Virus record (IMG/VR): IMGVR_UViG_3300020043_005956 | Span: 2,241 to 66,240 of that record | Length of the DNA stretch: 64,000 bases | Direction: 5' to 3' (one strand) | Source of the DNA: a virus | Taxonomy: Duplodnaviria; Caudoviricetes | Shown here: positions 1-64,000 of the stretch, piece by piece | Layout of the letters: each line of letters starts with the position of its first letter | Position numbering within the stretch: position 1 is the first letter of the stretch | Notes under the pieces: model-generated | Seen by the model: only the letters and a program-made list of their open reading frames with translations | What the model was told of the DNA's origin: nothing | The model's database searches: none | Translations under genes and position numbers: made by a program

Positions 1-90
1 TCCCTTCAAAGGATTTTATCGCTTCGGCAATTGGCTGCCTATTAGACGAAATTTGACCATTAATTACTTTGGTCGGGAAGGAGATTTTCA

Positions 91-303
91 TTACTCAATT
101 ACATTTTGGTTGAAAACAACATAACTTCGGTCAAGTTCAGGATTGCCTCGTTCATTTACTAAACAGGCTTCAAGTTCTAACTTAATATCATCAATGCTGA
201 CTGGTTCAACTTTTCTGATATAGAAGGTCTCTTCGTCGCCTTGGTTCACAAGGTCGTAAAAAATCTCTACTTGAAACGTGGCTAATGTTTTTAGGCTTTC
301 CAT
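91..303 (-). CDS. hypothetical phage protein
   Basis: ORF track; co-oriented and coupled with 303..614. Confidence 0.6.
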   Translation of the reverse strand: MESLKTLATFQVEIFYDLVNQGDEETFYIRKVEPVSIDDIKLELEACLVNERGNPELDRSYVVFNQNVIE

Positions 304-614
304 TACTTCTCCCTCCCATCATAAAGTACAACATTGATATGCTCTTTTTCACCATCCCCAAGTTCAGCATCAACAGCTTCTTGCAGTTCTTTGATAAAAT
401 CGTTGGGCTTGGCTAATTCAAAGCCTGTTATTTCGTGGCTTGCTGCGTAGCTTGCGCCTGTAATATCATCGATGTAGCCTTCTTGGGTTGAAACTGATAC
501 CTCCAAATCGACAATAATCGAAATGGTAATAGTGTCGTCCTTACGTTGTGGTGTTCGGCCAAATGTGGCCTGACTTGCTGCGGCAATTGCAGCCTTTAAA
601 TTTTCTGATTTCAT
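303..614 (-). CDS. hypothetical phage protein, first gene after a promoter and GTCAATAACAA leader
   Basis: ORF track; upstream minus strand reads TATTTTCG-CAGA-GTCAATAACAA-TTTTTAAGCG-ATG. Confidence 0.7.
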   Translation of the reverse strand: MKSENLKAAIAAASQATFGRTPQRKDDTITISIIVDLEVSVSTQEGYIDDITGASYAASHEITGFELAKPNDFIKELQEAVDAELGDGEKEHINVVLYDGREK

Positions 615-691
615 CGCTTAAAAATTGTTATTGACTCTGCGAAAATAGTAATTATTTTGATTGTAGTACAAAATAGTTTAATTATTTTCAA

Positions 692-734
692 TTATTTTCA
701 TTCAAAATTAGCCTTCCATCAAGGGTAAACATTG
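692..734. repeat. 43-bp direct repeat, copy 1 (copy 2 at 1880..1922)
   Basis: ttattttcattcaaaattagccttccatcaagggtaaacattg vs ttattctcatttaaaattagccttccatcgagggtaaacattg, 3 mismatches. Confidence 0.9.
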
Positions 735-736
735 CG

Positions 737-916
737 TTAATCTGAAACCAACAACTCAATAGAAATGTTTGATAAATCTACCCCACACCTTTCATAAATT
801 GCCATTTTCATATCCCATTCAAGGTCTTTTAACTCATTTGCCTTTTCGTTTTCGTTTTTCCAATCTGTGTTCCATTTTTCAACTTCTGATAATTCAATTT
901 TTGCTACAATTTTCAT
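737..916 (-). CDS. small hypothetical protein (59 aa, MKIVAKIELSEVEKW...)
   Basis: translated by hand; A-rich start context; co-oriented with neighbours. Confidence 0.6.
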   Translation of the reverse strand: MKIVAKIELSEVEKWNTDWKNENEKANELKDLEWDMKMAIYERCGVDLSNISIELLVSD

Positions 917-942
917 TTTTTTTGTATATTTTTAAAATATTA

Positions 943-1362
943 CTATCTGCTTTCCATATCGAAAATCAACTTTACCTCTATTGACTTCATCAGTTCTTTT
1001 ATCGCCCCTTCTTTTGTTCCAGATTCGGCAACCATACCTTCTACTCCAACAAGTTCTGCCGTCCAAGAATGAAATTTACCATACGCCGTATCGGTTTTAA
1101 TTTCTTGATATTTAATATCTAATTTTGGAAATGCTTTGTTTGTTTTTGGCACGTGCTGACTTAATTTTTCCACTACCAACTCAAGGGTAGTAGGTGGCAA
1201 TCTTAAGGCATTAACGATACACCAATTTGCAATTTCTGAATTTTGATTAGGCAATAAAATTGTTCTGCAAATGGACACGATTTCGGAAAGTTGCGTTTCG
1301 GTCAAATTAAGGCCGTACTCAAATTCCATGTGTTTAAAAAGTGTTTGATTTTCTGATGCCAT
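943..1362 (-). CDS. hypothetical protein, C-terminus weakly HicB-N-like
   Basis: ORF track; WTAELVGVEGMVAESGTKEGAIKEL segment. Confidence 0.55.
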   Translation of the reverse strand: MASENQTLFKHMEFEYGLNLTETQLSEIVSICRTILLPNQNSEIANWCIVNALRLPPTTLELVVEKLSQHVPKTNKAFPKLDIKYQEIKTDTAYGKFHSWTAELVGVEGMVAESGTKEGAIKELMKSIEVKLIFDMESR

Positions 1363-1366
1363 TTTT

Positions 1367-1546
1367 TTATTTTTTACTTGTTAAATGATAATTTCCGCAA
1401 TACGGACATTTGTAAACTCTTTTAGGTTTTTTAGTAGCCATTCTGCGCTGACTTTTGCCGTACGCTCTGCCTTTTTTTGAAAAGCTATTAACTACCTTTT
1501 GCGCTTGTTCAAATGTATCAAATGAAGTTTTTCCGCAATTAGACAT
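1367..1546 (-). CDS. small zinc-finger protein (59 aa)
   Basis: translated by hand: MSNCGK...RVYKCPYCGNYHLTSKK, a common phage CxxC/H motif. Confidence 0.7.
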   Translation of the reverse strand: MSNCGKTSFDTFEQAQKVVNSFSKKGRAYGKSQRRMATKKPKRVYKCPYCGNYHLTSKK

Positions 1547-1889
1547 TATCTACCTCCTTTGCCTGGGTTCGTATTTCATCAAGGCTTCTCAATATAGAAT
1601 CTACTCTATCATTTGGGAACTCCTCTCTAATTACCGAAAGCAGTAATTTTACTTCTTCGCATTTCACATAAAAATCAAATGCCAATCTTTGGTTTTCCGT
1701 AGGGTTTTGAATTTCCTTGAATCGTCGAATATTTAGGTCGATTTCGTGGATTCGAATAAGGGCTGCAACCTTTGGAATAAGTTTCGATTTATCAAAGTAT
1801 GGTTCGTTTTCAATTGCTTCAATTATCTTGGTCGCAATGAAAATAGGCGATTGGGTTTTTATATCTCGTTTAGCCATTGTTATTCTCAT
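1539..1889 (-). CDS. hypothetical protein
   Basis: ORF track; start may be the second Met. Confidence 0.6.
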   Translation of the reverse strand: MRITMAKRDIKTQSPIFIATKIIEAIENEPYFDKSKLIPKVAALIRIHEIDLNIRRFKEIQNPTENQRLAFDFYVKCEEVKLLLSVIREEFPNDRVDSILRSLDEIRTQAKEVDNV

Positions 1890-2361
1890 TTAAAATTAGC
1901 CTTCCATCGAGGGTAAACATTGGGTTGCATTCTTCCCAAATATTACACCTATGCCATCTCGCCGACTTCATTACAACCTTAACAGGGTTTACCATTTTTG
2001 CAACCTTTTCTAAGTCCTTAATCGCTTGTTTGCAGTCCCTTTCAAAATACGGACGAACTGCTAAACCTCGGTCCTTCATTGTGGATTGATTTTCCTGTGT
2101 TCCGTTCCAAAGTTGTTCAAGCTGTCTAATGCGTTCCAATCGCTCGGAAACGATGAAGGTATGGAAATGGTCAATGAAAATGTACTCGAAGCCTATATCG
2201 AGCGCAATGCACAAATTAATGAACTTAAAGCCGAGGGTTCGGTTTGCCAAATTGAAAACTCGTTCAACTCGTTTGGTCGTGGTCGGTTTTTTGTTTAAAA
2301 GCCTGTTTGCTTCTTCGGGTTTGTAAAGGAAAAGGCGGTCAGGGTAGGTGTCGGATAGCAT
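1870..2361 (-). CDS. hypothetical protein
   Basis: ORF track; its 3' end is duplicated at 688..732. Confidence 0.65.
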   Translation of the reverse strand: MLSDTYPDRLFLYKPEEANRLLNKKPTTTKRVERVFNLANRTLGFKFINLCIALDIGFEYIFIDHFHTFIVSERLERIRQLEQLWNGTQENQSTMKDRGLAVRPYFERDCKQAIKDLEKVAKMVNPVKVVMKSARWHRCNIWEECNPMFTLDGRLILNENNNG

Positions 2362-2373
2362 AGTTTCTGTTTT

Positions 2374-2517
2374 TTAGTGGTTATTTCCCAAATATTCCCA
2401 AACCTTAACTAAGGATGGCCAGGCTGCGTTGACAATCAAACCTGCAACGTAAACAATTGCCATCCAAGATACGGCAAGTAATAGGAATCGGCAAATGCCG
2501 TGGGTTCGGGCTTTCAT
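2374..2517 (-). CDS. small membrane peptide (47 aa)
   Basis: translated by hand: MKARTHGICRFLLLAVSWMAIVYVAGLIV...; ATGA overlap with upstream ORF. Confidence 0.55.
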   Translation of the reverse strand: MKARTHGICRFLLLAVSWMAIVYVAGLIVNAAWPSLVKVWEYLGNNH

Positions 2518-2615
2518 GCGAAACAAAAATTAATGGTTGATATTATGGCCAATAAGCCAATAGAAAAGATAATTGCGGCAGCAAGTAGTAGCCTTTTAAG
2601 AAGGTTAGGTTTCAT
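2514..2615 (-). CDS. small membrane peptide (33 aa), first gene after promoter
   Basis: MKPNLLKRLLLAAAIIFSIGLLAIISTINFCFA; upstream TACATTTG-CAAT-GTCAATAACAAC. Confidence 0.6.
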   Translation of the reverse strand: MKPNLLKRLLLAAAIIFSIGLLAIISTINFCFA

Positions 2616-2654
2616 TGTTTTAAGTTGTTATTGACATTGCAAATGTAGTAATTT

Positions 2655-2879
2655 CTAAATATCATCAATATCTTTTCGGATAAAACTTTCGGGATTGCGG
2701 TAAAAATACCCAGCCCTAACGACCACCTCTCTCATTTTGGTTTCGGATAAGATTCCCGAAGCATAACGATTTCGGATGTTATTTCCCCATTGGCTGCTCA
2801 TCCCGCATCTGCGGTAAAAGTATTTAAAGTTTAAGGTGTAGCAGAAAGCCTGCTCTAAACTCATTGTTTCTGTTCTCAT
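2655..2879 (-). CDS. hypothetical protein, possibly DNA-binding
   Basis: ORF track. Confidence 0.55.
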   Translation of the reverse strand: MRTETMSLEQAFCYTLNFKYFYRRCGMSSQWGNNIRNRYASGILSETKMREVVVRAGYFYRNPESFIRKDIDDI

Positions 2880-2898
2880 TGTTGTTACATTGTTGTGA

Positions 2899-3591
2899 TT
2901 AAAGTAAATTTTCTTGTTTGTAATAGTTTATTAGATACCACACATTTTGAGGTGTAAACTCCTTCCCATCGGTTGTTATGTACCCGCTTCGTTTGTAGCC
3001 TAAGCGATTAAGGTTGTAGCTAATTTCCTTCAGAAGATAGTCAGGGTTGGCAGCAATATACATTTTGATATACTCGTATATCTGAACTTTGTTGTTATCT
3101 TCCCACACAGCTCTTTTCCTTGCTATTCCTCCATTAACTGCGGCTTCATAGCTTAGGTTTTCAGGTTTTCCAAGTTTCACTCCATTGGCTTTCTTAACCT
3201 GCAATGCAGCCTTTGTTCTTTTGCTTATCAGTTCCCTTTCGTGTTGCGCCATCGTTGCGAAGATGCCAAGGGTTAAGGTGTTGAGGTCGGGCAAATCTAA
3301 GCAAACAAAGTTAACTGATTCTTTCAAGGTAAACAAAAAAGACACATTTCTACTTAGTCTGTCTAACTTAGCTATGAGCAAAGTTGCTTCTTTTTGTTTA
3401 CATTCCTTTATAGCTATTTCAAGTTGAGGTCGCTTGTCCTTCTTACCCGATTCAATTTCTGTAAACTCCTGCAATATACGGCCATTATTTTTGGCGTATA
3501 AGTTAACAGCTTGCTTTTGTGCTTCCAAACCTAAGCCTGATTCACCTTGTCGCTTTGTTGATACTCGGTAGTATGCAATGTAAGTTTTCAT
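2899..3591 (-). CDS. serine recombinase (resolvase/invertase family)
   Basis: YIAYYRVSTKRQ catalytic motif, ESGKKDKRPQL and AKLDRLSR motifs. Confidence 0.95.
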   Translation of the reverse strand: MKTYIAYYRVSTKRQGESGLGLEAQKQAVNLYAKNNGRILQEFTEIESGKKDKRPQLEIAIKECKQKEATLLIAKLDRLSRNVSFLFTLKESVNFVCLDLPDLNTLTLGIFATMAQHERELISKRTKAALQVKKANGVKLGKPENLSYEAAVNGGIARKRAVWEDNNKVQIYEYIKMYIAANPDYLLKEISYNLNRLGYKRSGYITTDGKEFTPQNVWYLINYYKQENLL

Positions 3592-3593
3592 AT

Positions 3594-3830
3594 TTAATTT
3601 AGCGTAAAGGATTCCAAGGTTAAGATTTCAAGTTTGGCGAATTGCAACTGCCAATACATTTTTCTGACGGCTTTATAATATTCCCAAAATTGTTCCTGTT
3701 CCCTTTTCGGCAACTTGAATAATTCCCCTGAATTTATGAAGTTTCTACATTCCGCTTTTTGGGCGGAAAGTTCGGCAATGGCTTCATCGTTTGAAGTCAA
3801 ACGACTGATGGTGTCGGTGTGGTAGTACAT
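3594..3830 (-). CDS. hypothetical protein (probable start MYYHTD)
   Basis: ORF track 3594..3917; internal ATG has AACCAACAAACA context. Confidence 0.55.
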   Translation of the reverse strand: MYYHTDTISRLTSNDEAIAELSAQKAECRNFINSGELFKLPKREQEQFWEYYKAVRKMYWQLQFAKLEILTLESFTLN

Positions 3831-3861
3831 TGTTTGTTGGTTGGTTTTAAAGATTAATGTT

Positions 3862-4095
3862 TTAGGGCAATTCAAAGAATGGATAGTCATTATCATCAAA
3901 GTCATTCTCAAAAGCAATCAATCCCTTTTTGCTAAGGTATTTCCTTTCGCCTCCGCTATGCCGAAAGTACATTGTATTTTCTTCGTCCAATTTCTCGAAC
4001 TTCAATAGGGTTGCAAAAGGTAGTGTTGGGTTTGTGTCGCTGTATATTTTACCAGCAACAAGTTCTTTTGGGTGGTTGATTTTTTTGTAGGTCAT
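3862..4095 (-). CDS. hypothetical protein
   Basis: ORF track. Confidence 0.6.
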   Translation of the reverse strand: MTYKKINHPKELVAGKIYSDTNPTLPFATLLKFEKLDEENTMYFRHSGGERKYLSKKGLIAFENDFDDNDYPFFELP

Positions 4096-4117
4096 TTTGG
4101 TTGGTTTTTTTCATTGG

Positions 4118-4363
4118 TTAACTAAAAGATACAATGCTATTACCTTTAACCCTGCCTACTGGCTTATCTGTTAAATAGATAGACGATTTTGACAAGTTGT
4201 TTTCATTCGCATCTTCTACTTCTTCCCAATCGTGAGAATATCCATTTGTCTTACAAACTCTTAATCGTAAATTATTTTCGGAAATAAATTCACAAAGCTG
4301 CTCTAAGGTCATTTTTGAAATCGTTCCTTTGTAAAAGACTGATTTTGTTTTTTGGTTGTTCAT
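4118..4363 (-). CDS. hypothetical protein
   Basis: ORF track. Confidence 0.6.
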   Translation of the reverse strand: MNNQKTKSVFYKGTISKMTLEQLCEFISENNLRLRVCKTNGYSHDWEEVEDANENNLSKSSIYLTDKPVGRVKGNSIVSFS

Positions 4364-4408
4364 TTTTTTTTAGTTTTTAAAGTTAGTTTTTTACCTGATT
4401 AATATTTT

Positions 4409-4609
4409 CTATCCTTTCGGGTTTGTTGTTACATTATTTACATTGTTATTGCCCCATTCAACGATTTCAGACAATGGTGTGGACTGGGAAAAGTTTTCCT
4501 CTTTGAAGGGAAATTTGAAACCTTCTTTCCAAAGTTCAGCAGTTCGGTTGTAGGCTGTTCCGTTTTGGACTATGAGGTAATAATTGTTTTTAATTTTAAT
4601 TTTTAACAT
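4409..4609 (-). CDS. hypothetical protein
   Basis: ORF track. Confidence 0.55.
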   Translation of the reverse strand: MLKIKIKNNYYLIVQNGTAYNRTAELWKEGFKFPFKEENFSQSTPLSEIVEWGNNNVNNVTTNPKG

Positions 4610-4827
4610 TTTTCTTGTTGGATTTTTATAATTAATTCGTTTTTGTATGATGCTATGTCGAAATAAAGTTTATTATCAAAACAATATCTTAACAAAGCTT
4701 GAATGTCAAGGTCGTTTAGCGTTGTAAGATATACGGACAAATAATCATCCGTATATTGATAGTTTATTGTTTTATCTCTTTTTCGCCTTGTAAAAATATC
4801 TTTGATAGGTTCTTTGTGTCTTCTCAT
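4603..4827 (-). CDS. hypothetical protein
   Basis: ORF track. Confidence 0.55.
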   Translation of the reverse strand: MRRHKEPIKDIFTRRKRDKTINYQYTDDYLSVYLTTLNDLDIQALLRYCFDNKLYFDIASYKNELIIKIQQEKC

Positions 4828-4833
4828 TGGTTG

Positions 4834-5076
4834 TTACATTGTTTTTAATGGTTGTAAGTCTATTGGTTGCCCATCAAGGCCGTAATCGCAAGTCCAACCT
4901 ATTTGTTCCAAGGCTTCAACGAGGTCGGCGCAACCTTGATAGTCGCTGTCGCCTTGCATAACTTCCGCCCAGCTTGCATCGGGGTCGTTTATTAAATCTT
5001 TTACCTGCCTAAGGTCGTTCTGTTGCGCTTCGGGCAACGTGTCGAAGTCTGCTAAAATTTCAAAATAGTTTTGCAT
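4834..5076 (-). CDS. conserved small phage protein
   Basis: YQGCADLVEALEQIGWTCDYGLDGQP resembles a motif I recall from Bacteroidota phage proteins. Confidence 0.7.
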   Translation of the reverse strand: MQNYFEILADFDTLPEAQQNDLRQVKDLINDPDASWAEVMQGDSDYQGCADLVEALEQIGWTCDYGLDGQPIDLQPLKTM

Positions 5077-5100
5077 TGTTTTTTTATTTTTTTTGGTTGG

Positions 5101-5301
5101 TTATAATGATAAATTTGACAAATTGTAAATCTCGTTATTCTGCTCATTCTTAACTTGGTAATCCACAACGGCAATGGGCGAGAATCCCGATTTGGACAAT
5201 TTGTTAAAATGGAATTGCTTTACCTCGTCTGCACTCATTGAAGATTTACTCCAGCCTGTTTGAGTATTGGTAATTGTGTAGGTGGTTGGTTGGTTGTTCA
5301 T
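5101..5301 (-). CDS. hypothetical protein
   Basis: ORF track. Confidence 0.55.
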   Translation of the reverse strand: MNNQPTTYTITNTQTGWSKSSMSADEVKQFHFNKLSKSGFSPIAVVDYQVKNEQNNEIYNLSNLSL

Positions 5302-5332
5302 TTTTTTCTATTTTTATTTGGTTGGTTTGTTG

Positions 5333-5551
5333 TTACATTGTTTTTTGCGAAAGGCCAAAATTGACCTTTATGATGTTTCTAAAAATTGCTTCTTGCTGAC
5401 TGCTTATTTTCATTGCCTTACCTTCTGCCCTGTATTTGCTGTTGACCTTACCTTTATATTCAATTTTGAAGGTAGGTTTGTAGGTCAAATAAAATAGGCG
5501 GGAATCGTCGGTAATTATTGTTGTGGCTTGGGGGTGGTTGAAAGCTTGCAT
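5333..5551 (-). CDS. hypothetical protein
   Basis: ORF track. Confidence 0.55.
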   Translation of the reverse strand: MQAFNHPQATTIITDDSRLFYLTYKPTFKIEYKGKVNSKYRAEGKAMKISSQQEAIFRNIIKVNFGLSQKTM

Positions 5552-5577
5552 TTTTTGCGCTGTGTTGAATGATTTTT

Positions 5578-5606
5578 TAAAAAGCGGGGCAAAGTGTCAC
5601 CCCGCT
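5578..5606 (-). terminator. putative intrinsic terminator
   Basis: AGCGGGG/CCCCGCT stem followed by a short T run on the minus strand, downstream of 5635..6012. Confidence 0.55.
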
Positions 5607-5634
5607 AAATTGAGGTGGTTTAAAGTTAAGGGAA

Positions 5635-6012
5635 TTAATATTCTTGTGGTAACATTATTGTTTTGTCTACGTTCCATATTGTTGCAACGTCGTGCGGGAA
5701 ATCTGAAAAGGGTATTTTTTGAGTGACTAAAATATTGTCGTTTCCGTCTGTTGCTGTTACATTGAACTTACTACCTTTTACTCTTTCAAGTGTCCAAACC
5801 TGAAAGGGTTCGGCGGCTACCTTTGCGCTAATTTGATAGCTTAAAATAACATCTAAAAACCAGAAGGATTTATTCTCTTCGCAAAGGTCTTTAACTCCAT
5901 CGGTGCAAACGTGTTCAAAATTACATTTGAAAAATTGGTTTGCGCCGTTTTTACCCAAATAGGCGTTGTTTGCGTTGCTGCTTGTTGTTTGTGTTTTGGT
6001 GGTTGGTTCCAT
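5635..6012 (-). CDS. DUF6876-like protein
   Basis: TDGVK...WFLDVILSYQ...FQVWTL...TDGNDN...QKIPFSDFP pattern. Confidence 0.75.
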   Translation of the reverse strand: MEPTTKTQTTSSNANNAYLGKNGANQFFKCNFEHVCTDGVKDLCEENKSFWFLDVILSYQISAKVAAEPFQVWTLERVKGSKFNVTATDGNDNILVTQKIPFSDFPHDVATIWNVDKTIMLPQEY

Positions 6013-6023
6013 TGTTTCAAATT

Positions 6024-6860
6024 TTAGTTGTTATTTATTAGGTGGTTAAGTTTATACGCTGCGTATATTGTTTTAGTGTAGCTTATTCCGTTGGCTTTAT
6101 CATAGTAAACGGAGGGAATGTAAATTTTACCATCAACTTCGCCTACCTTGTCCGCTGTTGGGTCGGTTCTGTATGCGCCCGCCCCGGTTCGTCCGTTTAT
6201 TTCAGAAGATAGGCCGCAAAGTGCAAAACGTAAAAATAAAGGGGTGCAAAACAAGGTAGCAAATAACTGAAGATTTACAGGCTCTTCGTAGTTTTTAATT
6301 GTGACGTTCAAAAATAAATTTCCATTGTTCTTGCTTGGTTTCGCATTGTACGCACCCACGTTTATTTTCGTGCGTGTGCCGTTCCTTTCCAAGTTATCAA
6401 TAAAGTTTAAAATGTATTGAAACTTTTTAAAAAAATCGCTTTCCTCTACTTTATGGCTTGCGGTTATATCAACGAAAATTTCTTTTTGCCCTACATTAGG
6501 CGTTTCGGTTTCAAAATACCATTGTTCGGGCTGTTCGTTAATTACTGCGTTTATATCAAAAAACATCCCTTCCGTTTGCAGGGTGTAAACTTTGGCGGCG
6601 GTTTCTGTGTTTACTATGTTTAGTTCTTTGACCTTCTTTAAATACTTTTCCAATACTTCATTATCGCCGTTTGTTATTGCGCTTATCGCTTTGTCAACGT
6701 TTTTAAAACCTGCCCATTCGGAAAAGTATGTAAGGTCGTGGTTTTGGCTTACCTGGTTTAACTTAGCCCTAAAATCTTCTAAATTGCCGTTAAAATAAAC
6801 GTCTGGGCGGCGCTCTGTTGGCTGTGCTGCGGTTGCTGTGGTTGTTTTTTTCCTTCTCAT
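6024..6860 (-). CDS. VWA-like partner of MoxR/CobS AAA ATPase
   Basis: IFVDITASH degenerate MIDAS-like strand; directly downstream of the AAA gene. Confidence 0.6.
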   Translation of the reverse strand: MRRKKTTTATAAQPTERRPDVYFNGNLEDFRAKLNQVSQNHDLTYFSEWAGFKNVDKAISAITNGDNEVLEKYLKKVKELNIVNTETAAKVYTLQTEGMFFDINAVINEQPEQWYFETETPNVGQKEIFVDITASHKVEESDFFKKFQYILNFIDNLERNGTRTKINVGAYNAKPSKNNGNLFLNVTIKNYEEPVNLQLFATLFCTPLFLRFALCGLSSEINGRTGAGAYRTDPTADKVGEVDGKIYIPSVYYDKANGISYTKTIYAAYKLNHLINNN

Positions 6861-6863
6861 GGC

Positions 6864-7994
6864 TTATAAGGTGTTAAGTATTTGTTTTGCTTTGTCTTGT
6901 AAATTTGGCGAAATTTGGTCTAAAATTGCTTCCTGTATTGCTTCTGATTTGGACAAATTAAACACGTTCAAACATTTTTCAAGCAAGGCGGTTTTTCGCA
7001 TGCTTAATACTACGCGTTCACCTTTCATACCTTTTCGTAAATTCTGAACAATTGGCGCGGCTGTTGGAAATAGTTCCGTTTCTAATTCTTCATCATAATC
7101 AATAAAAATTTGTTTAAACCTGTCCAAAGTTGCGGCGTCTAACGGATTGCGGCCAATATATTCAGCGCTTGCACCCGTGCCAAAAGTATTAGCAGAAGCT
7201 AAAAAAACAAAATTGGGGTTTTTAGCTACAACTTTATCAGGAAAGGCACAAACACCATTAGCTAAGGCGCTATTAAGAACACTTAACACGTTGGGGTTGC
7301 CATTGTCGATTTCGTCCATTAAAAACACACCTCCGTTTTCGTAGGCTGTGCGAAAGTGTGTACTAATATACGTGCCTGTGGCTGTCGTATATCCTAGCAA
7401 TTCGCTTTTGGTCGTTTGGCCGCAAACTGATAAGGGGTAAAAGTCTAAACCAACTGCAATGGCTGCGTTTTCGGCGGCTTGTGTTTTACCTGTTCCCGCT
7501 GGGCCGTATAAATACAAGTGTGTGCGGGTTTCAATGTAACGCAAAATTTTAGAAAATTCTTTGTGTTGCCTGCCTTTTACCTTGGTTTCTGTTTGGTTAA
7601 TTATTACCTTAGTTTCTGCCGTATACGGTTTGGCGTGTTTCTGTATAAGTTCTATTACCTTACTTTCGTCCAATTCTACATTTTGCGGCTTAACGTGCGG
7701 GGCAATTGCTGCGGCAATGATAGCCTCTAAACTTTGTTGCGGTGCTTGGGTTGGCCTGCAACTTTCCGTTTTGGCTCTCTTTATGGCTCTTTCGAGGGCA
7801 ATTTTTGCGCTCTGCGTTGCTGGTTTTTCAAGTTCGAATAGTTCTAAAATCTCCTCCCAAGTATCGCAGTAATTAAGTTCGTTTTGGATGCAATATTCTG
7901 GAGCTGTCAAGCTGCCTATCTCGGTAAGGTAGGCAAATGATTTTAAAAATAGTTCGTTGCCTGTTGCGGTTGGAAATAAAGTTTGGTTTTTCAT
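6864..7994 (-). CDS. MoxR/CbbQ/CobS-like AAA+ ATPase
   Basis: Walker A GPAGTGKT, Walker B FLMDEID, sensor ASANTFG, LDAATLDRF. Confidence 0.92.
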   Translation of the reverse strand: MKNQTLFPTATGNELFLKSFAYLTEIGSLTAPEYCIQNELNYCDTWEEILELFELEKPATQSAKIALERAIKRAKTESCRPTQAPQQSLEAIIAAAIAPHVKPQNVELDESKVIELIQKHAKPYTAETKVIINQTETKVKGRQHKEFSKILRYIETRTHLYLYGPAGTGKTQAAENAAIAVGLDFYPLSVCGQTTKSELLGYTTATGTYISTHFRTAYENGGVFLMDEIDNGNPNVLSVLNSALANGVCAFPDKVVAKNPNFVFLASANTFGTGASAEYIGRNPLDAATLDRFKQIFIDYDEELETELFPTAAPIVQNLRKGMKGERVVLSMRKTALLEKCLNVFNLSKSEAIQEAILDQISPNLQDKAKQILNTL

Positions 7995-8043
7995 TGCTTA
8001 AAGTTTAAAGTTTAAAAATTGGTTGGTTGGTTGGTTGGTTGGT

Positions 8044-8211
8044 TTATTTTTTAAAGGTCAAATTTTCAATAAAAAGAACGATGCTTAAAACAATGCTTAA
8101 CAAGGTGAAAAAGGCAAACAATTGATATTCCTTAGAAAAGGCTGAAAAGCCCACAAGGAATAAGCAAAGAAATAAGCTAATTAATAGGGGTGTGTTTGGT
8201 TGGTTGTTCAT
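8044..8211 (-). CDS. small two-helix membrane protein (55 aa)
   Basis: translated by hand: MNNQPNTPLLISLFLCLFLVGFSAFSKEYQLFAFFTLLSIVLSIVLF... Confidence 0.55.
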   Translation of the reverse strand: MNNQPNTPLLISLFLCLFLVGFSAFSKEYQLFAFFTLLSIVLSIVLFIENLTFKK

Positions 8212-8281
8212 TGTTTTGTTTTTTGGTTGGTTAAAAAAATTTATTGCAGTTTGTAGGATGCTGCGCCCCTTGGTTTATTTT

Positions 8282-8548
8282 TCAAACTTCATATTGTTCG
8301 CATTGTGCTTTAAATAATTCTCTGCAAACAACCGAAGATTTACCTCTAAAAGATATTACTTCAATGATAAATCCATCTTTGTAATAAATACCTGATGGAA
8401 CATCTTTACGCTCTTTGTATGGCATTTCCATTAATGAAATGAATGCAATATCGTGATGAGATAACAAATGCTTTTTAACACATTTAAATTGAGAAAAATC
8501 AATGCTTTTAAATTTCTCTTTACTGATGTTGACTATTCGCTTTTCCAT
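8282..8548 (-). CDS. hypothetical protein, first gene of the leftward early operon
   Basis: ORF track; preceded by GTCAATAACAA leader and a near-consensus promoter. Confidence 0.65.
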   Translation of the reverse strand: MEKRIVNISKEKFKSIDFSQFKCVKKHLLSHHDIAFISLMEMPYKERKDVPSGIYYKDGFIIEVISFRGKSSVVCRELFKAQCEQYEV

Positions 8549-8665
8549 TGTTTTTTATTGTTATTGACAGGACAAAGTAACGGCAAAAAACAATACAAAA
8601 TACAACAGCAAGTAAATATTTTTGTAACTGCTTGAAAATCAATGAGAAAAAGTTACATAAAAGTT

Positions 8666-9142
8666 TTATTTCTTAGCTTTTTTCAGTGGTTTTTTGCCCA
8701 ATTTCCGACGGTTTTCTTCTTGTTGGTCAACCAAGAATGGGAAAGTTGTACGAAAGTCTAAAGTAAACATATCGCAGAATTCGAGGGAGGGAAGGTAAAT
8801 TAAAAAGGTTGTGTATACTTTAACAAATGTATGCAATGGGATTGCATTTAAGTAAATATTGTATTGCCTGGTAAATAGTCCGTTACTAATTTGAGCAATG
8901 CAAGCAAATTGTTTTTTAGTCAATCCGCTGCATTCTTGGACGTAGTGCAAATTGGCTCTAAATTTAGTTATAAAGGAAGTAATTGTAGGGATAAAGTACT
9001 TTTCATTACTTTGGAGGGACAAGGTGCCTAACGCTTTAAAATGGGCTTTAGCTTCATCGTTGGGTAACTTGGAAGAGTGGTTTTCATACTTTCTTTCTCT
9101 CCTTTTCTCCCTGTTCTCTCTTGTATAATTAGCCAAGTACAT
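8666..9142 (-). CDS. putative HTH DNA-binding protein
   Basis: SGLTKKQFACIAQISNGLF resembles an XRE-type HTH. Confidence 0.5.
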   Translation of the reverse strand: MYLANYTRENREKRRERKYENHSSKLPNDEAKAHFKALGTLSLQSNEKYFIPTITSFITKFRANLHYVQECSGLTKKQFACIAQISNGLFTRQYNIYLNAIPLHTFVKVYTTFLIYLPSLEFCDMFTLDFRTTFPFLVDQQEENRRKLGKKPLKKAKK

Positions 9143-9472
9143 TTGAAGATTTACCTTTTCCTCCCCATCAATTTACCTTTCAACCCTTTCCACAACCTTG
9201 AACGTTCGTTTAAGGTTATGAAAATTGGTGGTTTTGGTAATTGATTGGAGCATTTTGTTAGTTAATAATTTATTTGAATTGCCGCAAAGATAAAGCAATT
9301 TTTCAAATATACAACATCACCCTTGTCGTATATTGGTTGCCCCTTGCTTCCCTTGCCTTCCCTTGCTTGGTTGTGGTTTGGGTTTGACCTTGAAAAAAAA
9401 AGTAAGGCAGGGGGGTTGATGGCAGGGGGGTGCTTTTTTTGTCTGCTTGGTTTGGCTGAACGTGGGGGTAAA

Positions 9473-9700
9473 CCCCTCTTTCATTGAGGAACGCCTTTTT
9501 TATTGAACCTTATCATCTTTCTTTTTTTCTTGTCATTTTACTTCAACCAGCCTCTTTCAATGTACCTTACCCTCTTTCATTGAGGGATACCCTCTTTCAT
9601 TGAGGAACAACCCCTCTTTCTTTCTACCTGATAAAATTCTTCAACCCCTCTTTCTTTGCGCTAAACCAATTTTACTTCAACCCTTCTTTCTTTGAGGGAT
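9473..9700. repeat. cluster of CCCTCTTTCATTGAGG hairpin repeats in a non-coding strand-switch region
   Basis: full copies near 9474, 9570 and 9590; partial copies near 9550, 9611, 9645 and 9680. Confidence 0.85.
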
Positions 9701-9979
9701 GCCTTCTTTGACCTTTCCTTTCTCCCTTGTCAATTTTCCTTCAACCTTTAGCTTTCCCTTCAACAGCTTCTTTCTTTTGGATGATAAGAAAGGTTAGATT
9801 GATTGAATGGTAAGAAACACTTCAACAACAGCTTTGGTTTGAATGTTATGGATGTTTTGGATGTTTTGAATGTAAGTCAAGGTTAAAAAAAGTATATCAA
9901 AAAAAATAATACTTGGATAATAAACTAATAGAAGCGATTTTGCTTTGCCTACTCTAACAAGGATTTTATGTATAACTTC

Positions 9980-10039
9980 GGTACTATTAGTGGTATTATC
10001 GGTACTATTAGTGGTACTTTTGGTACTATTAGGAGTACT
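9980..10039. repeat. three 21-bp-period iteron-like repeats (GGTACTATTAG...)
   Basis: units start at 9980, 10001 and 10022. Confidence 0.85.
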
Positions 10040-10090
10040 GACAGGATAAAAAAAAGTTATTATAAATGTAAATTGATAAAATATTAGTAC

Positions 10091-10098
10091 TATATTTG
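10091..10098 (+). promoter_or_regulatory. Bacteroidota sigma-A -7 element
   Basis: TATATTTG matches TAnnTTTG, upstream of 10121. Confidence 0.7.
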
Positions 10099-10120
10099 CG
10101 GACTGAAAGTAATTTAATAA

Positions 10121-10597
10121 ATGAAAGAGAGGCACGTAAAAACAACTGAAACTGTTACCAATAATTTCTCAGAAGAAACTGGGGAATTGAAGGGAAGCCA
10201 TAAAGAAACAAAGAGCTATTCGATATTCGTGGAGGATAGCGAAAGCTTTGCTTATGTGTTTTCTTCGATTATAGGGGCATTAAAGAACTTGAATGGTAAT
10301 GATGTACTTCTTTTGACTTATTGTTCGTTAAACGCAGAATTTAACACCAACAGGATTACGATTAACAAGCCCATCTGTGACGAAATTTATGAGAAGCTTG
10401 GCGTTCCATATCAGTCGGTTAAGAACTCGCTTGGAAAAATGACCAAGATTGGTATCTTTCAAAGGTTGGGTTCGGGAAGTTATTTGATTAATCCCCATTA
10501 CTATTGGAGGGGTAAAAGGAATGAGAGAGGTAAAGTTGCCAAAGAGTTTAGTATATCAGTAAAAATCAAACCAAATAATAATTTTGAAAATGAGTAA
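10121..10597 (+). CDS. RepL-like replication/winged-HTH protein
   Basis: HTH followed by GSYLINPHYYWRG, typical of the RepL family. Confidence 0.7.
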   Translation: MKERHVKTTETVTNNFSEETGELKGSHKETKSYSIFVEDSESFAYVFSSIIGALKNLNGNDVLLLTYCSLNAEFNTNRITINKPICDEIYEKLGVPYQSVKNSLGKMTKIGIFQRLGSGSYLINPHYYWRGKRNERGKVAKEFSISVKIKPNNNFENE

Positions 10598-10820
10598 AGC
10601 AAAAAATAGATACTTTATTGTATCAGGAGGCGGCCTTGACAACATCGGCCGTGTTGGGATTTGGGCGTATGGGACTGTCAAAAACGATGGTAGGTTTCCG
10701 TCGTTAAAAGATTGCCTTATTGAGGCAGAAAATACGGTGTATGACATGACCGAATTATCAATCCTCTCCATTTCCGAACTATCCGAAACTGATTACAAAC
10801 AATTTTACGGGGAGGAATAA
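10590..10820 (+). CDS. hypothetical protein
   Basis: ORF track 10584..10820. Confidence 0.55.
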   Translation: MSKAKNRYFIVSGGGLDNIGRVGIWAYGTVKNDGRFPSLKDCLIEAENTVYDMTELSILSISELSETDYKQFYGEE

Positions 10821-10822
10821 CC

Positions 10823-11029
10823 ATGACCTACCAAAAATGTCCAATCTGCGATGGAAGCGGTATGATTCCCGAACCCTATGCTGTAACAACAAGCTTCCAC
10901 GTCAAATGCCCCACCTGCAAAGGTGCAAGAATTATCAGTTCAATGACAGGCTTGCCTCCTGAAATGGTTGTCAAGGAGGTTGAGGAAAGGGAAAGGGAAA
11001 GAGAGAAAAGACAGAAAACAATTTACTAA
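10823..11029 (+). CDS. DnaJ-type zinc-finger small protein
   Basis: CPICDGSG and CPTCKGA motifs. Confidence 0.75.
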   Translation: MTYQKCPICDGSGMIPEPYAVTTSFHVKCPTCKGARIISSMTGLPPEMVVKEVEEREREREKRQKTIY

Positions 11030-11048
11030 ACCATAACCACCAATCAAA

Positions 11049-11402
11049 ATGAAAATAATCATTGAAAGAAACGAAAAAGAACGTCTATTAAGCATCAGCC
11101 TTGAAATAGATTTATTTGCCAGCAAAGAAGAAAAAAGAAAGATACTTGAACTTGCTTTGGGGTTAGAGGCTGCACAGGTAAGCTGTCCTTTGGTTAAAAA
11201 GACAGAAGAAAATCCTATTGAACCAAAACCTTTATACGAAGTTGGCGATATGATTATTTACGAAATTGATGGAAAACGGGATACTGCTGTTATTGTTTCA
11301 ATTGGTCTTAGCCCTCATCTTTATTTTAATATTGCCAAAAGTTTAAAATCTACTCCAATTGCAAGAATTGAATTTAATCAAATAATCAACAAAATACCCT
11401 AA
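11049..11402 (+). CDS. hypothetical protein with C-terminal SH3-like segment; paralogue of 11414..11809
   Basis: MKIIIERNE vs MKLIIERNQ; LELALGLE vs LELALELD; YEVGD vs YQVGD. Confidence 0.7.
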   Translation: MKIIIERNEKERLLSISLEIDLFASKEEKRKILELALGLEAAQVSCPLVKKTEENPIEPKPLYEVGDMIIYEIDGKRDTAVIVSIGLSPHLYFNIAKSLKSTPIARIEFNQIINKIP

Positions 11403-11413
11403 CCACCAACAAA

Positions 11414-11809
11414 ATGAAACTAATCATTGAAAGAAATCAAAACGAACGCCAAAGCGCAAATGTGACTATTGACACCAAGGGATTAATTTACCCCTACGCC
11501 ATCAGGGAAGCCTTAGAACTTGCCCTTGAACTTGATGGACACACTAAACAAGATATTGCAGAGGTGTTTAATCAAGGAATGGATGCAAAGTGTGAGCCGA
11601 GTAAGCTTGTTGAGGGCATGCCCTTTGATTATTCCAGCGATTACCAAGTTGGTGATGGTGTCGTAGTAGTTGTTGACGGAAAAGAAAGGGAAGGAACGAT
11701 ATTGTTAAAGCGAGTTGTAGAAGGAGTTAGGCTTTACGACATTAAGGGGGAAGATTTTATTGGCTGCTTCCCCGAACAAAGTATTCTTTTAAAATTTAAA
11801 CGCCCCTAA
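11414..11809 (+). CDS. hypothetical protein, paralogue of 11049..11402
   Basis: shared motifs as above. Confidence 0.7.
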   Translation: MKLIIERNQNERQSANVTIDTKGLIYPYAIREALELALELDGHTKQDIAEVFNQGMDAKCEPSKLVEGMPFDYSSDYQVGDGVVVVVDGKEREGTILLKRVVEGVRLYDIKGEDFIGCFPEQSILLKFKRP

Positions 11810-11814
11810 CCACC

Positions 11815-12000
11815 ATGCAACACTTAATCAAATCAGAACTACGCCGAAGGAAGGAACAACGCCACCTTGACTATTATGGCAAATGGGTTGAACGAGCAAT
11901 GGCAATGACTGCACGAAACAAACCTCGCCCCATCCTCCAAGATGAAATTGAGTATCCCGAAGCTGAAACATTTTGCTTTGAACTGAAAAATAGGAAGTAA
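11815..12000 (+). CDS. hypothetical protein
   Basis: ORF track; TAACCACC-ATG context like neighbours. Confidence 0.55.
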   Translation: MQHLIKSELRRRKEQRHLDYYGKWVERAMAMTARNKPRPILQDEIEYPEAETFCFELKNRK

Positions 12001-12125
12001 CCCCCTAAAAACACCGAAGGCCACCTTTTACAGCAGCCTTTGATGAAAACTTTAAACTATGAAAAAAAGTGAATCAAAACCAACCACGGAAAATTCACGA
12101 GGCAAAGGTAAATAAACTTTTTTAA

Positions 12126-12386
12126 ATGAGAAACTTCCTTATTGTAATTTTATTTCTGTTGTGTGTAGTCCAGGCAAATGAGATTGACAAGCTTGAACAG
12201 ATTGACGAGGTTCACATTATGGAGGCTTGTTACCCCGAAATTGACACAATGGTTGGGCGTGATTGCGTTAAAATTGTTTTTGGAAGGATTGCCAAGCAAA
12301 TTTATGACGACACGCTTAAAACGAACAGAATTTACATAGAAAAAGCAACTTTTAAATATTACTCCAATGACCCTCACCGCAATTGA
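12126..12386 (+). CDS. hypothetical protein with signal/anchor peptide
   Basis: MRNFLIVILFLLCVVQA. Confidence 0.55.
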   Translation: MRNFLIVILFLLCVVQANEIDKLEQIDEVHIMEACYPEIDTMVGRDCVKIVFGRIAKQIYDDTLKTNRIYIEKATFKYYSNDPHRN

Positions 12387-12582
12387 CCAACTTGCCCTTG
12401 ACCTTGTTTCGGAAGGGCTAATAAAGCATTACGATTTTGTTCACCTTGTCAAAAAAGCTAAGGAAATCGAAAAGCAGCAAATCATTGAAGCGAGAAGCAC
12501 CGCACCTTTGTTGCTTAAACCGATGAAGGAGGACTACAAGGTTGAAGCGGAACATTATTACAATAAGAAGTTTAAGAAATAG
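12367..12582 (+). CDS. conserved small Bacteroidota-phage protein
   Basis: AKEIEKQQIIEA...AEHYYNKKF pattern. Confidence 0.7.
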   Translation: MTLTAIDQLALDLVSEGLIKHYDFVHLVKKAKEIEKQQIIEARSTAPLLLKPMKEDYKVEAEHYYNKKFKK

Positions 12583-12613
12583 TTTGGTAGTTTCAAAAAC
12601 ATATCTATATTTG
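12583..12613 (+). promoter_or_regulatory. sigma-A promoter of the tRNA operon
   Basis: TTTG (12583-12586), 19-nt spacer, TATATTTG (12606-12613). Confidence 0.85.
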
Positions 12614-12621
12614 CACCCACA

Positions 12622-12690
12622 ATGAAACAATTTCAGCACATACATTTTACTCAACCGATATTTAGTTGGCTGGGGCTGTATTGTGCTTAA
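12622..12690 (+). CDS. attenuator leader peptide MKQFQHIHFTQPIFSWLGLYCA
   Basis: 22-codon ORF between the promoter and a terminator; codons match the downstream tRNAs. Confidence 0.8.
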   Translation: MKQFQHIHFTQPIFSWLGLYCA

Positions 12691-12709
12691 ACGATAAAAT
12701 TAAACGCAT

Positions 12710-12746
12710 AAAGCCCCGTTCAGAAATGTTCGGGGTTTTTTGTTTT
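12710..12746 (+). terminator. attenuator terminator upstream of tRNAs
   Basis: AAAGCCCCG/CGGGGTTTT stem followed by a long T tract. Confidence 0.85.
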
Positions 12747-12822
12747 TGGGAAATGGAGGAGTCAGGCCGTCCTCGCCTCCCTTGGAAGGAGGAGTTCGCA
12801 AGTTCGAATCTTGCTTTCCCGA
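12747..12822 (+). tRNA. tRNA-Pro(TGG)
   Basis: cloverleaf folded by hand; CCTCC-CT-TGG-AA-GGAGG; TTCGAAT T-loop. Confidence 0.9.
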
Positions 12823-12827
12823 CTTAT

Positions 12828-12898
12828 TGCCCTTTCGTCTAACGGCAGGACAATTCCCTTTGAAGGAATTTATCGTAGTTCGAATCTACGAGGGGCAA
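12828..12898 (+). tRNA. tRNA-Gln(TTG)
   Basis: TGCCCTT/AGGGGCA acceptor; ATTCC-CT-TTG-AA-GGAAT. Confidence 0.92.
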
Positions 12899-12908
12899 CT
12901 GATAACAT

Positions 12909-12980
12909 GGTGAAATTACGTTAATGGTAAACGGATTGCTTGTGATGCAATTATTATCAGTTCGAATCTGATATTTCACA
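12909..12980 (+). tRNA. tRNA-His(GTG)
   Basis: G-1 plus GTGAAAT/ATTTCAC acceptor; ATTGC-TT-GTG-AT-GCAAT. Confidence 0.88.
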
Positions 12981-12984
12981 CTTT

Positions 12985-13055
12985 GCTGACCTAACTCAAT
13001 GGTAGAGTGCTGGCCTGAAAAACCAGTAGTAAAGGTTCGACTCCTTTGGTTAGCG
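12985..13055 (+). tRNA. tRNA-Phe(GAA)
   Basis: GCTGACC/GGTTAGC acceptor; CTGGC-CT-GAA-AA-ACCAG. Confidence 0.88.
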
Positions 13056-13061
13056 CTAAAT

Positions 13062-13135
13062 TGACCCTTGGCTCGGTTGGTTAGGGCGGCGCACTCATAA
13101 TGCGAAGGTCGTTGGTTCGATTCCAACAGGGTCAA
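13062..13135 (+). tRNA. tRNA(CAT), probably Ile2 (lysidine) or elongator Met
   Basis: TGACCCT/AGGGTCA acceptor; CGCA-CT-CAT-AA-TGCG; lacks the initiator GGG/CCC stem. Confidence 0.88.
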
Positions 13136-13164
13136 CTTTTTTTTGGTAGTTTAATTTTTTGGTG

Positions 13165-13296
13165 TAATTTTGCCTTCAAGTTCACTCTTGGCGGAGCGCA
13201 CTAAAAAGACATTTTTTATTCCTCGGGCATAGCCCAAAGAATTCGACCCACTTGAAGTTCCCCTCCGCCAAGAGAACAAGTGGGCTTTTCTTTTTA
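13165..13296 (+). promoter_or_regulatory. promoter plus structured leader with competing pairings and a terminator-like stem
   Basis: TAATTTTG at 13165; CTCTTGGCGGAG/CTCCGCCAAGAG; CCCACTTG/CAAGTGGG followed by T tract. Confidence 0.75.
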
Positions 13297-14064
13297 ATGC
13301 CAAACCACAAAAGAGATAGGGAGTATGTAAGGTTTCAAGCTAAACTTAGCGATGAGGGCTTGCTTTCTTTGTGGTGCAACTTCGATACATTAAAAAGGCA
13401 TTGCGAAGTAATTAACGGAAAATGGGCAGACCTTGATGGAGGTTTTGTTCGTACAAAAGACCTCGAAATTCACGCTAAAAGGTTAAAGGTAAGGAAAGAT
13501 ACCCTTCGCAAGAAATTAAGCCAAATGGTGAAAGAAGGATGGGCAATAAAGAAGCGTACAGGCGTTCAATTAGTTTCTTGGAAAAAGGTTGCGGCTAAAT
13601 ATGGTTTCAACCTTAAACAGAGAATGATTTTAGGCCACAACAAAAAGACGTTTAGGCAAAATGCCACTTATGCTTACATAAGAAGTTCAATAAATCAAAA
13701 AGTTCACCGAAGATTTCAAGAACTTAACAGAAAGGAAATGATTGTTAAAAAGGAGCTTATCAGAGAAACCAAGCTCGCTTTGATTAACAACCCCAGCGAT
13801 GATTACAACTTTGCTCCTTCTGTTAGAGAGATTGCAAAGAACATCGGATTAAAGTCAGCAAGAAGCGTTTCAACAATTAATCAGAACCTTGAAGCAAGGG
13901 GATTGATTGAAATGGAGAAAAGGAATACGTTTGCTTGTATGACCGAGGACTATCCAATCTTCATCAAAGGACAACCCGAATTTGAAGGACATTGTTTCCG
14001 TTCAAAGAACGATAAAGGGCTTGTTGTAATGAGAAGATTGAAGCAATTTATTTTTTTAAAATAG
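13297..14064 (+). CDS. basic protein with two HTH-like segments (replication/regulation)
   Basis: ORF track 13252..14064, ATG at 13297; KDTLRKKLSQMVKEGW and PSVREIAKNIGLKSARSV. Confidence 0.7.
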   Translation: MPNHKRDREYVRFQAKLSDEGLLSLWCNFDTLKRHCEVINGKWADLDGGFVRTKDLEIHAKRLKVRKDTLRKKLSQMVKEGWAIKKRTGVQLVSWKKVAAKYGFNLKQRMILGHNKKTFRQNATYAYIRSSINQKVHRRFQELNRKEMIVKKELIRETKLALINNPSDDYNFAPSVREIAKNIGLKSARSVSTINQNLEARGLIEMEKRNTFACMTEDYPIFIKGQPEFEGHCFRSKNDKGLVVMRRLKQFIFLK

Positions 14065-14265
14065 GACTTTGGCAAAAAAATGCACATATTGAAAGAAACC
14101 CAATACCTTTAGACCATTTGGCATTAAGACAACAGCAAGGAGTATTTGACCCCCTGAACAAAGATAAAAACCCGATTTCACCCGCAAAAAATTATAAAAA
14201 ACAACCCAAAATAAATTTGTTTGTTTCATAAAACTTCATAACTTTGCGTAAAGGATTTAACTTTT

Positions 14266-14433
14266 ATGCCCAAACTCCGCAAAACGATAAACATTGACAA
14301 GGAAACAGCCGACAAGGTTGAGCAGTTGTCTGTCAAGCAGAAAAGGTCGTTCAGCCAAATGAGCGATATTTTGTTGAACAAAGGGATTGAAGTAACTGAA
14401 AAGGGAAAGTTATGCCACGCTACGCCAAAGTAA
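14266..14433 (+). CDS. ribbon-helix-helix regulator (55 aa)
   Basis: translated by hand: MPKLRKTINIDKETADKVEQLSVKQKRSFSQMSDILL; TAACTTTG promoter upstream. Confidence 0.7.
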   Translation: MPKLRKTINIDKETADKVEQLSVKQKRSFSQMSDILLNKGIEVTEKGKLCHATPK

Positions 14434-14552
14434 TCGCAACAGGAATCATTGGAAGGATTGGGGATATGGATGAAAACTTTGTAGGCTTGTGGATTGAAGG
14501 AAAAAGTCGGTTGCAAGTGTACCTAATTGGGGAGGTTGAATTAATTGATTAA
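14412..14552 (+). CDS. small hypothetical protein (46 aa)
   Basis: translated by hand: MPRYAKVIATGIIGRIGD... Confidence 0.45.
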   Translation: MPRYAKVIATGIIGRIGDMDENFVGLWIEGKSRLQVYLIGEVELID

Positions 14553-14556
14553 AGCT

Positions 14557-14784
14557 ATGAACATAACTATCAAAGCCGATTCCGAAGATATAAGGATTTA
14601 CGTTGATAAATTGCTTCATTTGAGGTTTCCAAGGGATAAAAACATAATTGTGCATAGTTGGATTGAAGGGCATAGCAAAGCTTTCTACATTAGCCTCGAT
14701 GTCAATGGAAGGAAGGAAGTTGTTATTTATGACAGCAAGGAAATGTGGGAGAAGGTGTTGAAAGTATTAGATTGTGAATTGTAA
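14557..14784 (+). CDS. hypothetical protein
   Basis: ORF track 14545..14784. Confidence 0.6.
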   Translation: MNITIKADSEDIRIYVDKLLHLRFPRDKNIIVHSWIEGHSKAFYISLDVNGRKEVVIYDSKEMWEKVLKVLDCEL

Positions 14785-14796
14785 AAAAATTAAAAA

Positions 14797-14991
14797 ATGA
14801 AAAATCAATCACTCCCCACCTTTGAAACATTCGTTGAAGATAACTTCATCAGAATCCATTTCGACCTTTACCAATCCATTGACACGAAAATTTACTATAC
14901 CTACGAACAGGTTGAGGCAAGGTACGCCAACTTGAAGTTTCAAGAAAGGGCAAAGAAATTAAATTTAAATCAAGAGGAAAAAGAACAATGA
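14797..14991 (+). CDS. hypothetical protein
   Basis: ORF track. Confidence 0.55.
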   Translation: MKNQSLPTFETFVEDNFIRIHFDLYQSIDTKIYYTYEQVEARYANLKFQERAKKLNLNQEEKEQ

Positions 14992-15422
14992 AAATATTAG
15001 CACTTGACATAGCCACCAACACAGGGTGGAAAACAGAAACCGCCAGCGGGGTGTGGAACTTAAAACCTGCAAGGGGTGAAAGCGAAGGAATGAGGGTTGT
15101 AAGGTTTAAATCCAAGGTGAGGGAACTTATCGAAATGGAATCAATCACCCTTGTCAGTTATGAACGCCCTGCTGGAATGCACAAAGCCTCCATTATGGTT
15201 GCATCAGAAATGGTTGGGGTGTTGAAAGACCTTTGCATTGAAAAAGGGATTGAACTTGCCTGTTATTCAGCAACAGAAATCAAAAAGTTTGCAACGGATA
15301 AAGGGAATGCCAACAAGGAACAAATGATTGAAGCGGCAAAGAATCTTGGGTTTAATCCAAAAGATGATAATGAGGCTGATGCCATATGGCTTTACCTTTT
15401 AACTAAAAAAGATGTTAACTAA
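14988..15422 (+). CDS. RuvC-like Holliday junction resolvase
   Basis: ILALDIATNTGW, YERP, KGNANKEQMI and DDNEADAI motifs. Confidence 0.88.
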   Translation: MKILALDIATNTGWKTETASGVWNLKPARGESEGMRVVRFKSKVRELIEMESITLVSYERPAGMHKASIMVASEMVGVLKDLCIEKGIELACYSATEIKKFATDKGNANKEQMIEAAKNLGFNPKDDNEADAIWLYLLTKKDVN

Positions 15423-15423
15423 T

Positions 15424-15681
15424 TTAGCAGCCCCACCTTTTTCTTGCGGCCTTGCCTCGTTCGCCTGTCCAACCCTTAGACCTTGCACAGAAACTTTTTT
15501 TTCTTGCAGCGTCCTTTTCGGTTTTTGGATTTGGAGCAGGTGGTTTAAGGTTAGAACCGTTCTTGGCGTTATAAGCTCGGCGACCTTTTTCAGTCATACC
15601 AGCTCCTTGAGAAACGGGTAAGTAGTTTTTATTTTTGCCCTTTGTGGTTTTAGGAATTGGTTTGTCGTGTTTGTTTGCCAT
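15424..15681 (-). CDS. small basic phage protein (DUF6321-like)
   Basis: GMTEKGRRAYN...GSNLKPP...RKKSFCARS...ARKRWGC; own TAATTTTG promoter. Confidence 0.75.
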   Translation of the reverse strand: MANKHDKPIPKTTKGKNKNYLPVSQGAGMTEKGRRAYNAKNGSNLKPPAPNPKTEKDAARKKSFCARSKGWTGERGKAARKRWGC

Positions 15682-15716
15682 AAGACAAAATTACAAAAAA
15701 ATAATTATCTTTGCCT

Positions 15717-16085
15717 ATGCAATATTTTGGAATCATACTTATAGCAGTAGCTATATTAATTTTTATTTACTCCATACTTGAACTAAGGAGAAGTCGTATA
15801 TTAGAACGTGAAGACTTGGAGGATGGGGATTTGTCTCAAAATGCAAGTAGTATTATTGGTGAAGTTGCCGAAAAGCCGTTTGACCTTGTTACCTTTCGTG
15901 GTGAAACAATAAAAATGGGAATATACGAAGCTTGGTATTTTAATAATGTACTGAAAGACAGAAAAGCAAGAAGCAAGGCTTGGGCTTTAGCCAAAAAAGG
16001 AAAGTACCCCTTTCCTGAAATATTGGAAATGGAGAAAGATTGGAGAGCAACGAAGGATAATCCTATTGAAGTAACTCTACCCTAA
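15717..16085 (+). CDS. membrane-anchored hypothetical protein
   Basis: N-terminal hydrophobic helix; TATCTTTG upstream. Confidence 0.65.
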   Translation: MQYFGIILIAVAILIFIYSILELRRSRILEREDLEDGDLSQNASSIIGEVAEKPFDLVTFRGETIKMGIYEAWYFNNVLKDRKARSKAWALAKKGKYPFPEILEMEKDWRATKDNPIEVTLP

Positions 16086-16347
16086 ATGCTCTATTAATGG
16101 AAATTTCATTTCCTTCGATTCCTTTTGAATCAGGCAGAAACAAAACCTTTACGTTGTCTCCCTTTTTGATTCTTTCAAGGATATTAAATATGCCTTCTTT
16201 CGCTTCAAAGAACGGAAAGAAAGATTTTCCATTTTTCTCGTTTACGACTTCTAACTTGAAGCAAGTTTTTTTAAAAGGCTCTCCTTCTCTTGTTGTTAAG
16301 TGTCTATGTGACAGACTTACGAATTTTCCTGTAATTGATGATGACAT
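16063..16347 (-). CDS. OB-fold ssDNA-binding protein (DUF3127-like)
   Basis: ITGKFV...GEPFKKTCFKLE...IKKGDNVKVLF pattern. Confidence 0.6.
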   Translation of the reverse strand: MSSSITGKFVSLSHRHLTTREGEPFKKTCFKLEVVNEKNGKSFFPFFEAKEGIFNILERIKKGDNVKVLFLPDSKGIEGNEISINRAFRVELLQ

Positions 16348-16374
16348 TTCAAATAAATAAAGCACAAAAATAGT

Positions 16375-16761
16375 ATGGAAGACGAATATTTTGACTATAT
16401 CCCTGAAATTCCTAAACTTCTTACTGACCAAGAGTTTGAAGAAGCGGAAAAAGATTCGATAAGAAAGCCTTATGTGGCAAAGTTATTAAAGTTATTTAGG
16501 CACGTTAAGGAAAGGCCAGAATTAAAGGTAAAGGCAATGCTAAATTCAAGCCTTGATAGCATCTATACGATGACTTCTGATGGCGGGTTAAGTGTTGTTA
16601 AGGATGGTGATGTGAACCCACTTTTAAAAGCAAATTTGCTTATTGCAGAAAAGTCTGCTTCAATAATGAAAGGAATTAACGAAACGAAAAAATTAACAGG
16701 AGAACCTAATCAAGAAAGTGAAGGAGTAAAAGAATCAAAATTTAAACCTAAGTTGGGATAA
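16375..16761 (+). CDS. hypothetical protein, possible terminase small subunit
   Basis: position directly upstream of the large terminase. Confidence 0.5.
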   Translation: MEDEYFDYIPEIPKLLTDQEFEEAEKDSIRKPYVAKLLKLFRHVKERPELKVKAMLNSSLDSIYTMTSDGGLSVVKDGDVNPLLKANLLIAEKSASIMKGINETKKLTGEPNQESEGVKESKFKPKLG

Positions 16762-16778
16762 ATTAGTAATTTTGCGAA

Positions 16779-18734
16779 ATGGGTTTAATTAAAAACAATC
16801 AATACTTTAAGTCTTTACCGAAAGACGTTGCTGACGTATTGGAAAAATTCGACCCCAAAAAACCTATTTTTCAATTTACAACTATACCTACTTTTCGGAC
16901 AAATCTTGAAAAGGAAAAGTATTGGGCAACAGAATTTGAAAGGTGGAATGTTGGATATGGTGGACTTCCTGCAACCTTGTACTTTATGGCAACTCAAGGG
17001 ATGCTTAAAAATCGTATAACAGGTGGGTTAGAACGTCCCGTTTGTCGTGATGTTGATTTGTACCTTCACACAAGACTTGAGATTGCAAAGAAACAAAAAC
17101 GTAGTGCGGGAATATTAAAAGGTAGAGGTGTTGGACTATCAACCTTGTTTGGCATATTGGCTAATCATACTATGCTTATAAAGCCTGGTAGTAATATCAA
17201 TATGACCTCAAAAGACCAACCAACCTTAGCTAAGATTTTTTCCGACAAATTGATTGTTTGCTACGAGAATCTTCATAAGGATATACGACCCGAAGAAAAG
17301 AACAGAAACGAAACCAAACAAACCTCTTACCTTGCTGTAAAAAGCGAATATGTTAATCAGTTTGGTGAAACAAAAGAAGGGGTGAGTACAATCTTTGCAA
17401 GGGAAACTTCTGATAGCGATAAAAGTGCTTCTTCTTTTTCGGGTAGTGGTGCTGCATTAGGTTTATATGACGAGCTTCCTTTGCATAGAAGGAAAAACAA
17501 GCTTTTAAACTCGTCTATTGAGTGTTACAGAAATCCAAGGACAAAAGAACTTGATGGATTTTTGATTTGGGGAGGAACGGTGGAGGATACTTTAACAAAC
17601 GATGACTTGATGGAGTTCAAGAAAACTGTTGAAAAGTCTGACACTTGGAAAAGCGATATAATCTTTCTTGACTGTCTTTGGGGTTTTCAAAAAACAAGCA
17701 CCGATTATACGGGATGGACTGATTGGGAGAACGGGCAAATATGGTATGAAAAGGAAATCGAAAGTATGATTTCTAAGTCTGACGATGAAGCCATACGTTC
17801 TTTTAAGAAAAACAACCCAAGAAGTATTAATGATATTTTTGAACTTGCTCAAGGCGGATATTGGGAGGACGATGTTGCTTCAATAGCCAAGCAGCACTAC
17901 GATGAATTGATTTCAATTCCCGAAGCCAAGATGCCTCTTGTAACAGGAAACATATTTAGAAACGGAAGAAAATCTACCTTTATGCCAAGCGCAAAAGGTT
18001 TTTGTGAAGTTATTGAACAACCAAAAAGTGGGGTAAAATATTTTATCGGCGTGGATGGTGCTGCTTCGCAAGAAAACACAACCAATAGTTCTGAAAAGGA
18101 TAGGTCTAAGGTGTCGGCAACGGTGATGAAAATATACGAAAGCCCCGAAGGGTTGAATTTTGCTCCTGTTTGCCAATATACAGAACTTCCAAAACAAATG
18201 GAAAAGTGTTACGAGGTATTAACCGCTCTTGCCACTTGGTATAACGCTAAAGTGCATATTGAATCCAACCAAGGACAAGCAACAGGAATTGTAACGTATT
18301 TTATAAACCAAAATCTTGAAGATTATTTATTTGCCCTTCAAGCGGAGGTTGGAACACATATATTAAAGAAGAAAGCAATATACGGTCAATATAGAACGGA
18401 GCAAATATTGTCTAAGCAAATTGACCTTGGAAATATTTATCTAAGAAAACATTGTAAGGATATTTTTATCCCTTCATTGATGTATGAAATAGCTTTTGCA
18501 AATCATACAGACAACTTTGATAGGCTAAGTAGCTTTTTAACGGTTCTTGCTATTGCTTGGCCTTTAATAAACAAGCCTATTCAAAAAGAAAATAAAATTC
18601 AGCAATTCATAGAACACCCTGTAATGGTAAGGAATCAAGACGGAAGTTGGGGGTGGGGTATGAAAAGGCAATATCTTGTAAATCCACACGAACACACAAA
18701 TAATCTTTTACCCGACACATACTCAAGACAATGA
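16779..18734 (+). CDS. terminase large subunit
   Basis: LKGRGVGLS Walker A variant, LYDE Walker B, WGGT coupling motif, YFIGVD nuclease motif, HIESNQG. Confidence 0.92.
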   Translation: MGLIKNNQYFKSLPKDVADVLEKFDPKKPIFQFTTIPTFRTNLEKEKYWATEFERWNVGYGGLPATLYFMATQGMLKNRITGGLERPVCRDVDLYLHTRLEIAKKQKRSAGILKGRGVGLSTLFGILANHTMLIKPGSNINMTSKDQPTLAKIFSDKLIVCYENLHKDIRPEEKNRNETKQTSYLAVKSEYVNQFGETKEGVSTIFARETSDSDKSASSFSGSGAALGLYDELPLHRRKNKLLNSSIECYRNPRTKELDGFLIWGGTVEDTLTNDDLMEFKKTVEKSDTWKSDIIFLDCLWGFQKTSTDYTGWTDWENGQIWYEKEIESMISKSDDEAIRSFKKNNPRSINDIFELAQGGYWEDDVASIAKQHYDELISIPEAKMPLVTGNIFRNGRKSTFMPSAKGFCEVIEQPKSGVKYFIGVDGAASQENTTNSSEKDRSKVSATVMKIYESPEGLNFAPVCQYTELPKQMEKCYEVLTALATWYNAKVHIESNQGQATGIVTYFINQNLEDYLFALQAEVGTHILKKKAIYGQYRTEQILSKQIDLGNIYLRKHCKDIFIPSLMYEIAFANHTDNFDRLSSFLTVLAIAWPLINKPIQKENKIQQFIEHPVMVRNQDGSWGWGMKRQYLVNPHEHTNNLLPDTYSRQ

Positions 18735-20953
18735 TTTCATTAAACATGATTGAACCCCAGGTTTTTCGTCCTGACCCTTGGATTAGCAAAAACGAAATCG
18801 ACAAACAAATGGTTGAAGTCGATGAGGACAAAAGGCAGATTACTTGGTTTAGTCAAAACCTTAGATTTTTCTTATACAACTATTACAACCGACCTGCTGG
18901 AAGTTGGTCTATTGACGACCCAATGGAGAACCTGCGGATTGTTTCAAGGGGTGTTGAGTTTAGTAGGTACTTGTTTGGAAAGCAAAACAATCTTTTCTAC
19001 AAGCAGTTTACAACGGATATGGATAACAACAATCTTCAAGTTCGTTGGGAGGCAGGAAAGGAAATTTCAAACATTTACAGGCATCATTTAGGTTTGTTTG
19101 AAAAACAACTTGGAAACAAGAAGATAACTGCATTAACTTTAAGTAGAGATGTTGTTGTTGAAAGGAAAGCGTTTATTGAGGCGGCAATGCTTCAAGGTAG
19201 CGAAGAGTTTATGCAAGTTCTTGGTCAAATTGATGGAATGAGCTTAAATCCACTTGGAACAAAAGAGAACCCTAAAACTCCGCAAAAAGCTGCGGAAATG
19301 GCTATGAAGAAGTGGAAAGACAAGGCGGCTGACAATGCAGTTAAATTGGGGTACGCCTTGCAAGAGGGGCAGTTTATGGATATGATTATGAAGGCTTGTT
19401 TTGCTGACAAGTATGCCGCAAACTTTACAGGCGTTAGTATCCTTGCAAAAAATGGAAAGCCCGAAATTCAGCATCATCCCTTTTACAATTTGTTTTGGGA
19501 GAAAGCGACAAACGACCCCTTCAATAGAAAAATGAAAGCTGCTGGGTATATCGAGCAATTAACTGCCCAAGAAATATTAACAAGGTGGAGTGTAAACGAG
19601 CAAACGGCACAAGAAATAAAAGATGCGTATATGAACATAACGCCAAACGCCAACTATTATAATTGGCCTTTATTTTCTTGGTATGGCCCTGCGACAACAA
19701 GCAGAGCAGGAACGATAAGCGTTGTTACTTGTTTTTGGATTGGGCCAAGACACTTAAACAAAAAGAAAATAAATGACAAGTATGGCAACGTAAATTACGT
19801 TAAGCCAAGAAAGAACGAAAAGTCTGAACTTGTAACAAACGATTTATACTATTGTGTTTTTGCTGGTGATAGATGGATTTTGGAAGAAGGTCTTGCAAAT
19901 AATGTTGTTCGTTCTTGGGACAACAAGAGCAACCCTGAAATGCCCATCAAGATTTTTGATGGATTCAATATAATGGGCGATGGCACGTCTATGGTTGGTC
20001 TTATGAATCAAATCCAAGATATGCTTGACTTCCTTCGGTTCAAGATTAAATCCATTATGGCAAGGGATAAGGGTGTTGTATATTTGATGGATGGAAGCAA
20101 ATTGAACAGCCTTACTGATAATCCGAAAAGGCTTATCAATGACTTTAGTGCTTTTGGTTTTAGCGTATACAATGGTGCATCAGGCGAGTATGGGGACGTT
20201 CAGTTTGGTGATGGTGAACTAATAAAGCCGCTTGACTTTAGGCTTGATAGCGCAGCAATAAACGTATACACCAACCAATATGCTTTCTTCCTTAATCAAA
20301 TGGAGAAGATTGCATCATTAAGCGGCGTTGCTATGGGGCAACAAACAACCTACGTTTCGGAGAAGGTGAGAAAAGCCTCAATGGAAGCTGCATATACAGG
20401 ACTGCTTTCCGAGTTTACCAACTTTACAAGGTACGAAGAAGAGATTTTGCAATACGCAGTAAACTTGTATATTTTGCTTTTAAAAGGCAAGAAAGAAAAC
20501 ATTGTTATTGGCAAGGAAGGTATTGATGTGCTTGATGTTGATGGAGAATGGACGTTGCAAGATGTTTTGATATACCTCAAAACAGACGATGTTATTGATG
20601 AAGAAAGAAAACTAAGCCTTGATGGAAAACTTCTTGCTTACTTACAAAATAGTGGAAACCCAAATAGCGCAGAAGCGTTCTTGACTTCAATTAAAATGAT
20701 GAAGGCGGAAACGTATCAAGAGGCGGAAGATATTTTAGAGGACTATATCGAGAAAGCTAAAAAAGCCCTTGACGAAGCAAATGCACAAGCACAAGCAATG
20801 AAACTTGCAGAAATGCAAAACTATCAAAACGCTGTTGACAAGCAAGAGTCGGGAGCAACGGCAAGAAAGGAAATGGAGGTTAACTCTAAAATGGCAGTTG
20901 AAGCAGCAAATCTTGAAGCAAAAGAACAAGAAATGCAGCAACCTTCGGCTTAA
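18731..20953 (+). CDS. portal protein
   Basis: 740 aa directly after terminase; helical, Gln/Ala-rich C-terminus; crAss-like gene order. Confidence 0.85.
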   Translation: MISLNMIEPQVFRPDPWISKNEIDKQMVEVDEDKRQITWFSQNLRFFLYNYYNRPAGSWSIDDPMENLRIVSRGVEFSRYLFGKQNNLFYKQFTTDMDNNNLQVRWEAGKEISNIYRHHLGLFEKQLGNKKITALTLSRDVVVERKAFIEAAMLQGSEEFMQVLGQIDGMSLNPLGTKENPKTPQKAAEMAMKKWKDKAADNAVKLGYALQEGQFMDMIMKACFADKYAANFTGVSILAKNGKPEIQHHPFYNLFWEKATNDPFNRKMKAAGYIEQLTAQEILTRWSVNEQTAQEIKDAYMNITPNANYYNWPLFSWYGPATTSRAGTISVVTCFWIGPRHLNKKKINDKYGNVNYVKPRKNEKSELVTNDLYYCVFAGDRWILEEGLANNVVRSWDNKSNPEMPIKIFDGFNIMGDGTSMVGLMNQIQDMLDFLRFKIKSIMARDKGVVYLMDGSKLNSLTDNPKRLINDFSAFGFSVYNGASGEYGDVQFGDGELIKPLDFRLDSAAINVYTNQYAFFLNQMEKIASLSGVAMGQQTTYVSEKVRKASMEAAYTGLLSEFTNFTRYEEEILQYAVNLYILLLKGKKENIVIGKEGIDVLDVDGEWTLQDVLIYLKTDDVIDEERKLSLDGKLLAYLQNSGNPNSAEAFLTSIKMMKAETYQEAEDILEDYIEKAKKALDEANAQAQAMKLAEMQNYQNAVDKQESGATARKEMEVNSKMAVEAANLEAKEQEMQQPSA

Positions 20954-21108
20954 ATTTTATACCTTTCTCTAAGGATTTGATTTATAAGTTCAGTTGGGCT
21001 TATATCTCTTTCTTGGCATTCTTGACGAAATTTTCTTAGTAAATTAGGACGAGGGGTAATTCTCAACAAAGAGGATTGCCCCTTTCTGCTTGTTGCAATT
21101 TTTTCCAT
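20950..21108 (-). CDS. ribbon-helix-helix regulator (52 aa), antisense within the head module
   Basis: LRITPRPNLLRKFRQECQERDISPTELINQIL; TATATTTG 4 nt upstream of ATG. Confidence 0.7.
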   Translation of the reverse strand: MEKIATSRKGQSSLLRITPRPNLLRKFRQECQERDISPTELINQILRERYKI

Positions 21109-21201
21109 TAGGCAAATATAGGCAATTAAACCGATATACATAACTTTCTTAATGTATAAGCCAAGGTATTTTTGTGGTTGATTTATAAAAACGAAAGCAA
21201 A

Positions 21202-22314
21202 ATGGAAAACAGCAACGAAATGGACTGGACACAAAACCCAGCATTGACGCAAGCAATTGAAAGCAAAACCGTTCAACAAACAGAAGCTCCGAAAGGGGAT
21301 TTGATGGAAGAAAAGGTTGAAACGATTGAAAGTGAAACAAAAGTCGAAAAACCTGTTGAACAAGCGAATCCTCAAGGGGAGCAAGAGCAGCAAATTGAAG
21401 TTAATAAGGCTGCTGAATCAAAGGATGATATTTTTGATGTTGATGATTCGGAAGTTTTTTCTCAAATCATTACCGACCCAAGTAAGGAGAAAGAAGTACA
21501 AGAAAACAAAATCAACCCAGAGGTTGAAAAGAAAATAAAGTTCCTTGAAGATTTAGAATCAGACCCAATTGCCAAATTGGTTATTGAAGCAAGATTAAGA
21601 GGCGAAGATGTTTATGAGGCTTTAGAGAAAGTAAAACCAATCAATGTAGAAAAACTTTCTATTGATGATTTGAAGAAAGAATACTTTAAAGAAGCGGAAA
21701 AAACATTAAAACAAATTGGACTTGATGAAGACGAGGTGAGGGATGAAATGGAAAGGGAGATGGACAAGTTCAATGATATGACAAGGCTTGAACAAGCTCA
21801 AAAGCTTGGCGATATAAAGCAGAAAATGATGGCGGAAAATGCTAAACGCTTGGAAGAAGCAGGCAACAATCCGTTTAAACAAGCAGCAGCCAAGTTAAGT
21901 GAGATAAGAAAGCAAAATATAGAAAACGCACAGGCAGAATGGGGGCAAATGAAAAAAGACCTTGTTGGTAAGTCGATGTATGGTTTGGAATTAACCCAAG
22001 AACGTATCGGCATGGTTGAAAAATTCATTCAACACCCAAACTACCCTCCCGTTTTAAACTCTGATGGCTCTATCAATATGCAAAAAACCTTCCTTTTGTA
22101 CGGGCCTTATGCACTTCGGAATGATGTGTCAAAGGCAATAGCGGCAAAAGCAAAAGGTGAAGGCAAAGATGAAGTTTACAGAGAGGTGACACGCCCTGAC
22201 GATTACACCACAAGGCGACCAAATTCACCAGCGTTGAACGGCAATACTGACCGCAAGACGGCATTAGCAAACACAATCGCAGAGGCGTTCGGTGGTGGCC
22301 TCGACAAATTTTAA
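21202..22314 (+). CDS. capsid scaffolding-like protein
   Basis: acidic coiled-coil between portal and capsid genes. Confidence 0.7.
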   Translation: MENSNEMDWTQNPALTQAIESKTVQQTEAPKGDLMEEKVETIESETKVEKPVEQANPQGEQEQQIEVNKAAESKDDIFDVDDSEVFSQIITDPSKEKEVQENKINPEVEKKIKFLEDLESDPIAKLVIEARLRGEDVYEALEKVKPINVEKLSIDDLKKEYFKEAEKTLKQIGLDEDEVRDEMEREMDKFNDMTRLEQAQKLGDIKQKMMAENAKRLEEAGNNPFKQAAAKLSEIRKQNIENAQAEWGQMKKDLVGKSMYGLELTQERIGMVEKFIQHPNYPPVLNSDGSINMQKTFLLYGPYALRNDVSKAIAAKAKGEGKDEVYREVTRPDDYTTRRPNSPALNGNTDRKTALANTIAEAFGGGLDKF

Positions 22315-22336
22315 CAACAATTTTTAATCAAAAAAA

Positions 22337-23722
22337 ATGGCACAAGCTTTAACCCCCAACACAAACCTGATTGCGAACGGTTTGACGCTTCCATCCTTGG
22401 ATAGCATGAAACTCGCCGCAGACATTTCAGGTCAATATTGCGAATTTATGAAAGTAATTTGGATGCTCAACTATGACCGTCCAATGGAAGAAATGAGTAT
22501 TTCCACAGTTGATGGTAAACGTACAACTACAATTCTTCCTGACACAATCCGTACTGCTACCTTGGCTGCAAATGCAATTCCTCTTGGTGGTGGACAATTT
22601 CAAGTAACCTTTACAGACCCTAACTACTCTTTGTTCCGTGTTGACGACATCATCCGTGATACCTACGCCAACAAATCGGCTCGTGTGGTTAGCTTTGTAC
22701 CAGGTTCGGCTATCATTACTGCTGCTGATGCAACAGGTATTAACGTAGCTTCTCAATTCCTTGCAGGACGCAACGTAACTTGTTTAGATGGTGTTCAATC
22801 TCCAAACCTTTACAGTTCTTCTCCTGATGGAATCTACAACGACCCAAGCCAACAATTCAACTACGCTAACATCGTTCGTGAAGGAGCGCAAATTAGCCGC
22901 CGTAATGGAGTTGATTCCACAATGGTTCAATTCAAAGGTAAAGGTTGGTACTTTGCTTATGAGCAACAAATGGTACAACGTATCTTCCGTGGTCTTTCTT
23001 TCCGTTTCTTGTTTGGTGACCGTTTCTCTGATGGTACTCGTAACTACAATGGCGGATTGGATTGGTTAATTCCAAACCGTGGTGGTTCAGTTTTCTCTTT
23101 ACCAACTGCACCTACCTTGGCTGACATCAACGATTGGATTCAAAAAATCATCATTTCAAACGCTACTCCAACTTTGGATATTTGGTGCTTCTGCGGAACT
23201 CGCTTTATGTTGAACTTCCAACAACTTGCTACTGCAAACACCCAATATATCACCAACCTTGGCCCTCGTGCGGAACTTAACGGTAAATCATTGGTTAACT
23301 ACAACGTAATGACTTATAGCATTATGGGTGTAAACGTAACCTTTATGCGTCTACCTGTTCTTGACTACGCTAAAGCGTTCCCTGATGTATCAGTAAACGG
23401 TGGTTTGAAATCTTCTTGGACTGCTTATATGTTAAACCTTGCACCAATCCCAGGTGTGGGTGGTGGAATGTTGCCAGCTCTTGAGTTCTTCTACTTTGGC
23501 GCACAACCTGTATTCTATGGTTATGTTGCAGGAACAATCAAAGATTGGAACGGAGTAGCGGGTGGCTCAATGGGTTCAGTAAACGCCCTTGCAGGTGACG
23601 TGAATCTTGCCTCTTACCTAAGCGCAACTGATAAAGACGGTATCTCTGCCTATATCGGTGCTGACGTGGGAATTGACGCTCGTGACACTAAGGCAATGAT
23701 TAAATTCTACATTAGCGCATAA
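22337..23722 (+). CDS. major capsid protein
   Basis: 461 aa, strongly biased codon usage, FLFGDR...GGLDWLI motif, position after scaffold. Confidence 0.85.
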   Translation: MAQALTPNTNLIANGLTLPSLDSMKLAADISGQYCEFMKVIWMLNYDRPMEEMSISTVDGKRTTTILPDTIRTATLAANAIPLGGGQFQVTFTDPNYSLFRVDDIIRDTYANKSARVVSFVPGSAIITAADATGINVASQFLAGRNVTCLDGVQSPNLYSSSPDGIYNDPSQQFNYANIVREGAQISRRNGVDSTMVQFKGKGWYFAYEQQMVQRIFRGLSFRFLFGDRFSDGTRNYNGGLDWLIPNRGGSVFSLPTAPTLADINDWIQKIIISNATPTLDIWCFCGTRFMLNFQQLATANTQYITNLGPRAELNGKSLVNYNVMTYSIMGVNVTFMRLPVLDYAKAFPDVSVNGGLKSSWTAYMLNLAPIPGVGGGMLPALEFFYFGAQPVFYGYVAGTIKDWNGVAGGSMGSVNALAGDVNLASYLSATDKDGISAYIGADVGIDARDTKAMIKFYISA

Positions 23723-23738
23723 TTAAGTAAACACATTT

Positions 23739-23758
23739 GGGGGCTTATACGCCCCCTT
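23739..23758 (+). terminator. hairpin after capsid gene (weak terminator or stabiliser)
   Basis: GGGGGC/GCCCCC stem, short T tail. Confidence 0.5.
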
Positions 23759-23780
23759 AATAAAAAAATCAAACAAAAAA

Positions 23781-24854
23781 ATGACACCTCCAATAGTAAA
23801 CATTCTTAACACCGTAACAGGTGCGGCTGATGCCACAATTACAGGTGGAAAAGTTGCTTTTCCAAACGTATCAGGTTTTCCTGTAATTGACTACTTGAAA
23901 ATCAAGGATTCAGTTTTCAATCAATCAACTGTTTATACACCAGTAACTCCTGTTGTATTTGCCGCAGGATGCAAACGTGCCTTGCAAGAACAATCAGCAA
24001 GTTTCGACATCACCTTTACTGCTGCTAACAACCAAACTTATGCTTTTACCATTGAGCAAGTTGTAAACGAAAAGTTGCAAGTTATTCCTTTTTCATACAC
24101 CTCTGATTCAACAGGTTCTGCTGCTGAAATCGCAAGTGCTTTTGTAAGTGCAATCAACGCTGCAACTTCCTTGCGTGTAACTGCATCAGGAACAGGCTCT
24201 CCTATAACTGTTGTTGCTCAACCAATCGTAAATGGTGGAACTGCCAACTTTACAATCATTCCACAAGGTAACGTAGCTGTTGACTTGACAAAAAACGCTG
24301 CTTTATCGGCAGGTGGCGGAAGCGCAATTAGCGGTATTACCAATGCTACGCCAAGAGTTGTAAGTGCTACTGCTCACGGCTTGAAAAATGGACAAACAAT
24401 CGTATTGAGAGGTTGTGCAGGTGCAGGAACTATTCCTACTTCTGTAAACGGGATTGCTTTCCAAGTTCAAGTGGTTAATGCAAACTCTTTTAGCCTTGTA
24501 GGTTCAACAAATGCTGGTGCTGTTACAGTTGCCGCAGTTGAGGTTTATTTTCCTGGTCAAGAGCCTTTGGGTCAATATGATGACGTGTTAAAAAGCCTTG
24601 TTGCCGCAGGAAGCACAAACTTGCCAACTGTTGGTCAGCAATATGCTCAAGTTAACCTTGTGTACAACACAGACGATACATCTTTGTTGAACACTCAAAG
24701 GGAAGACTACAACCAAGCAATTCTTTGGGTTAACCAAGGTTCTTCTACTACCGTATCTGCTGCTCCTGACGCAAACTACTTGCTTCTTGAAACGCAGGTT
24801 GCTACTATCTTGGGTGGTGGCGGAAGTGCTTACCTTGCTGTTCCAACTCCTTAA
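23781..24854 (+). CDS. auxiliary capsid/decoration protein with FCCH-like beta domain
   Basis: Ala/Thr/Gly-rich; ISGITNATPRVVSATAHGLKNGQ motif; follows the capsid gene. Confidence 0.7.
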   Translation: MTPPIVNILNTVTGAADATITGGKVAFPNVSGFPVIDYLKIKDSVFNQSTVYTPVTPVVFAAGCKRALQEQSASFDITFTAANNQTYAFTIEQVVNEKLQVIPFSYTSDSTGSAAEIASAFVSAINAATSLRVTASGTGSPITVVAQPIVNGGTANFTIIPQGNVAVDLTKNAALSAGGGSAISGITNATPRVVSATAHGLKNGQTIVLRGCAGAGTIPTSVNGIAFQVQVVNANSFSLVGSTNAGAVTVAAVEVYFPGQEPLGQYDDVLKSLVAAGSTNLPTVGQQYAQVNLVYNTDDTSLLNTQREDYNQAILWVNQGSSTTVSAAPDANYLLLETQVATILGGGGSAYLAVPTP

Positions 24855-24881
24855 TTTGTCTTAGCAAACTGAAAGCCTTAT

Positions 24882-24908
24882 GGGGGCTATTAACTTAGCC
24901 CCCTTTTT
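24882..24908 (+). terminator. intrinsic terminator
   Basis: GGGGGCTA/TAGCCCCC plus TTTTT. Confidence 0.8.
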
Positions 24909-24932
24909 ATTAATCAAAAAAAAGAAAGCAAA

Positions 24933-26081
24933 ATGAAAAACAAAGTATTACCAGCAGGCACTTACATCGTTGAGGCCAACTCTTCTGAACTTACAGAAGG
25001 AACACACGTTATCCCAGGCGTATACAGGGATGGAACAAAAACCGTATATCTTCTTACTGATTTTGGAATTTCAAACGAATCTCCCGAAATAGGTTCAGGC
25101 AAAACCAAATGGAACTTGGAACTAAAAAGGGGTTATGAATCAAATCCTTTTGAAATTACCATTACCGATATGGATGATGACAATGAGCGTTCTAAAAAGG
25201 AATCGTTTATTTTAGCTTTGCGTAGGCATAGCCATTGCAACAATTCCGAAAACTCAAACTACAAATTTCTTACTCCATCGTTTAAGGTAATCAACAAGGC
25301 TGATAAAATCAATGAGCGTGTTGGAATTATCAAAGGCAAAGGAAGTGTATACAACTACATTAGCGACCTTACTTTTGAAGAATTGCGTGACCTTGAATTT
25401 GCGGAAGGCGGAAATGCTATTGGAAAAACATACGATGACCTTTTTGTGAAATGGGCTGATTTTGACACAAGCCCTGCAATGATTGACCCTGAAAACTTTA
25501 TGAGGAAACAAAAAGGAAGCGACAGGGCTATCGAGGTTATTGTAAATAAAGCAATCAGGCTTCTTATTGTTGAACAAAGGGATGGTTACTATTATATTAG
25601 CGGTGAACTGATTGGTAAATCGGTTGCTGATGTAATTAACTATTGCAAAGAAAACACCGAGAAGTACGAAAAGCATATTCTACCAATGGTGAGAAAGTCG
25701 GATGTTCTTTTGGAAACTCCTGAAAAATCTGCAAGAATTGTTGCCAATCCAAACGAAGAAGCAAAACAAGAGCAAGCAAAAAGGGATGAATTACGCAAGA
25801 TTTGTTTTCAAAAAGGAATCCATTACAACCACACTTGGACTTCTTCTAAGTTAGAGGCTTTGATTCAGGAATATGACAATGCTCCTGAGAATAGCACTTT
25901 AAGAAAAGAGGCTAAGATTATGGCTAAGGAAAACGAAAAGGTTGGCGAAAAAGTAAGGATGAAAACTGTTGTTGCCTATTTAAAAACCTACAATGTTCCC
26001 CACGTTGAGGGCGACACGTTGGAGAATTTAGAAAAGGCAATGAAAAATCATCAGCTTGAAAAAGCCGCCGCAGCACTTTAA
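24933..26081 (+). CDS. conserved virion-module protein (crAss-like head cluster)
   Basis: VNKAIRLLIVEQRDGYYYISGELIGKSVADVINY motif; position. Confidence 0.7.
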   Translation: MKNKVLPAGTYIVEANSSELTEGTHVIPGVYRDGTKTVYLLTDFGISNESPEIGSGKTKWNLELKRGYESNPFEITITDMDDDNERSKKESFILALRRHSHCNNSENSNYKFLTPSFKVINKADKINERVGIIKGKGSVYNYISDLTFEELRDLEFAEGGNAIGKTYDDLFVKWADFDTSPAMIDPENFMRKQKGSDRAIEVIVNKAIRLLIVEQRDGYYYISGELIGKSVADVINYCKENTEKYEKHILPMVRKSDVLLETPEKSARIVANPNEEAKQEQAKRDELRKICFQKGIHYNHTWTSSKLEALIQEYDNAPENSTLRKEAKIMAKENEKVGEKVRMKTVVAYLKTYNVPHVEGDTLENLEKAMKNHQLEKAAAAL

Positions 26082-26105
26082 TATACACCCTCAACCCCTA
26101 TGTAT

Positions 26106-26137
26106 AAGCCGCTTTTAATCAAGGCGGCTTTCTTTTT
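26106..26137 (+). terminator. intrinsic terminator
   Basis: AAGCCGCTTT/AAGGCGGCTT plus T tract. Confidence 0.85.
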
Positions 26138-26200
26138 GCCTAAAAACATCCACAACTTTAATTTAAGTGTAAAATAAGCTATATTTTTGCGTATACAACC

Positions 26201-27097
26201 ATGACAGGCTTAGAACTAAAACGCATATTTGGCCTTCAAGTCGACAAGGACTACACAGGCTATTGGGATAACACCAAACTCAATGCAATCTTTGCAAGAG
26301 CCTTGATTAATGCGATGGAGAAGATTTATCGTAATTTGTCTGAACAAGGCGAATACGATGAATTAAGGGGCTTTATTAAAGTTAACAGAACCTTTACCCC
26401 CGCAGCGTTTAATATTCTGTATACGGACATAACCGCTACTGCTACACCAAACATACAGGACTACTACCACTTGTTGCACGTTAGCGCACAATTCAACGAG
26501 CCGCTTTATAATGTAAATGTTGTTTCAGCAACCAACGCAAGTCCAATAGTTGTAACCTTTAGTGGTCAAAACAATATACGGACAGGAGATAAGTTGTTTT
26601 TTAGTGGCGCTGTTGGCAATACTAACCTTAATGGTTTAAGGTATCCGAAAAAGGTAAAGAACAATGTGTTTGCTTTATACTTGGACGAGAACTTTCAAAC
26701 CCCAACCACAGGAAACGGAGCGTACACAACATTGAGCGCAAGCGTAGCGAGGTATTGGTATGAGGCTTGTCAAAGGTATTTTTCTGACAGAAAGAACACC
26801 CAGTTTGGTTCACCATCGGCAAGCAATCCAAAGTTTGAACAACAAAATGGAACGGCTTTAACGCCAACTATGATGTTGTTTCATCCGTTAAGTTTGCAAT
26901 GCAACCAAGTTAGCGTAGATTATATTTCTCAACCTCCACAAGTTATTGACGTTGCTGACAATGTAATTGACCTTGAAAGGTGGTACGACAAAACAATGCT
27001 TTACCTTGTTGTTGAACAAGCCTCTTTATTGGCTGCACAACAAATAAGGGATGGTGAACTTTATCAATCTACGGCTGCTCAAATAGTACAACAATGA
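26201..27097 (+). CDS. tail ring/head-tail connector protein with FCCH-like insertion
   Basis: position; VVSATNASPIVVTFSG motif; YISQP near C-terminus. Confidence 0.65.
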   Translation: MTGLELKRIFGLQVDKDYTGYWDNTKLNAIFARALINAMEKIYRNLSEQGEYDELRGFIKVNRTFTPAAFNILYTDITATATPNIQDYYHLLHVSAQFNEPLYNVNVVSATNASPIVVTFSGQNNIRTGDKLFFSGAVGNTNLNGLRYPKKVKNNVFALYLDENFQTPTTGNGAYTTLSASVARYWYEACQRYFSDRKNTQFGSPSASNPKFEQQNGTALTPTMMLFHPLSLQCNQVSVDYISQPPQVIDVADNVIDLERWYDKTMLYLVVEQASLLAAQQIRDGELYQSTAAQIVQQ

Positions 27098-27729
27098 CAG
27101 GAAACGAAGTATACGAAAGATTTGTAAGGCTTGCATCTGCTGGTATTCAAACGGACGAAAGTCGTTGGGATGAGCCTTATGTTCAAAACCTTGTTGACAC
27201 TTGTAGGGCAACTGCTATACAAACGATTTATGTAAAGACTAAAATCATTCACCCCAATTGGGTTCAAGAATTGAATTTAGAATTTAGCGAAGATTTGCAA
27301 GAGGATAATTGTTTTCAACGATTTGAGTGTCCGATGTTTGTTTCTCTTGATGGAAGCACTCAAGGGTTGATGTTTGCAGGAAGCCAAAGAAACAATTGCA
27401 CAATCCCTGTTGTTCGTACAAGAGCAGAACTTGGGATTTATCAAAATAATAGAGTTACAGCAAACAGAATGATGGGGTTGTATGTTTACCCTTACCTCGA
27501 TATTTACCAAAAGGGCATAATGCTTGAACAAGTAAGAGTTAGTGGCGTATTTCAATATCCATTTCAACTTCCTACATACAACAAAATGATTGACGAATAT
27601 CCTGTTACAACGGATGTTCTTGAAATAATGGAAGAAATTTGGGTAAATAAACTTAAAGTTATTATGGCAACGCCACTTGACGTTTTGCCTGATACAAAAG
27701 AAACCCCAGCAACACTACCTAAACAATGA
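27094..27729 (+). CDS. tail ring protein
   Basis: VRVSGVFQYP...DEYPV motif typical of crAss-like ring proteins; overlapping start/stop coupling. Confidence 0.65.
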   Translation: MTGNEVYERFVRLASAGIQTDESRWDEPYVQNLVDTCRATAIQTIYVKTKIIHPNWVQELNLEFSEDLQEDNCFQRFECPMFVSLDGSTQGLMFAGSQRNNCTIPVVRTRAELGIYQNNRVTANRMMGLYVYPYLDIYQKGIMLEQVRVSGVFQYPFQLPTYNKMIDEYPVTTDVLEIMEEIWVNKLKVIMATPLDVLPDTKETPATLPKQ

Positions 27730-28442
27730 GCGAAATTCACGGAACATACGCAAAGGTTAGTATGGATGAGGTAATCCAACAAGCTAAATCTGAACTTGAT
27801 ATTGAGAACACAACCCAATGGGATTTGTTTTTGCAAGTTGAGGGAGAGGAAGCTGTTAGAAATCTTAATTGCCAATCGCTTGTTTACAAAAAGCAAGAAT
27901 GTATTGATATTTGCGAGGGGCAAACTCCGTTGCCTTGCGGTTTTTATAAGTTTTTAGGATTAAGGTACTACGACCAAAGGTTGGGTAATTGCCAAAAAGT
28001 TATTTATGCAGACACAATGTTTTTAAATGCAGAGGGTTGCAACAATTGGCCCTTCCCTGCGGGGGAAACAAGTTGGTTTACCAAAAATTGGTTTACCGCA
28101 ATGCAGATAGTAAACGGAAAGATGAGTTTTGTTAATGGACACGGTTTTGACAAAGCTGTTATTGCTTACCTTGGCTTTAATGTGGACGAGAATGGACACC
28201 TTATAATATACGAACACTACGTTAGGGCTGTTAAGGCGTATATGAAATATCGTTTTATGATGAAAAAGCCGCAGAACTATGTTCGTATGCAAATTGACGA
28301 TGCTATGGCAGAATGGAAGGCGCAAAAAAGATTTGTTAAAGGGGAGGACAATGCCTTTAATGCTGATTTATACAGAAGGGAGATTATGGCAGCAATGACC
28401 GCTTTAATTGTTTCACCGACAATACCAACTTGGACTTATTAA
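27726..28442 (+). CDS. tail ring/tubular protein
   Basis: AYLGFNVDENGHLII...AVKAYM motif; position. Confidence 0.65.
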   Translation: MSEIHGTYAKVSMDEVIQQAKSELDIENTTQWDLFLQVEGEEAVRNLNCQSLVYKKQECIDICEGQTPLPCGFYKFLGLRYYDQRLGNCQKVIYADTMFLNAEGCNNWPFPAGETSWFTKNWFTAMQIVNGKMSFVNGHGFDKAVIAYLGFNVDENGHLIIYEHYVRAVKAYMKYRFMMKKPQNYVRMQIDDAMAEWKAQKRFVKGEDNAFNADLYRREIMAAMTALIVSPTIPTWTY

Positions 28443-28443
28443 G

Positions 28444-31400
28444 ATGCCTGAACAATCAGTTGTACCTATTGGAAATTTAAACCTTGATGTTGATATAGCA
28501 AGGATTAAGGATGGCGATTATTCAAACGCTTTGGATATTACTTTCATAACAGACGAAGGTGGGTCAAGTGTTAGTGCTGAAAACCAATATGGAAACAAGT
28601 TTTCCTTTAAGTTAGGAAGTGTTGTTCCGCAGGTAAAGAAGTTTGTGATAAATATGCCCTCAAGCACGATTCCAAACGATATTCATTCTGCAACAGTATT
28701 TAGAAGCAACGGACTGCCTTGGTTTAGTTTTAATTTTTATTATCTTCCAACCCAAGCGCAAACTATATTAGATTTTGAAAGCGAATTTATATCTGAAATA
28801 AACGTAGCAGCTTCTTCGCCTCCATTCCCTTTTCAATCGTCTTTAAACGGTGGAGTTTATTCTATTTGGCTTGCACAGGACGGTCTTGATTGGAATATCC
28901 TTATTGATGGAGTTCCGCAAACAATTATTCAAGAGCCTGTTGGTAAACCTGGAATATTTAAGCCAATTGGAAGTTCGTATATTGACAACGACCTATTTGT
29001 TTGGTCTTGTGTAACTGATGATGAACCTTTGAAAGTTGACGTTGTAAATAGTCAGCAATTAGGGCAAATGATTGTCGTGAACACAGTTCCTTTTGCTAAT
29101 CCATATATCGGTTTACAACACGTTTATATTAGCGGAACAAACAATGGAATGGACGGAGCTTGGCTTGCTCAAAATAGCGTTGGTAGTCCTTTTTCATTCT
29201 TGCTTATTGGAAGCCAATGGACGGTCAATTCAAGCGGTGGAACAATACTTATAGGAACAGAGGCGATAGGAGAGCTTGGAGTTGCTCAATATACGGAAGG
29301 AACAGATTCGTATACATACACAAGACTTGCAAGGTCAAGGAAATTTAACTTTGTTTCAAAGCATCAAATTGACGCTCGTCCAACCGAAAGGAACATAAGA
29401 AGTACAAATTTCTATTGGACTGACAATTATAACCAACAAAGGTGTATGTACTATAAAGGTGCATACATTCAAGATGGTTTTATTTCTTATTTAAACCCTT
29501 TAGGGCTATACGAGTATCAAACATTTAATGAAGAAATACGTTCGCAAGTAATTGCTAATTTTAAGGTTCAATTTGTTTCGCAAGATTCAATAGGTGGAGC
29601 AGTAAAGGCAGGAAACCATAGGTACGTTGTAAGGGCAAGGAGTAGCGGAAGAAATAAAACTGAAATATCATTACCATCAGGACTTATAAACGTATACGCT
29701 CAACCAAATAACAATTTGGCTTTAGGGGCAGAAGTAGGAACTGCAACTTCAAAAATAAATAATTTAAGAATAACCAATATACCTCCTGGGATATTTGAAC
29801 AAATTGAACTTATAGACATTCTTTATAGTTCAAGTGTTGGACTTATTAGTGCTACTGTTGTAAATATTTATGATTTAAACCCAAACACAATAGAGTTGAA
29901 TGTTAGCCATACGGGCAATGAAACGGGTCAGTTTGGTGTTGATTTGGCTGAAATTGAATATATAACAGAGATTTATAAAACCGTAAAAAGCAACCAAGTG
30001 ATTGACAACAGAATGGTCAATACAAATGTTACTTTATACGAAGAGCTTGACTTGTCGGAGTTTTTTAAAACTTGGAAACATAGTATTGTAAGAAAACCAA
30101 TACAAGATAGTGGAAACTTTTTTGCAGAAGGAGATTTGTTTTACAACAATCCAAGCGTTCTTCTTACGGCCAAAGTTGGTAAAAATAATTTAAAATATGG
30201 AGAATATCAAGACCCAATTAATGTAAATCAGAATATGAGCCTTATGTTGAATGAAACATATAGGTTTATGGCAGTTTGTAAAAGAAAAGATAATGGTCAG
30301 CTTACTTCTGCCTTTTGGATTGATGACATTTGTATTAATAGTAGGGCTGCAAACGAAAATGTATTAGGCCAAGCGATTACAACAAATAGAAGGGTTGGGA
30401 CTGTGCCTGATGAATCGTTAATATACGGTCAGCCTACGCCGAATATTGGCCAAACCCATAGGCTTGGAGGACAAGACACCTATTCTTTAGCCCCCTTACC
30501 TCCGCCTGATGTTTCTATTTTGTATGATAATGGAACCATATTCGTTCAGCAAGGTCACAACTTGACAACAGGAGATACGGTATATGTATATGGGCTTGGA
30601 GGGGCTGGGGCTGTTGCTAATGGAGTTGATACTGGAGCTTTTTTTCAAGTTACCGTTATTAATAGTTTGGCATTTTCTTTGAATGGATGGGTTTATGGTG
30701 GTGCTATTTATGGCGATGGTTTAACTTTAAGTTATTGGAGTACATCAATAAATACTCCTATATGGGGAGGTTTCACTCTTTTTACTTATGGCGTAGAGTT
30801 TAGCGGATTTAATTTAAGTTATAAAATAAACGGATTGCCCATATTTGATTTAATTGATGAAATATACATATTTAGAGCAGATTGTATACCCGAAATATTA
30901 TTTACGGGAGTCATGGTTCCGTTGTCTTATGGCGCAATAAATGTAGGAGGTGATAATTTTGGAGCAAATCCTTCAAATCAAATTTCGGACTTTATAGATT
31001 CAGTTGGTAGTCACGCAATTAACTTTGGTGGAAATTATTACAGAGATTATAGCCAATATGCGGCAAATATAAGGTATCAAGCCCAAGTTGCTTTTTATAG
31101 CGCAGACCACGATATGTCAGGAAATAATGCTGGTCTATTTTTAAATAGTGATATCGTACTTAACTACGGGCCTCTTGCATTTTGCAGAAGTTCTCATGGT
31201 CTCACACAAATTGAGGGTCTTGGAAAACAAGCTTTTGCCACAACAGTTATGGAGTTAGGTTTTTTTATGAAAAACACTCCTCCGATTGTTGTTCAAAACA
31301 TGACAGGCGGTGCTTTTGTTGAAGAAGGCGGCATCTATACAAATCCGCAAAACTTTGCAAACTATGTAAAAACGCAATATGGAAGTACATCAACACATAC

Positions 31401-33300
31401 TAACTATTACAATCTTGCTGCTTCTTGGTATTTAGATTTAAATCAATCTATATGGAATTGGAATACAGACCCAATTCAACAAGGGTTTATTGATACAATA
31501 TGTTATGGACAATATTATAGACCAAAAGCTTATAACCCAAGCAACCCAGAATCTAATAAATACGGAAGGTTTGACCAAACTATAAGTTATTTTACGGGTG
31601 TAACTGTTGATTTAAAATCAACAGCCGTAGCCCCATATTTAGGTTCACTTATGCCAACGGGATTAATTCAAGTTTACAATGGCGATGTTTATAATCAGAA
31701 ACATTTTCATAAAATAAGGATTCCAACAAGTGGAACAACAGGAGCATCTGACAAGTGGGTTGCTGGTGGTGGTGCTATAATTTATTATGGTCAAAATAGG
31801 AATAATTCAAGAATGGTTAGCCAAGTCAATACAAATGGCGACCCTCAATTTCCTATAACAAATTATGGCGGATGGCTTGGCCCTGAAAAAAACGCAAGGC
31901 CTGCGTATAGTGCTACTTATAATTTTTGGTCTAAATTAAAAAGCAAAAAAAGCTACTCAATTGATGTTCGTGATTATGCAGCCCCATCCCGAACTGTTTA
32001 CTCCGCTTTAAAACCTCAAGACGGAACGTATGATGGTTATAGGGACTTTCAGCCGCTTGATTTTCTTGATGTTCCTATGACCGATGGAGAAATAACCCAT
32101 CACGAAAAGGTAAATGGCGAGTTGTTTATACAGCAAGTTAAGAAGTGGCTTAAATACTTCTTCAACACAAGGGGTGAACTTCAAGTTACAGGCAATTCAA
32201 CTTCAATTGCAATTGGCGATGGAAGCGTTCTTGCTCGTCCACCAATCGAACTTTCCGCCTATGGTTCAAGAAACAAATGGTCTTTTATAAAAGGCAAAAG
32301 CGTTGGAGGGCAAGAAGTTGTTTACATATTTGATTTGACCTCAAAAGCTATCATCAGATACGCTGGGGATGGCACAAGGAACATTTCTCTTGAAAACAAT
32401 ATTGACAGCTTTATACGCAATAATACACGCTTTTTGGATGGTGTTGATACTCCCGCTTGGAAGTATGGTATTGCAGGGGTTTGGAATGAAAAAAGAAAGG
32501 TTGCCATTTGGACTGCAAGGGCTATTAACCCAACAAAACCTATTTGGTTTGTAACATTGCCTTATCAGGTAGGGGATATAGTTTGGTTTGGTGACAACAA
32601 TACAGATGCAGGATGGGAACAGTTGCCTGCTTTTTTTGAATGTATACAAGCAAACAATGGTTCTTTATCCAACAAGCCATTAAGTGGTGCTGATTGGCAA
32701 GACTATTGGGTTCAGTTACCTTTGTCCGACAATAGGGTTTATAATGTTTGGACGTTAGAATTTAACGAACTAAAGAATGGATTTAGTACCTTTGGCACTC
32801 CAAAACCTAAAATCTATATGCCATTTAGAAATACAGTTCTTACGGGCGACCCAAGGGTTAGTTTATCTAATCAGTATGAACAAGATATTTACGAGCAAGA
32901 CAATGGTGAAAAAGGCGTTTGGTATGATTACAGAACGGGTGAGGGGCTTTATGCCGATGGTTTTATAGAGCTTGTTTTTAATTCACAAACGCAGGATATT
33001 AAACATTATTTAGCCCTTCGTGTAAATAGTTTGATAAAACCTTTTAAATTTGAACTTTTTACGAAAAAGAATCAAACTTTCATGTTGGCTTCGGATGTTG
33101 AAGAAAGGGAGGATTTGTTCTTTACTGCTGTAAAAAATGACTCTAATACGCCGCCGTATATTGGTCAAAACGACCAAGATACTTCTGCTATTTTTGGTCA
33201 ATATGTAAAAATTAAAATGTACTTTGAAAAAAGAACAAGGCAATATTTAACTGATTTGATGGTAAGGTTTAAATTTAGTCCAAGAAACTCAAATAAGTAA
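28444..33300 (+). CDS. tail muzzle/stabilisation protein (P22 gp10-like, crAss-type)
   Basis: GNLNLDVD...GDYSNALDI N-terminus, YWTDNYN motif, LNETYRF; about 1620 aa. Confidence 0.8.
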   Translation: MPEQSVVPIGNLNLDVDIARIKDGDYSNALDITFITDEGGSSVSAENQYGNKFSFKLGSVVPQVKKFVINMPSSTIPNDIHSATVFRSNGLPWFSFNFYYLPTQAQTILDFESEFISEINVAASSPPFPFQSSLNGGVYSIWLAQDGLDWNILIDGVPQTIIQEPVGKPGIFKPIGSSYIDNDLFVWSCVTDDEPLKVDVVNSQQLGQMIVVNTVPFANPYIGLQHVYISGTNNGMDGAWLAQNSVGSPFSFLLIGSQWTVNSSGGTILIGTEAIGELGVAQYTEGTDSYTYTRLARSRKFNFVSKHQIDARPTERNIRSTNFYWTDNYNQQRCMYYKGAYIQDGFISYLNPLGLYEYQTFNEEIRSQVIANFKVQFVSQDSIGGAVKAGNHRYVVRARSSGRNKTEISLPSGLINVYAQPNNNLALGAEVGTATSKINNLRITNIPPGIFEQIELIDILYSSSVGLISATVVNIYDLNPNTIELNVSHTGNETGQFGVDLAEIEYITEIYKTVKSNQVIDNRMVNTNVTLYEELDLSEFFKTWKHSIVRKPIQDSGNFFAEGDLFYNNPSVLLTAKVGKNNLKYGEYQDPINVNQNMSLMLNETYRFMAVCKRKDNGQLTSAFWIDDICINSRAANENVLGQAITTNRRVGTVPDESLIYGQPTPNIGQTHRLGGQDTYSLAPLPPPDVSILYDNGTIFVQQGHNLTTGDTVYVYGLGGAGAVANGVDTGAFFQVTVINSLAFSLNGWVYGGAIYGDGLTLSYWSTSINTPIWGGFTLFTYGVEFSGFNLSYKINGLPIFDLIDEIYIFRADCIPEILFTGVMVPLSYGAINVGGDNFGANPSNQISDFIDSVGSHAINFGGNYYRDYSQYAANIRYQAQVAFYSADHDMSGNNAGLFLNSDIVLNYGPLAFCRSSHGLTQIEGLGKQAFATTVMELGFFMKNTPPIVVQNMTGGAFVEEGGIYTNPQNFANYVKTQYGSTSTHTNYYNLAASWYLDLNQSIWNWNTDPIQQGFIDTICYGQYYRPKAYNPSNPESNKYGRFDQTISYFTGVTVDLKSTAVAPYLGSLMPTGLIQVYNGDVYNQKHFHKIRIPTSGTTGASDKWVAGGGAIIYYGQNRNNSRMVSQVNTNGDPQFPITNYGGWLGPEKNARPAYSATYNFWSKLKSKKSYSIDVRDYAAPSRTVYSALKPQDGTYDGYRDFQPLDFLDVPMTDGEITHHEKVNGELFIQQVKKWLKYFFNTRGELQVTGNSTSIAIGDGSVLARPPIELSAYGSRNKWSFIKGKSVGGQEVVYIFDLTSKAIIRYAGDGTRNISLENNIDSFIRNNTRFLDGVDTPAWKYGIAGVWNEKRKVAIWTARAINPTKPIWFVTLPYQVGDIVWFGDNNTDAGWEQLPAFFECIQANNGSLSNKPLSGADWQDYWVQLPLSDNRVYNVWTLEFNELKNGFSTFGTPKPKIYMPFRNTVLTGDPRVSLSNQYEQDIYEQDNGEKGVWYDYRTGEGLYADGFIELVFNSQTQDIKHYLALRVNSLIKPFKFELFTKKNQTFMLASDVEEREDLFFTAVKNDSNTPPYIGQNDQDTSAIFGQYVKIKMYFEKRTRQYLTDLMVRFKFSPRNSNK

Positions 33301-33304
33301 AACA

Positions 33305-33943
33305 ATGATTTCACAGATTATAGGAGGTGCTTTTCAATTAGATACAGCAAAAAAAGCTATGAAGGCTTTGGAGGCTCAAGGCGTTAGTCCTTTATCTTCT
33401 GAATATTTAAAGATGCAAGGAATTGCAGAAGAGATGGCTAATCAAGGCTTTACAGGCCCCGAAATTGAGGCTTATATGAATCAACAATTAACTGCCTCAA
33501 ATGCCGCCTTTAATGCTCAACGCAATATGGCGGGAGGGAATCTTGCCCAAGCGATGGGTGCGACCCAAGCATTGCAAATGCAACAAGCGAATGCGGCAAT
33601 GGCGGCCAAAAGTGCGGATTTAAAGCGTTCAAATGTTCAAACATTATTTAATGTTTATCAAACTCTTCAAGGTCAGAAAAATTTAAACCAAGACAGATTT
33701 GATAGGCAAATGGGCGCATTGCAAAATCAATACAATAAAGGATTGGAAGGTATTGTTGGCGGCATAGGAAGTGTTGAGAATTTAGCAATAGCTGGTTTGA
33801 CGGGTGGCGCAGGTGGAATGTTAAGTTCTGTTGTTGGTGGCGTTGGTAAAGGTTTGCTTGGTGGTAATAAACAAAAAGTTCCAGGCACTATGGAATTTGA
33901 TTATAATCCAAACAAGGTAAATGACGAATTTAATTTTGGCTAA
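33305..33943 (+). CDS. internal virion/ejection protein
   Basis: Gly/Ala/Gln-rich, follows the muzzle gene. Confidence 0.65.
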   Translation: MISQIIGGAFQLDTAKKAMKALEAQGVSPLSSEYLKMQGIAEEMANQGFTGPEIEAYMNQQLTASNAAFNAQRNMAGGNLAQAMGATQALQMQQANAAMAAKSADLKRSNVQTLFNVYQTLQGQKNLNQDRFDRQMGALQNQYNKGLEGIVGGIGSVENLAIAGLTGGAGGMLSSVVGGVGKGLLGGNKQKVPGTMEFDYNPNKVNDEFNFG

Positions 33944-33946
33944 AAA

Positions 33947-35497
33947 ATGGCATACATAGTTTCACCATACGCAGGAGCAGCAGAATTTCCAAGCGACAAT
34001 CTACCAGCGCAGCTTTTATCACAAGGTTTGCAAGCTGGCTACGCTCGCCGTATGAAAGAAATGGAGAACAAGATGAAGTTGCAGGAAGAGGGGAAAAAGG
34101 CTTTTGATGAAGCGTATAAATACGCAAAGCTTGATTTAAGCAAGGTTGACCCAGTTTACCACGATGAGTTAAAGAGTTTATCGGATAATTTGGGTAAAAA
34201 TATGGTTGCTGCTTATCAAGACAACCCAAGAGCGTTTTCAAACAATACCGCCATTGCAGAAGATATTCGAAGGTTAAACACGCTTAAAACCGAGTATGAA
34301 GCTCTAAGTTCTGATATACAAAAGGCGGATGACGCTCAAAGGCAACTTAAACAAAAAGGAGACTTTGATATTACCCCTACTGAAAATAGAAAAATACTTG
34401 ATGCTTTGCGAGTTGAAAAAGACCCTGCTAAAAGGAAGGAATTATTTGAAGCATTTAAAGGTGGGTATAGAGGCGGCGAATTAGATGCAGTAACGCTTAA
34501 AGTTGCACCTTATAGGCTTAATGATTGGGCTCAAGAGGTTGAAAACTTGCAAAGGCAAGTTAACTTAAGGGAAGAGCCTTATCCACAAAAGGAATTTGTT
34601 ATTAAAACAGTAACAAATAACCCCAAGAAGCTAAAAGATATTGCAGATGAAATTGGCGTTGACGCTTCAACACCCGAAGGAATGGCGCAAGTTGAAAAAG
34701 CACTTGCATCTTATTTGACGGAAAACAAAAAACCTGCTCCGCAAGGTGGGGGTTATGGATTAGGTTATGCTTCTTCCATAACAAATCCAACACCTGGCAG
34801 AGTGGATTTTGGTATGACTACGGAAAAACAAGGGGGAGGAACAATGACGGCACAATCTTCTGTTACCTCGCCCGCTCAAATTACTTTTTCTACTGCAATG
34901 CCAACAACGCTTGTTCAACCATCAGTTTCATATGGTCTTGAAAATGGTAAAACATTAAATACCGATGCTGATTTTAAGGATAACAAGCTACTTGAGGTTG
35001 CTTTGAGTAAAGTTGCTTTATTGCCTGTATATAAAAAGGGCGTTACAAGGAAAGGCGGGGTTGACGTTTCGGGAGAAATTGTTGACGACTTGAATCTTAA
35101 TGATGAAAGATTAAATGGCAAATATGAGTATAAGGTTTTTGCAATAGGCCAAGGAACGAAGGAAGTTAGTGCAGGTAGCAGAGGCAAGGAATTGATAACA
35201 AAAGATTTGTATATCCCAATAAATCAAGTAAAAGACGCAGTTTGGGATAAACTTGCCCAATCAGAAAAGGAAAGCGTTATGAAGAACATTTTTGATATGA
35301 AGGAATTGGCGAGAGATTATAATTCTAAATTAACTCCACCTTCAAGTAGCGGAAAGCCTGCTGCTGAAAAGCCGAAGGGTGAGGCAAATAAAAACGTAGG
35401 AAAAATAATTGTTTTAGTAAACGGCAAACAAGTTCAAATACCAGAAGACCAATGGGAAAACCTTAGAAAAAAATATCCAAATGCAACAAGACAATAA
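33947..35497 (+). CDS. internal virion/ejection protein
   Basis: helical N-terminus; position before giant cargo genes. Confidence 0.65.
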   Translation: MAYIVSPYAGAAEFPSDNLPAQLLSQGLQAGYARRMKEMENKMKLQEEGKKAFDEAYKYAKLDLSKVDPVYHDELKSLSDNLGKNMVAAYQDNPRAFSNNTAIAEDIRRLNTLKTEYEALSSDIQKADDAQRQLKQKGDFDITPTENRKILDALRVEKDPAKRKELFEAFKGGYRGGELDAVTLKVAPYRLNDWAQEVENLQRQVNLREEPYPQKEFVIKTVTNNPKKLKDIADEIGVDASTPEGMAQVEKALASYLTENKKPAPQGGGYGLGYASSITNPTPGRVDFGMTTEKQGGGTMTAQSSVTSPAQITFSTAMPTTLVQPSVSYGLENGKTLNTDADFKDNKLLEVALSKVALLPVYKKGVTRKGGVDVSGEIVDDLNLNDERLNGKYEYKVFAIGQGTKEVSAGSRGKELITKDLYIPINQVKDAVWDKLAQSEKESVMKNIFDMKELARDYNSKLTPPSSSGKPAAEKPKGEANKNVGKIIVLVNGKQVQIPEDQWENLRKKYPNATRQ

Positions 35498-38400
35498 AGA
35501 TGATTTTTCAGAATTTGGAGGAGTTGTAATTGGCGACGCCCCAAAAAGTGATGATTTTTCAGAATTTGGAGGAGTTGTTATTGGCGACGCCCCTCAAAAA
35601 AAAAATTCTGTTTCAACCACTTCACCGATTGGTGGCAAAGTTGGGGCATCCGCAATCCCTTCTACTGGAAATGAAGTTGCTGGTTTGCTTGGTGTCAAAC
35701 CGATTAAGCCAACTCAATACGCTACTCCTACCCCATTGGTTGAAAAGGCAAAAACGATTGTCGAGCCTGTTGGAAAAAATTATGGACTAAGACCCGATGG
35801 CACAAAAAAAGATGTAGGTTATTTCGGTGAACTAAAAACAAAAAGCGGCAATTCTGTTACTGAATATTCGTTTGGAACTTCGGATGTCAACGGAAAAGAA
35901 ATGGACATTCCAAGTCTTGTTCCAACATTAACTCCGCAAGAGAAGCAATATGTCTTAGACAGGGCAGAAAAAGACGAACCACTTGGGCGTGATGCAATTG
36001 GTAATTCGATTTATAAAAAAGCCGTTGACCATGCAAAGCAAAGGCTGAAGGAAGGAAAAAGCCCGTTTTATAGTTCGGAGGAAGCAAAAAAAGTTTCTAC
36101 GGGTGATGAAGTTGCCAACTTATTAGGCGTAAGAACTGCACCTAAAACTTTAGGCGAACTCGGCCAAACAACCTTGCCATTAGCAAAAGACCAAAAAGGT
36201 TCTGCGCAGCGTGTTACTGCTCTGTACGAGCAAAAAGCTAAAAAAACCGACGATTTTATTCAAGAAAAGAAAAAGCTGAATGAACTTGAGGCGAAATTAA
36301 ATCAAGCCAAAAAGGACTCAGAAGAATACAATGTGATTGTTGAAGATTTCAACAAAGCCGTCGAAAGCCACAATAAAAAACTTGCCGAAAGAGAAATTCT
36401 TGCCAATGAAATAAAGGCCGCCGAAATGGGGTACAGGGAAAAGTATGGAGAAGGCAATAGGCTTGGATATTTTTATAATTCTTTCTTGAAAGGAATTGGC
36501 GGGATGAGTTCGGGCGTTGCTGATGCTTTTTTTAACGTTGCAAGAAATATTCCTGGCGTTGTTGCACCTTCAATGGAAGGGGAAGATATAACCGAGTTTA
36601 GGAAACAAATAGAACCATCCATAAGGGAAGGATTGAAAGAAAAAGTTGGGGTGGGAATTGTTCCAGAAAAAGAAAAGAAGTACAATGATGAATTTTGGAC
36701 TTCTGCGATTGGTGGGTTAACGGCTTCTGTTCCTGCAATGATAGCCCCATACGGAAGCGGACTAATTGCTCAAGCCTACGATGCAGGGCTTGAATCAATT
36801 AACTCTATTGAAGAAGGTCAAAAGCTACCCGAAACGACGAAAACAATATTTGCATCAAGTGTTGGATTGGCGCAAGGGATGCTTGAAAAGTATGGACTTG
36901 ATAAGATTTTCGGCAAACAATCGGCGGCTGTTTCAAAAAAACTTGCTGCTGATGTTATTCAGAAAGCATTAGCAAGTGGTGAAAAGACAATAACTAAAGA
37001 ATCGTTTGAGGCTGCTTTAAAGCAAAGCGTGTCGGGGCTAAAAGACAAAATAGTAAAAGCGGGAGGAAAAATTGGAGAGGCTGTTGCAGTAGAATTTAGC
37101 ACAGGGGCGGCGCAGGAGGCGTCAACAATTGCGGCTGAAAGATTATTGAATGCAAGTCAAGGAAAGGATGTTTTCGAGCCAACGTCTTGGGGAGAAACGA
37201 CAGGAAGGATTTTGTATGCAGGTTCACAAGAAGCTGTTGGGGGAGGGCTACTTGGTGCTGCTTCTGCTCCATTTAGCAAGACCAGAAATTACATAGCTGA
37301 AAAAGTTGCAGATGCGAAAACGCAAGAGGATTATCAGGCGTTAAGAAAAGAGTTTACTGAAAACGTAAGCCCTGAACAGGCAGATGCTGCAAACAAAATT
37401 ATTGACTATTACGCCAATGTGAACTCAAAAATACCTGACAATGTACCTAACAGAAAAGAGGTGATTGAAAAGGTTGTTGAAAGGGACGATATAAAAGAAG
37501 AGATTGCAAGGAAACAGCAAGAGTTGGAGCAAGTTGACGAGGCTTTTCGGCCTAAGATACAAGAGGAAATTGACGCATTAAACGGAAGGGTTGCGGAGTT
37601 AAATGAAGAAATTGCCAATCCTGTCATAGCCCAAGAAGCTGTTGTAGAAGAACAACCATCCCAACCAATCATCACGAAAAACACCACTCCAACAGACGAA
37701 AAGTATGGAACTATTGATAGGGGTGACGGCAAAGGTGTTATAGACTTAACAAGGGCTGAATACGAAGCGGAGATTGCAAAGCAGCAACCCGCCCAAGCCT
37801 TTGAGGAAATTCCAGAAATTTCTGAAGAAAAAAAATCTTTAGAAAGCGAGATTTTATCAGAAGAAGAATTTATAAATAAAACAAAAAATAACAGAAATTT
37901 TTTCAGAAAGATATTGGATAAAATTGGAGGTGTTAGTTATGATAAATATTTAAAGAATGCAAAAGAAAAATTGGCTTTATTAGAAAAAAACCCTTTAGCT
38001 TATTTTGAAAAAGAATTAAATGCTGAAATTGAATGGGGTAAAAAAGACCCAAGTGATATTAATGAAGGACTTATAGAATACTACAAGGGTGCTATCGAAA
38101 AATTAAAAAATCAACAACAAAAACAGCCTACCGCCGAAGAAGTTGTTGTTGACGAATCCCCCGCTTTTGAAACTGACCAAACTGAGGCGGCACAACCGAT
38201 TGAATTAAGTGTTGGGGAAGAAGCCATAACGCCCCAAGAAGAGCAACCTACTCAACAAGGCGAAGAAAACGTAAATCCTGCCTTAAACGACGTTGAGAGT
38301 AAGGCTAAAGCGTTGGAGCTTAAAAATGAAGGTAAAGCTGATACTCCAACAAAAGAAAATGTTACAGAAAGGCTTAGTATTAATAATCCATTTTATAAAA

Positions 38401-41084
38401 AAGTAGAAGACGCTTTAGTTAAATTAGGATTAATAGAGAAATATAACGCTCAAACCAAGACAGGAGATGTGGTTGGTGGGTATGTTCAGGAAACTTCTGA
38501 TGGAGGTTTTAGTGCAGGGAAAATGCTTTTTAGCAAAAATGGTGAAATAAGTTATTTAGATGGTAATGGGAATAAAGTTTCTTTTGATAAAAACGGTAAT
38601 GTAATATCTGAAAACACTAAACAAGTTGCACAACAAGCTAAAAAAACAGAAATTGAAGCAACTAAATTAAGTATTACATCTCTTGAAAAAACAAGAGATA
38701 GCGAAGCGTTTAAATACAAAGAAGCAACGGAAACAGATATATTAGGCAATAAGAAAAAGGTAAAAAGATTAAAAACACCACAAGAGCTAAAAGAAAGTAC
38801 AGACAAAATAAATAATGCTATTGATAAAGCCAAAGCAAGGCTTGTTGAATTGGAAAATTCAGAATCCCCTGTTGAGAGTACAGCTAAGGCGTTGGAAAAA
38901 GAATTTAATAAAGGAAGTGTTTGGTTGCCAAGTGTAGAAATGAATGTGGGAGATAATCCAGCAAAAAAAATCTCCGAAGCCTACCACGCCGATAAAGCCG
39001 CAGAAAAGGAAACCGAATTAACAAAAGCAGTTGAAAAATTATTAACCACAAATACAAACCAAAATGAACAAAAAACCAAAATTGGGGAGCGGGGAACGCT
39101 TCAAGAAAATGACCAACAAGTTGGAGAAGGAGGGCAAGTCCAAGGAATCAGCGAAGAAAATCGCCGCATCAGCGGGGATGAAAGCCTACGGCAAAGCCAA
39201 GATGCAGAAGATGGCACAGGCGGGCAAGAAGAAAATGTAACGGAACAAGGGGGTGTAACAGCCCCCGTTACCGAAGAAAAGATTGAAGCAACTGCCACCC
39301 AAGCTAACATTAAACCAAAGAACCTTCGTGACTTATACAACGTCAATAGAACGCTTTTTGGGCAAAATAAAGTAAGGTCACTTGCCAATGCGGTTATTAT
39401 GGACAAGATGATTGGCGCAATGGCAAAACGTGCAGGGGTTATCAAAGCAGAAATGTATGAAAGGTTGGAGTTTAGGAAGGCGAGCGAAGAAGAGTTGCCA
39501 CAAGGTGTTAAAATGCAAGTTGACGCTTGGCACGGCAGCCCATATCAATTTGACAAATTCACAACCGAAAAGATAGGCACGGGCGAAGGCGCACAAGCTT
39601 TTGGGTGGGGATTGTATTTTACGGATTTGGAGAGTATCGCAAGAGGATATGCGCAAAACCTTGCAACTTTAAATATAAAAACAACAACTCAACAAATTTC
39701 AGATGCAGTAAAAAAGTTTAACATAAAAAACGGTTTGCCAAGTAATTATAACTATTCAATACTTGCAGATGTTTTAGTGTCAAACAATATGAATATTGAC
39801 AAAGCAATTGATTTTTACAATAAAAGCATACAAAAAAGAACAGAAGATTATAATAATCCTGAAAACAAATTCAGGGCTGGATATTTGTTGGAGTCAATAA
39901 AAGACGAGCAATCTGAATTAAAAACTTTAATTGGACTAAAGGAAAACAATACTTCTATTAAGCCTCCAGAAAGGTTGCTATACAAGGTTTCACTTCATAA
40001 TGGAAAGAAACCAAGCGAATATACTTGGTTAGAGTGGGATAAGCCTTTAACAAAAGAGCAAAGAAATATAATTATAAAAGCTATTGAAGATAAAGACTTT
40101 AAAACAAGGACTGCTTATGGAAACCCTTTAGAAGTTGTTGACACTTTAGGTACAACTGGCAAACAAGTTTACGAATCACTTGCTTTTGAATTTGGTCAAA
40201 AACAAGCTTCGTTACTTCTTTTAGAAAATGGAATTGATGGCGTTAAATATCCAGCCGAAAGCATAGCAAGAGCCGCAACATCTGACACGGCAAGAGGTTT
40301 TAACTATGTAGTATTCGATGAAAACGCAGTAAGTATAGAAGAAGTAATTAAGTTCCAAAAAGACGCTAACAAAGCAAGGGGCGCAGCTATGGTGAATATA
40401 GATGGAACTGCCATCATCTACGCTATAACCGACCCTAACGTATCAACTCCTTTACACGAACTTGCTCACGTTTTTGAACACTACCTTAAAGACTACGAAA
40501 GGGAAACAATCATTCGTAACGCAAAAACAAATGGGTGGACAACCGAAACAAGTGAATATTTTGCAAGGGGCTTTGAAAAATATCTTGCCGATGGAGTTGC
40601 CCCAAGTGCGGAAATGAAACGTATATTTGAGCGTTTCAAAGAATGGCTTACCGAAATTTACAATGGAGTAACGGGAAGCGAAATAAACATACCTCTCAAC
40701 GATGAAATGCGTGCCATATACGCAAAAATGTTGGGCGAAGAAGAAGTTGCTAAAACACAACCAAATGAAACAAAAACAGAACAAGAAAAGCCCTTGCTGG
40801 AAGGGGTACGAAATGGTGGGAATGAAGCCCAAGTCGGGCAAGAAAGTGCCGAACTGCGTGCCGAAGCCAAAAACCAAGAAGAAGTAAAAGCAACCATTGC
40901 AGATGCCGTAGCGAAGTTTTATGCTATTGAAGGCAAAGGTTCTCAAAAGCGTGAGGCAGCAAAAGCGTATAGGCAAACTTTAGAAAAAATGCCAACGGTA
41001 AAAAACATTTTTGACAATATAAAGCCTATATTTGCACAACTTGAAAGAGAAGGAATTATAACAAAATCTAAAGAATGTCCATAA
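35481..41084 (+). CDS. giant polyvalent cargo protein with ART-PolyVal-like and HExxH segments
   Basis: AWHGSPYQFDKF...GEGAQAFGWGLYFT...GIDGVKY...NYVVFD; TPLHELAHVF. Confidence 0.8.
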   Translation: MQQDNKDDFSEFGGVVIGDAPKSDDFSEFGGVVIGDAPQKKNSVSTTSPIGGKVGASAIPSTGNEVAGLLGVKPIKPTQYATPTPLVEKAKTIVEPVGKNYGLRPDGTKKDVGYFGELKTKSGNSVTEYSFGTSDVNGKEMDIPSLVPTLTPQEKQYVLDRAEKDEPLGRDAIGNSIYKKAVDHAKQRLKEGKSPFYSSEEAKKVSTGDEVANLLGVRTAPKTLGELGQTTLPLAKDQKGSAQRVTALYEQKAKKTDDFIQEKKKLNELEAKLNQAKKDSEEYNVIVEDFNKAVESHNKKLAEREILANEIKAAEMGYREKYGEGNRLGYFYNSFLKGIGGMSSGVADAFFNVARNIPGVVAPSMEGEDITEFRKQIEPSIREGLKEKVGVGIVPEKEKKYNDEFWTSAIGGLTASVPAMIAPYGSGLIAQAYDAGLESINSIEEGQKLPETTKTIFASSVGLAQGMLEKYGLDKIFGKQSAAVSKKLAADVIQKALASGEKTITKESFEAALKQSVSGLKDKIVKAGGKIGEAVAVEFSTGAAQEASTIAAERLLNASQGKDVFEPTSWGETTGRILYAGSQEAVGGGLLGAASAPFSKTRNYIAEKVADAKTQEDYQALRKEFTENVSPEQADAANKIIDYYANVNSKIPDNVPNRKEVIEKVVERDDIKEEIARKQQELEQVDEAFRPKIQEEIDALNGRVAELNEEIANPVIAQEAVVEEQPSQPIITKNTTPTDEKYGTIDRGDGKGVIDLTRAEYEAEIAKQQPAQAFEEIPEISEEKKSLESEILSEEEFINKTKNNRNFFRKILDKIGGVSYDKYLKNAKEKLALLEKNPLAYFEKELNAEIEWGKKDPSDINEGLIEYYKGAIEKLKNQQQKQPTAEEVVVDESPAFETDQTEAAQPIELSVGEEAITPQEEQPTQQGEENVNPALNDVESKAKALELKNEGKADTPTKENVTERLSINNPFYKKVEDALVKLGLIEKYNAQTKTGDVVGGYVQETSDGGFSAGKMLFSKNGEISYLDGNGNKVSFDKNGNVISENTKQVAQQAKKTEIEATKLSITSLEKTRDSEAFKYKEATETDILGNKKKVKRLKTPQELKESTDKINNAIDKAKARLVELENSESPVESTAKALEKEFNKGSVWLPSVEMNVGDNPAKKISEAYHADKAAEKETELTKAVEKLLTTNTNQNEQKTKIGERGTLQENDQQVGEGGQVQGISEENRRISGDESLRQSQDAEDGTGGQEENVTEQGGVTAPVTEEKIEATATQANIKPKNLRDLYNVNRTLFGQNKVRSLANAVIMDKMIGAMAKRAGVIKAEMYERLEFRKASEEELPQGVKMQVDAWHGSPYQFDKFTTEKIGTGEGAQAFGWGLYFTDLESIARGYAQNLATLNIKTTTQQISDAVKKFNIKNGLPSNYNYSILADVLVSNNMNIDKAIDFYNKSIQKRTEDYNNPENKFRAGYLLESIKDEQSELKTLIGLKENNTSIKPPERLLYKVSLHNGKKPSEYTWLEWDKPLTKEQRNIIIKAIEDKDFKTRTAYGNPLEVVDTLGTTGKQVYESLAFEFGQKQASLLLLENGIDGVKYPAESIARAATSDTARGFNYVVFDENAVSIEEVIKFQKDANKARGAAMVNIDGTAIIYAITDPNVSTPLHELAHVFEHYLKDYERETIIRNAKTNGWTTETSEYFARGFEKYLADGVAPSAEMKRIFERFKEWLTEIYNGVTGSEINIPLNDEMRAIYAKMLGEEEVAKTQPNETKTEQEKPLLEGVRNGGNEAQVGQESAELRAEAKNQEEVKATIADAVAKFYAIEGKGSQKREAAKAYRQTLEKMPTVKNIFDNIKPIFAQLEREGIITKSKECP
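35500..35592 (+). repeat. 51-bp tandem duplication encoding DDFSEFGGVVIGDAP twice
   Basis: gatgatttttcagaatttggaggagttgtnattggcgacgcccc twice. Confidence 0.9.
39064..39240 (+). CDS. overprinted small basic protein (58 aa, +1 frame)
   Basis: MNKKPKLGSGERFKK...AKKIAASAGMKAYGKAKMQKMAQAGKKKM; A/C-rich start context. Confidence 0.7.
   Translation: MNKKPKLGSGERFKKMTNKLEKEGKSKESAKKIAASAGMKAYGKAKMQKMAQAGKKKM
40765..40887 (+). CDS. overprinted small basic protein (40 aa, +1 frame)
   Basis: MKQKQNKKSPCWKGYEMVGMKPKSGKKVPNCVPKPKTKKK. Confidence 0.72.
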   Translation: MKQKQNKKSPCWKGYEMVGMKPKSGKKVPNCVPKPKTKKK

Positions 41085-41611
41085 TGATACTCGATTCTCC
41101 AATGATGGTTATGCCTGAGTTTCCAAAAAAACTTGACGCAAAGATTGTTAGCCTATTAATGCCACGTTTAAATGACGAGTACAAGGCTTTCTACTTCTAC
41201 CGAGCCGCTTCAAATTACTGCAAAGGTGTAGGTTACGAAAAAGCCGCAGAGTTCTTTGCAGCCGAATCTCTTGACGAACTTTCCCACGCAAAGGGTATTG
41301 AAACGTACCTTGTTGATTGGAACATTGACGTTAATTTGCCTATCGTTGAAACCCCACAAATTGTTTTTAGTGGACTATTTGAGGTTCTTGTAAAGGCTTA
41401 TGAACTTGAGTACAACCTTTGGAAAGAGTACAACGACACTTCTGATGAGATTTTTGGCAAAGGGGATATTGCCACGTTTAACTTCCTTAGAACATATACG
41501 GATATACAAACCAAGTCTGTTGCTGAATACAGCGACAAGCTAAATATGCTTCAAGGGGTTAATGTGATGAGCAAGTTTGAACTTCTTACTTTAGAGAAAA
41601 AATTATTCTAA
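41075..41611 (+). CDS. ferritin-like protein
   Basis: LNDEYKA...FFAAESLDELSHA...AYELE...ATFNFL...Q..SVAEY ferroxidase-type four-helix pattern. Confidence 0.85.
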   Translation: MSIMILDSPMMVMPEFPKKLDAKIVSLLMPRLNDEYKAFYFYRAASNYCKGVGYEKAAEFFAAESLDELSHAKGIETYLVDWNIDVNLPIVETPQIVFSGLFEVLVKAYELEYNLWKEYNDTSDEIFGKGDIATFNFLRTYTDIQTKSVAEYSDKLNMLQGVNVMSKFELLTLEKKLF

Positions 41612-41612
41612 T

Positions 41613-44600
41613 ATGGCTTGCGAGGTTAAATACCAAGGGCAGACACTTTCTTTTGAAGAGTTTGCCGAAAAGTTGCATAATGGACTTTTGGACGAATTTA
41701 TTGCCCAAGGTGTTGTTAAGAATGTACCAACCATAAAATCAATTCAAGATGCCGTACAAAAGCAAAGCGCAGAGGGCGTTCTTTCACGCCAACAAGGAAA
41801 AGTTGGAGAAGCAGGGGGTGAACGTCAAGGAATGGGACAAGGCAAGCAAGGGCAAGAAGCTGCCAAGCCGAGCAAAGAAGAAATAACTTCCGCAGAAGCA
41901 ACGGTTGCTCTTGATGAAGAAACCGAACTATTGCTTGAAGGACTTGCCGCAGAAAGGAGAAGGGCGGGCAAATATACAGTTGACGGAGTAACATATACAA
42001 GAAACGAAAAAGGACAAGGTATTGTTTCGGAGAAAGGTGGGTATATTAGGTTTACAAGCGAACCTGGCGGTGGTGGCGTTGTCGTTCCTTTTAGATACAA
42101 ACTTGCTGAAGCAAAAAGAGTTCAGCCTTCACACGAAGGAGGTTTGAGAAATCCAAATTTCTTTATACCCGAAGGTCAACCAAAAAATAGAAACGACCAA
42201 GCAAGTTTGCAAGCAGAAGATGATTTTGCAAACAACCCAAGGTTTGATGAGCTTGGAGAAGATTCAGGGGCGTATAAAGGTGCGCCTGTTGCAAATGAAA
42301 GGGATGAGATTATTCAAGGGAACAGCAGGGGTGCTGGAATTAAAAAAGGATATGCTATTGGCAATAAAAAGTACAAGCAAGACTTAGCTGCAAATGCAGA
42401 GAAATTTGGATTTACCAAAGAACAAGTTGAAAGTATGGAAAACCCAATGCTTGTTCGTGAGGTTATTGCAACTGATGAAAAAGCTATTGAACTTGGAAAC
42501 TACGATGTAAAAGACCTTGAAACCGCAGGAAAAAGAAGGATTGACCCTTCTGCTCTTGTTCGTAGGCTTCCTTCAAAAGTTAAAGCGAGCCTTGCTAAAG
42601 TTATTTCAGCAGGGGAAACGATTAAAGAATCTATTAAAGAAAATGCGGATGAGATTTATCAACTTATACGTCCGTATATCAATACAAGTATTGCCAACAC
42701 TATAATCACAAATGGCAAATTAAATTCTGTTGGTATTGAGGACGTTGAGGGCTTATTTACGCAGTTCTTGTTTCAGAATGGCGACCCAAACCTTCCTCAA
42801 ATGTTTGAAGGTTTGTCTAATACACAACGTGAGGGCATTAAAAAGGCTTTACCATACTTGCTAAGTGCAGGAGCAGGCAAAAGTATCATACCCGATGTTC
42901 AAGAAGCGATAATTGCTTTGCATTATTTTAGGTCAAGCGGTGAACAAAGTTTTGCTGCGTGGGCTAATCAAATTGACATTAATACAGGTCAATCCAAAAA
43001 GGATATGTTTAGCCCTTTGGCTTTGAAACTTGCCGAAAATTTCAACAAGGCAACAAGTCAAAACGAAATTGCAGGTATTCCGCAAAAAGGTGGAGAGGCG
43101 AGCAGTTTTGCTAAGTATAGCCAATTAACGCAAGGAACGGAAGGCGGGTTATTTGAAGAAGCCCAAGAGGGTATGTCAAGGCAAGATGCGGTAAAGGAAG
43201 CGTTTGGAGTTGAATATACGCCAAGAAAAGGATATACAAGTGCTGCTAAGTTTGAGGAAAGTGAAGCTAAAAGAAAGGAAATAGAGAAAGAAAAGGCTGA
43301 AAAGGAAAAGGCTAAACAAACAAAGAAGGAGATAAAAGAAAAGCTTAAAACAGCTCAAGAAGCATTAAACAGAACAAAAGAGCAACTTTCTGAAATTGAA
43401 AGACTGAAACAAAGTGCTGCTTCAAATTTAGAAAAAATACTTTCAAAAATTGGTGGAATACAAAATATAACACCACAAGAAAGAACAAAGCTTGTTGAGG
43501 ATTTAAAAAATATTATAAAGGATTTAACAGCCTTAACTTATTTAGAAATAAAAAATCTACTTGCTCCGATTTTAACAAGAAAGGGTTTCTCTGAACTTGA
43601 AGCAGAGGATATAATAAATGAAGCAGCAAGTGATTTCATTTCAGAAGAAGATGCTTATATTGGTTTAACAAACGAATACGATAAAGCACAAAGGGCGGCA
43701 AGGGGATTAGACCCAATAGCAAAAGCCGCAAGGCAAACAAACCAAGTGGTTTGGGATAGAACAGTTGAGCGCATACAAAATGGAAATATTGTATTAAGGG
43801 ATAAGACCAACACAGGGCTTATTTCAAAATTAGCCACAGGAGAAATAGAAGCAATTAGCCCTGAAATACAAGCCGCTATTTTATATGATAGGATATATCT
43901 TCAAAATGCTAAAGAGGCGTATGTAAAAAAACTTGCCGAGCAAGGTGCTGTTATAACAAACGAGGAAAGGTTAAATATATTAGCTCAATTAGCTGAAATT
44001 GATGCACATATTCAAGAAAACGAATTAGCCAATGCGAATGTTGGAAGAACCTGGGGAAGAACAGGCGTATTTAGGCAGGTTTTAGCGGCAAGAGATTATA
44101 CATTAAAAGGTGTAATTTCAAGAGCGAAGGCAATGAATGGAGGTGCATCGTTAAGCACAGAGCAAGAAGCGAAGCTTGTTAAGTTAACCGAGCAATTTGC
44201 TGAACTGCAAAAGGATTTAGACAAAATTCAAAAGGCTTTTGATGAGCAATTAAAAATAGAAAAAGAGATAGCTCGGAAAGAAGGATATAACAAAGCAAAA
44301 ATGGAGGTTTCTTCTGTTCCTTCTTCTTCTACTATAAAGGAAAAGTCAAAAGAACTTGCCAATAAGCTTAGGGCTGCAAAAATTACAAGTTCTACATACA
44401 CCTTTAGTTCTGTTGTTCCAATACCTCCAACGGTTGTAAACGTGGGTATAGAGGCTGCGGCAAAGTCTATTGAAACTGTTGGTACTGTTGCTGATGCAAT
44501 AGCAAAGGGTATTGAAGCTATAAAAAATGAGGCATCAGGTTGGTATAAAAACTTGACACCACAAGAAAAGCAAAGGTTCGATAATTGGTTTGGAGGATTT

Positions 44601-47600
44601 GTAAACGAAAAACTTGCAGAGCCAAAACAAGAAAAGAGGGGGGCGAAATCTACTGATGAACTTCTTGTTGACCTTGCTGTAAAAGCGGATGGAGTATTAA
44701 CTGACGAAAGCTGGGAGCTTGAGCCGTTGTTAAAAAATATTCTCAAGCAAGAGGTTATCAATGGGGCGGAAACACTTGATGAAGTTGCTGAAAAGGTTTT
44801 TGATTTTCTTTCCAATTCAGTTCCTAATCTTGATATTGAAGATATAAAAGACTTGATGAGTGGTTATGGTAGTTTTAAAGAACTTAGCAAAGACCCGCTT
44901 GTTGAAAAGATAAGAAAGCTAAGAAACCTTGGAAGGCTAAATGGTAGGTTGAGGGATGTCAAGGAAAGGATGAAATTGCCAAAAAGAACAGGAAGGGAAA
45001 TTGCAAAATTAGATACCGAAGCTCGTGCAATAAACAAGGAAATTGGCAGACTGATAAAGGAGTTGGGTTTGGCATCAGAACCAACAGAAGAAGAAAAGAT
45101 AAACAAATGGAAGAGCCAAAGGGATGCTGTTGTTCAAAGGTTAAAAAACAAAATAGAGGACTTAAATAGACAAAAAGAACAAAAGCAACGAGATGCCAAA
45201 GTTAAAAAAAGTCAAATAACGGACGATGTAATAAAAGACCTTCAAGACCAAATTGAATCGCTTGAAAACACATTGAGCAATATACCAGAGGTTAAGATAA
45301 GTGATGCAGAGAAGAAAGTTGAAAGCAAAATTGTTGACTTAGAAAATAAAATTACCGAGGCCAAAAGAAAGATAAGAGAAAACGATTTAAGTATAAAATC
45401 TTTTGAAAAGGTTACAAGCCCTGAAATAGAAAGTTTGCAAAATGAGTTGTCTGACTTAAATTCAACTCTTGCCAAAATGAGGGAGGAAAATAAAACCTCT
45501 GTTGAGAAATTAGCAGAAGCTCAAAAAAGACTTGACTTATTAGCAAAGGCGGAAATAAAAAGGCTTGAAGAAATTAGAAACAAATTAATTTTAGAAGGAC
45601 TTACTGACGAGGAAGTTAAAGTTTCAACGACACAAAAACTTGGCGAATTATTTGGAATAGCTAAAACCAAAAAAGCCAGTTTAGCGCAAAGGGGCGATGC
45701 GCTACAAGCAACTATTGACCAACTAAAAAGGGATATAAACGATTTAATACCATCGGAAGCGAAAGAGCAAGCTTTAATTGATAAAGCAATAAAAAGAAGA
45801 GAAGCGGTTTTAAAAGCATTAGAAGAAAAGCTTGCGAAGGGTAATTTTGAAAAAAGAAAAACAAGAATTATACCTTACACAAAAGAACTTGCAGAGGTCA
45901 ATGCGAAGATTGAAGAAACAAAACAAAAGATAGATTTTGAAATTGAAAAAATAAGACTTGCAAATAGGACATTTTGGACAAGATTGGCTGAAAATCTTTT
46001 TGATGTTTTAAGTTTGCCAAAATCATTGGTAGCAAGTATTGACTTGTCAGCCCCGCTTAGGCAAGGTATCGTTTATGCTTATACAAAGCCTGGAACATTT
46101 TTAAAAGCATTTTTCGAAATGCACAAGTTTGCCTTTAATAAATCCGCTTATGAAAATTGGCAAAAATCTGTAAAGGCAGACCCAAGATATGTTGAGTTCA
46201 CAAAACAGTACGGGTTGTATATGGCAGAAGAGAGTGGCAAGATGAGCGCAAAAGAAGAAATGTTTGTTTCTAAATTTGTAGGTGCTATTAAAAAAATACC
46301 TGTATACGGTCAACTTTTGGCAGGAACAGAAAGGGCGTATATTGGTTTTTTAAATAAACTACGTTGGGACGTTTTCAACTCCTATGTAGATATGGTTAAT
46401 GATATGCCATTAACTGTTGAAGAAAGACAGCAAGAGTTAAAAGAGCTTGCTAAACTTGTAAACAATACAACGGGCAGAGGCTCTTTAGGGGTGCTTTCGG
46501 GAGCTAAAAAACCGTTAAATGTTTTATTTTTCTCTCCAAGTCTTGTTGCTTCAAGGTTTCATCCGTTTACTGCTGCCGCAAGGATGTTATTTCCTGGCGA
46601 CAAACCAATGCCTCGTGTGGCAAGAAACCAAACTATTGAAACCTATGCTAAATTCTTTGGTGGATTAGCCTTAACTATGTTTTTGATTAAATTTGGACTT
46701 GGGGATGATGATGATAAAGATGTTGAGTTTGAACCAATAAGTTCGGACTTTTGGAAAATAAGGCTTGAGGATATTAGGACTGATTTAACGGGCGGCTATA
46801 TTCAACCTTTTGTTGTATTGGCTAAAATTTTTGGTGGTTCAAAAAATGCAAACACAGGCGAGGTAAAGAAATTTGGTGATGAAGGCTATGGGGCAACGAC
46901 AAGAATGGATTTGCTTGAAACTTTTTTTGCAAATAAATTAAACCCTACCGCCTCTTTGTTTTATAAAGAATACTTAGTAGGTGTGGAGGGCAAGAAAAGG
47001 GATAGAAACAAGCTGTATGAGTATATGTTTGGCGAAATACCTAACAACGACCTTAATATAGGAGAAACTGCATTCAACCTTACAACTCCGTTATATTTAA
47101 GAGATATGGCAGAGATAATAAATGAAGAATCAAAATATGCTCCAATAGTAGTTCCTCTCGCTTTATATGGTTCGGGAATAAATAAATTTGGAGGAAAGAC
47201 TATGCTTACTCCAAATACAAAAGAATACATAAAAGCAAAGACCTATTCTATTGTTCCTGCAAGAACAAGCACGGATAAGAAAATTGATTTTTATATTTTC
47301 AAAAAAGATGGAAGTGTTATAAATACAGAAAAGAATGAGTTTTTAAATAACCAAAGTTTAGAGAAATATAACAGCTACGCCAATGAGAATTACAAAAAAA
47401 TGGTTTTAAATTTAAACGATAAGTTTATGCAAAGTTTAAATGAAAGCCAAAGGGCGGAGGTGATGAAAACGGTTAAACAAGAGGCTGATAAAATTGCAGA
47501 GATTCAGATAAATATGGACATGCAAAAGACTGTTGTTTTGCCGAGCGAGGCGGCTAAAATGAAAAAGGATTTTGAAAAAGAAATTCAATTTTTTTATAAT

Positions 47601-47870
47601 GATTTAAAAAAGTATCAAAATCCAAATGAAGAAAACAGGGCTTACGATTTTGTTAAATTTAAAGAATCAATAAAAGGGCAAGGGGAGGCAATGGAAAAAT
47701 ACTTATTTAAACCCAAGAATATTTCTTCTGGGCAGTTTGATAAAATAAATCAAAAAGTTGGATTTGTTTATAAGAACAAAAAAGAGCTTGCCGAAGCGTA
47801 TATTGAAGCATTAAAGTCAACCAATAAAACAAAGCAGCAAAGGGAACTTATAAAAGCAGTTGAAGATTAA
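41613..47870 (+). CDS. giant polyvalent cargo protein with DdrB-like ParB domain and long coiled coil
   Basis: RYKLAEA...QPSH...QPKNRND...GAPVAN...IIQGNSR; SIDLSAPLRQG in the C-terminal part. Confidence 0.78.
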   Translation: MACEVKYQGQTLSFEEFAEKLHNGLLDEFIAQGVVKNVPTIKSIQDAVQKQSAEGVLSRQQGKVGEAGGERQGMGQGKQGQEAAKPSKEEITSAEATVALDEETELLLEGLAAERRRAGKYTVDGVTYTRNEKGQGIVSEKGGYIRFTSEPGGGGVVVPFRYKLAEAKRVQPSHEGGLRNPNFFIPEGQPKNRNDQASLQAEDDFANNPRFDELGEDSGAYKGAPVANERDEIIQGNSRGAGIKKGYAIGNKKYKQDLAANAEKFGFTKEQVESMENPMLVREVIATDEKAIELGNYDVKDLETAGKRRIDPSALVRRLPSKVKASLAKVISAGETIKESIKENADEIYQLIRPYINTSIANTIITNGKLNSVGIEDVEGLFTQFLFQNGDPNLPQMFEGLSNTQREGIKKALPYLLSAGAGKSIIPDVQEAIIALHYFRSSGEQSFAAWANQIDINTGQSKKDMFSPLALKLAENFNKATSQNEIAGIPQKGGEASSFAKYSQLTQGTEGGLFEEAQEGMSRQDAVKEAFGVEYTPRKGYTSAAKFEESEAKRKEIEKEKAEKEKAKQTKKEIKEKLKTAQEALNRTKEQLSEIERLKQSAASNLEKILSKIGGIQNITPQERTKLVEDLKNIIKDLTALTYLEIKNLLAPILTRKGFSELEAEDIINEAASDFISEEDAYIGLTNEYDKAQRAARGLDPIAKAARQTNQVVWDRTVERIQNGNIVLRDKTNTGLISKLATGEIEAISPEIQAAILYDRIYLQNAKEAYVKKLAEQGAVITNEERLNILAQLAEIDAHIQENELANANVGRTWGRTGVFRQVLAARDYTLKGVISRAKAMNGGASLSTEQEAKLVKLTEQFAELQKDLDKIQKAFDEQLKIEKEIARKEGYNKAKMEVSSVPSSSTIKEKSKELANKLRAAKITSSTYTFSSVVPIPPTVVNVGIEAAAKSIETVGTVADAIAKGIEAIKNEASGWYKNLTPQEKQRFDNWFGGFVNEKLAEPKQEKRGAKSTDELLVDLAVKADGVLTDESWELEPLLKNILKQEVINGAETLDEVAEKVFDFLSNSVPNLDIEDIKDLMSGYGSFKELSKDPLVEKIRKLRNLGRLNGRLRDVKERMKLPKRTGREIAKLDTEARAINKEIGRLIKELGLASEPTEEEKINKWKSQRDAVVQRLKNKIEDLNRQKEQKQRDAKVKKSQITDDVIKDLQDQIESLENTLSNIPEVKISDAEKKVESKIVDLENKITEAKRKIRENDLSIKSFEKVTSPEIESLQNELSDLNSTLAKMREENKTSVEKLAEAQKRLDLLAKAEIKRLEEIRNKLILEGLTDEEVKVSTTQKLGELFGIAKTKKASLAQRGDALQATIDQLKRDINDLIPSEAKEQALIDKAIKRREAVLKALEEKLAKGNFEKRKTRIIPYTKELAEVNAKIEETKQKIDFEIEKIRLANRTFWTRLAENLFDVLSLPKSLVASIDLSAPLRQGIVYAYTKPGTFLKAFFEMHKFAFNKSAYENWQKSVKADPRYVEFTKQYGLYMAEESGKMSAKEEMFVSKFVGAIKKIPVYGQLLAGTERAYIGFLNKLRWDVFNSYVDMVNDMPLTVEERQQELKELAKLVNNTTGRGSLGVLSGAKKPLNVLFFSPSLVASRFHPFTAAARMLFPGDKPMPRVARNQTIETYAKFFGGLALTMFLIKFGLGDDDDKDVEFEPISSDFWKIRLEDIRTDLTGGYIQPFVVLAKIFGGSKNANTGEVKKFGDEGYGATTRMDLLETFFANKLNPTASLFYKEYLVGVEGKKRDRNKLYEYMFGEIPNNDLNIGETAFNLTTPLYLRDMAEIINEESKYAPIVVPLALYGSGINKFGGKTMLTPNTKEYIKAKTYSIVPARTSTDKKIDFYIFKKDGSVINTEKNEFLNNQSLEKYNSYANENYKKMVLNLNDKFMQSLNESQRAEVMKTVKQEADKIAEIQINMDMQKTVVLPSEAAKMKKDFEKEIQFFYNDLKKYQNPNEENRAYDFVKFKESIKGQGEAMEKYLFKPKNISSGQFDKINQKVGFVYKNKKELAEAYIEALKSTNKTKQQRELIKAVED
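41749..41886 (+). CDS. overprinted small basic protein (45 aa, +1 frame)
   Basis: MPYKSKAQRAFFHANKEKLEKQGVNVKEWDKASKGKKLPSRAKKK. Confidence 0.72.
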   Translation: MPYKSKAQRAFFHANKEKLEKQGVNVKEWDKASKGKKLPSRAKKK

Positions 47871-48034
47871 ATCAACCCCGCCTTTCTCTTGTACTTCAAT
47901 ATTCTTTCATCATCAGTTGTTTGGCAAAAATCTTGTGTTCTGTAAACCCCGCCAAGAAGTTCAATATCTTTCTGTTTGATATAAACCCTAACTGCAACTT
48001 TCTTTAGTTCAGGTGGTAGCTTTTTTCTTGGCAT
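47867..48034 (-). CDS. small DNA-binding protein (AT-hook/RHH-like), antisense
   Basis: MPRKKLPPELKKVAVRVYIKQKDI; TATATTTG 4 nt upstream. Confidence 0.65.
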   Translation of the reverse strand: MPRKKLPPELKKVAVRVYIKQKDIELLGGVYRTQDFCQTTDDERILKYKRKAGLI

Positions 48035-48132
48035 AATGCAAATATACACAATTTCAACAAGTTAAGTCAATAAAAGCGACACGAAATCAAATGCAATTAT
48101 TGTCAATGTTATAATAGTATAATTTTGTGTCC

Positions 48133-48705
48133 ATGCCAACACCATCAGCACCATCAAGTGTACTTATACCTTCGATTAAGGTTTGCATGAATAACAATTG
48201 TGCGAAGGTTGAAATCTACGACACAACCTGCCCTTATTCTAACAGCAATTTAAACGGATGGGGTTTGCCGAATGTGGCAATTACAAGTATTGTTTCTGCT
48301 ACGTTGGACATCAGCGTTTACAATCCTGTTACGGAAACTTTCTCTATTGAAACTTCGGGGATTGACGTTTCTTCTGTTCTTCCTAACATTAGCAATATTC
48401 CATACATAGCCACTATTGGGAAGTCTGATATTTATTACCTTGTTGTAACATATACAACTGATACGGGTGATGTATATACTGCCGAATATTACTATGTTAA
48501 CCTATGCGATTACTACTGCTGCTACGAAAAGAAAGCTGCGGCAAGTTGTGGTTGTCAAGGCGGAACAATAGAACTTTTCAACATTTGGACGCTTCTTCAA
48601 TCAATTGAAGCAACGACTTGTTGCGGGGTGAATATTGCTGCCATATTGGATATGATTAAAAAGTTAAAGAAATATTGTTCTGACTGCGACTGCGGTTGTA
48701 AATAA
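48133..48705 (+). CDS. virion protein with Cys-rich C-terminus (fibre hub-like)
   Basis: IYDTTCPY...NGWG motif; ends CSDCDCGCK. Confidence 0.7.
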   Translation: MPTPSAPSSVLIPSIKVCMNNNCAKVEIYDTTCPYSNSNLNGWGLPNVAITSIVSATLDISVYNPVTETFSIETSGIDVSSVLPNISNIPYIATIGKSDIYYLVVTYTTDTGDVYTAEYYYVNLCDYYCCYEKKAAASCGCQGGTIELFNIWTLLQSIEATTCCGVNIAAILDMIKKLKKYCSDCDCGCK

Positions 48706-48715
48706 ACTTACCAAA

Positions 48716-49492
48716 ATGTGTAACTGCAAATCAAATAATTGCACTTGTTGCAACGGAATATTAAGAGGCCCACAAGGCCCTGCTGGCGTACAAGGGCCAC
48801 AAGGTGTTGCTGGAACAAATGGAACGAACGGGACAAATGGCACGAATGGAACGAACGGGACAAATGGTCAAGACGGTGTTGCCGTTATTGATAGTTTGAG
48901 TTATACCGAAAACCAACAAACGAATGTTTCAGGCGGATATGTTGATTCGGGTTTTGAAAATATATTTGCTCCAGGCACTATTTCTAATATACAAATAAGA
49001 ACGGGTTCTGTTAACGACCTTTGGTTTAGAAACGAAGATGATGCTATTCAATTTCAAATGGTATTATCAAACACCAACACAGGCGGAAGGATTATGCAAG
49101 CTGTTGGGGTTGCCTTTAACGACCAAGGAAATTTAGGAGGTGCTGTTTACGCTGCTCCTTTTCAAGGTTTTACAAAGGGTAATTCAGAGCCAAGTTCTAA
49201 TATTCTTTTGCATATTGAAGGAACAATAACTCGCATAACAAATACAACATTTAGAAGCCATTCTAAGTATTTTATAACTCAACCAAATATTGCCTCTGTT
49301 CCTTTTACAGGTTTTTCTACTGGCGTATTTGAAGACCCCGCAGGAAGGCTTTCTGAATCTGTTTTTGACATAACTTATTCAACTGATTTTGATAACGTGA
49401 ACGGTTTATATTTAATTCCGTTTATACAAAATCAATATGCCAACGATTGGGGGTTAATTTTCTTTACTGCTTGGGGTCTTAAAAAAGTATAA
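48716..49492 (+). CDS. collagen-like fibre protein
   Basis: GPQGPAGVQGPQG followed by GTN repeats; Cys-rich N-terminus. Confidence 0.8.
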   Translation: MCNCKSNNCTCCNGILRGPQGPAGVQGPQGVAGTNGTNGTNGTNGTNGTNGQDGVAVIDSLSYTENQQTNVSGGYVDSGFENIFAPGTISNIQIRTGSVNDLWFRNEDDAIQFQMVLSNTNTGGRIMQAVGVAFNDQGNLGGAVYAAPFQGFTKGNSEPSSNILLHIEGTITRITNTTFRSHSKYFITQPNIASVPFTGFSTGVFEDPAGRLSESVFDITYSTDFDNVNGLYLIPFIQNQYANDWGLIFFTAWGLKKV

Positions 49493-49494
49493 CA

Positions 49495-50418
49495 ATGCCA
49501 AAAATAATTAACACACAGATATTTACGGTTAACGCAGCAGGCGCAACATTTACCATAAATGATTATGATACATTTGGTGAATATGTTATTTCGGGTGCTG
49601 CTGCCCTTGTAGCAAACAACAGCGTCATATTTGGTGGAACTCCGCTTTTGAATATGAACGTAAAAGTTCGCTACGAAGCGACTTGCACCAATGCAGGAGG
49701 AACTGTAACCATTTTGGGAACTGTTCTTAACAATACCCAAATGGGTCAACCTTGCTTTGCTGATTGCAATTACAATGGGGCTTCTTGGGATGTTCAAGTG
49801 TATGCTGATGCCTCTTCAACAGGATGGATTGTAAGCACCGATTTTAGCCCAGGTTCTGTTAACACGGCAGCTATTGCCAACAATGCAGTAACTCACGCTA
49901 AATATCAAACCATTGCTGACCAAACCTTTTTAGGTAACGTATCAGGTGGTGTTGCAAGTCCCTCCGCTTTAACCGTTGCTCAAATGCAAACGGCTCTTGG
50001 TGTAAATAGTGGGTATGCTACTGTTTATTATGCAAGTATAACAATACCAACGGCAAGTGTTTTGACTTTAAATACAACTCCGTTGACGATTGTGGCTGCC
50101 CCAGGTGCAGGGTTGGCTATACAAGTTGTTTCTGCAACCGCAAGTATGACCTACAACACAACCGCTTATGCTACAAATGGAAAATTAAACATACTTTCTT
50201 TAGGTTCTGTAATTAGCCAAGCAAATTTAACTGCGAATGGTTTTTTGTTTGGAACAGTAACAAGAAATGTATCTTTTAATCTTACTTCTCCTTCTACAAT
50301 TACAGACACTCAAATTGGGGTAAACACACCATTGCTTGTTCAGGTTGATACAGCAGACCCAACGGCAGGGGATAGTGATATAATAGTAACCGTACTTTAT
50401 CGTATATTGCCAATATAA
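49495..50418 (+). CDS. tail fibre/structural protein
   Basis: IANNAVTHAK repeat-type motif; Thr/Ala-rich. Confidence 0.7.
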   Translation: MPKIINTQIFTVNAAGATFTINDYDTFGEYVISGAAALVANNSVIFGGTPLLNMNVKVRYEATCTNAGGTVTILGTVLNNTQMGQPCFADCNYNGASWDVQVYADASSTGWIVSTDFSPGSVNTAAIANNAVTHAKYQTIADQTFLGNVSGGVASPSALTVAQMQTALGVNSGYATVYYASITIPTASVLTLNTTPLTIVAAPGAGLAIQVVSATASMTYNTTAYATNGKLNILSLGSVISQANLTANGFLFGTVTRNVSFNLTSPSTITDTQIGVNTPLLVQVDTADPTAGDSDIIVTVLYRILPI

Positions 50419-52151
50419 TGTTAACAGCAGCCGACATAAAAAGACAGTCTACCTTAGCTTGGTGTTGCCTTGGTAAAAGAATGGGCGATTCTTTAGTTAT
50501 GGAAAAACAAGGTCAAAAGTGTGAAGGAAATATGAGGGAGATTGGCTACGGCTTTCTTTATGTAAATGCAGTAAAGGGTTATGTTCCCGAAAATGATGTT
50601 GTAACGGCTTATTCAAGTGGTTGCCAAATGAATTTTGAAGGCAATCAGTTTATAGTGAACAGCTATTTTGATGCAGCGACAAATACATTTTACGAAATGT
50701 ATGATAGTGCAAATGCTGATGTTGTAGGAAGTTGGCTTTATTTTGACGCAACACAATTAAATCAAAAGTTTGCAGATGGCGCAACAATTTCTTTATCATA
50801 CACATACGACCCTGTTACAGGTGTTTTAAGCATAGATGGCGGTGCTGATATCTTTCAAGTTACTTATGATAAGTTTTTTGAAAACATATACCTTACCCAT
50901 GCGAGCGGCAGGGTTTTGACATTAGGGTTTTATGGAGAAAAAACATTAAATGGCTGTTCGGAAGTTGTTGTTCTTGCCGACAAACCTTGTCTTGGGCCAA
51001 CCGAGGTTCAGTCAATTTTAAACAAGGCAAGCAAGAATTGCGACTGCAACTGCGAGGATTATGTTAACTCTGAACCAACAAGCAAAAGAGGCGAATCGCT
51101 TTATTTAAGTGATGCTGAATTTAATTGCATTGATGGGGTTGTTTATATGACAATAAACTTTTCATATTCAGGCTCTCCATTACCTAATTCTTTTGGAATT
51201 TATGTAAACGGGAATATTGTGTATACATTTTCAGACACAGGGTTAAGTAGCGGAAGTTTTGTTACAACTGTTACAAGCCCAGAAATTGCGGCATTGGCTC
51301 AAAACGCCACTTATGATATAACAATTTACGACAACTACGGAACAACTTCTTCTTGGGCTTCAAACACAATTGAATCAATTCCATTGAACACTTGCGTTGC
51401 TCCCGAAGTTTGTTGTACTGTTTGCGACCTTAGTAATGGGCAGTTTTTTGTTTCGGCAATGAACATAAATGGAGATGACTACAATTTATTGAATCCTCCA
51501 CCTGCTCCATTTAACGCATATATGGGAACGTATATAACCTTCGATGGAAGCAATGGCTACACTTGGTCGCCTATAACATCCGATGATAGCTATACTTATA
51601 GCTTCGATTGCGAATCAAATGTTGCTGTTATGGATACTCCTGCGCTTAGAGAGTTGTTTTATTTAACAATAGATTTCAATTGTGCTGCAACAAGTGCAAC
51701 GGGTTATGCAATAATTGAAGATTCAGAAGGAACGCCATTGCCTGTAATATTCACATTAGAAGTGTCAGAAGAATTTACGAAAGATTGTAGCGGGGAATGT
51801 TGCAATATAGAAACATTGAATGGTTACACTTTAGATTCTATTGGCAAGTTTTACTATACAGGCCCAGATAGCGGTTCTTACATAGCCCTGCCTGCTGTTG
51901 GGGAGGATGTAATAAAGTTTGTTTTCATCAGCGAATCGTCTGTTGAGGTTTACACTAACGATGTGTTAACGGGAACTTACAACTATACTTATACGCCATC
52001 AAGCGGATTGTTGTATATCGAATCTCCGCCTGATGATTCCAATGGTTATCTTCAATTAACTTGCGATTGCGGCTTGTTTATTTACACGGTGTTTATTCCT
52101 GATGGTGATGGGTCGTATACAATAGTGAATTATTACTTTCAATCAATATAA
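50418..52151 (+). CDS. acidic Cys-rich beta-rich structural protein
   Basis: repeated YTY..SGLL beta units and many Cys pairs. Confidence 0.65.
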   Translation: MLTAADIKRQSTLAWCCLGKRMGDSLVMEKQGQKCEGNMREIGYGFLYVNAVKGYVPENDVVTAYSSGCQMNFEGNQFIVNSYFDAATNTFYEMYDSANADVVGSWLYFDATQLNQKFADGATISLSYTYDPVTGVLSIDGGADIFQVTYDKFFENIYLTHASGRVLTLGFYGEKTLNGCSEVVVLADKPCLGPTEVQSILNKASKNCDCNCEDYVNSEPTSKRGESLYLSDAEFNCIDGVVYMTINFSYSGSPLPNSFGIYVNGNIVYTFSDTGLSSGSFVTTVTSPEIAALAQNATYDITIYDNYGTTSSWASNTIESIPLNTCVAPEVCCTVCDLSNGQFFVSAMNINGDDYNLLNPPPAPFNAYMGTYITFDGSNGYTWSPITSDDSYTYSFDCESNVAVMDTPALRELFYLTIDFNCAATSATGYAIIEDSEGTPLPVIFTLEVSEEFTKDCSGECCNIETLNGYTLDSIGKFYYTGPDSGSYIALPAVGEDVIKFVFISESSVEVYTNDVLTGTYNYTYTPSSGLLYIESPPDDSNGYLQLTCDCGLFIYTVFIPDGDGSYTIVNYYFQSI

Positions 52152-52154
52152 GCG

Positions 52155-53594
52155 ATGACAAGACAAGAAGAAATAGTTAAGGGGTTTAATGAAAGTTGGA
52201 GTCAATTCGGTATAAACGTATCGAGCAATGTTTCTAACCCTATAAACGGAATTACAGTAAACAATCCGAATGGAGGAAGGGCTGTTGCTTTAAATTTCAT
52301 TGACGGAGTTAATGCAACAAAACTAACTGCTGCTCAAATTGCTGCGTTGCCAAATCCACAAGCGGGTCAAATTGTATATCAAACCGATGGTGTTACAGGT
52401 GTTTATGTTTACGATGGTGCTTCTTGGACTAAAGTAGGAGGCTTGTCTTCTGTAAATGGAACAACCAATCGCATCACGGTAACGGGGGGAGACACGATTG
52501 ACATTGCTTCAACTTATGTTGGACAAACTTCAATCACAACACTTGGAACAATCACCACAGGAACTTGGACAGGAATCATTGGTCAAGCGACAATGACACT
52601 TGGTTCTGATGCAACAGGCGATATTTATTACAGAAATTCGGGTGGAAACTTAACAAGGCTTGGAATCGGTTCTGCGGGTCAAGTTCTTGGAGTTAGTGCA
52701 GGTATTCCTGCTTGGCAAGCTGCGGGTTCAGGGATTACAGTAGGCACAACAACCATAACATCAGGCACATCAGGCCGCATTGCATTTAACAATAGCGGCG
52801 TGTACGGAGAATCTTCAAACCTTTTTTGGGATAATTCAAACAGCAGTTTAGGACTGAAAACCAGCACGCCAACTTCGGGGCTGCAAATAGCAGGTACAAC
52901 AGTTGTAAGTGGTTCAACATTTTCAAATTGGGCAGGATGGGACGTAAATATCTCAAGCGGAACAAGTTTAACAAGCGGTTCTAAAACGGCTTTATTGTTT
53001 GGAAGGAAAAGCGATACAAACGGCGATACTTATATCCAAACAGCAACAACAGGGGTTGATTACGGAAGATTATTTTTGCAATATTTTTCAGTTCCAAGTG
53101 CTTTGCCAACTCTTAAAGGTATTGTAATTATTGGAGATGGTTCAGATGCTTCTAATGCTGCAAAACTAAATGTAACAAATGGCCCTATTTTAACGCCTCC
53201 TGTTTTAGCAGGAAACCCAAACACAGGGGGAAGCACTTATGCAAGTGGAATGTGCTATGCGCTAATCAATCCAACTTATCCAAGCGGTATCGGCTTGGAT
53301 GGAAGTTATAGTATGTGGTTTCAAAGTGCGCCGACAATAGGCACGGGGTTTAAATGGTATCAATCCACAACCCAAATAATGACCTTAACCTCTTCTGGAA
53401 ACTTAGGCATAGGGGTAACATCGCCAACTGCAAGGGTTAATATAGGCGCAGGAGTTGCGACATCAGGAGGCGCACCACTAAAACTAACCGCAGGAACAAA
53501 CTTAACTACTCCCGAAAGTGGAGCATTTGAATTTGATGGAACTAATCTTTACTTTACCGTTGGAGGAGTTAGAAAAACAGTAACTTTAGTATAA
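52155..53594 (+). CDS. tail fibre protein
   Basis: GQIVYQTDG, GDIYYRNSGG, SGNLGIG and GAFEFDGTNLYFT motifs. Confidence 0.8.
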   Translation: MTRQEEIVKGFNESWSQFGINVSSNVSNPINGITVNNPNGGRAVALNFIDGVNATKLTAAQIAALPNPQAGQIVYQTDGVTGVYVYDGASWTKVGGLSSVNGTTNRITVTGGDTIDIASTYVGQTSITTLGTITTGTWTGIIGQATMTLGSDATGDIYYRNSGGNLTRLGIGSAGQVLGVSAGIPAWQAAGSGITVGTTTITSGTSGRIAFNNSGVYGESSNLFWDNSNSSLGLKTSTPTSGLQIAGTTVVSGSTFSNWAGWDVNISSGTSLTSGSKTALLFGRKSDTNGDTYIQTATTGVDYGRLFLQYFSVPSALPTLKGIVIIGDGSDASNAAKLNVTNGPILTPPVLAGNPNTGGSTYASGMCYALINPTYPSGIGLDGSYSMWFQSAPTIGTGFKWYQSTTQIMTLTSSGNLGIGVTSPTARVNIGAGVATSGGAPLKLTAGTNLTTPESGAFEFDGTNLYFTVGGVRKTVTLV

Positions 53595-53614
53595 AAAATT
53601 AATAATAAATAAAA

Positions 53615-53863
53615 ATGCAAGTAGAATTTCTTAAAACAAATGCGTATAATTCGCCCAAAATTGACCTTGTAACAGGCGTAACAACACAGGCAGTTACTAT
53701 TGTTAGTCAATTTGTTGGAAACCCACACCCTGACAAGTTTCTTCAAACCGATTATCAAGTGTTTGAACTTGACAATAGCTTGTCTATTGAACAAGCTTTG
53801 GCTCAACTTGATGTTCAAGCGGCTCAATGGGTGAACGACACTTACAACACACCTCAACCTTAA
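53615..53863 (+). CDS. small protein, possible fibre chaperone
   Basis: position after fibre gene. Confidence 0.55.
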   Translation: MQVEFLKTNAYNSPKIDLVTGVTTQAVTIVSQFVGNPHPDKFLQTDYQVFELDNSLSIEQALAQLDVQAAQWVNDTYNTPQP

Positions 53864-53885
53864 TCATAAATAAACAAGAAAGCAA

Positions 53886-54071
53886 ATGGAAAACAATCAA
53901 GAAAGCAAAGTTGCACAATTTGACATAAATGATTTTGTGGCAAAGAAAGAGCAAGAGTGTACCGAAAAAATAAATGAAGTCCTAAAAGAATACAACTGCC
54001 GTATAAAATCGGAGTTTGTTATTTCCGAATCAGGAATTTCTCCAATTCTTAAAATAGTTTTCATAAAATGA
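53886..54071 (+). CDS. small hypothetical protein
   Basis: ECTEKINEVLKEYNC motif. Confidence 0.6.
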   Translation: MENNQESKVAQFDINDFVAKKEQECTEKINEVLKEYNCRIKSEFVISESGISPILKIVFIK

Positions 54072-54829
54072 CAAGGCAAGAAGAAATATTAAAAGGGATA
54101 AATGATTCTTGGTTTAACTTAGGCGTTAATGCAACCTCGAACACATCTTTACTTGTAAATGGGATTACCGCAAATAATCCAGTTCACGGAAGAAGCGTTG
54201 TACTAAATTTCTCCGAAGGATTGAATGTACCAAAGTTTACCCTTGCTCAAGTTTCTTCTTTTAAAAATGTAACCGATGGGCAACTTGCGTATATCACCGA
54301 TGCTACCCCTGCTGGAATTTATGTTTACATAGGTTCGTCTTGGGTTTTAAGCCAAGCGCAATCAAATCCTTTCGGAAACTTTTTGGACACGACAACACAA
54401 ACAGTTGCTATTGATGCCATTGCCGCAATGAAGTTTAATACAACTGTTGAATCTTCAAGTGTAAGCATAGTTAATGACAATTTAGGCTATCCAACACAAA
54501 TAACATTTGCAACGCCTGGTGTTTACAATATACAATTTTCAGCGCAGTTGTATAGGACAAGTGGAGGCAGTTCAAAAGACCTTGTTATTTGGCTTAGAAA
54601 AGGCGGAGTAGATGTTCCACAAAGCTCAACAAAAGTAACCCTTCAAGCAGGGGCTAATTACCTTGTAGCTTCTTGGAACTTTTTGCAAAGCATTTCTACC
54701 GCAGGCGAATATTATCAAATTATGTGGACGCAAAACGATAATATAGAACTATTATACGAAGCGGCTAATTTAACCATTCCTTATCCTTCAATTCCGTCCA
54801 TAATATTAACCGTTAACAAAGTTAACTAA
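54068..54829 (+). CDS. second fibre protein with C1q/TNF-like head
   Basis: N-terminus paralogous to 52155; PGVYNIQFSAQL...IWLRKGG...SWNF. Confidence 0.78.
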   Translation: MTRQEEILKGINDSWFNLGVNATSNTSLLVNGITANNPVHGRSVVLNFSEGLNVPKFTLAQVSSFKNVTDGQLAYITDATPAGIYVYIGSSWVLSQAQSNPFGNFLDTTTQTVAIDAIAAMKFNTTVESSSVSIVNDNLGYPTQITFATPGVYNIQFSAQLYRTSGGSSKDLVIWLRKGGVDVPQSSTKVTLQAGANYLVASWNFLQSISTAGEYYQIMWTQNDNIELLYEAANLTIPYPSIPSIILTVNKVN

Positions 54830-54831
54830 AA

Positions 54832-55005
54832 GTGAACATTGAATCAATATGCTACGTTACTCTGACAATAGCGGCCATTCTTGCAACTGCAAACAATTAC
54901 ATTCTGTTTCGGGCAAGGGTAAAAAAAATAAGGCAATCAAGACAAATATTAAAAAAGCTTCAAACCCAAAAAAACAAAAAAAATAAAGAAAATGTCCCAC
55001 TTTGA
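54832..55005 (+). CDS. small membrane protein (GTG start)
   Basis: translated by hand: hydrophobic helix followed by a basic tail. Confidence 0.4.
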   Translation: MNIESICYVTLTIAAILATANNYILFRARVKKIRQSRQILKKLQTQKNKKNKENVPL

Positions 55006-55210
55006 CCCTACTGATTTTTCATCCGAAGACAAGTTGATGTATTTTCCACTTATCGTTAGTGTTGTTTTGAATGTTTTTCACATTCTTCAAACGCCAGAGT
55101 TTTATCAATCTCTTTTATATGTAATTCAATTTGCTTCTGCGGCAATAAGCTTGTTTTTTGGCTTAAAAAAATTGGTTAATTATATTATATTTCTTTTTAA
55201 GAAAAAATAA
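54992..55210 (+). CDS. holin-like membrane protein
   Basis: two hydrophobic helices and a basic C-terminus, in the lysis region. Confidence 0.55.
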   Translation: MSHFDPTDFSSEDKLMYFPLIVSVVLNVFHILQTPEFYQSLLYVIQFASAAISLFFGLKKLVNYIIFLFKKK

Positions 55211-55212
55211 AA

Positions 55213-55488
55213 ATGACAACTTTTAAATTAAAGAACTTTACCAAAAACAACACTCCAAGGTGGGCTGCTCAAATTGGAAATTCAGCACTTATAATAGGTG
55301 CTTTTTTTGCTTCTGCTGCCGCAACTGCAACTGCTATTGAGAGTTATTTTGAAGTTGTTCCTGCAAGCCTTATTGATATATTAGCTTACTCAAAATTAAT
55401 AGGTGCTGTTGGTGGTTTGTTTTGTGGTTTTGTAAAAACTATTTCTAAGCTGTTTGGTATTCCATTAAAAGATTTAGATTTGCAATGA
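55213..55488 (+). CDS. holin-like membrane protein
   Basis: TPRWAAQIGN motif and two hydrophobic helices. Confidence 0.6.
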   Translation: MTTFKLKNFTKNNTPRWAAQIGNSALIIGAFFASAAATATAIESYFEVVPASLIDILAYSKLIGAVGGLFCGFVKTISKLFGIPLKDLDLQ

Positions 55489-55691
55489 AAGCAGAGGTTG
55501 ACAAATACGAAGAGTCAAGGGAGTTTCCTTGGGAGATTGTGTTGAGCCAAGCCGTTCCTTTTATTGTGGAACTTTTTTCAAGAAGAAGGGCTTTAAAGAA
55601 ACGCATTGAAGACCTTGAAAACCTTATAAAGGTGCAGCAGTATCAAATAACAGAATTAAAGGAGCTGATAGAAAATAAAAAGCGAGATTGA
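55485..55691 (+). CDS. small coiled-coil lysis-region protein
   Basis: ORF track. Confidence 0.55.
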   Translation: MKAEVDKYEESREFPWEIVLSQAVPFIVELFSRRRALKKRIEDLENLIKVQQYQITELKELIENKKRD

Positions 55692-55704
55692 TTACTTTTG
55701 TTGC

Positions 55705-56112
55705 ATGAATAAAGCAACGATAACAAGAACGTATAAAAAGGACGTTACATTGGGCGAAATGAGCCTATCAAATTCCAAGGGTGAAACATTATCACTTAAA
55801 ACGATTGAACTGCCTTGGAAAGAAAATAAAAGCAGAATTTCTTGCATTCCAAAGGGAACTTATTCAGTAACATTCACCCCTTCGCCAAGGCTAAAAAAGA
55901 AAACTTATAGGGTTGTGAATGTGAAAGGTCGGGATGGGATTTTATTTCACCCAGCGAATTTTTCAAGTCAACTAAAGGGTTGCATTGCTCCTTGCTTAAA
56001 TCACGCCGATATTAATAATGACGGAGTTATTGATGGAACTTCAAGCAGAAATGCAACGGAAGCTTTAGAGAAATTCTTCCAAACAGAAAGTTTTGAGTTG
56101 ACTATTGAATAA
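55705..56112 (+). CDS. DUF5675-like protein (candidate lysin)
   Basis: TIELPWKEN...SCIPKGTY...RDGILFHPAN...GCIAP. Confidence 0.85.
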   Translation: MNKATITRTYKKDVTLGEMSLSNSKGETLSLKTIELPWKENKSRISCIPKGTYSVTFTPSPRLKKKTYRVVNVKGRDGILFHPANFSSQLKGCIAPCLNHADINNDGVIDGTSSRNATEALEKFFQTESFELTIE

Positions 56113-56118
56113 GTTTTT

Positions 56119-56218
56119 TAACTTTGCACAAAGTATAAACCTGTCGGTTGTTATTGACGTATCCACTTAGACAGGCTGCCCCTGAAGTTTCTTTGATTAC
56201 TTTGGGGGTTTCTTTTTT
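56119..56218 (+). ncRNA. candidate small RNA with own promoter and terminator
   Basis: TAACTTTG at 56119-56126; CCTGTC/GACAGG stem; 11-bp terminator stem plus T tract; no ATG-initiated ORF. Confidence 0.6.
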
Positions 56219-56231
56219 GTGGAAGGGGTGG

Positions 56232-56261
56232 AAAAAACAAAAGCCACCGATTAAAGTGGCT
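56232..56261 (-). terminator. terminator of the leftward operon
   Basis: AGCCAC/GTGGCT stem followed by TTTGTTTTTT on the minus strand. Confidence 0.65.
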
Positions 56262-56301
56262 CCTGTCCTGTTTACCTAATTACCTGTGGCAAAGGTAGGG
56301 A

Positions 56302-56592
56302 TTATTTTACTTCAAATTTAACTTTCTTTCCATGTTCAAACATCGTGTTTTGCTTGAACCTACATTTGCCCGATTTTCCGTTGCAAGGTTGGTATGCAAA
56401 ACAGGCTTTTCCGCATCCATCGTGTTCGGATATCTCCTCTGCTGCCCTACACCAAAAATACTTGTCGTTCTTTTCGGGTACAGCCTCAAATAGTTCAATT
56501 TCGGTCAATCCTTGCTCTTTGGCATCGTTCAAATGATAGTCCAACGTGTAGCACATTTCCGAGTTTTCGGTAAGAAAGTAGTATTTAGGCAT
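56302..56592 (-). CDS. Cys-rich small protein
   Basis: FWC...CGKACFAYQPCNGKSGKCRF. Confidence 0.7.
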   Translation of the reverse strand: MPKYYFLTENSEMCYTLDYHLNDAKEQGLTEIELFEAVPEKNDKYFWCRAAEEISEHDGCGKACFAYQPCNGKSGKCRFKQNTMFEHGKKVKFEVK

Positions 56593-56656
56593 TGTTTATT
56601 TGTTTATGTTAGGTATGTGCCATAAAGTGGCTTATGTCTGGTAGTTAGCACCAATT

Positions 56657-56851
56657 TTAAGAAGTGCTACCATCAACAATTTCATCATTTAAAAACTTTT
56701 CTACGCTTTCTCTTCTTGGTGTTTTCAAAACTACGATTTGACTCCCATCGGTGTCGTGTAAATGAAGTAACACTTGTGCTTCAAATTGCATACCTACATC
56801 ACCATTTTTAGGTGAAATAGTTACTACTTTTAATTCGGTTTCTTGTATCAT
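56657..56851 (-). CDS. cassette-borne hypothetical protein
   Basis: fills cassette 1 almost exactly. Confidence 0.7.
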   Translation of the reverse strand: MIQETELKVVTISPKNGDVGMQFEAQVLLHLHDTDGSQIVVLKTPRRESVEKFLNDEIVDGSTS

Positions 56852-56985
56852 AAAAAACTGGTGCTAACATTGGTTTTACGCAAGTGGGGGTTAGCGTTTA
56901 ACCCATCTTACGTGCTTTTTATAATCTTTTGTGCAGGTTGAAAGTTTTGTGCTATTTAGCCCCACCTGCGTAAAGCCAAATCACG

Positions 56986-57192
56986 TTATAGGGCATTTTG
57001 AGAACCCAACAACTCAACTTTAATAATCCTGTCATCTTCCGAAAAATTAATCGGACTATCATTAAAGTTATCTGAAATGAACTTGTAAGCAGCCATAGGG
57101 TCGCAATTAAATTCATCATGAAATGTTTTTTCATCAATCATATCGGTGCAATCAAACTCCACCGTTACTTTAAAACCAATATTTTTTTCCAT
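56986..57192 (-). CDS. cassette-borne hypothetical protein
   Basis: fills cassette 2; stop codon lies within the GTTA core. Confidence 0.7.
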   Translation of the reverse strand: MEKNIGFKVTVEFDCTDMIDEKTFHDEFNCDPMAAYKFISDNFNDSPINFSEDDRIIKVELLGSQNAL

Positions 57193-57350
57193 TGTAATTA
57201 AATTAAAAACGCCCTATAACAAACAATAACCGCAAGTGGGGGCGATATACCACATTGAAGCTATTTTGCACCTAAGAAAGTTTATCGTCAAGTGAAAGGT
57301 TGGTACATTAAACCCCACCTGACGGTTATTGTCAGCCGTTATCGGTAATT

Positions 57351-57560
57351 TTAACGAGCCGCTATTTCAAGTTCACCACCATTTTGACTAACGAATGTTT
57401 CTTTACAATTTCTGCAACGATAGTATTTTAAGTTTCCATACCAATCTGTGTTCATATCTGAAATAAGTTTCAGCTTCTTTTCACAGTCAGGACATAAAAC
57501 TACCGATAACACATTATTTGCGTCAGTGGGGCTTTCGTTTTTTAAATTATTATTTTCCAT
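57351..57560 (-). CDS. cassette-borne zinc-ribbon protein
   Basis: CPDC...CRNC; N-terminus is read through the attC remnant. Confidence 0.7.
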   Translation of the reverse strand: MENNNLKNESPTDANNVLSVVLCPDCEKKLKLISDMNTDWYGNLKYYRCRNCKETFVSQNGGELEIAAR

Positions 57561-57570
57561 GTTTCAATTT

Positions 57571-57801
57571 TTACTTAATTTTAATCATCACCCTATCCCC
57601 GACCTGCCTTACAAACTGCCCTTTGATGGTAAGGACAGAATCTTTTCCAACTTTACCGAGGTTGTAACCGATTGGGATTTGATTGTTTATGATTGACTTT
57701 GGCTGCGAGTGGTTCTTGCTGCAAATCGTTGGCATTGATAGCCAAATAAACAATGCAACTGCAATGTAACTGACCAAAGCGAACTTAGCAAATGTTTCCA
57801 T
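57571..57801 (-). CDS. membrane-anchored hypothetical protein
   Basis: ORF track 57571..57819; probable start METFAK. Confidence 0.55.
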   Translation of the reverse strand: METFAKFALVSYIAVALFIWLSMPTICSKNHSQPKSIINNQIPIGYNLGKVGKDSVLTIKGQFVRQVGDRVMIKIK

Positions 57802-57802
57802 C

Positions 57803-58111
57803 CTACACCTCCTTTTCAATGATTAATTTCTCGATTTTCTTTACCATCATTTCTCTTATTGTTGGGTTTTCGTTTGCGATGGTTTTGAAGTTGCTGGAAA
57901 ATTGAAAATTGGTAAACTCGTTAAAAAAGTTAACATATTTTTCAATGGCTCTAAATCCAGCTTGAAGCATATCATTTTCTGTTTGCTCAATTGCAATTTC
58001 TGCATCAATACCTTCCAGCCTATCCCTTTCAATCTTCGCAACCTTCAATATCTGGTCATAGTGGCAAGGTTGGCAGCGTACTTGGATGCGTTTGGTTCTT
58101 GTTTGCTTCAT
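57803..58111 (-). CDS. hypothetical protein with RHH-like N-terminus
   Basis: RTKRIQVRC...YDQILKVAK. Confidence 0.55.
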   Translation of the reverse strand: MKQTRTKRIQVRCQPCHYDQILKVAKIERDRLEGIDAEIAIEQTENDMLQAGFRAIEKYVNFFNEFTNFQFSSNFKTIANENPTIREMMVKKIEKLIIEKEV

Positions 58112-58569
58112 GCTTTGTCCTCCTTCAAAGTTACTTGAACACCTTTAACCTCCGATGCAATGGTAAGTAGTTCGGATATGGTAAGTTGCTCGGTTCTAAT
58201 TGGTTTTGCGGTCGTGTGGATAGAAAATCCTGTCAATGCTGATGGATTTTTTGCAATAAAATAATCCTTTCCATCGTCATTGAATTTAGCAACAACGATT
58301 CTTTTGGTAAATATATCAGCATCCCATACTTTCACCTCCATCTCGCAAGGAAATTCAACATCTTCCTCAATGCCAAGTTCGGCTAAGGTTGGGATGTGGT
58401 CGAAGATTTTCCGTTCTTCCTCGGTAAAAGCAATTTTAGTATGAGGCCGCAGTGCAATCTCGTTTTCAATCACTTCATTTAATTCCCTTTTAAACGCTTC
58501 ATTTAGCTGTTTGGCGTTCTTATTAAATTGCCACCAATTAGACCATTTGGTAATAAATTGTTCTTTCAT
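58108..58569 (-). CDS. hypothetical protein
   Basis: ORF track. Confidence 0.6.
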   Translation of the reverse strand: MKEQFITKWSNWWQFNKNAKQLNEAFKRELNEVIENEIALRPHTKIAFTEEERKIFDHIPTLAELGIEEDVEFPCEMEVKVWDADIFTKRIVVAKFNDDGKDYFIAKNPSALTGFSIHTTAKPIRTEQLTISELLTIASEVKGVQVTLKEDKA

Positions 58570-58570
58570 T

Positions 58571-58786
58571 TTATTGTTTTTTGCTAAATAGTTTCGCTAT
58601 TTCATTCCCGTAAATTATCTCGTCTTTACGCTTCAAATTTACTTCTTTCCCAACACTTCGCCACCTCTCATTAATCCCGCCGCAATATTTCATTAATGGA
58701 GGGTTGAAAGTTCGTTTGAATAGTCTTAATTTGCCATCAATTATCTCGGTAATTTCAAGGCAGTCATGTAGTTTGTAGGCGGTCAT
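58571..58786 (-). CDS. hypothetical protein
   Basis: ORF track. Confidence 0.55.
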   Translation of the reverse strand: MTAYKLHDCLEITEIIDGKLRLFKRTFNPPLMKYCGGINERWRSVGKEVNLKRKDEIIYGNEIAKLFSKKQ

Positions 58787-58850
58787 TTTGTTTATTTAAA
58801 AGTTTTGGTTCGGTTGGATGTCGGAAAGGCGGTAAAGGTTGAATGGGGTA

Positions 58851-59159
58851 TTAATATCCCCACCTTCCAAAAGTGTTTGAAAATGGAATCCATTGGCTGC
58901 CTCCTTTTTTATTTCTGATTTGCAACCCTTTTTTTGGGTTTCTGTCCAAAACCACATAAGTTTCCCCTTTTCTAAAATATTTTGCAGGTTTTACATCTTT
59001 AACCACTTTTATGCTTTGGCCAATACTTACAAAAAGCAAATCTTTTTTATAATTATCATCTTCTATTTCAATTAAAGACAAGTCTAATTCGCATTGCGTC
59101 TTATAGTTTTTAATAGTTTCAATTGCACTTTGATACTCTTCGTAGGTTATTCTTTTCAT
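58851..59159 (-). CDS. hypothetical protein
   Basis: ORF track. Confidence 0.6.
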   Translation of the reverse strand: MKRITYEEYQSAIETIKNYKTQCELDLSLIEIEDDNYKKDLLFVSIGQSIKVVKDVKPAKYFRKGETYVVLDRNPKKGLQIRNKKGGSQWIPFSNTFGRWGY

Positions 59160-59179
59160 TTTGTTTGTTATTTGGATTA

Positions 59180-61069
59180 TTAAAAGTCAGGGTCGGGAAA
59201 AGTTTCTTCCCTTAATGCCCTTGGTGTCGAAATTGGATTGAACTCAATATTTGGCTTGATTAAAGAAGGTTTCGGTTCGTCAATCTCCAATGTACTCAAC
59301 TGCGTTCCTTGCTTTTTATGGTATTCGACAATTGGGTCAAATCCCTGGCTGTCAGAAAAACCGCACATACCCTTGTTCATTGTCAAAATATACGGAGAAT
59401 CGCTTGGTGTATATTTTCCACCCGTTTCGATTTCTTTAATCTTCCTAACGTGAAGTTCTGTTTGCATCCATTTTTCGGGGTCTTGAATTTCCCTATGAAT
59501 TGTAATAAAATCATCCGCTTTGTTGGCAAACTTTCCACCACCTTCGGTATCTGCTTTTCCCGGCGCTGTTTTTATTCTCATTGCTCCTGTAATTACATGG
59601 CAGTTTAAGTAAACACAGGTGTCGTTCTTTTTGGCAAATAGTTGCATTTCTGATGCAGCCTCGTAGTGGTACTCATGGGTGCTTAGTTTGCTATTATCTG
59701 AAAGGTCAATTTTAAGGCTATTGTAAGGGTCGGCCAAAACTCCATCAATTCCATATTTTTGCTTAACCTCCAAGGACATTGTTAAAATATCTTTGTAGTT
59801 GTAAATTTGCTCGTTGGCTATGATTTTAAAGTGTTTACCTATAAACTCGTAGGCAATTTTATATTGAGATTCAGTCATTCTCATTATACTGATTCCCCAA
59901 TAAAACTCCATTGCTTTTTTAAAGAAGTTTCCGCTTTTATTTTCGGAGGTATAAATAAGCCACTTCCAATCATGAAGCATTGCAGATACAACTGCAAAGT
60001 ACCAAATTGTCGTTGACTTACCTACGTTGTCAAACCCATTGAAAACGTTGAAGTTTCCACGCTTAAAACGGAAATGTTCGTCTAATGATGGAAAACCCGT
60101 TGTCAATCCCATTTCAAAAGTACCTGTCCTCCATTTTAGCAAGTATTCGTCAATTTCGTTTTTTGGCGCAAGAAAAGAAAGGCTTTCAATAAATTCCTGT
60201 GAAACAGAAGGCTTTATGGATTGAACGGCATTGTGCTTTGGTTCGTATTCCCTAACCTCAATTGGGTATTGCTTTCCGTATTCAATTCCATCTTTAATTG
60301 TTTTCTTTGCTCCTGAAAGGTCATCAATATCTTTTAGGCTTATTTCATACTCTAATATTCTGTATGCCTCGCTTTCTGTAATCAATCCTGCTGCAATATA
60401 CCCGCCAGCTAATTTTGATGCCCTAAGCAAAGTTTCGTGCTTTTCTCCATCAACGCTGTTGCGTATCATTTCGGCTGAAATGTTTATCTTGGAATAGTCG
60501 GTACGAACTGCATCGTGGATATTGTTAACTGATTTTCTTACTTCGTTTTCGTCCACAAATTCCGTAAACTCAACCGCTTCCTTGTTTATCCAAAGGTCGG
60601 CATCGCAACTTTCATAACAGATTCTTGAAATATTTTTACTTGTCGGGTCTGCCGTTGGGAATTTTTTAAGCAAAGCCAAATAATGGCCTTTGTGCTTTTC
60701 GGCATCTGCTGGAATTTTAACCAAGACTTTCACTCCGTTCCCGCTTGGACTAATAAAAGCCGAATAAATGAAGGGGTAAATTTTAAGATTATCCCTAAAA
60801 GTTGCAGGCTCGTTCAGTTTGTCAAAATCCATTATGGCAAACCCACTATGTTCGACAATTGACTTATCGTTTCTTGTTGTGAATTTTCCCGAAAAACAAA
60901 TGCAAGGAAGTGAGTTTTTCAATTTCTTTATTTCTACCTTGTCAGTAGATTGCCTCAGATTGTCGATTTTTTGCGATATGTGACACTTTTTTATCCTTTC
61001 CAACACAGAGTCCACCGAAAGGTAAAAGGGGCTGTCTGATGCAAAATTTTGAAATATTGTCGCTTTCAT
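59180..61069 (-). CDS. primase (BT4734/VirE-N-like) fused to DnaB-like helicase
   Basis: LPCICFSGKF, MDFDKL, FISPSGNGVK, RICYESCD; TGFPSLD, GFDNVGKS, LADPYN. Confidence 0.88.
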   Translation of the reverse strand: MKATIFQNFASDSPFYLSVDSVLERIKKCHISQKIDNLRQSTDKVEIKKLKNSLPCICFSGKFTTRNDKSIVEHSGFAIMDFDKLNEPATFRDNLKIYPFIYSAFISPSGNGVKVLVKIPADAEKHKGHYLALLKKFPTADPTSKNISRICYESCDADLWINKEAVEFTEFVDENEVRKSVNNIHDAVRTDYSKINISAEMIRNSVDGEKHETLLRASKLAGGYIAAGLITESEAYRILEYEISLKDIDDLSGAKKTIKDGIEYGKQYPIEVREYEPKHNAVQSIKPSVSQEFIESLSFLAPKNEIDEYLLKWRTGTFEMGLTTGFPSLDEHFRFKRGNFNVFNGFDNVGKSTTIWYFAVVSAMLHDWKWLIYTSENKSGNFFKKAMEFYWGISIMRMTESQYKIAYEFIGKHFKIIANEQIYNYKDILTMSLEVKQKYGIDGVLADPYNSLKIDLSDNSKLSTHEYHYEAASEMQLFAKKNDTCVYLNCHVITGAMRIKTAPGKADTEGGGKFANKADDFITIHREIQDPEKWMQTELHVRKIKEIETGGKYTPSDSPYILTMNKGMCGFSDSQGFDPIVEYHKKQGTQLSTLEIDEPKPSLIKPNIEFNPISTPRALREETFPDPDF

Positions 61070-61083
61070 GTTTTATTACTGTT

Positions 61084-61899
61084 TTACCAACCTCTCATTT
61101 CTTCAACGGTCATTGGTGGTTTTTTTGCTGGTTGTTGCGCTAAAGGAACTCTTTTTCCAAAATTCTTTACAAGCCAATTTATTGAGGTCAGATAAAGTGA
61201 TTTGTAGTTTTTGTTTTTAGCGTAGTTTTCAATTGCTCTGTAAACTTGAACAATCTCATCTTGAGTGTAACCAGCTTCAATTAACTTTTGATTTTCTGTA
61301 ACTGAAATTTTCAAGTGAGCAAAGGCATGGTAAATTTCTTCCTTTCCCTTTTCCCCTTGCATTCCCTTTTCCTTATCCTTATCTTCATTTGCATTTACAA
61401 TTGCTAAATGCTTAAGCATAGCTTCAAGCATAGCTTCAAGGGTTGCTTGTGTAATTTCTGTTTCATTTTGTATTATTTCCAAGGTTTGTTCCTGACTTAA
61501 ACCGAAAAAACAATTTTTTAACCTTTGGTAGTCTTTTGAATTTAAAAAGCCTTTTGCCTTTTTCCAAAATTGACCAATAGTACCATTAACTGATTGTTTT
61601 TCAGAGAATTGTTTCCTGTCCTCAACAACCTTTGCCAAGGCTTCGTTATACCAACCCTTATCGCATAGCTTAAACTTAGCTTCAAGCACAGCTTCAAGAA
61701 TAGCTTGTGTTGAGCCACTACAATACATAATGATTCTTTTCAAGTCAGTAGGAATAAAATCGTGCTGGTGTTGGTAAATAAGAAGGTCAATAAAAATTCC
61801 ACGCTCTTCGGGAAGCAATGTTCTTGTTCCTTCGTAGAAATCTTTGGAGTAGAATAAAAAAGCTGGGTCACGCATGGTAGTTGGGGTAATTTGGTTCAA
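61084..61899 (-). CDS. DUF1376/YdaU-like replication initiator
   Basis: DPAFLFYSKDF...EERGIFIDLLIYQHQ; start may be MRDPAF. Confidence 0.8.
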   Translation of the reverse strand: MNQITPTTMRDPAFLFYSKDFYEGTRTLLPEERGIFIDLLIYQHQHDFIPTDLKRIIMYCSGSTQAILEAVLEAKFKLCDKGWYNEALAKVVEDRKQFSEKQSVNGTIGQFWKKAKGFLNSKDYQRLKNCFFGLSQEQTLEIIQNETEITQATLEAMLEAMLKHLAIVNANEDKDKEKGMQGEKGKEEIYHAFAHLKISVTENQKLIEAGYTQDEIVQVYRAIENYAKNKNYKSLYLTSINWLVKNFGKRVPLAQQPAKKPPMTVEEMRGW

Positions 61900-62401
61900 A
61901 TGTTAATTCCTTTGAAAGTCCTTCATGTATAGGGTTGTGTTTTCCTTGGCTAATAAAATTTATACCATCATAGTCATAAATGTATTTATAGAGTTTTATG
62001 TTTTTAAAAAGAGATGGTAAAAAATAAAAAGAATTATTTTCGTCCACACTATCTCCAATCATTCTGTAACGGATTGCGTAATCTAAATTTGGGTGAAACT
62101 TGCTTAAATAAGACTTAACCCCTCTTCCATATTTTAATATTTGAACAAAAGTTTCAAAGCTAATTTTACCTTGCTTTAGTTCAAAAATATCAATAAGAAG
62201 ATAAGGTATTCTTTTAACAGACCTATCTTCTTGTATTGTGTCAACATAAACTTTGTTTACTGTTATTAGGTCGGCTACGCCATAAATACCTAATCTTACC
62301 TGTCTTAGTTTTGCTCCTTCGATGTCTAATCCTCTTTGCTGTAATAGGGGGGTTGGGGTGGAGAAAATAATGTCTTCAAGATTTTTTTCTGAAAATTTCA
62401 T
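61868..62401 (-). CDS. PD-(D/E)XK nuclease-like protein
   Basis: SEKNLED...RQVRL...GVADL...IFELK...QILKY. Confidence 0.7.
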   Translation of the reverse strand: MKFSEKNLEDIIFSTPTPLLQQRGLDIEGAKLRQVRLGIYGVADLITVNKVYVDTIQEDRSVKRIPYLLIDIFELKQGKISFETFVQILKYGRGVKSYLSKFHPNLDYAIRYRMIGDSVDENNSFYFLPSLFKNIKLYKYIYDYDGINFISQGKHNPIHEGLSKELTFEPNYPNYHA

Positions 62402-62548
62402 TTGGACGCAAAAATAAATCCCCCAAGTTCACGCAAAGGCTCACCCAAGGATTCTGTTGCGTCAACAGATTTTTTTTGGCAATGCGTGAAAAGGGGGAAG
62501 TGTGATTTGTAGTTATCATAATCCTTGTTTGTGAGCGAAGCAAAGATA
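62402..62548 (-). promoter_or_regulatory. promoter plus structured leader of the replication operon
   Basis: TATCTTTG; GCTCAC..AAGGATT/AATCCTT..GTGAGC; CCCC..TTCACGCA/TGCGTGAA..GGGG plus T tract. Confidence 0.65.
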
Positions 62549-62556
62549 CTAATTTT

Positions 62557-62739
62557 TCAAACCATCAATGAAATTTCTTTCATCAACCGATTTTCTTTTT
62601 CAACAGCTTTTTCAACTTCAACGATTGAGAGCTTTCCTTCAATGCGTGAAAGCCTTGAATCAACAACCTGCTGAAAGAGTTGAAAAGCTTTGTCGTTGAC
62701 TTTGATTTTGTCTGGGCAGATGGCGGCGTGGTTTTTCAT
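62557..62739 (-). CDS. hypothetical protein
   Basis: ORF track. Confidence 0.55.
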   Translation of the reverse strand: MKNHAAICPDKIKVNDKAFQLFQQVVDSRLSRIEGKLSIVEVEKAVEKENRLMKEISLMV

Positions 62740-62744
62740 TGGTT

Positions 62745-63161
62745 TTATTTAAAGGCAAGGTTTATTTTTTCTGAAAGAAGTTTCTCTGCGTCAAGGGTAT
62801 AAGATAATTCTTGCCAAAGCGGGACTTTGTGATTACTCCATTCTAAAAACTTGTATTCCATATATCTTTTTTTTGCTAATTCCAATCTTTCTTTTTGTTT
62901 TTTTGGCAATTTTGATTTACAGAAAAAAACTAATCTTAAATCAATTTTACGAATGCGTAAATCATCCTCAAAAACATTAAAATCAGCCCTTACTCCAATA
63001 AGTTCAAATTCTATGCCGTTTTCAAAAAAAGTTTTATTTTGGTATCTGTCAAAAGTTTCCCTTTCTACTTTTTCTTTTATTTTCTCAACAATAGCGTTTA
63101 CTGCCGAGGCTGCTTTAAATCTTTCTTGTTGAGCTTCAATTAAAAATTTCACTAATTCCAT
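62745..63161 (-). CDS. hypothetical protein
   Basis: ORF track. Confidence 0.6.
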   Translation of the reverse strand: MELVKFLIEAQQERFKAASAVNAIVEKIKEKVERETFDRYQNKTFFENGIEFELIGVRADFNVFEDDLRIRKIDLRLVFFCKSKLPKKQKERLELAKKRYMEYKFLEWSNHKVPLWQELSYTLDAEKLLSEKINLAFK

Positions 63162-63192
63162 TGGTTTAAAGTTTTTGGTTATTAATAATCGG

Positions 63193-63582
63193 TCATTGGT
63201 TCAATCCTTCAAAAATTAATTCTTTGCCACTTGTGAAGTAAAACACGTTATGGAGGTGATGGATTCCTGTTAATTCGATTCGGTGGACGTATTCAATCCA
63301 TTTTCCATTGACAAAGTTAATTTGCATCCCGTGTAGGTTGTATGAGTTTTCACGGATTTTGATTGCACCAACTTTGGTTAGTAGTTCCTCGGTGATGGGG
63401 ATGGGTTCGGCAAAATCTGAATATTCGGTCAGTCCATGAACTTCTGTTTCGCCTAAATAAACCCTTTGTCCAAACTTAATAATATTTGGTCTTGATTCGT
63501 TTTCAAAAAAATCAATTCGTATTATTTTACCACCTCGGTCTTTCACAAGGTTCCCAATCCTGAGTTCGTTTGCTTTTATCAT
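63193..63582 (-). CDS. conserved Bacteroidota-phage protein
   Basis: ANELRIGNLV...PIPITEELL...HHLHNVFYFTSGKEL pattern. Confidence 0.75.
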   Translation of the reverse strand: MIKANELRIGNLVKDRGGKIIRIDFFENESRPNIIKFGQRVYLGETEVHGLTEYSDFAEPIPITEELLTKVGAIKIRENSYNLHGMQINFVNGKWIEYVHRIELTGIHHLHNVFYFTSGKELIFEGLNQ

Positions 63583-63587
63583 TGGTT

Positions 63588-63626
63588 ATGTGGATAGTTA
63601 ATGTGGATAGTTAATGTGGATAGTTA
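63588..63626. repeat. perfect 13-bp tandem repeat x3
   Basis: ATGTGGATAGTTA at 63588, 63601 and 63614. Confidence 0.95.
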
Positions 63627-63836
63627 TTACTCAATCAATAAATTATATTCGGATAGGTACTCTCGTATCTTCTCCCTGCTATCTTGATAGGCAATATACA
63701 TATCTTCGGGCAGAGTCTCATATTTGAGTTTGCCTCTTAGATATTGGTCATATTCAAATATAGCCGCAGCATACTTACTGCCATTAATTGCTAATTGTGC
63801 TTCTTCGATTGTGTCGAACTCTAGGATTATCTTCAT
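63627..63836 (-). CDS. conserved small phage protein
   Basis: AINGSKY...EYDQYLRGKLKY pattern. Confidence 0.7.
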   Translation of the reverse strand: MKIILEFDTIEEAQLAINGSKYAAAIFEYDQYLRGKLKYETLPEDMYIAYQDSREKIREYLSEYNLLIE

Positions 63837-64000
63837 TTTAAATAAATTTAAGTGTTTCCTTTACACCCCATACACCCGAACATTCAACCTTACCTCACCA
63901 TTTGGCCGCTTCCTTCCATTGTCGGTAAGTTCGTCAAATACGGCGTATATGATGCCTTTGTCAAGGTCAAAGCAATTCGCCGAAAATTGTTCCACTTCCA

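What the first reader, a model, noticed from the sequence alone, without database searches (positions are those of the whole stretch)
12583..13135. Phage tRNA operon gated by a leader-peptide attenuator whose codons match the encoded tRNAs
Seen: promoter (TTTG-N19-TATATTTG), then a 22-codon ORF (12622-12690), then an intrinsic terminator (12710-12746), then five tRNAs: Pro-UGG, Gln-UUG, His-GUG, Phe-GAA and a CAU tRNA. Leader codons 3-14 are CAA TTT CAG CAC ATA CAT TTT ACT CAA CCG ATA TTT. Eleven of these twelve are read by the five tRNAs if the CAU tRNA is Ile2, and both Ile codons are ATA, the codon Ile2 reads. The distal leader sequence TGGGGCT (12671-12677) is complementary to the terminator 5' arm AGCCCCG (12712-12718). 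Established: this is the geometry of trp/his/pheA-type ribosome-mediated attenuation. Inference: a ribosome stalled on codons 3-14 leaves GGGGCT free to form the antiterminator, so the phage makes its tRNAs only when those host tRNAs are depleted or cleaved, e.g. by anticodon nucleases or tRNA-targeting toxins. That would be a multiplexed sense-and-replace counter-defence switch. I do not know of a description of this in phage tRNA arrays.
Basis: partly seen in the sequence, partly recalled or inferred. Interest (0 to 1): 0.95.

Follow-up and report, generated by a model that had tools for sequence, protein, structure and literature searches.

The report
Leader-peptide switch gating phage tRNA genes
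A phage puts a tiny test gene, spelled in the codons that its own five tRNAs read, plus a switchable stop signal in front of those tRNA genes, so it probably makes them only when ribosomes run short of these tRNAs, a control I could not find described for tRNA genes.

Summary
This covers the Bacteroidota-type promoter, the 22-codon ORF, the terminator abutting tRNA-Pro, the five tRNAs and the GGGGCU/AGCCCC complementarity.

- **Codon match.** 11 of 12 codons match. It is the single best of about 128,000 twelve-codon windows in the 64 kb.
- **RNA switch.** The leader RNA forms three mutually exclusive hairpins of -18.0, -17.5 and -18.1 kcal/mol. None of 3000 shuffles reproduces both alternative pairings.
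- **CAU tRNA.** It groups with tRNA-Ile2.
- **One cassette.** Close relatives of the phage lack leader, terminator and tRNAs together.
- **Other arrays.** I reached these only through tRNA-Pro similarity. Five further blocks carry leaders spelling their own tRNA sets: three in Erythrobacter phage vB_EliS-L02 and two on metagenome contigs. In a 6x6 cross-match only the true pairing reaches the observed score (1 of 720 permutations).
- **Misses.** Two further blocks, three lone tRNAs and a T5-like phage show no matched leader.

Best reading: a ribosome-mediated attenuator that senses decoding of the array's own codons. The anticodon-nuclease trigger is untested, and there are no expression data. 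This scan noted the same idea earlier on other DNA. Six literature searches found no description.

The parts
12583..12613 (+). Promoter P1, Bacteroidota sigma-A type: -33 TTTG, 19-nt spacer, -7 TATATTTG. Its first 11 nt (TTTGGTAGTTT) recur at 13142.
   Evidence: pattern match. The consensus TTTG/TANNTTTG with G at -5 comes from passages of PMC6847099 and PMC9723704. The TSS is inferred at 12618-12619 and was not measured.
12622..12690 (+). Leader ORF of 22 codons plus TAA. The predicted 5' UTR is only 3-4 nt (near-leaderless), and the start codon is unpaired in the MFE fold.
12628..12663 (+). Regulatory codons 3-14: Gln x3, Phe x3, His x2, Ile(ATA) x2, Pro x1 and one Thr. All five tRNAs of the array are sampled.
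   Evidence: 11 of 12, unique best of about 128,000 windows.
12635..12687 (+). Hairpin 1:2 (protector), -18.0 kcal/mol. It sequesters region 2 when no ribosome is on the leader.
12667..12722 (+). Antiterminator 2:3, -17.5 kcal/mol. The core is 12671-12677 paired with 12712-12718, plus 12682-12685 with 12705-12708 and 12687-12690 with 12700-12703.
   Evidence: Duplex energy is -19.9 against shuffles at -10.5 (sd 2.6); 8 of 3000 shuffles reach it.
12706..12746 (+). Intrinsic terminator 3:4 (-18.1 kcal/mol, core stem 12710-12718 with 12731-12739) and a U-rich tract to 12746.
   Evidence: Not listed by the simple scan.
12747..12823 (+). tRNA-Pro (UGG), 77 nt with a long D arm. It belongs to a phage-borne lineage.
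12828..12899 (+). tRNA-Gln (UUG)
12910..12981 (+). tRNA-His (GUG)
12985..13056 (+). tRNA-Phe (GAA)
13062..13136 (+). tRNA with anticodon CAU, most likely tRNA-Ile2 (lysidine-dependent, reads AUA)
13142..13172 (+). Promoter P2 (TTTG-N19-TAATTTTG) for the downstream Rep-like gene. It is the second copy of the 11-nt repeat that bounds the cassette.
12587..13176 (+). The cassette as a whole (-7 box, leader, terminator, five tRNAs, next -33 box). In close relatives it is replaced by 29-30 nt of a single promoter.
   Evidence: joint 12586 to 13177/13178 in contigs of runs X1, X2 and X6; L002.

Best explanation
This is a ribosome-mediated (leader-peptide) transcription attenuator that gates a five-gene phage tRNA array, and it senses the supply of the very tRNAs it controls. 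P1 starts a transcript whose first feature is a 22-codon ORF. With no ribosome on the leader, hairpin 1:2 forms. With a ribosome that has run to the stop codon, region 2 is covered. In both cases the terminator 3:4 forms and transcription ends in the U tract one base before tRNA-Pro. If the ribosome instead lingers on codons 3-13, region 1 is covered and region 2 is free. It would linger there because charged Gln, Phe, His, Ile2 or Pro tRNA is scarce. Region 2 then pairs with the terminator's 5' arm as soon as that arm emerges, and RNA polymerase reads through into the tRNA genes. The new tRNAs relieve the stall, which closes a negative feedback loop. Shown here: the parts, their statistics, mutually exclusive folds of equal strength, the cassette's indel behaviour, and covariation of leader content with tRNA content in independent arrays. 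Inferred: the TSS, translation of the ORF, termination, and stall-dependent read-through.
For: (1) Codon match. 11 of 12 codons match, the unique best of about 128,000 windows. The binomial P is 5.3e-8 per window at the six-frame background of 0.177. The same codons make up 14.0% of codons in 32 long ORFs, His only 0.8%, and ATA is 35% of Ile codons.
(2) Switch. The three hairpins are -18.0, -17.5 and -18.1 kcal/mol. Complementarity of region 2 to region 3 is reached by 8 of 3000 shuffles. It is reached together with 1:2 by 0 of 3000 shuffles and 0 of 2984 native segments. On a transcript cut at 12722, a ribosome mask with the A site at codons 3-13 leaves 6-11 antiterminator pairs. A mask at codons 14, 15 or the stop leaves none.
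(3) No other promoter. The terminator sits between the only nearby promoter and the tRNAs, with no room for another.
(4) One cassette. In contigs of three runs from three studies, and in IMG/VR relative L002, leader, terminator and tRNAs are absent together while both flanking genes stay. The hairpin is therefore not the upstream gene's terminator.
(5) CAU tRNA. Its best full-length matches in E. coli genomes are PGAP 'tRNA-Ile' genes with anticodon CAT. It shares C4:G69 and C5:G68 with that gene, and these are TilS identity pairs (passages of PMC11947777).
(6) Independent arrays, reached only through tRNA-Pro similarity. Erythrobacter phage vB_EliS-L02 blocks B, C and D, and metagenome contigs L019 and L020 block 3, each have an upstream mini-ORF spelling its own block. 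Their best 12-residue windows score 11, 12, 12, 12 and 12 of 12, with at most 1 of 1000 shuffles reaching this in four and 49 of 1000 in L020, where a 16-residue window scores 16 of 16 at 1 of 1000. In the 6x6 cross-match every region scores highest against its own tRNA set, and 1 of 720 permutations reaches the diagonal sum. A significant antiterminator partner (at most 3 of 1000 shuffles) is present in 5 of 7 such leaders.
Against: - There are no expression data of any kind. No RNA run holding the stretch was listed.
- This particular leader has no homologue in any collection searched. Only the window's own record and one identical 164-nt contig hold it, so neither conservation nor compensatory change can be tested on it.
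- The predicted 5' UTR is 3-4 nt. Leaderless or near-leaderless mRNAs are a minority in flavobacteria: 5.5% leaderless in F. psychrophilum, and 87% of leaders longer than 10 nt in F. johnsoniae.
- At equilibrium on the full transcript the terminator wins for 10 of the 11 ribosome positions tried. The antiterminator wins only with the A site at codon 7, so the model needs co-transcriptional kinetics.
- The simple terminator scan did not list the hairpin.
- Five of the 11 matches need wobble reading (CAG, TTT x3... CAT, CCG), and two need the Ile2 assignment. Under the Met reading the score is 9 of 12.
- At the amino-acid level, 8 windows in the phage reach 11 of 12.
- The arrangement is not universal. 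L020 block 1 (5 of 12) and L021 (4 of 12, although it has a leader and a homologous terminator) are not enriched. Lone tRNAs in L014, L015 and the Erythrobacter tRNA-Glu have no leader. By eye, none of 10 small CDS upstream of tRNAs in Klebsiella phage Sugarland spells its tRNAs.
Confidence: 0.7

Rival explanations
1. The ORF is a chance ORF with a fixed terminator. The hairpin would be a constitutive, leaky terminator or a 5' processing/stability hairpin that came in with the tRNA cassette. The tRNAs would be made by basal read-through, and the codon match and upstream complementarity would be coincidences picked out from a very large scan.
For: The first stage read some 250,000 windows, so rare coincidences will be found. 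The promoter pattern alone is not enriched (9 found against 5.4 expected). At the amino-acid level 8 windows reach 11 of 12. L021 has a homologous terminator and a leader that does not match its tRNAs.
Against: The codon-level match is the unique best of about 128,000 windows. The double alternative pairing is reached in 0 of 3000 shuffles. The same arrangement, with leaders rewritten to fit different tRNA sets, appears in five further blocks found without reference to their leaders, and 1 of 720 permutations reaches the observed score.
Confidence: 0.12
2. The promoter-ORF-terminator unit is an independent small gene. It would encode either a 22-residue peptide or a small RNA of about 125 nt with its own function, and the tRNAs behind it would merely share the locus.
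For: The unit has its own promoter and terminator. Attenuator-derived small RNAs with trans functions exist, for example rnTrpL (PMC6614838, search listing only). There is a weak Rfam match to ohsC_RNA (26 bits against a cut-off of 50, E 0.55).
Against: The tRNAs would then have no promoter of their own, since the terminator abuts tRNA-Pro. The unit is absent wherever the tRNAs are absent. A peptide or sRNA function does not explain why the codons follow the array's content in other phages. The Rfam match is far below threshold.
Confidence: 0.08
3. The switch is real but reports general translation status, such as ribosome availability, host shut-off or antibiotics, rather than the supply of these particular tRNAs. 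The codon choice would be secondary.
For: Any slowing of the lead ribosome within codons 3-13 would give the same fold. The Anabaena tRNA operon is induced by general translational stress (passages of PMC8421152).
Against: A general sensor needs no particular codons. Yet six leaders each favour their own array's amino acids over the other five sets, and both Ile codons here are ATA, against 35% in the phage's genes.
Confidence: 0.05

Closest known systems
Leader-peptide transcription attenuators of amino-acid operons (trpL, hisL, pheL, leuL; multivalent thrL and ilvL). Named from textbook knowledge; pheL also from the abstract of PMC3082878 in the listing.
   Same: A short ORF rich in regulatory codons, hairpins 1:2, 2:3 and 3:4, and an intrinsic terminator. 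A ribosome at the stop codon covers region 2. Several amino acids are sensed at once, as in the multivalent leaders.
   Different: The genes behind the terminator are tRNA genes, not biosynthetic enzymes, so the sensor reads the direct product of the operon. Five different tRNAs are sampled rather than runs of one codon. The element lies on a mobile phage cassette, has no Shine-Dalgarno sequence and has a near-leaderless start. No Rfam leader family matches.
T-box riboswitches, and the pheST (pheM) attenuator of aminoacyl-tRNA synthetase genes (recalled, not from a call)
   Same: They couple tRNA status to transcription read-through of genes of the translation apparatus.
   Different: A T-box binds uncharged tRNA directly and needs no ribosome, and no T-box match was found. 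Both control synthetase or amino-acid genes, not tRNA genes.
Anabaena sp. PCC 7120 trn operon (long tRNA array), PMC8421152 (passages) and PMC10272220 (abstract start)
   Same: An accessory tRNA array that is silent by default and switched on when translation is impaired. An rtcB ligase is associated with it, and an 'RNA-splicing ligase' is also annotated near the Erythrobacter phage arrays.
   Different: It is controlled at the promoter through direct repeats and the repressor TrcR. The words leader, attenuat- and terminator occur 0 times in PMC8421152. It is cellular, not a phage element.
Leaderless polycysteine short ORFs that act as cysteine-responsive attenuators in mycobacteria (bioRxiv 10.1101/834739; title and abstract start only)
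   Same: A leaderless or near-leaderless short ORF, first on the transcript, whose codon content sets expression of the downstream genes.
   Different: It senses one amino acid and controls protein-coding operons. I did not read the mechanism in detail.
Phage tRNAs as codon compensation or as replacements for tRNAs cut by host defences (PMC10264068 abstract start and passages; PMC12409363 abstract start)
   Same: They explain why a phage carries tRNAs, and they give a setting in which sensing tRNA loss would pay.
   Different: These papers concern the tRNAs themselves. In PMC10264068 the words terminator, promoter and leader occur 0 times.

Membership tests
Ribosome-mediated leader-peptide attenuator (trp/his/phe/thr/ilv type) | Short ORF with a start codon at the 5' end of the transcript, upstream of the controlled genes | tested here: met
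   ORF 12622-12690 begins 8 nt after the -7 box. The start is unpaired in the MFE fold.
Ribosome-mediated leader-peptide attenuator (trp/his/phe/thr/ilv type) | Regulatory codons cognate to what the operon supplies | tested here: met
   11 of 12 codons are read by the five tRNAs, and this is the unique top of about 128,000 windows.
Ribosome-mediated leader-peptide attenuator (trp/his/phe/thr/ilv type) | Intrinsic terminator between the leader ORF and the controlled genes | tested here: met
   A -18.1 kcal/mol hairpin plus a U6GU5 tract ends at 12746. The simple scan did not list it.
Ribosome-mediated leader-peptide attenuator (trp/his/phe/thr/ilv type) | Antiterminator and protector hairpins that exclude the terminator and each other | tested here: met
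   -17.5 and -18.0 kcal/mol. Both pairings together are reached in 0 of 3000 shuffles.
Ribosome-mediated leader-peptide attenuator (trp/his/phe/thr/ilv type) | Geometry: a stall on the regulatory codons frees region 2, and a ribosome at the stop codon covers it | tested here: met
   Ribosome-mask folding. Codons 3-13 keep 6-11 antiterminator pairs. Codons 14, 15 and the stop keep 0.
Ribosome-mediated leader-peptide attenuator (trp/his/phe/thr/ilv type) | The leader is translated and read-through rises on ribosome stalling | not testable with these tools
   No RNA run holding the stretch was listed. This needs reporter assays, Term-seq and Ribo-seq.
Ribosome-mediated leader-peptide attenuator (trp/his/phe/thr/ilv type) | Controlled genes are amino-acid biosynthesis (or synthetase) genes, and the leader belongs to a curated leader family | tested here: not met
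   The controlled genes are five tRNAs. cmscan at E up to 1 gave no leader family. It therefore works like this family but is not a member of any described one.
T-box riboswitch | Specifier loop and T-box sequence that bind tRNA (Rfam T-box model) | tested here: not met
   No T-box match in 11500-14500 at E up to 1.
tRNA-Ile2 (anticodon CAU, lysidine-modified) | CAU anticodon with acceptor pairs C4:G69 and C5:G68 (TilS identity pairs in E. coli; 3:70 and 4:69 in B. cenocepacia) | tested here: met
   Alignment; passages of PMC11947777.
tRNA-Ile2 (anticodon CAU, lysidine-modified) | Closer to annotated tRNA-Ile(CAU) than to tRNA-Met | tested here: met
   The ten best E. coli records listed (of 5428 with a match) all fall on PGAP 'tRNA-Ile' features, at 79-81% identity over bases 4-70. 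The gene beside mug has anticodon CAT. The window's tRNA groups with L020 CAU_a and not with L020 CAU_b or L019 CAU. No isotype-specific model was available.
tRNA-Ile2 (anticodon CAU, lysidine-modified) | C34 is converted to lysidine by the host TilS and the tRNA is charged with Ile | not testable with these tools
   Needs tRNA sequencing or mass spectrometry.
Bacteroidota sigma-A promoter | -7 element TANNTTTG (no G at -10/-9) with -33 TTTG, and a TSS 4-5 nt after the -7 element | tested here: inconclusive
   The sequence fits at 12583-12613 (consensus). The pattern is not enriched in the window (9 against 5.4 expected), and no TSS data exist. A homologous single promoter precedes the Rep-like gene in relatives.

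The most novel reading that the evidence does not exclude
Leader-gated tRNA cassettes form a widespread, mobile class in phages of unrelated hosts (Bacteroidota, Alphaproteobacteria, marine and freshwater lineages). They are often built on a shared phage-borne tRNA-Pro placed just after the terminator. Each leader would be a programmable, multiplexed OR-gate that is rewritten whenever the array's content changes. The phage could then replace exactly those tRNAs that run short during infection, including tRNAs destroyed by host anticodon nucleases. That would make it a sense-and-replace counter-defence with built-in feedback.
Probability: 0.25. Interest if true: 0.95.

Novelty: new variant of a known kind. 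Interest (0 to 1): 0.87.

Why it matters
Phage tRNAs have been debated for decades, either as codon compensation or as replacement of tRNAs cut by host defences. How their expression is controlled has hardly been asked.

A leader that is decoded by the very tRNAs it gates would be a direct, product-sensing feedback on tRNA supply. That logic is so far known only for amino-acid and synthetase genes.

It makes an old question testable. The codons in each leader say which tRNAs the phage expects to run short of. Selective starvation or tRNA cleavage should derepress only the matching block.

Erythrobacter phage vB_EliS-L02 was isolated on a named host and has three differently spelled leaders, so it offers a ready experimental system.

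The design is compact, at about 125 nt, and could serve as a programmable sensor of decoding capacity.

Tried and rejected
**Homologues of this leader**
- An exact 23-mer of the leader gave 0 stretches in IMG/VR. Exact stretches of tRNA-Pro and tRNA-His, and a 30-mer tRNA-Pro core, also gave 0.
- The scan's own index found 0 look-alikes.
- The 22-mer tRNA-Pro core gave 0 hits in 185,579 species genomes.
- No conservation test on this leader was therefore possible.

**Relatives found through proteins**
- The Rep-like protein gave 1 locus and the 71-aa protein gave 6 loci. None of the 7 has a tRNA.
- The terminase gave 1 locus and the terminase alignment gave 5 records, with 0-1 tRNA each.
- The terminase search also found seven protein clusters at 88-89% identity (P0002-P0008) from other assemblies.

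**Expression**
- No RNA holder was listed. The one RNA run shown held next to none of the words.

**A metric I dropped**
- The gain from pairing region 3 on the whole upstream sequence was -2.4 kcal/mol, and 803 of 1000 shuffles did as well.
- I dropped it because the native 1:2 hairpin competes with 2:3, which is what a switch should do. I used duplex energies instead.

**Readings rejected**
- 'Terminator of the upstream 71-aa gene': relatives keep that gene and have no terminator after it.
- ohsC-like type I antitoxin RNA: 26 bits against a cut-off of 50.
- T5-like Klebsiella phage Sugarland: its tRNAs are interspersed with ordinary small genes, and by eye none of 10 spells its tRNAs. I made no statistical test there.
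- L021: I could not fetch the rest of the 50.7-kb contig. Within the 1859 nt held, only three tRNA-like genes follow the leader and then coding sequence starts.

**Literature**
- Six searches found no account of leader-peptide control of tRNA genes.
- The library holds only CC-licensed PMC papers and bioRxiv, and supplements were closed. Older phage T5/T4 tRNA papers in subscription journals were therefore not searched.
Full report
**What the window is**

The window is 64,000 of the 66,240 bases of an IMG/VR virus record with direct terminal repeats. The finding lies in an early/replication region. Nearby genes are:
- a RepL-like gene at 10121-10597;
- a winged-helix/LexA-DBD Rep-like gene starting at ATG 13297;
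- a RuvC gene at 14988-15422;
- terminase and portal genes from 16779.

**Observation**

- One search finds TTTG-N19-TATATTTG at 12583-12613.
- One search lists the ORF 12622-12690 (MKQFQHIHFTQPIFSWLGLYCA).
- Searches give five tRNAs from 12747 to 13136: Pro-UGG, Gln-UUG, His-GUG, Phe-GAA and CAU, at 50.8-64.4 bits against Rfam's cut-off of 29.
- RNAfold gives a -18.1 kcal/mol hairpin at 12706-12743. Its U6GU5 tract ends at 12746, one base before tRNA-Pro.

The promoter pattern by itself is not enriched in the window (9 matches against 5.4 expected).

By the flavobacterial consensus the G of the -7 box is at -5 (passages of PMC6847099 and PMC9723704). The TSS would then fall at 12618-12619 and the 5' UTR would be 3-4 nt.

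**Is the codon match more than chance?**

I defined the codons read by the five anticodons under plain wobble rules, with ATA for the CAU tRNA. I then slid a 12-codon window over all six frames of the 64 kb.
- The leader window 12628-12663 scores 11. It is the only one of about 128,000 windows to do so.
- The two windows that score 10 overlap it. Elsewhere the maximum is 9.
- The six-frame background frequency of these codons is 0.177, which gives a binomial P of 5.3e-8 per window.
- In 32 long ORFs of the phage the same codons make up 14.0% of codons. His makes up 0.8% there but supplies 2 of the 12 leader codons.
- Both leader Ile codons are ATA, against 35% of Ile codons in the phage's genes.
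- All five tRNAs are sampled: Gln 3, Phe 3, His 2, Ile2 2, Pro 1.
- With CAU read as Met the best window scores 9 of 12, which ties the top of the phage. 3 of 1000 shuffles of the upstream 200 nt reach it.
- At the amino-acid level the signal is weaker. 8 windows reach 11 of 12, most of them in out-of-frame Pro/Phe/Gln-rich stretches.

**The RNA switch**

The leader can form three hairpins that exclude each other:
- 1:2 at 12635-12687, -18.0 kcal/mol;
- 2:3 at 12667-12722, -17.5 kcal/mol.
- 3:4, the terminator, -18.1 kcal/mol.

The whole leader folds with z = -3.0.

With the terminator's 5' arm held fixed, the duplex energy of its best upstream partner is -19.9. Shuffles give -10.5 (sd 2.6), and 8 of 3000 reach the native value. 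The combination of 2:3 and 1:2 at native strength is reached by 0 of 3000 shuffles and by 0 of 2984 native 81-nt segments of the window.

I then folded the transcript cut at 12722, that is, before the terminator's 3' arm exists, with a 30-nt ribosome mask.
- With the A site on codons 3-13, 6-11 antiterminator pairs remain.
- With the A site on codon 14, codon 15 or the stop codon, none remains.

This is the trp/his geometry. It depends on co-transcriptional folding. On the complete transcript at equilibrium the terminator wins for 10 of the 11 ribosome positions I tried.

**The CAU tRNA**

- In 5,426 E. coli genomes the ten best records listed all fall on features that PGAP calls tRNA-Ile, at 79-81% identity over bases 4-70.
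- The one I opened lies beside mug and has anticodon CAT. I recall this locus as ileX.
- In the alignment the window's tRNA shares C4:G69, C5:G68, C6:G67 and U7:A66 with that gene and with one CAU tRNA of contig L020. The other CAU tRNAs, of L020 and L019, form a second type.
- Positions 4:69 and 5:68 are TilS identity pairs in E. coli (passages of PMC11947777).

I therefore read it as tRNA-Ile2. No isotype-specific model was available to confirm this.

**Close relatives lack the whole unit**

IMG/VR contig L002/L009 has a Rep-like protein 93% identical and a terminase 96% identical to the window's. In it, 12361-13169 is replaced by about 40 nt that hold one promoter.

I laid Logan contigs of four freshwater or plankton runs on 12100-13400.
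- Runs X1, X2 and X6, from three studies, hold contigs that keep the 71-aa gene and the Rep-like gene.
- Those contigs jump from 12586 to 13177/13178, with 29-30 nt of a single promoter between.
- Run X5 holds a 164-nt contig identical to 12617-12780.

So the -7 box, leader, terminator, five tRNAs and the next -33 box form one cassette. It is bounded by the 11-nt repeat TTTGGTAGTTT at 12583 and 13142.

Two things follow. The hairpin is not the terminator of the upstream gene. And the tRNAs have no promoter other than P1 or read-through from upstream, so they can only be expressed through this terminator.

**Do leaders follow their arrays elsewhere?**

I reached other arrays only through similarity to the unusual 77-nt tRNA-Pro, never through their leaders.

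(a) Erythrobacter phage vB_EliS-L02 (OL955261.1). Its tRNA-Pro is 83% identical to the window's. The phage has 32 tRNAs. Each of its three multi-tRNA blocks is preceded by a TTGACA-N17-TATnnT promoter, a mini-ORF and a terminator. Scans of 50 kb in six frames gave:

| Block | tRNAs | Best leader stretch | Score and rank |
|---|---|---|---|
| B | Pro, Pro, Val, Ile, Ala, Asn | NVIAMNNPAPAIMVPVAMA | 16 of 19, the unique best window |
| C | Lys to Arg, 12 tRNAs | KRDRREGDERGF | 12 of 12 at codon level; one of 3 windows in 99,930 to reach this |
| D | Ser to Leu, 13 tRNAs | LHLLTQTTLCWQCQYSSLS | 19 of 19; unique best at both amino-acid and codon level |

I found the leader of block D through this scan, not by eye.

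(b) A metagenome scan with the 22-nt tRNA-Pro core gave three contigs.
- L019: the array Glu, Tyr, Pro, Asp, Lys, CAU, Ala lies behind MTTLYYYMEPKAKEDDDPLNGLLIW and a terminator.
- L020: the block Ala, Asp, Asn, Trp, Thr, Arg, CAU, Lys, Ile, CAU, Phe, Val lies behind MKRNWFNIIFTMFATRD... and a terminator.

For the six regions I took the best 12-residue window in the upstream 200 nt, over all three frames (165 nt for L020, where that is all the space available). I scored each region against each of the six tRNA sets and compared with 1000 shuffles.
- Own-set scores are 11, 11, 12, 12, 12 and 12.
- Shuffles reaching these scores number 0, 1, 1, 1, 0 and 49 of 1000.
- Every region scores highest against its own set.
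- Only the true pairing reaches the diagonal sum (1 of 720 permutations).
- With a 16-residue window L020 scores 16 of 16, reached by 1 of 1000 shuffles.

A significant upstream partner for the terminator's 5' arm (at most 3 of 1000 shuffles) exists in 5 of 7 leaders. The exceptions are Erythrobacter block C (39 of 1000) and block D (238 of 1000).

**Misses, told in full**

- L020 block 1 (Pro, Gln, His, Arg, Leu, Leu, Ser, Ser) has an HNH-like ORF ending 12 nt before it and no leader. It scores 5 of 12, and 997 of 1000 shuffles do as well.
- L021 shares the terminator and tRNA-Pro with the window (75% over 108 nt) and has a 24-codon leader. That leader spells about 13 amino acids, while only a Pro-like gene, Val and Gly follow. 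It scores 4 of 12, and 958 of 1000 shuffles do as well.
- The lone tRNAs of L014, L015 and the Erythrobacter tRNA-Glu have no leader.
- In the T5-like Klebsiella phage Sugarland none of 10 small annotated CDS upstream of tRNAs spells its tRNAs. I judged this by eye only.
- Three of the six positive regions come from one phage.

**Mechanism**

The best-supported reading is a classical ribosome-mediated attenuator turned onto tRNA genes.
- No ribosome on the leader, or a fast ribosome that reaches the stop codon, leads to termination before tRNA-Pro.
- A ribosome that waits on Gln, Phe, His, AUA-Ile or Pro codons leads to antitermination and synthesis of exactly those tRNAs, which then relieve the stall.

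Shown here: the parts, the statistics, the alternative folds, the cassette behaviour and the cross-array covariation. Inferred: the TSS, translation of a near-leaderless ORF, termination and stall-dependence.

What makes the tRNAs scarce is open. Candidates are the phage's own codon usage (ATA is 35% of its Ile codons and CAA 87% of its Gln codons), host shut-off, starvation, or anticodon nucleases. The counter-defence version is attractive, since phage tRNAs are known to counter tRNA-cutting defences (PMC10264068 and PMC12409363, abstract starts). It is untested here.

**Comparison with what is known**

The element works like the trp/his/phe/thr/ilv leaders, but it is not a member of any curated leader family, and it controls tRNA genes. 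It is not a T-box.

The nearest functional parallel in print that I found is the Anabaena trn operon. That is an accessory tRNA array induced by translational stress, but through promoter repeats and a repressor. It has no leader, attenuator or terminator (0 occurrences of these words in PMC8421152; PMC10272220 abstract start).

Leaderless short-ORF attenuators exist in mycobacteria (10.1101/834739, abstract start only).

Six full-text searches found no description of leader-peptide control of tRNA genes. The library lacks most subscription journals, and supplements were closed.

**Earlier notes of this scan**

Earlier AI notes report the same idea in other phages: giant phages, phiCbK-like Caulobacter phages, a marine Bacteroidota phage and a lake phage. 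I did not test their DNA and do not count them as evidence. One of them gave me the lead to the Anabaena paper.

**Verdict**

- The attenuator reading is supported in silico, with my confidence at 0.7.
- The defence trigger is untested.
- I class it as a new variant of a known kind of control. It is of high interest because it is general across unrelated phages and directly testable.

Noticed in passing
window 13165-13296: The 5' leader of the Rep-like winged-helix gene (ATG 13297) holds a perfect 12-nt inverted repeat, CTCTTGGCGGAG at 13185-13196 and CTCCGCCAAGAG at 13263-13274. The region is about 90% conserved in relative L002. It may be a second RNA switch or an operator/origin element.
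   Followed up: no
window 12747-12823; L017 2994-3072; L019, L020, L021: The tRNA-Pro(UGG) is 77 nt with a long D arm (anticodon at position 37). Its 22-nt core is absent from 185,579 species genomes. It is present in three metagenome contigs. The tRNA is 83% identical to one in Erythrobacter phage L02 and 81-82% to a tRNA in T5-like Klebsiella phages. This looks like a tRNA-Pro lineage carried by phages of unrelated hosts, often as the first gene after the terminator.
   Followed up: partly
L021 1185-1259 and 1280-1613: A 24-codon leader spelling about 13 different amino acids and a terminator homologous to the window's (75% over 108 nt) precede only a Pro-like gene that ARAGORN does not call, then tRNA-Val and tRNA-Gly. 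It may be a decayed array that kept its old leader.
   Followed up: partly
L020 314-655: A 113-aa HNH-endonuclease-like ORF ends 12 nt before the first tRNA of a 21-tRNA array that begins Pro-Gln-His, like the window's. That block has no leader. A homing endonuclease may have displaced it.
   Followed up: no
window 12583-12593 and 13142-13152: An 11-nt direct repeat, TTTGGTAGTTT, sits at the start of two promoters and bounds the tRNA cassette. Relatives carry one hybrid promoter instead. This suggests gain or loss by recombination between promoters.
   Followed up: partly
L018 (OL955261.1 50001-100000): 30306-31547 and 43462-43890: Erythrobacter phage L02 has genes annotated 'RNA-splicing ligase' and 'aminoacyl-tRNA hydrolase' near its 32-tRNA region. 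The leaders of its blocks B and C share a 5' UTR hairpin, GACGCGGGAT..CCCGC.
   Followed up: no
window 10823-11029: A 68-aa CxxC zinc-ribbon protein has sub-threshold Pfam matches to Anti-TRAP (24.8 bits against a cut-off of 32) and the DnaJ CXXCXGXG domain. I draw no functional conclusion.
   Followed up: no
window 13136-13146: The last tRNA is followed at once by a run of eight T that merges into the -33 TTTG of promoter P2. The acceptor/T-arm plus this run may end the tRNA transcript.
   Followed up: no

Follow-up and report, generated by a model that had tools for sequence, protein, structure and literature searches.

Three small open reading frames on the + strand of the phage DNA analysed here (a window of 64,000 nucleotides) are probably working small-protein genes, embedded in two giant polyvalent-protein genes with a +1 shift in frame and presumably captured by them. 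ORF calling on the window confirmed all three, with lengths of 58 aa (39064-39240), 61 aa (40702-40887, with the ATG at 40765 inside) and 45 aa (41749-41886), and the translations agree with the peptides quoted in the initial annotation. Its claim that all three are fully nested in the +1 frame was borne out by the coordinates, as the ORFs at 35481-41084 and 41613-47870 enclose them entirely and each small frame begins 1 nt past a host codon start, which places it in the +1 frame. The features concerned are:

35481 to 41084, + strand: giant ORF 1, host of pep1 and pep2, 1867 aa, polyvalent-type; pep1 covers host aa 1195-1254, pep2 covers host aa 1762-1803.
39039 to 39063, + strand: pep1 leader, A/C-rich and G-free, its last 20 nt being 65% A and 0% G.
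39064 to 39240, + strand: pep1, nested basic gene of 58 aa, +1 frame, pI 10.4; HMM E = 2.1e-27.
40765 to 40887, + strand: pep2, nested basic gene of 40 aa, +1 frame, with a PCWKGY...VPNCVP core; HMM E = 5.2e-20.
41075 to 41611, + strand: ferritin-like gene, 178 aa; PF00210, E = 7.6e-20.
41613 to 47870, + strand: giant ORF 2, host of pep3, 2085 aa, polyvalent protein; pep3 lies over host aa 46-91.
41749 to 41886, + strand: pep3, nested basic gene of 45 aa, +1 frame; HMM E = 6.2e-30.

Polyvalent proteins are giant and multidomain, with domains of the PolyVal set, and such domains were found in both hosts, above the cut-off in giant ORF 2 (ddrB-ParB, PF18763, at aa 158-284; E = 2e-22, 80 bits against a cut-off of 27.6) and below it in giant ORF 1 (ART-PolyVal at aa 1350-1398; E = 9.9e-5, 23.6 bits against a Pfam cut-off of 31.2). 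Among the other giant genes in which pep3 is nested, Kinase-PolyVal, ART-PolyVal and further enzymatic domains occur. The giant ORFs are placed in the late structural module, with portal and tail-fibre genes on either side, and it is this position that supports a putative role of their products as packaged, host-delivered cargo; the 'ejection protein' label that they were initially given is a presumptive one, whose sole basis is the Pfam polyvalent-protein domains. Over the overlaps 60-75% of the host-frame residues are E, Q, G, D, N, S or T as compared to 42-46% in the whole host proteins, in keeping with the low-complexity Gln/Glu/Gly linker described at the outset, and the host frame has a pI of 4.2-6.4 there, as against 10.3-10.4 for the peptides, which are 33-35% K+R. 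Judged by its sequence, what the host frame encodes across the small genes is an acidic Glu/Gln/Gly spacer of low conservation that separates predicted enzymatic domains. The ferritin-like gene between both giant ORFs is outside the dual coding and marks the gene boundary; a similar ferritin-like gene adjoins giant ORFs in the relatives L002, L007 and L042.

The three ORFs are not chance products because each falls in a separate family of small basic proteins that is widespread in phages. When profiles were made from the free-standing homologues, they matched the ORFs at E = 2e-27, 5e-20 and 6e-30 (pep1, pep2 and pep3), and the families, which have an invariant N-terminal Met and conserved cores, occur free-standing as well as in the form of in-frame modules of larger proteins. 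Stand-alone homologues had been set beforehand as the test of the nested genes, and they were found for all three: 20 of 20 candidate small proteins match pep1, 174 of 174 match pep2, for which tblastn adds 235 phage records, and 188 of 192 match pep3 at E <= 0.01, with 1108 cluster representatives at E <= 0.001. The profiles were then applied to the window and 241 further loci, a match being called nested when inside an ORF of at least 300 aa. For pep1 this returned 84 matches (2 nested, 67 small ORFs and 15 in-frame), for pep2 88 (3 nested, 15 small ORFs and 70 in-frame) and for pep3 81 (29 nested, 45 small ORFs and 7 in-frame); as the further loci were chosen as the 80 top-ranking of 417, 247 and 583 relatives, according to their similarity to the window peptides, the nested fractions are not population estimates. 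In all 34 nested matches the small gene occupies the +1 frame of its host, pep3 being nested with this relative frame unchanged in 28 giant ORFs besides that of the window, and more nested copies were found beyond the initial 34. Many proteins with lengths of about 120-1022 aa also begin with the pep3 module, which makes up their residues 1-47. Pep3 itself is predicted to be a compact three-helix mini-protein (AlphaFold2 mean pLDDT 90.4). Searches of the peptides against Pfam, NCBIfam and PDB folds returned no match. Phage_Mu_F was rejected as an identity for pep1 (17.8 bits against a Pfam cut-off of 29.6, with 1 of 21 family members matching), as was DUF3008 (PF11450), which the MPYKSKAQ start of pep3 presumably resembles, since neither pep3 nor any of 22 family members matched at E <= 1. 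In the Atlas, DUF3008 is assigned on just 15% of one cluster, with a score of 0.88.

Selection distinguishes the two frames. The small-gene frames have pN/pS of 0.06-0.23 in nested copies and close relatives, as compared to 0.8-2.2, or no synonymous change, in the host frame, these being uncorrected Nei-Gojobori proportions over short ungapped stretches and non-independent pairs, with ratios that the overlap itself distorts. Among close relatives of the window phage the range is 0.06-0.17 for all three genes: pep1 has an own-frame value of 0.15 against L261 (host frame 0 synonymous and 9 non-synonymous changes), pep2 one of 0.07 against L002 and 0.06 against L260, and pep3 one of 0.07 against L002 (host frame 0 synonymous and 4 non-synonymous changes). 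In the comparisons of pep1 with L261 and of pep2 and pep3 with L002, the host frame has 1 synonymous and 20 non-synonymous changes in all, while the non-overlapping host flank is under normal constraint with a pN/pS of 0.20. Across the 25 unique nested pep3 copies pN/pS was 0.23 for the pep3 frame as compared to 2.17 for the host frame, and across the 30 free copies it was 0.21; diversity in pep3 is 0.22 at the first codon position, 0.12 at the second and 0.35 at the third. For the pep2 core the values were 0.19 and 1.17 in six nested sequences, which represent about 5 lineages, while the nested evidence for pep1 consists of 3 unique copies. Host-frame stops are present in 70 of 71 non-nested pep1 copies, in 13 of 13 small and 61 of 63 in-frame pep2 copies, and in 30 of 30 non-nested pep3 copies; as non-nested copies almost always have such stops, which nested copies lack by definition, nesting demands particular choices among synonymous codons. 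Stops in the +1 frame of relatives had been named initially as evidence against the genes, and that frame was found to stay open and constrained. These patterns would fit purifying selection on the nested frame with the host frame as a passenger. The pep1 slot of the close relative L260 is occupied by a 38-aa ORF with start and stop unchanged and the family core missing; owing to this remodelling and loss of the core, pep1 appears to be dispensable or decaying in that lineage, and it may be dispensable more generally.

The A/C-rich start contexts quoted in the initial annotation were all located in the sequence. The genes of this phage have A-rich leaders without a Shine-Dalgarno motif, a style typical of Bacteroidota, and the nested start sites, which are A-rich, G-poor and predicted to be unstructured, resemble its real gene starts. 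Local minimum free energy (MFE) averages -3.4 kcal/mol at gene starts and -8.5 kcal/mol at internal ATGs; by position weight matrix (PWM) the pep1 start ranks 2 of 294 internal ATGs (MFE -1.9 kcal/mol) and that of pep2 8 of 294 (-2.1 kcal/mol), the pep3 context being only moderately gene-like at rank 47 of 294 (-5.3 kcal/mol). The leader of pep1 is a proposed translation-initiation region without a Shine-Dalgarno motif. The open frame of pep2 extends back to the ATG at 40702, which is present in L260 and missing in L002, while the ATG at 40765 fits the family and is common to all nested copies, so that 40765 was retained as the conserved start. None of the 29 nested pep3 copies has lost the ATG. 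Measured as ungapped nucleotide identity among the 26 unique nested copies, conservation rises from about 0.31 in the flanks to 0.52 at -15 to -1, 0.92 at the ATG and 0.64-0.85 within the gene, and falls to 0.51 at +120 to +134, 0.37 at +135 to +149 and then 0.33. The gene-like local sequence suggests that ribosomes would initiate independently at the internal ATGs on late mRNA; the RNA-library signal comprises a few short contigs of one relative, the source of which could be DNA.

As the small families are old, widespread and far better conserved than the surrounding host sequence, the host linker frame is the younger of the two, and the dual coding of small genes in giant-gene linkers proposed in the initial annotation stands while the 'overprinted' origin does not. 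Instead of arising de novo, small genes between or beside cargo genes would have been taken up as adjacent genes were joined through translation reading across the small gene in its -1 frame (fusion by read-through), whereby AAR Lys codons would come to be read as Glu, Gln or Lys codons in the host. Capture by gene fusion would therefore place nested genes at the module junctions of giant proteins. In the 5 loci where junctions were read, an ORF of 990-1331 aa stops 3-12 nt ahead of the free pep3 gene, a giant ORF ends 7-16 nt upstream of free pep3 in 8 of 45 free loci, and the free pep3 and pep1 tandem of L057 mirrors the nested tandem of L060. L261 has kept pep1, a pep2 variant and pep3, and the ART/zincin module of ~500 aa between pep1 and pep2 is missing there, with breakpoints at most 8 codons from the pep1 stop and at most 3 codons from the pep2 ATG. 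L242 and L244 have, at the junction upstream of this module, a nested pep3-like gene (4909-5031) instead of pep1, a divergent pep3-like nested gene being present in L242, L244 and L250. Among 10 viral-contig relatives of the ART/zincin module, L248 alone has a nested member of the three families at E <= 1e-4; as most of these relatives are without a scored nested member, the host protein does not need the nested genes.

Four other readings of the three ORFs were weighed. Captured relics, i.e. genes that were fused in and are no longer translated, intact through recent capture or repeated re-import by recombination, would account for the remodelled pep1 slot of L260 and for the many relatives of the host module without nested genes. 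We nevertheless regard this as unlikely, as nested pep3 copies differ mainly at pep3-frame synonymous sites across 13 unrelated flank contexts and, like the low pN/pS of all three window genes against close relatives, the invariant ATG and gene-like start contexts argue against it. Nested copies also cluster on the tree (4 label changes as compared to 20.8 when shuffled, with 0 of 500 shuffles as low), and because they group together most of the divergence arose in the nested state. An even less probable reading takes the islands as DNA-level elements only, namely recombination linkers for module swaps with the +1 frame as a by-product; indeed, no DNA but the islands is conserved between giant genes that are unrelated in all else, module swaps break directly beside them, and the pep2 core has 80% DNA identity over 75 nt with a cyanophage. 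Variation nonetheless peaks at third positions of the small-gene codons, a pN/pS of about 0.2 is a signature of protein-level selection and not of DNA identity, and the islands retain a start codon, a stop codon and a foldable protein; a DNA-level role could, moreover, be compatible with coding.

Frameshift-coupled expression, in which the giant ORF shifts into the module to give a basic-tail isoform, or a start at the nested ATG slips -1 into a fusion with the downstream domain, draws on the in-frame occurrence of the modules elsewhere (pep3 at residues 1-47, pep2 within larger ORFs in 70 of 88 matches) and on the Lys-rich, A-rich tails of the small genes. It is nevertheless very improbable, given that the nested pep3 frame is open only about 1-12 codons above its ATG, that such expression would make an invariant ATG unnecessary and that a return to the host frame would require a second shift. 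Of the nested pep3 copies 11 of 26 have an in-phase X XXY YYZ heptamer, as do 8 of 36 free ones; its place in the tail varies, and in most cases it is GGGAAAG, which belongs to the conserved KGK motif. Chance open frames, i.e. Lys-rich-looking +1 ORFs as by-products of the Glu/Gln/Gly-rich linker, can practically be dismissed: the +1 frame does tend to be more open than its counterpart, with 357 of 374 out-of-frame ATG ORFs of at least 30 aa inside 75 giant ORFs, but chance does not account for profile matches to free-standing families at E = 2e-27 to 6e-30, nor for conserved motifs and starts. The other out-of-frame ATG ORFs of at least 25 aa in the three giant ORFs of the window are mostly hydrophobic off-frame translations, none of which joins at least 33% K+R, low hydrophobic content and an A-rich, G-poor leader.

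Capture of working genes can be set beside known cases of nesting. Rz1 is wholly embedded in the +1 frame of Rz, on the same strand and with its own start, and the two are functionally coupled subunits, with one pair per phage. Summer and colleagues are said to have described in 2007 that this spanin pair is embedded, overlapped or separate across phages (lambda and relatives). The genes described here share with it a small gene embedded in the +1 frame of the same strand, whole nesting and own-frame purifying selection, and their families are likewise nested, fused in-frame or free-standing. They differ in that at least three unrelated families are involved, with several members per phage, in low-complexity linkers and at module junctions of giant genes; the nested genes are much better conserved than the surrounding host, and they are not known to be functionally linked to the host protein. 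Overlapping genes of phiX174 are examples of de novo overprinting, an origin rejected here in view of the hundreds of free-standing relatives and of host sequence that is unalignable between 13 flank clusters, into which the 29 nested pep3 loci fall by 200-aa flank similarity and between which pep3 identity averages 75% (minimum 62%). The overprinted viral genes treated in the review PMC8227390 likewise use two frames of one DNA stretch, one of them as a passenger, but there the embedded frame is young and restricted, whereas here the embedded families are widespread and the host linker is derived. The hosts resemble the polyvalent proteins of Iyer et al. 2017 (PMC5512222) as giant multidomain proteins with ART-PolyVal-like and ddrB-ParB domains; linker-embedded genes are not described in the main text of that paper, where 'frameshift', 'overlapping', 'linker' and 'alternative frame' do not occur and 'nested' is used solely for a hairpin fold. 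GndA in gnd of E. coli (PMC11230408) is also a small protein translated from a nested out-of-frame ORF, yet it is a single case without a free-standing family while nesting here recurs in many unrelated hosts.

Ordinary annotation probably misses the three nested genes, and because same-strand nested genes are normally not called, conserved protein genes of uncultured phages, which here form a widespread group, may be missing from catalogues. Where an old gene is captured through read-through fusion, the linker of the long gene is the new frame; this turns classical overprinting around and offers a concrete, testable view of how polyvalent proteins are assembled and reshuffled. That the peptides are basic virion-internal or DNA-associated partners of packaged cargo proteins is a guess to which we give rather less than even chances, and the DNA-condensing or core-peptide role proposed initially is likewise a guess. 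More speculative still is the notion that giant cargo genes are strings of genes fused via small basic genes that persist as working +1 genes at the junctions, with the islands as homologous-recombination joints that swap modules and with charge pairing between peptide and acidic linker, both specified by one stretch of DNA, loading the small proteins onto the cargo to be packaged. The nested genes would offer a natural setting in which to study internal initiation that does not rely on a Shine-Dalgarno motif, and each of the three starts can be knocked out silently with regard to the host frame, as changing ATG to ACG keeps the host Asp or Asn codon.

The virus record, 66,240 bp long and bounded by direct terminal repeats, is covered over 64 kb by the window, in which three giant ORFs, two of them with polyvalent-protein domains, lie between the terminase and portal genes and the tail-fibre-like genes. 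ORF1 and ORF2 enclose three small ORFs, designated pep1, pep2 and pep3, and the arrangement is as follows:

16.8-21 kb, terminase and portal genes
35481-41084, plus strand, giant ORF1 (1867 aa), with a sub-threshold ART-PolyVal match
39064-39240, pep1, nested in the +1 frame of ORF1
40765-40887, pep2, nested in the +1 frame of ORF1, its open frame extending back to 40702
41075-41611, ferritin-like gene between the two giant ORFs, sharing 10 nt with the 3' end of ORF1 and stopping 1 nt before ORF2
41613-47870, plus strand, giant ORF2 (2085 aa), with a ddrB-ParB domain (E = 2e-22)
41749-41886, pep3, nested in the +1 frame of ORF2
48.7 kb onwards, tail-fibre-like genes

The coordinates of the small ORFs in the initial annotation were found to be exact, all three being fully nested and in the +1 frame, and the low-complexity linker it described was recovered as an acidic, Glu/Gln/Gly-rich stretch of the host frame, that is, the reading frame of the giant ORF across the nested gene. 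The nested products are strongly basic (pI 10.3-10.4; Lys+Arg 33-35%). The remaining ATG-initiated ORFs that lie out of frame within the window's giant genes are mostly hydrophobic off-frame translations; such Lys/Arg richness, a low share of hydrophobic residues and a leader resembling that of a gene coincide in none of them. Ferritin-like genes also adjoin giant ORFs in three loci fetched from viral-contig relatives (L002, L007 and L042), and the translated N-terminus of ORF1 (35481-35640) contains a direct repeat of approximately 19 residues, DDFSEFGGVVIGDAP..., present twice.

Each of the three peptides has homologues encoded by free-standing genes elsewhere, as the initial annotation had supposed: of 192 small candidates with lengths of 24-79 aa, 188 matched pep3 at E <= 0.01, and matches were obtained for 20 of 20 pep1 and 174 of 174 pep2 candidates. 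Among the 120 pep3 matches listed, which are called as genes in public assemblies, identity was 66-91%. A pep3 profile searched against 1.84 billion cluster representatives retrieved 1108 at E <= 0.001, of which 355 reached E <= 1e-10. The top 150 of the 1108 include many of 44-110 aa in length and many others that are larger, up to 1022 aa, with the module at residues 1-47. The first Met is invariant and the core conserved in all three family alignments, and the ATG at 40765 originally chosen for pep2 agrees with the N-terminus of its family. By tblastn pep2 matched 235 GenBank phage records, cyanophages for the most part; Pfam and NCBIfam returned no family for it, and the nine PHROGs that it matches are each without assigned function. 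For pep1 and pep3, Pfam, PHROGs and NCBIfam gave no usable name, and GenBank phage records gave no match by tblastn or, at the DNA level, by blastn; P0109 and P0126, members of these families, were likewise without a tblastn match, although the low-complexity filter may mask Lys-rich matches. The AlphaFold2 model of pep3 consists of three short helices and is confident (pLDDT 90.4), with nothing at E <= 0.001 in a PDB fold search (best E 6.3), while pep1 was modelled as a helix hairpin with moderate confidence only (pLDDT 73.5). The pep2 core (40792-40866) is 80% identical at the DNA level, across 75 nt, to a hypothetical gene of cyanophage S-TIM54, the sole blastn match of the 4.5-kb region among GenBank phages, and this gene adjoins genes annotated as virion structural proteins.

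The occurrence of nesting was determined by scanning, with the three profiles in all six frames, the best 80 of 417 (pep3), 80 of 247 (pep1) and 80 of 583 (pep2) viral-contig relatives, which are ranked samples rather than censuses; a match was taken as nested when it lay inside an ORF of at least 300 aa.

Placement of the family matches in the scanned loci
pep3: 81 matches; 29 nested, 45 as a small ORF, 7 in-frame in a larger ORF
pep2: 88 matches; 3 nested, 15 as a small ORF, 70 in-frame in a larger ORF
pep1: 84 matches; 2 nested, 67 as a small ORF, 15 in-frame in a larger ORF

Many of the nested hosts span the whole 8-kb locus. By similarity of the 200-aa host flanks the 29 nested pep3 loci fall into 13 clusters, across which pep3 itself is on average 75% identical, and the host domains vary (Kinase-PolyVal, ART-PolyVal, DUF3293/SAM-lyase-like and histidine phosphatase). 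Later, nested pep2 was also found in L248, L255, L257, L259, L260 and L261, and nested pep1 in L261. The pep2 host-frame peptide used as bait retrieved six loci, three of them new (L255, L257 and L259), and that of pep1 retrieved none, such bait being expected to favour copies with an open host frame. The pep2 peptide of L257 and L259 is identical to that of L165. Nested pep2 amounts to six sequences from about five lineages, and nested pep1 to three unique copies. The Trp of the PCW motif, invariant in the other copies, is replaced by Gln in the nested pep2 variant of L261 (3704-3820). In 34 of 34 nested cases of the scan the small gene occupies the +1 frame of its host; among out-of-frame ATG ORFs of at least 30 aa in 75 giant ORFs (the window and all fetched loci) 357 are +1 and 17 are +2, a bias that may account for this uniformity.

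The initial annotation had treated the nested ORFs as genes, and selection on their own frame is in agreement with this. Among 26 unique nested pep3 copies, aligned without gaps, nucleotide identity is approximately 0.31 upstream, rises to 0.52 over the last 15 nt ahead of the ATG, reaches 0.92 at the start codon itself and stays at 0.64-0.85 within the gene; towards the 3' side it declines to 0.51 (+120..+134), 0.37 (+135..+149) and 0.33 beyond. Expressed as simple proportions on short ungapped stretches, from pairs that are not independent, pN/pS of nested pep3 was 0.23 in its own frame and 2.17 in the host's, as against 0.21 in free copies (stand-alone small genes); for the nested pep2 core the corresponding values were 0.19 and 1.17. 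For the window's own copies, compared with those of close relatives, the small-gene frame gave 0.15 (pep1 against L261), 0.07 (pep2 against L002) and 0.07 (pep3 against L002), with 0 synonymous and 9 non-synonymous, 1 and 7, and 0 and 4 differences, respectively, in the host frame. The 900 nt of host flank outside the overlap, compared between the window and L002, had a normal pN/pS of 0.20; the ORF1 flank compared with L260 was left out owing to indel misalignment (nucleotide identity 0.70). A stop interrupts the host frame in nearly all non-nested copies (30/30 for pep3, 74/76 for pep2 and 70/71 for pep1), indicating that the open host frame of the nested copies does not result from composition alone. 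Synonymous divergence of pep3 is lower in nested (0.62) than in free copies (0.90), as is expected from a second constraint, namely avoidance of host-frame stops.

The small genes had been described as overprinted on the giant genes, and this is not borne out: they are old and conserved, and the linker frame appears to be the passenger, which argues for capture rather than de novo overprinting. A Lys-rich gene read one base early would present its AAR codons as GAA, CAA or AAA, thereby explaining the Glu/Gln-rich linker. At five loci where the junction was read, free pep3 starts 3-12 nt past the stop of a 990-1331-aa ORF, and 8 of the 45 loci with free pep3 have a giant ORF whose end lies 7-16 nt ahead of the gene; the giant ORFs upstream of free pep3 had no Pfam match. 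Pep3 also forms the N-terminal in-frame module of larger proteins, and a pep3-pep1 tandem that is free in L057 has a nested counterpart in L060. No Pfam match was obtained for six proteins with an in-frame pep1 module.

The nested genes also appear to mark module junctions of the giant proteins. L261 retains pep1 (95% DNA identity to the window), the pep2 variant and pep3, and is without the ART/zincin module, the part of ORF1 of some 500 aa that separates pep1 from pep2 in the window; its breakpoints lie at most 8 codons from pep1 and at most 3 codons from pep2. A pep3-like nested gene takes the place of pep1 at the junction that precedes the ART/zincin module in L242 and L244. Nested copies group together on a pep3 DNA tree of only 117 nt, many forks of which are unresolved, with 4 label changes as compared to 20.8 when labels were shuffled. 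This distribution would fit one or few origins followed by spread, although shared synonymous stop-avoidance could draw nested copies together and mimic such clustering.

The closest analogue of these nested genes is Rz1, which is embedded in the Rz gene, while classical overprinting proceeds in the opposite direction. Neither gene overlap nor gene nesting comes up in the main text of the polyvalent-protein paper (Iyer et al. 2017, PMC5512222), literature searches on polyvalent proteins and on phage genes that overlap or are nested listed no account of genes nested in polyvalent proteins, and a search for the peptide motifs found no papers. In the case described here, giant phage genes would repeatedly have taken up old small genes within their linkers.

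Expression of the nested genes could in principle involve frameshifting from the host frame or separate initiation. Gene leaders of this phage are A-rich and G-poor (50% A and 9% G in the last 20 nt) and contain no Shine-Dalgarno motif, an initiation style typical of Bacteroidota. The nested ATGs conform to it, with 50-65% A and 0-10% G versus 35% A and 23% G at internal ATGs generally, and scoring with a position-weight matrix derived from the starts of 35 genes placed pep1, pep2 and pep3 at ranks 2, 8 and 47 among 294 internal ATGs. Predicted structure from -30 to +30 was -1.9, -2.1 and -5.3 kcal/mol for pep1, pep2 and pep3, the averages being -3.4 for gene starts and -8.5 for internal ATGs. 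The nested pep3 ATG is kept in 29/29 copies, its own frame opens only about 1-12 codons 5' of this ATG, and no conserved slippery heptamer was detected. Together these features make separate initiation, as predicted in silico, much more likely than frameshifting, and ribosomes would then start independently at the internal ATGs. A GGAGG found 7-9 nt 5' of the nested pep3 ATG in L018 and L050 was set aside as Shine-Dalgarno evidence, the motif being absent at other L018 genes and the gene starts of L050 being unclear. A freshwater metatranscriptome run, whose library may include DNA, contained 6% of sampled words and five short contigs, 85-99% alike, two of which (41472-41826 and 41813-41927) jointly span pep3, and a second run gave no contigs; being weak, ambiguous and possibly DNA, these contigs were not taken as a sign of expression, habitat or absence.

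Hints as to function come from the charge of the peptides, their late-operon position, and the occurrence of the pep2 module both beside enzymatic domains and in the C-terminus of a portal-like protein. The C-terminal extension of the latter (L182:2627-4771; weak Phage_portal match below the cut-off, E = 1.2e-6) consists of DUF3721 and, after it, the pep2 module. At other loci pep2 and pep3 modules stand in-frame beside DUF6321, DUF5661, DUF5872, NUDIX, Zeta_toxin and LysM domains.

The nested genes are not present in all relatives. In the pep1 slot of the close relative L260 (3194-3310) a 38-aa basic ORF has its start and stop unchanged, and internal deletions remove the conserved core of the family, which suggests that this lineage either can do without pep1 or is losing it. 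The ART/zincin module has ten relatives on viral contigs, and of these only L248 contained a nested gene assignable to one of the three families at E <= 1e-4; a nested gene that resembles pep3 but is divergent occurs in L242, L244 and L250. This second set of pep3-like basic ORFs, which lies in giant ORFs akin to the window's ART/zincin module and begins MPF[KR]SK.Q, gave no match in Pfam (L242 and L250 included) or NCBIfam and comprises:

L242:4909-5031, +1 frame, nested pep3-like basic ORF
L244:4909-5031, +1 frame, nested pep3-like basic ORF
L250:2029-2184, +1 frame, nested pep3-like basic ORF
L248:6394-6531, +1 frame, nested pep3-like basic ORF

A basic, non-hydrophobic +1 ORF of 58 aa is nested in a giant ORF of L264 (1394-1567), and a pair of such ORFs of 37-39 aa, similar to each other and likewise nested in giant ORFs, occurs in L022 (5234-5350) and L042 (3172-3282), which belong to different flank clusters; these may represent additional nested families.

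Follow-up and report, generated by a model that had tools for sequence, protein, structure and literature searches.

The order in which phage gene classes are expressed is generally attributed to proteins such as sigma factors, repressors and polymerases. RNA-based control is known from the CI RNA of satellite phage P4, which is related to the c4 antisense RNA of phages P1 and P7 and acts in a similar manner. The c4 RNA is 77 nt long, its loops complement sites in the phage's own messages near the ribosome-binding region, and it blocks expression in trans, according to the accessible part of PMC12197685, where VpdS of vibriophage VP882 and PreS of lambda are likewise described as phage trans-acting RNAs that tune the phage cycle. 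On the side of the Bacteroidota, the accessible part of PMC7366714 describes GibS of Bacteroides thetaiotaomicron, an AT-rich sRNA that uses a long seed to pair with translation initiation regions and may need no chaperone. The literature searched (supplements aside) gave no regulatory RNA for any phage of the Bacteroidota, and the candidate unit described here would be, as far as that literature shows, the first one proposed. It is similar to c4, as this RNA is portrayed in the accessible part of PMC12197685, in being a putative small phage RNA with a loop complementary to the phage's own mRNA near the ribosome-binding region and with a predicted block in trans.

The window, i.e., the whole stretch of DNA that was analysed, comprises 64,000 bases and corresponds to positions 2241-66240 of a 66,240-bp viral record (G000) of an uncultured freshwater phage, which ends in 121-bp terminal repeats and has a G+C content of 37.8%. 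On a simple ORF map, the genes are organised in a rightward arm (10121-56112, + strand) and a leftward arm (- strand), the latter running from about 10135 down to 1 and then, across the record ends, from 64000 down to 56302. The rightward arm carries five tRNAs, three giant ORFs and one weak similarity, below threshold, to the SU10 capsid family, and it is closed by the last late gene, which encodes a DUF5675 protein (55705-56112, + strand). Between the two converging arms lies a gap of 189 bp (56113-56301), inside which the candidate RNA unit is located. Since relatives of the DUF5675 protein were found in genomes of Flavobacterium, Chryseobacterium and other Bacteroidota, and since promoter-like boxes of the TAnnTTTG type are present, the host is very probably a member of the Bacteroidota. 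The phage appears to be virulent.

Several further elements were recorded in the window. Two of the giant ORFs (35481-41084 and 41613-47870, + strand; 1,867 and 2,085 aa) contain polyvalent-protein domains (ART-PolyVal below the curated cut-off; ddrB-ParB at an E-value of 2e-22), and the third (1,618 aa) matches nothing; the idea that promoters of a virion RNA polymerase were involved was rejected, as the giant ORFs match polyvalent-protein domains and not polymerases. The divergent region between the arms (9475-10130) is packed with short repeats (GAAAGAGGGGTTG, CCTCAATGAAAGAGGG, AATAGTACC...) and, judged by its sequence, is likely an origin or iteron region. On the - strand, seven CCAA repeats (8010-8045) occupy the leader region before the gene at 6864-7994, and the gene at 63193-63582 is directly preceded by three tandem copies of AACTATCCACATT (63575-63635). 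Two paralogous elements of ~105 nt (56868-56972 and 57218-57325, - strand) were additionally found between genes of the leftward arm, both closed by a 9-bp long-range helix (CAGGUGGGG...CCCCCACUUG) and having internal stretches in common; they had no match in Rfam, and a BLAST comparison of this stretch of G000 gave no match in the relative G001 introduced below.

Directly 3' of the stop codon of the last late gene, a -7 box of the TAnnTTTG type (TAACTTTG, 56119-56126, + strand) was identified; the TTTG closest to this box is situated 23 nt upstream. With a start site predicted from the sequence at about 56131, the putative RNA (56131-56218, + strand) would be about 82-88 nt long and would consist of a short single-stranded 5' end, a first hairpin and a terminator, with nine unpaired bases between the predicted start and the hairpin. 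Hairpin 1 (56140-56175, + strand) has a 9-bp stem (CCUGUCGGU/ACU..GACAGG) and a loop of ~16 nt, which presents most of the seed GUUGUUAUUGAC (DNA GTTGTTATTGAC; 56147-56158, + strand), the first two seed bases being part of the stem. The seed is partially accessible, as the unpaired probabilities in the loop are only moderate. An intrinsic terminator follows (GCCCCUGAAGU..ACUUUGGGGGU plus U-run; 56178-56218, + strand). No ATG occurs inside the unit. Of the elements that the initial annotation had placed behind the lysis genes, the ATG-less unit and the terminator were recovered together with a promoter-like box.

Folding of the + strand of the unit yielded a minimum free energy of -24.5 kcal/mol (z -2.6; 1 of 200 shuffles was as good), compared with only -19.2 kcal/mol for the opposite strand, and the G.U pairs, the T-run and the better fold all favour the + strand. 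In the leftward sense, the terminator of the leftward arm (GCCAC..GUGGC plus U-run; 56232-56260, - strand) is placed upstream of hairpin 1, so that leftward transcripts should stop short of this hairpin. No terminator was found between the last late gene and the unit; for this reason, late transcripts should run through, and the hairpin would also form the 3' end of late messages. When the whole window was searched against Rfam with cmscan at the gathering score, five tRNAs only and nothing for the unit were returned, and at E<=5 the region 55900-57600 gave four weak, unrelated matches, none of them to C4 antisense RNA. Positions 55000-57500 were without match among the INPHARED phage records.

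The unit was also found in a 58.9-kb viral record (G001), which is ~72-95% identical to G000 (mostly 84-94%) over shared blocks and mosaic elsewhere, and on the metagenome contigs L199, L200 and L201; contigs from three of the four public DNA runs compared with the early arm of G001 (X1, X4 and X5) span it as well. Among the 24 public runs listed, none with the phage was an RNA data set. Near-complete relatives were limited to two, and the distant relative L202 is a 2,667-bp contig without early genes, for which searches turned up no fuller genome. Scans of viral, metagenome and genome contigs returned no related carriers beyond G001, L199, L200/L201, L202 and the fragment L289, and searches with loose patterns gave mostly chance matches inside coding DNA. 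A covariance model (R1), built from five sequences, found no match below an E-value of 1 outside G000 and G001 in 99 sources (the window, 50 of 51 viral DUF5675 loci, 45 of 80 metagenome loci and three pieces of G001).

Among G000, G001 and L201, none of the 35 columns of hairpin 1 varies, compared with 61 of 408 columns in the adjacent DUF5675 gene and 7 of 30 in the stem and loop of the terminator. Variation in the terminator follows its structure: the loop varies freely, U.G and G.U pairs are replaced by U-A and A-U in G001 and by C-G in L199, and the stem and U-run are present in all five sequences, with changes that preserve the stem. The -7 box reads TACCTTTG in G001 and L200/L201 and TATCTTTG in L202, and these three variants differ only at the two free positions of TAnnTTTG. 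The match of the loop to the promoter tag described below is kept in all four distinct close sequences.

The most divergent sequence, L202, has the same late-gene order as G000, and its DUF5675 protein is 60% identical. Right behind the stop codon, its TATCTTTG box, a hairpin and a terminator follow one another as in G000. In the hairpin stem (GGCGUAA/UUAACGCC), the three outer pairs are changed on both sides in a compensatory manner, and the loop (UGAAUUAUUGACGUUCUUCU) shares the ten bases TTATTGACGT with that of G000. That the box, the succession of two hairpins and ten bases of the loop are retained in this one divergent sequence, in which little else is unchanged, argues for the unit being a real, structured + strand RNA with a sequence-constrained loop. 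The 5' part of the seed (GUUG, facing leader positions 9-12) is changed in L202 and the CGU, which is superfluous for pairing, is kept, so that the loop may be constrained by something other than pairing. The TGTC...GACA in the stem of hairpin 1 resembles resolvase half-sites; the idea of a resolvase site was rejected in view of the compensated stem changes in L202 and the lack of the repeat at the promoters. The window encodes a resolvase-type serine recombinase (230 aa; PF00239, E-value 1.5e-28; 2899-3591, - strand), just upstream of the second tagged promoter.

The seed has its counterparts at three leftward promoter-like sites, which, read leftward, have a common layout of a -7-like box, 4 nt, GTCAATAACAA, C or T, 8-9 nt and an ATG. 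At the first site (624-647, - strand), the box TATTTTCG (647-640) is followed by caga, GTCAATAACAAT (635-624), 9 nt and the ATG at 614; at the second (2624-2647, - strand), the box TACATTTG (2647-2640) is followed by caat, GTCAATAACAAC (2635-2624), 8 nt and the ATG at 2615, behind which a frame of 32 codons opens; and at the third (8557-8580, - strand), the box TTACTTTG (8580-8573) is followed by tcct, GTCAATAACAAT (8568-8557), 8 nt and the ATG at 8548. All three tagged operons begin with small ORFs that match no recognised function. The layout claimed in the initial annotation, with a -7 box 4 nt before the motif and an ATG soon after, holds at all three sites; only the second site has a perfect TAnnTTTG box, and the first and third miss one consensus letter each. 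The claimed distance of about 50 kb between unit and targets applies to the linear coordinates; across the terminal-repeat junction, coordinate arithmetic gives only ~10.6-18.5 kb. Further promoter-like sites in the leftward arm are untagged (e.g., TATCTTTG near 9250 and near 62540), and the tag consequently marks only a subset of operons.

In Flavobacterium psychrophilum, the TAnnTTTG box spans positions -12 to -5 and 5' UTRs have a median length of 24 nt, as reported in the accessible part of PMC9723704. By this box rule, the G of the motif is predicted to be the first transcribed base (+1) and the tagged leaders would be ~20 nt long. A motif upstream of the transcription start had been named beforehand as an observation that would speak against pairing with the leaders; the motif was instead located at or after the predicted start at all three of them. 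Its position is fixed: in 3 of 3 sites of G000, 4 of 4 of G001 and 1 of 1 of L289, it lies 4 nt past the -7-like box (3 nt in one copy of G001), and the ATG comes 7-16 nt after it.

As DNA, GTTGTTATTGAC recurs on the same (+) strand at 2624-2635 (12/12), 624-635 (11/12) and 8557-8568 (11/12), in agreement with the previously noted match between 56147-56158 and three leftward sites (12/12 at one, an exact 11-mer at the other two). Allowing up to one mismatch, six matches were obtained vs 0.43 expected, a number reached by none of 100 shuffles; the remaining two of the six (35574 and 38142) are located within late ORFs and appear to be chance matches. In the 66,240-bp record, four exact copies of the 11-mer GTCAATAACAA were found on the - strand and none on the + strand. 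Per strand, a first-order Markov model predicts ~0.04 occurrences of the 11-mer and ~0.007 of the 12-mer. With location left out of account, the probabilities estimated for a chance match are moderate (~0.01-0.04). In G001, five exact copies of the 11-mer were found on one strand, one in the unit and four at leftward promoters of matching layout, and the fragment L289 has one more copy at a promoter. Orthologous promoters of G000 and G001 differ in the box, in the 4-nt spacer and in what follows the motif, and the 11-mer is invariant between them. Leader position 12 is C or U in all eight copies, both of which pair with the G of the loop.

The 12-mer of the loop is complementary to the predicted positions +1 to +12 of the three leaders, 8-9 nt before the ATG; if the true start were 2-3 nt further down, the duplex would shrink to 8-9 bp. 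Duplex folding of the whole RNA with start regions gave meaningless long-loop structures, and a loop-only test was used instead. In a comparison of the 19-nt loop with 102 start regions, the three tagged leaders took ranks 1 to 3 (-15.0, -19.2 and -15.7 kcal/mol for targets 1, 2 and 3, respectively), followed by a next-best value of -12.8 kcal/mol. Of 500 trials with shuffled loops, 7 attained the third-best value and 9 the best one. A genome-wide scan of both strands detected duplex sites of equal energy (e.g., -20.1 at + 33581 and -19.6 at - 38160), which contain bulges or G.U pairs. Specificity of the proposed pairing would for this reason rest on the exact match, the fixed position and the conservation, and not on energy.

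The tag extends beyond these relatives. Three records (G002, G005 and G006) that share with G000 only part of the helicase-primase gene (42-47%) contain TATATTTG-caag-GTCAATAACAA-acaaca..ATG once per record, and this promoter cassette was observed before three different downstream genes (loci L317, L330, L343 and L291). No antisense partner was detected in G002 (estimated to be 82% complete), G005 and G006 by pattern search, 8-mer scan or R1, and R1 gave no match in G002-G006 as a whole. Presence of the tag without a detected partner suggests that, even without the RNA, it is of some use in initiation or as part of the leader; evolution of the RNA may have taken advantage of a tag that already existed.

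From the observed sequence, structure, conservation and position we infer how the unit would be transcribed, how it would pair inside the cell, and in which direction and when it would act. An RNA of ~85 nt would be made from the convergent gap behind the last late gene, both from its own sigma-A-type -7 box and as the 3' end of late-operon transcripts, and its hairpin loop would present GUUGUUAUUGAC. Leaders made from three leftward promoters (four in G001) would begin with the complement, GUCAAUAACAA(C/U), and loop and leader could pair there over 11-13 bp, about -20 to -9 before the AUG. The duplex would occupy most of the short leader. Bacteroidota are not known to have Hfq-type chaperones or Shine-Dalgarno-guided initiation, and with initiation of this kind lacking, a duplex on the leader would be expected to keep ribosomes from loading and/or to target the message for decay. 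As the RNA accumulates, the tagged operons would be turned down together. If pairing is what matters, leaders of L202-type phages would be expected to follow their own loop (GUCAAUAAUU...) or at least to keep GUCAAUAA.

We assign a probability of roughly 0.5 to this reading, i.e., that the unit is a trans-acting anti-leader RNA that represses the tagged operons and is possibly also the tail of late messages. The initial annotation had likewise proposed a trans-acting sRNA that shuts off early messages at their extreme 5' ends; its structural part is borne out by a conserved, structured + strand unit whose loop complements invariant leader tags (three here and four in G001), and the shut-off itself retains the probability just given. 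Its suggestion of a role in carrier or lysogeny maintenance gained no support, as no integrase or repressor family was found among the proteins scanned, in which the sole recombinase is the 230-aa serine recombinase. More tentatively, and as a conjecture that we hold to be plausible without calling it probable, promoters of one class would stamp their messages with the tag, and all of these messages would be retired at once by a single loop-reading RNA, giving an RNA-based early-to-late switch in a virulent Bacteroidota phage.

The initial annotation's own alternative was that the motif is a protein operator, present both in the unit and at the promoters. Spelled out, a phage or host protein would bind GTCAATAACAA as DNA, the site acting as a repressor or initiator element at +1 to +11, and 56147-56158 would be a fourth operator that could serve, e.g., as a roadblock between the converging arms while the hairpin has another purpose. 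At the DNA level, all promoter copies of the motif are identical, the distant lineage of G002, G005 and G006 keeps it without a detected antisense partner, and two of the three -7 boxes are imperfect and could call for a helper, all of which would suit an operator; however, the 12-mer has no dyad or repeat structure, and the promoter copies and the fourth copy are alike over the 12-mer only. Nor would an operator account for the covariation in the stem, for conservation of the -7 box, for the terminator or for the strand bias, and one serine recombinase is the only member of a DNA-binding family among the 27 leftward-strand proteins scanned, an argument that is weak given that most of these proteins match nothing. 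We regard a protein operator as unlikely. The same grade is given to the view that hairpin 1 is a 3'-end element of the late operon, acting in stability or processing or as a protein-binding loop, and that its complementarity to the tag is coincidental. Such an element would be in keeping with the missing terminator between the hairpin and the last late gene, with conservation of the CGU that pairing does not require, with a chance expectation for the 12-mer (~0.007-0.04) that is small but not negligible, and with the existence of other duplex sites of equal energy. Coincidence is, however, difficult to reconcile with a 12/12 match to a tag that is itself invariant and fixed in position, the more so as the match is situated in the loop, has the strand sense needed for the two RNAs to pair, and persists in all four distinct close sequences.

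If pairing does occur, its effect could also be the opposite of repression, i.e., pairing at the 5' end could shield the tagged messages from 5'-end-dependent decay and let them last into the late period. Stabilisation by pairing at the extreme 5' end is known from FasX, which acts in this way on ska mRNA in streptococci, and the duplex considered here is predicted to begin at the first transcribed base; yet it would also cover -20 to -9 of a ~20-nt leader, which would lie inside the region required by the ribosome, and the placement of the RNA behind the late genes fits shut-off better, which makes a stabilising duplex quite improbable. Least credible of all is a small protein gene, for which a 43-codon, TTG-started frame that overlaps the unit (56148-56279) would have to be used. 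This frame is open in G000, kept in L201 and mostly open in G001; against a gene stand the TTG start, the course of the frame through both terminator hairpins, the unrelated residues that result from changes in the terminator loop, the frame-shifted end in G001 and the absence of such a frame from L202. Because of the shifted end, the absence from L202 and the two terminators crossed, the frame is probably not a gene. Repression of the tagged operons by a trans-acting RNA is the reading that we carry into the comparison with known systems.

If it is true, a trans-acting RNA that reads a shared 5'-terminal tag on several operons would represent a different and compact type of switch. The c4 and CI RNAs function in the immunity of temperate elements and have a single operon as their target, whereas here no lysogeny genes were found among the proteins scanned and pairing is predicted with the initial bases of three or four operons that lie apart from one another, at distances of 10-18 kb from the unit, in a phage whose probable host does not use Shine-Dalgarno sequences; unlike the c4 family, moreover, the unit has no match to the Rfam C4 covariance model. 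VpdS and PreS are Hfq-dependent and act largely on host messages, in contrast to the present unit, whose predicted targets are tagged operons of the phage itself. With GibS and the sRNAs of B. thetaiotaomicron (PMC7366714, accessible part) it has phylum-level signals in common, namely promoters of the TAnnTTTG type, and Rfam searches of the window gave no indication of homology to GibS. The host-encoded GibS has a 5' seed that is unstructured and 30-50 nt long, whereas the putative seed of the phage unit comprises 12 nt in a hairpin loop. At present, the value of the unit is that of a well-defined and testable candidate, which would offer a defined 12-nt seed/tag pair for studying base-pairing RNAs that operate without Hfq and without Shine-Dalgarno sites.
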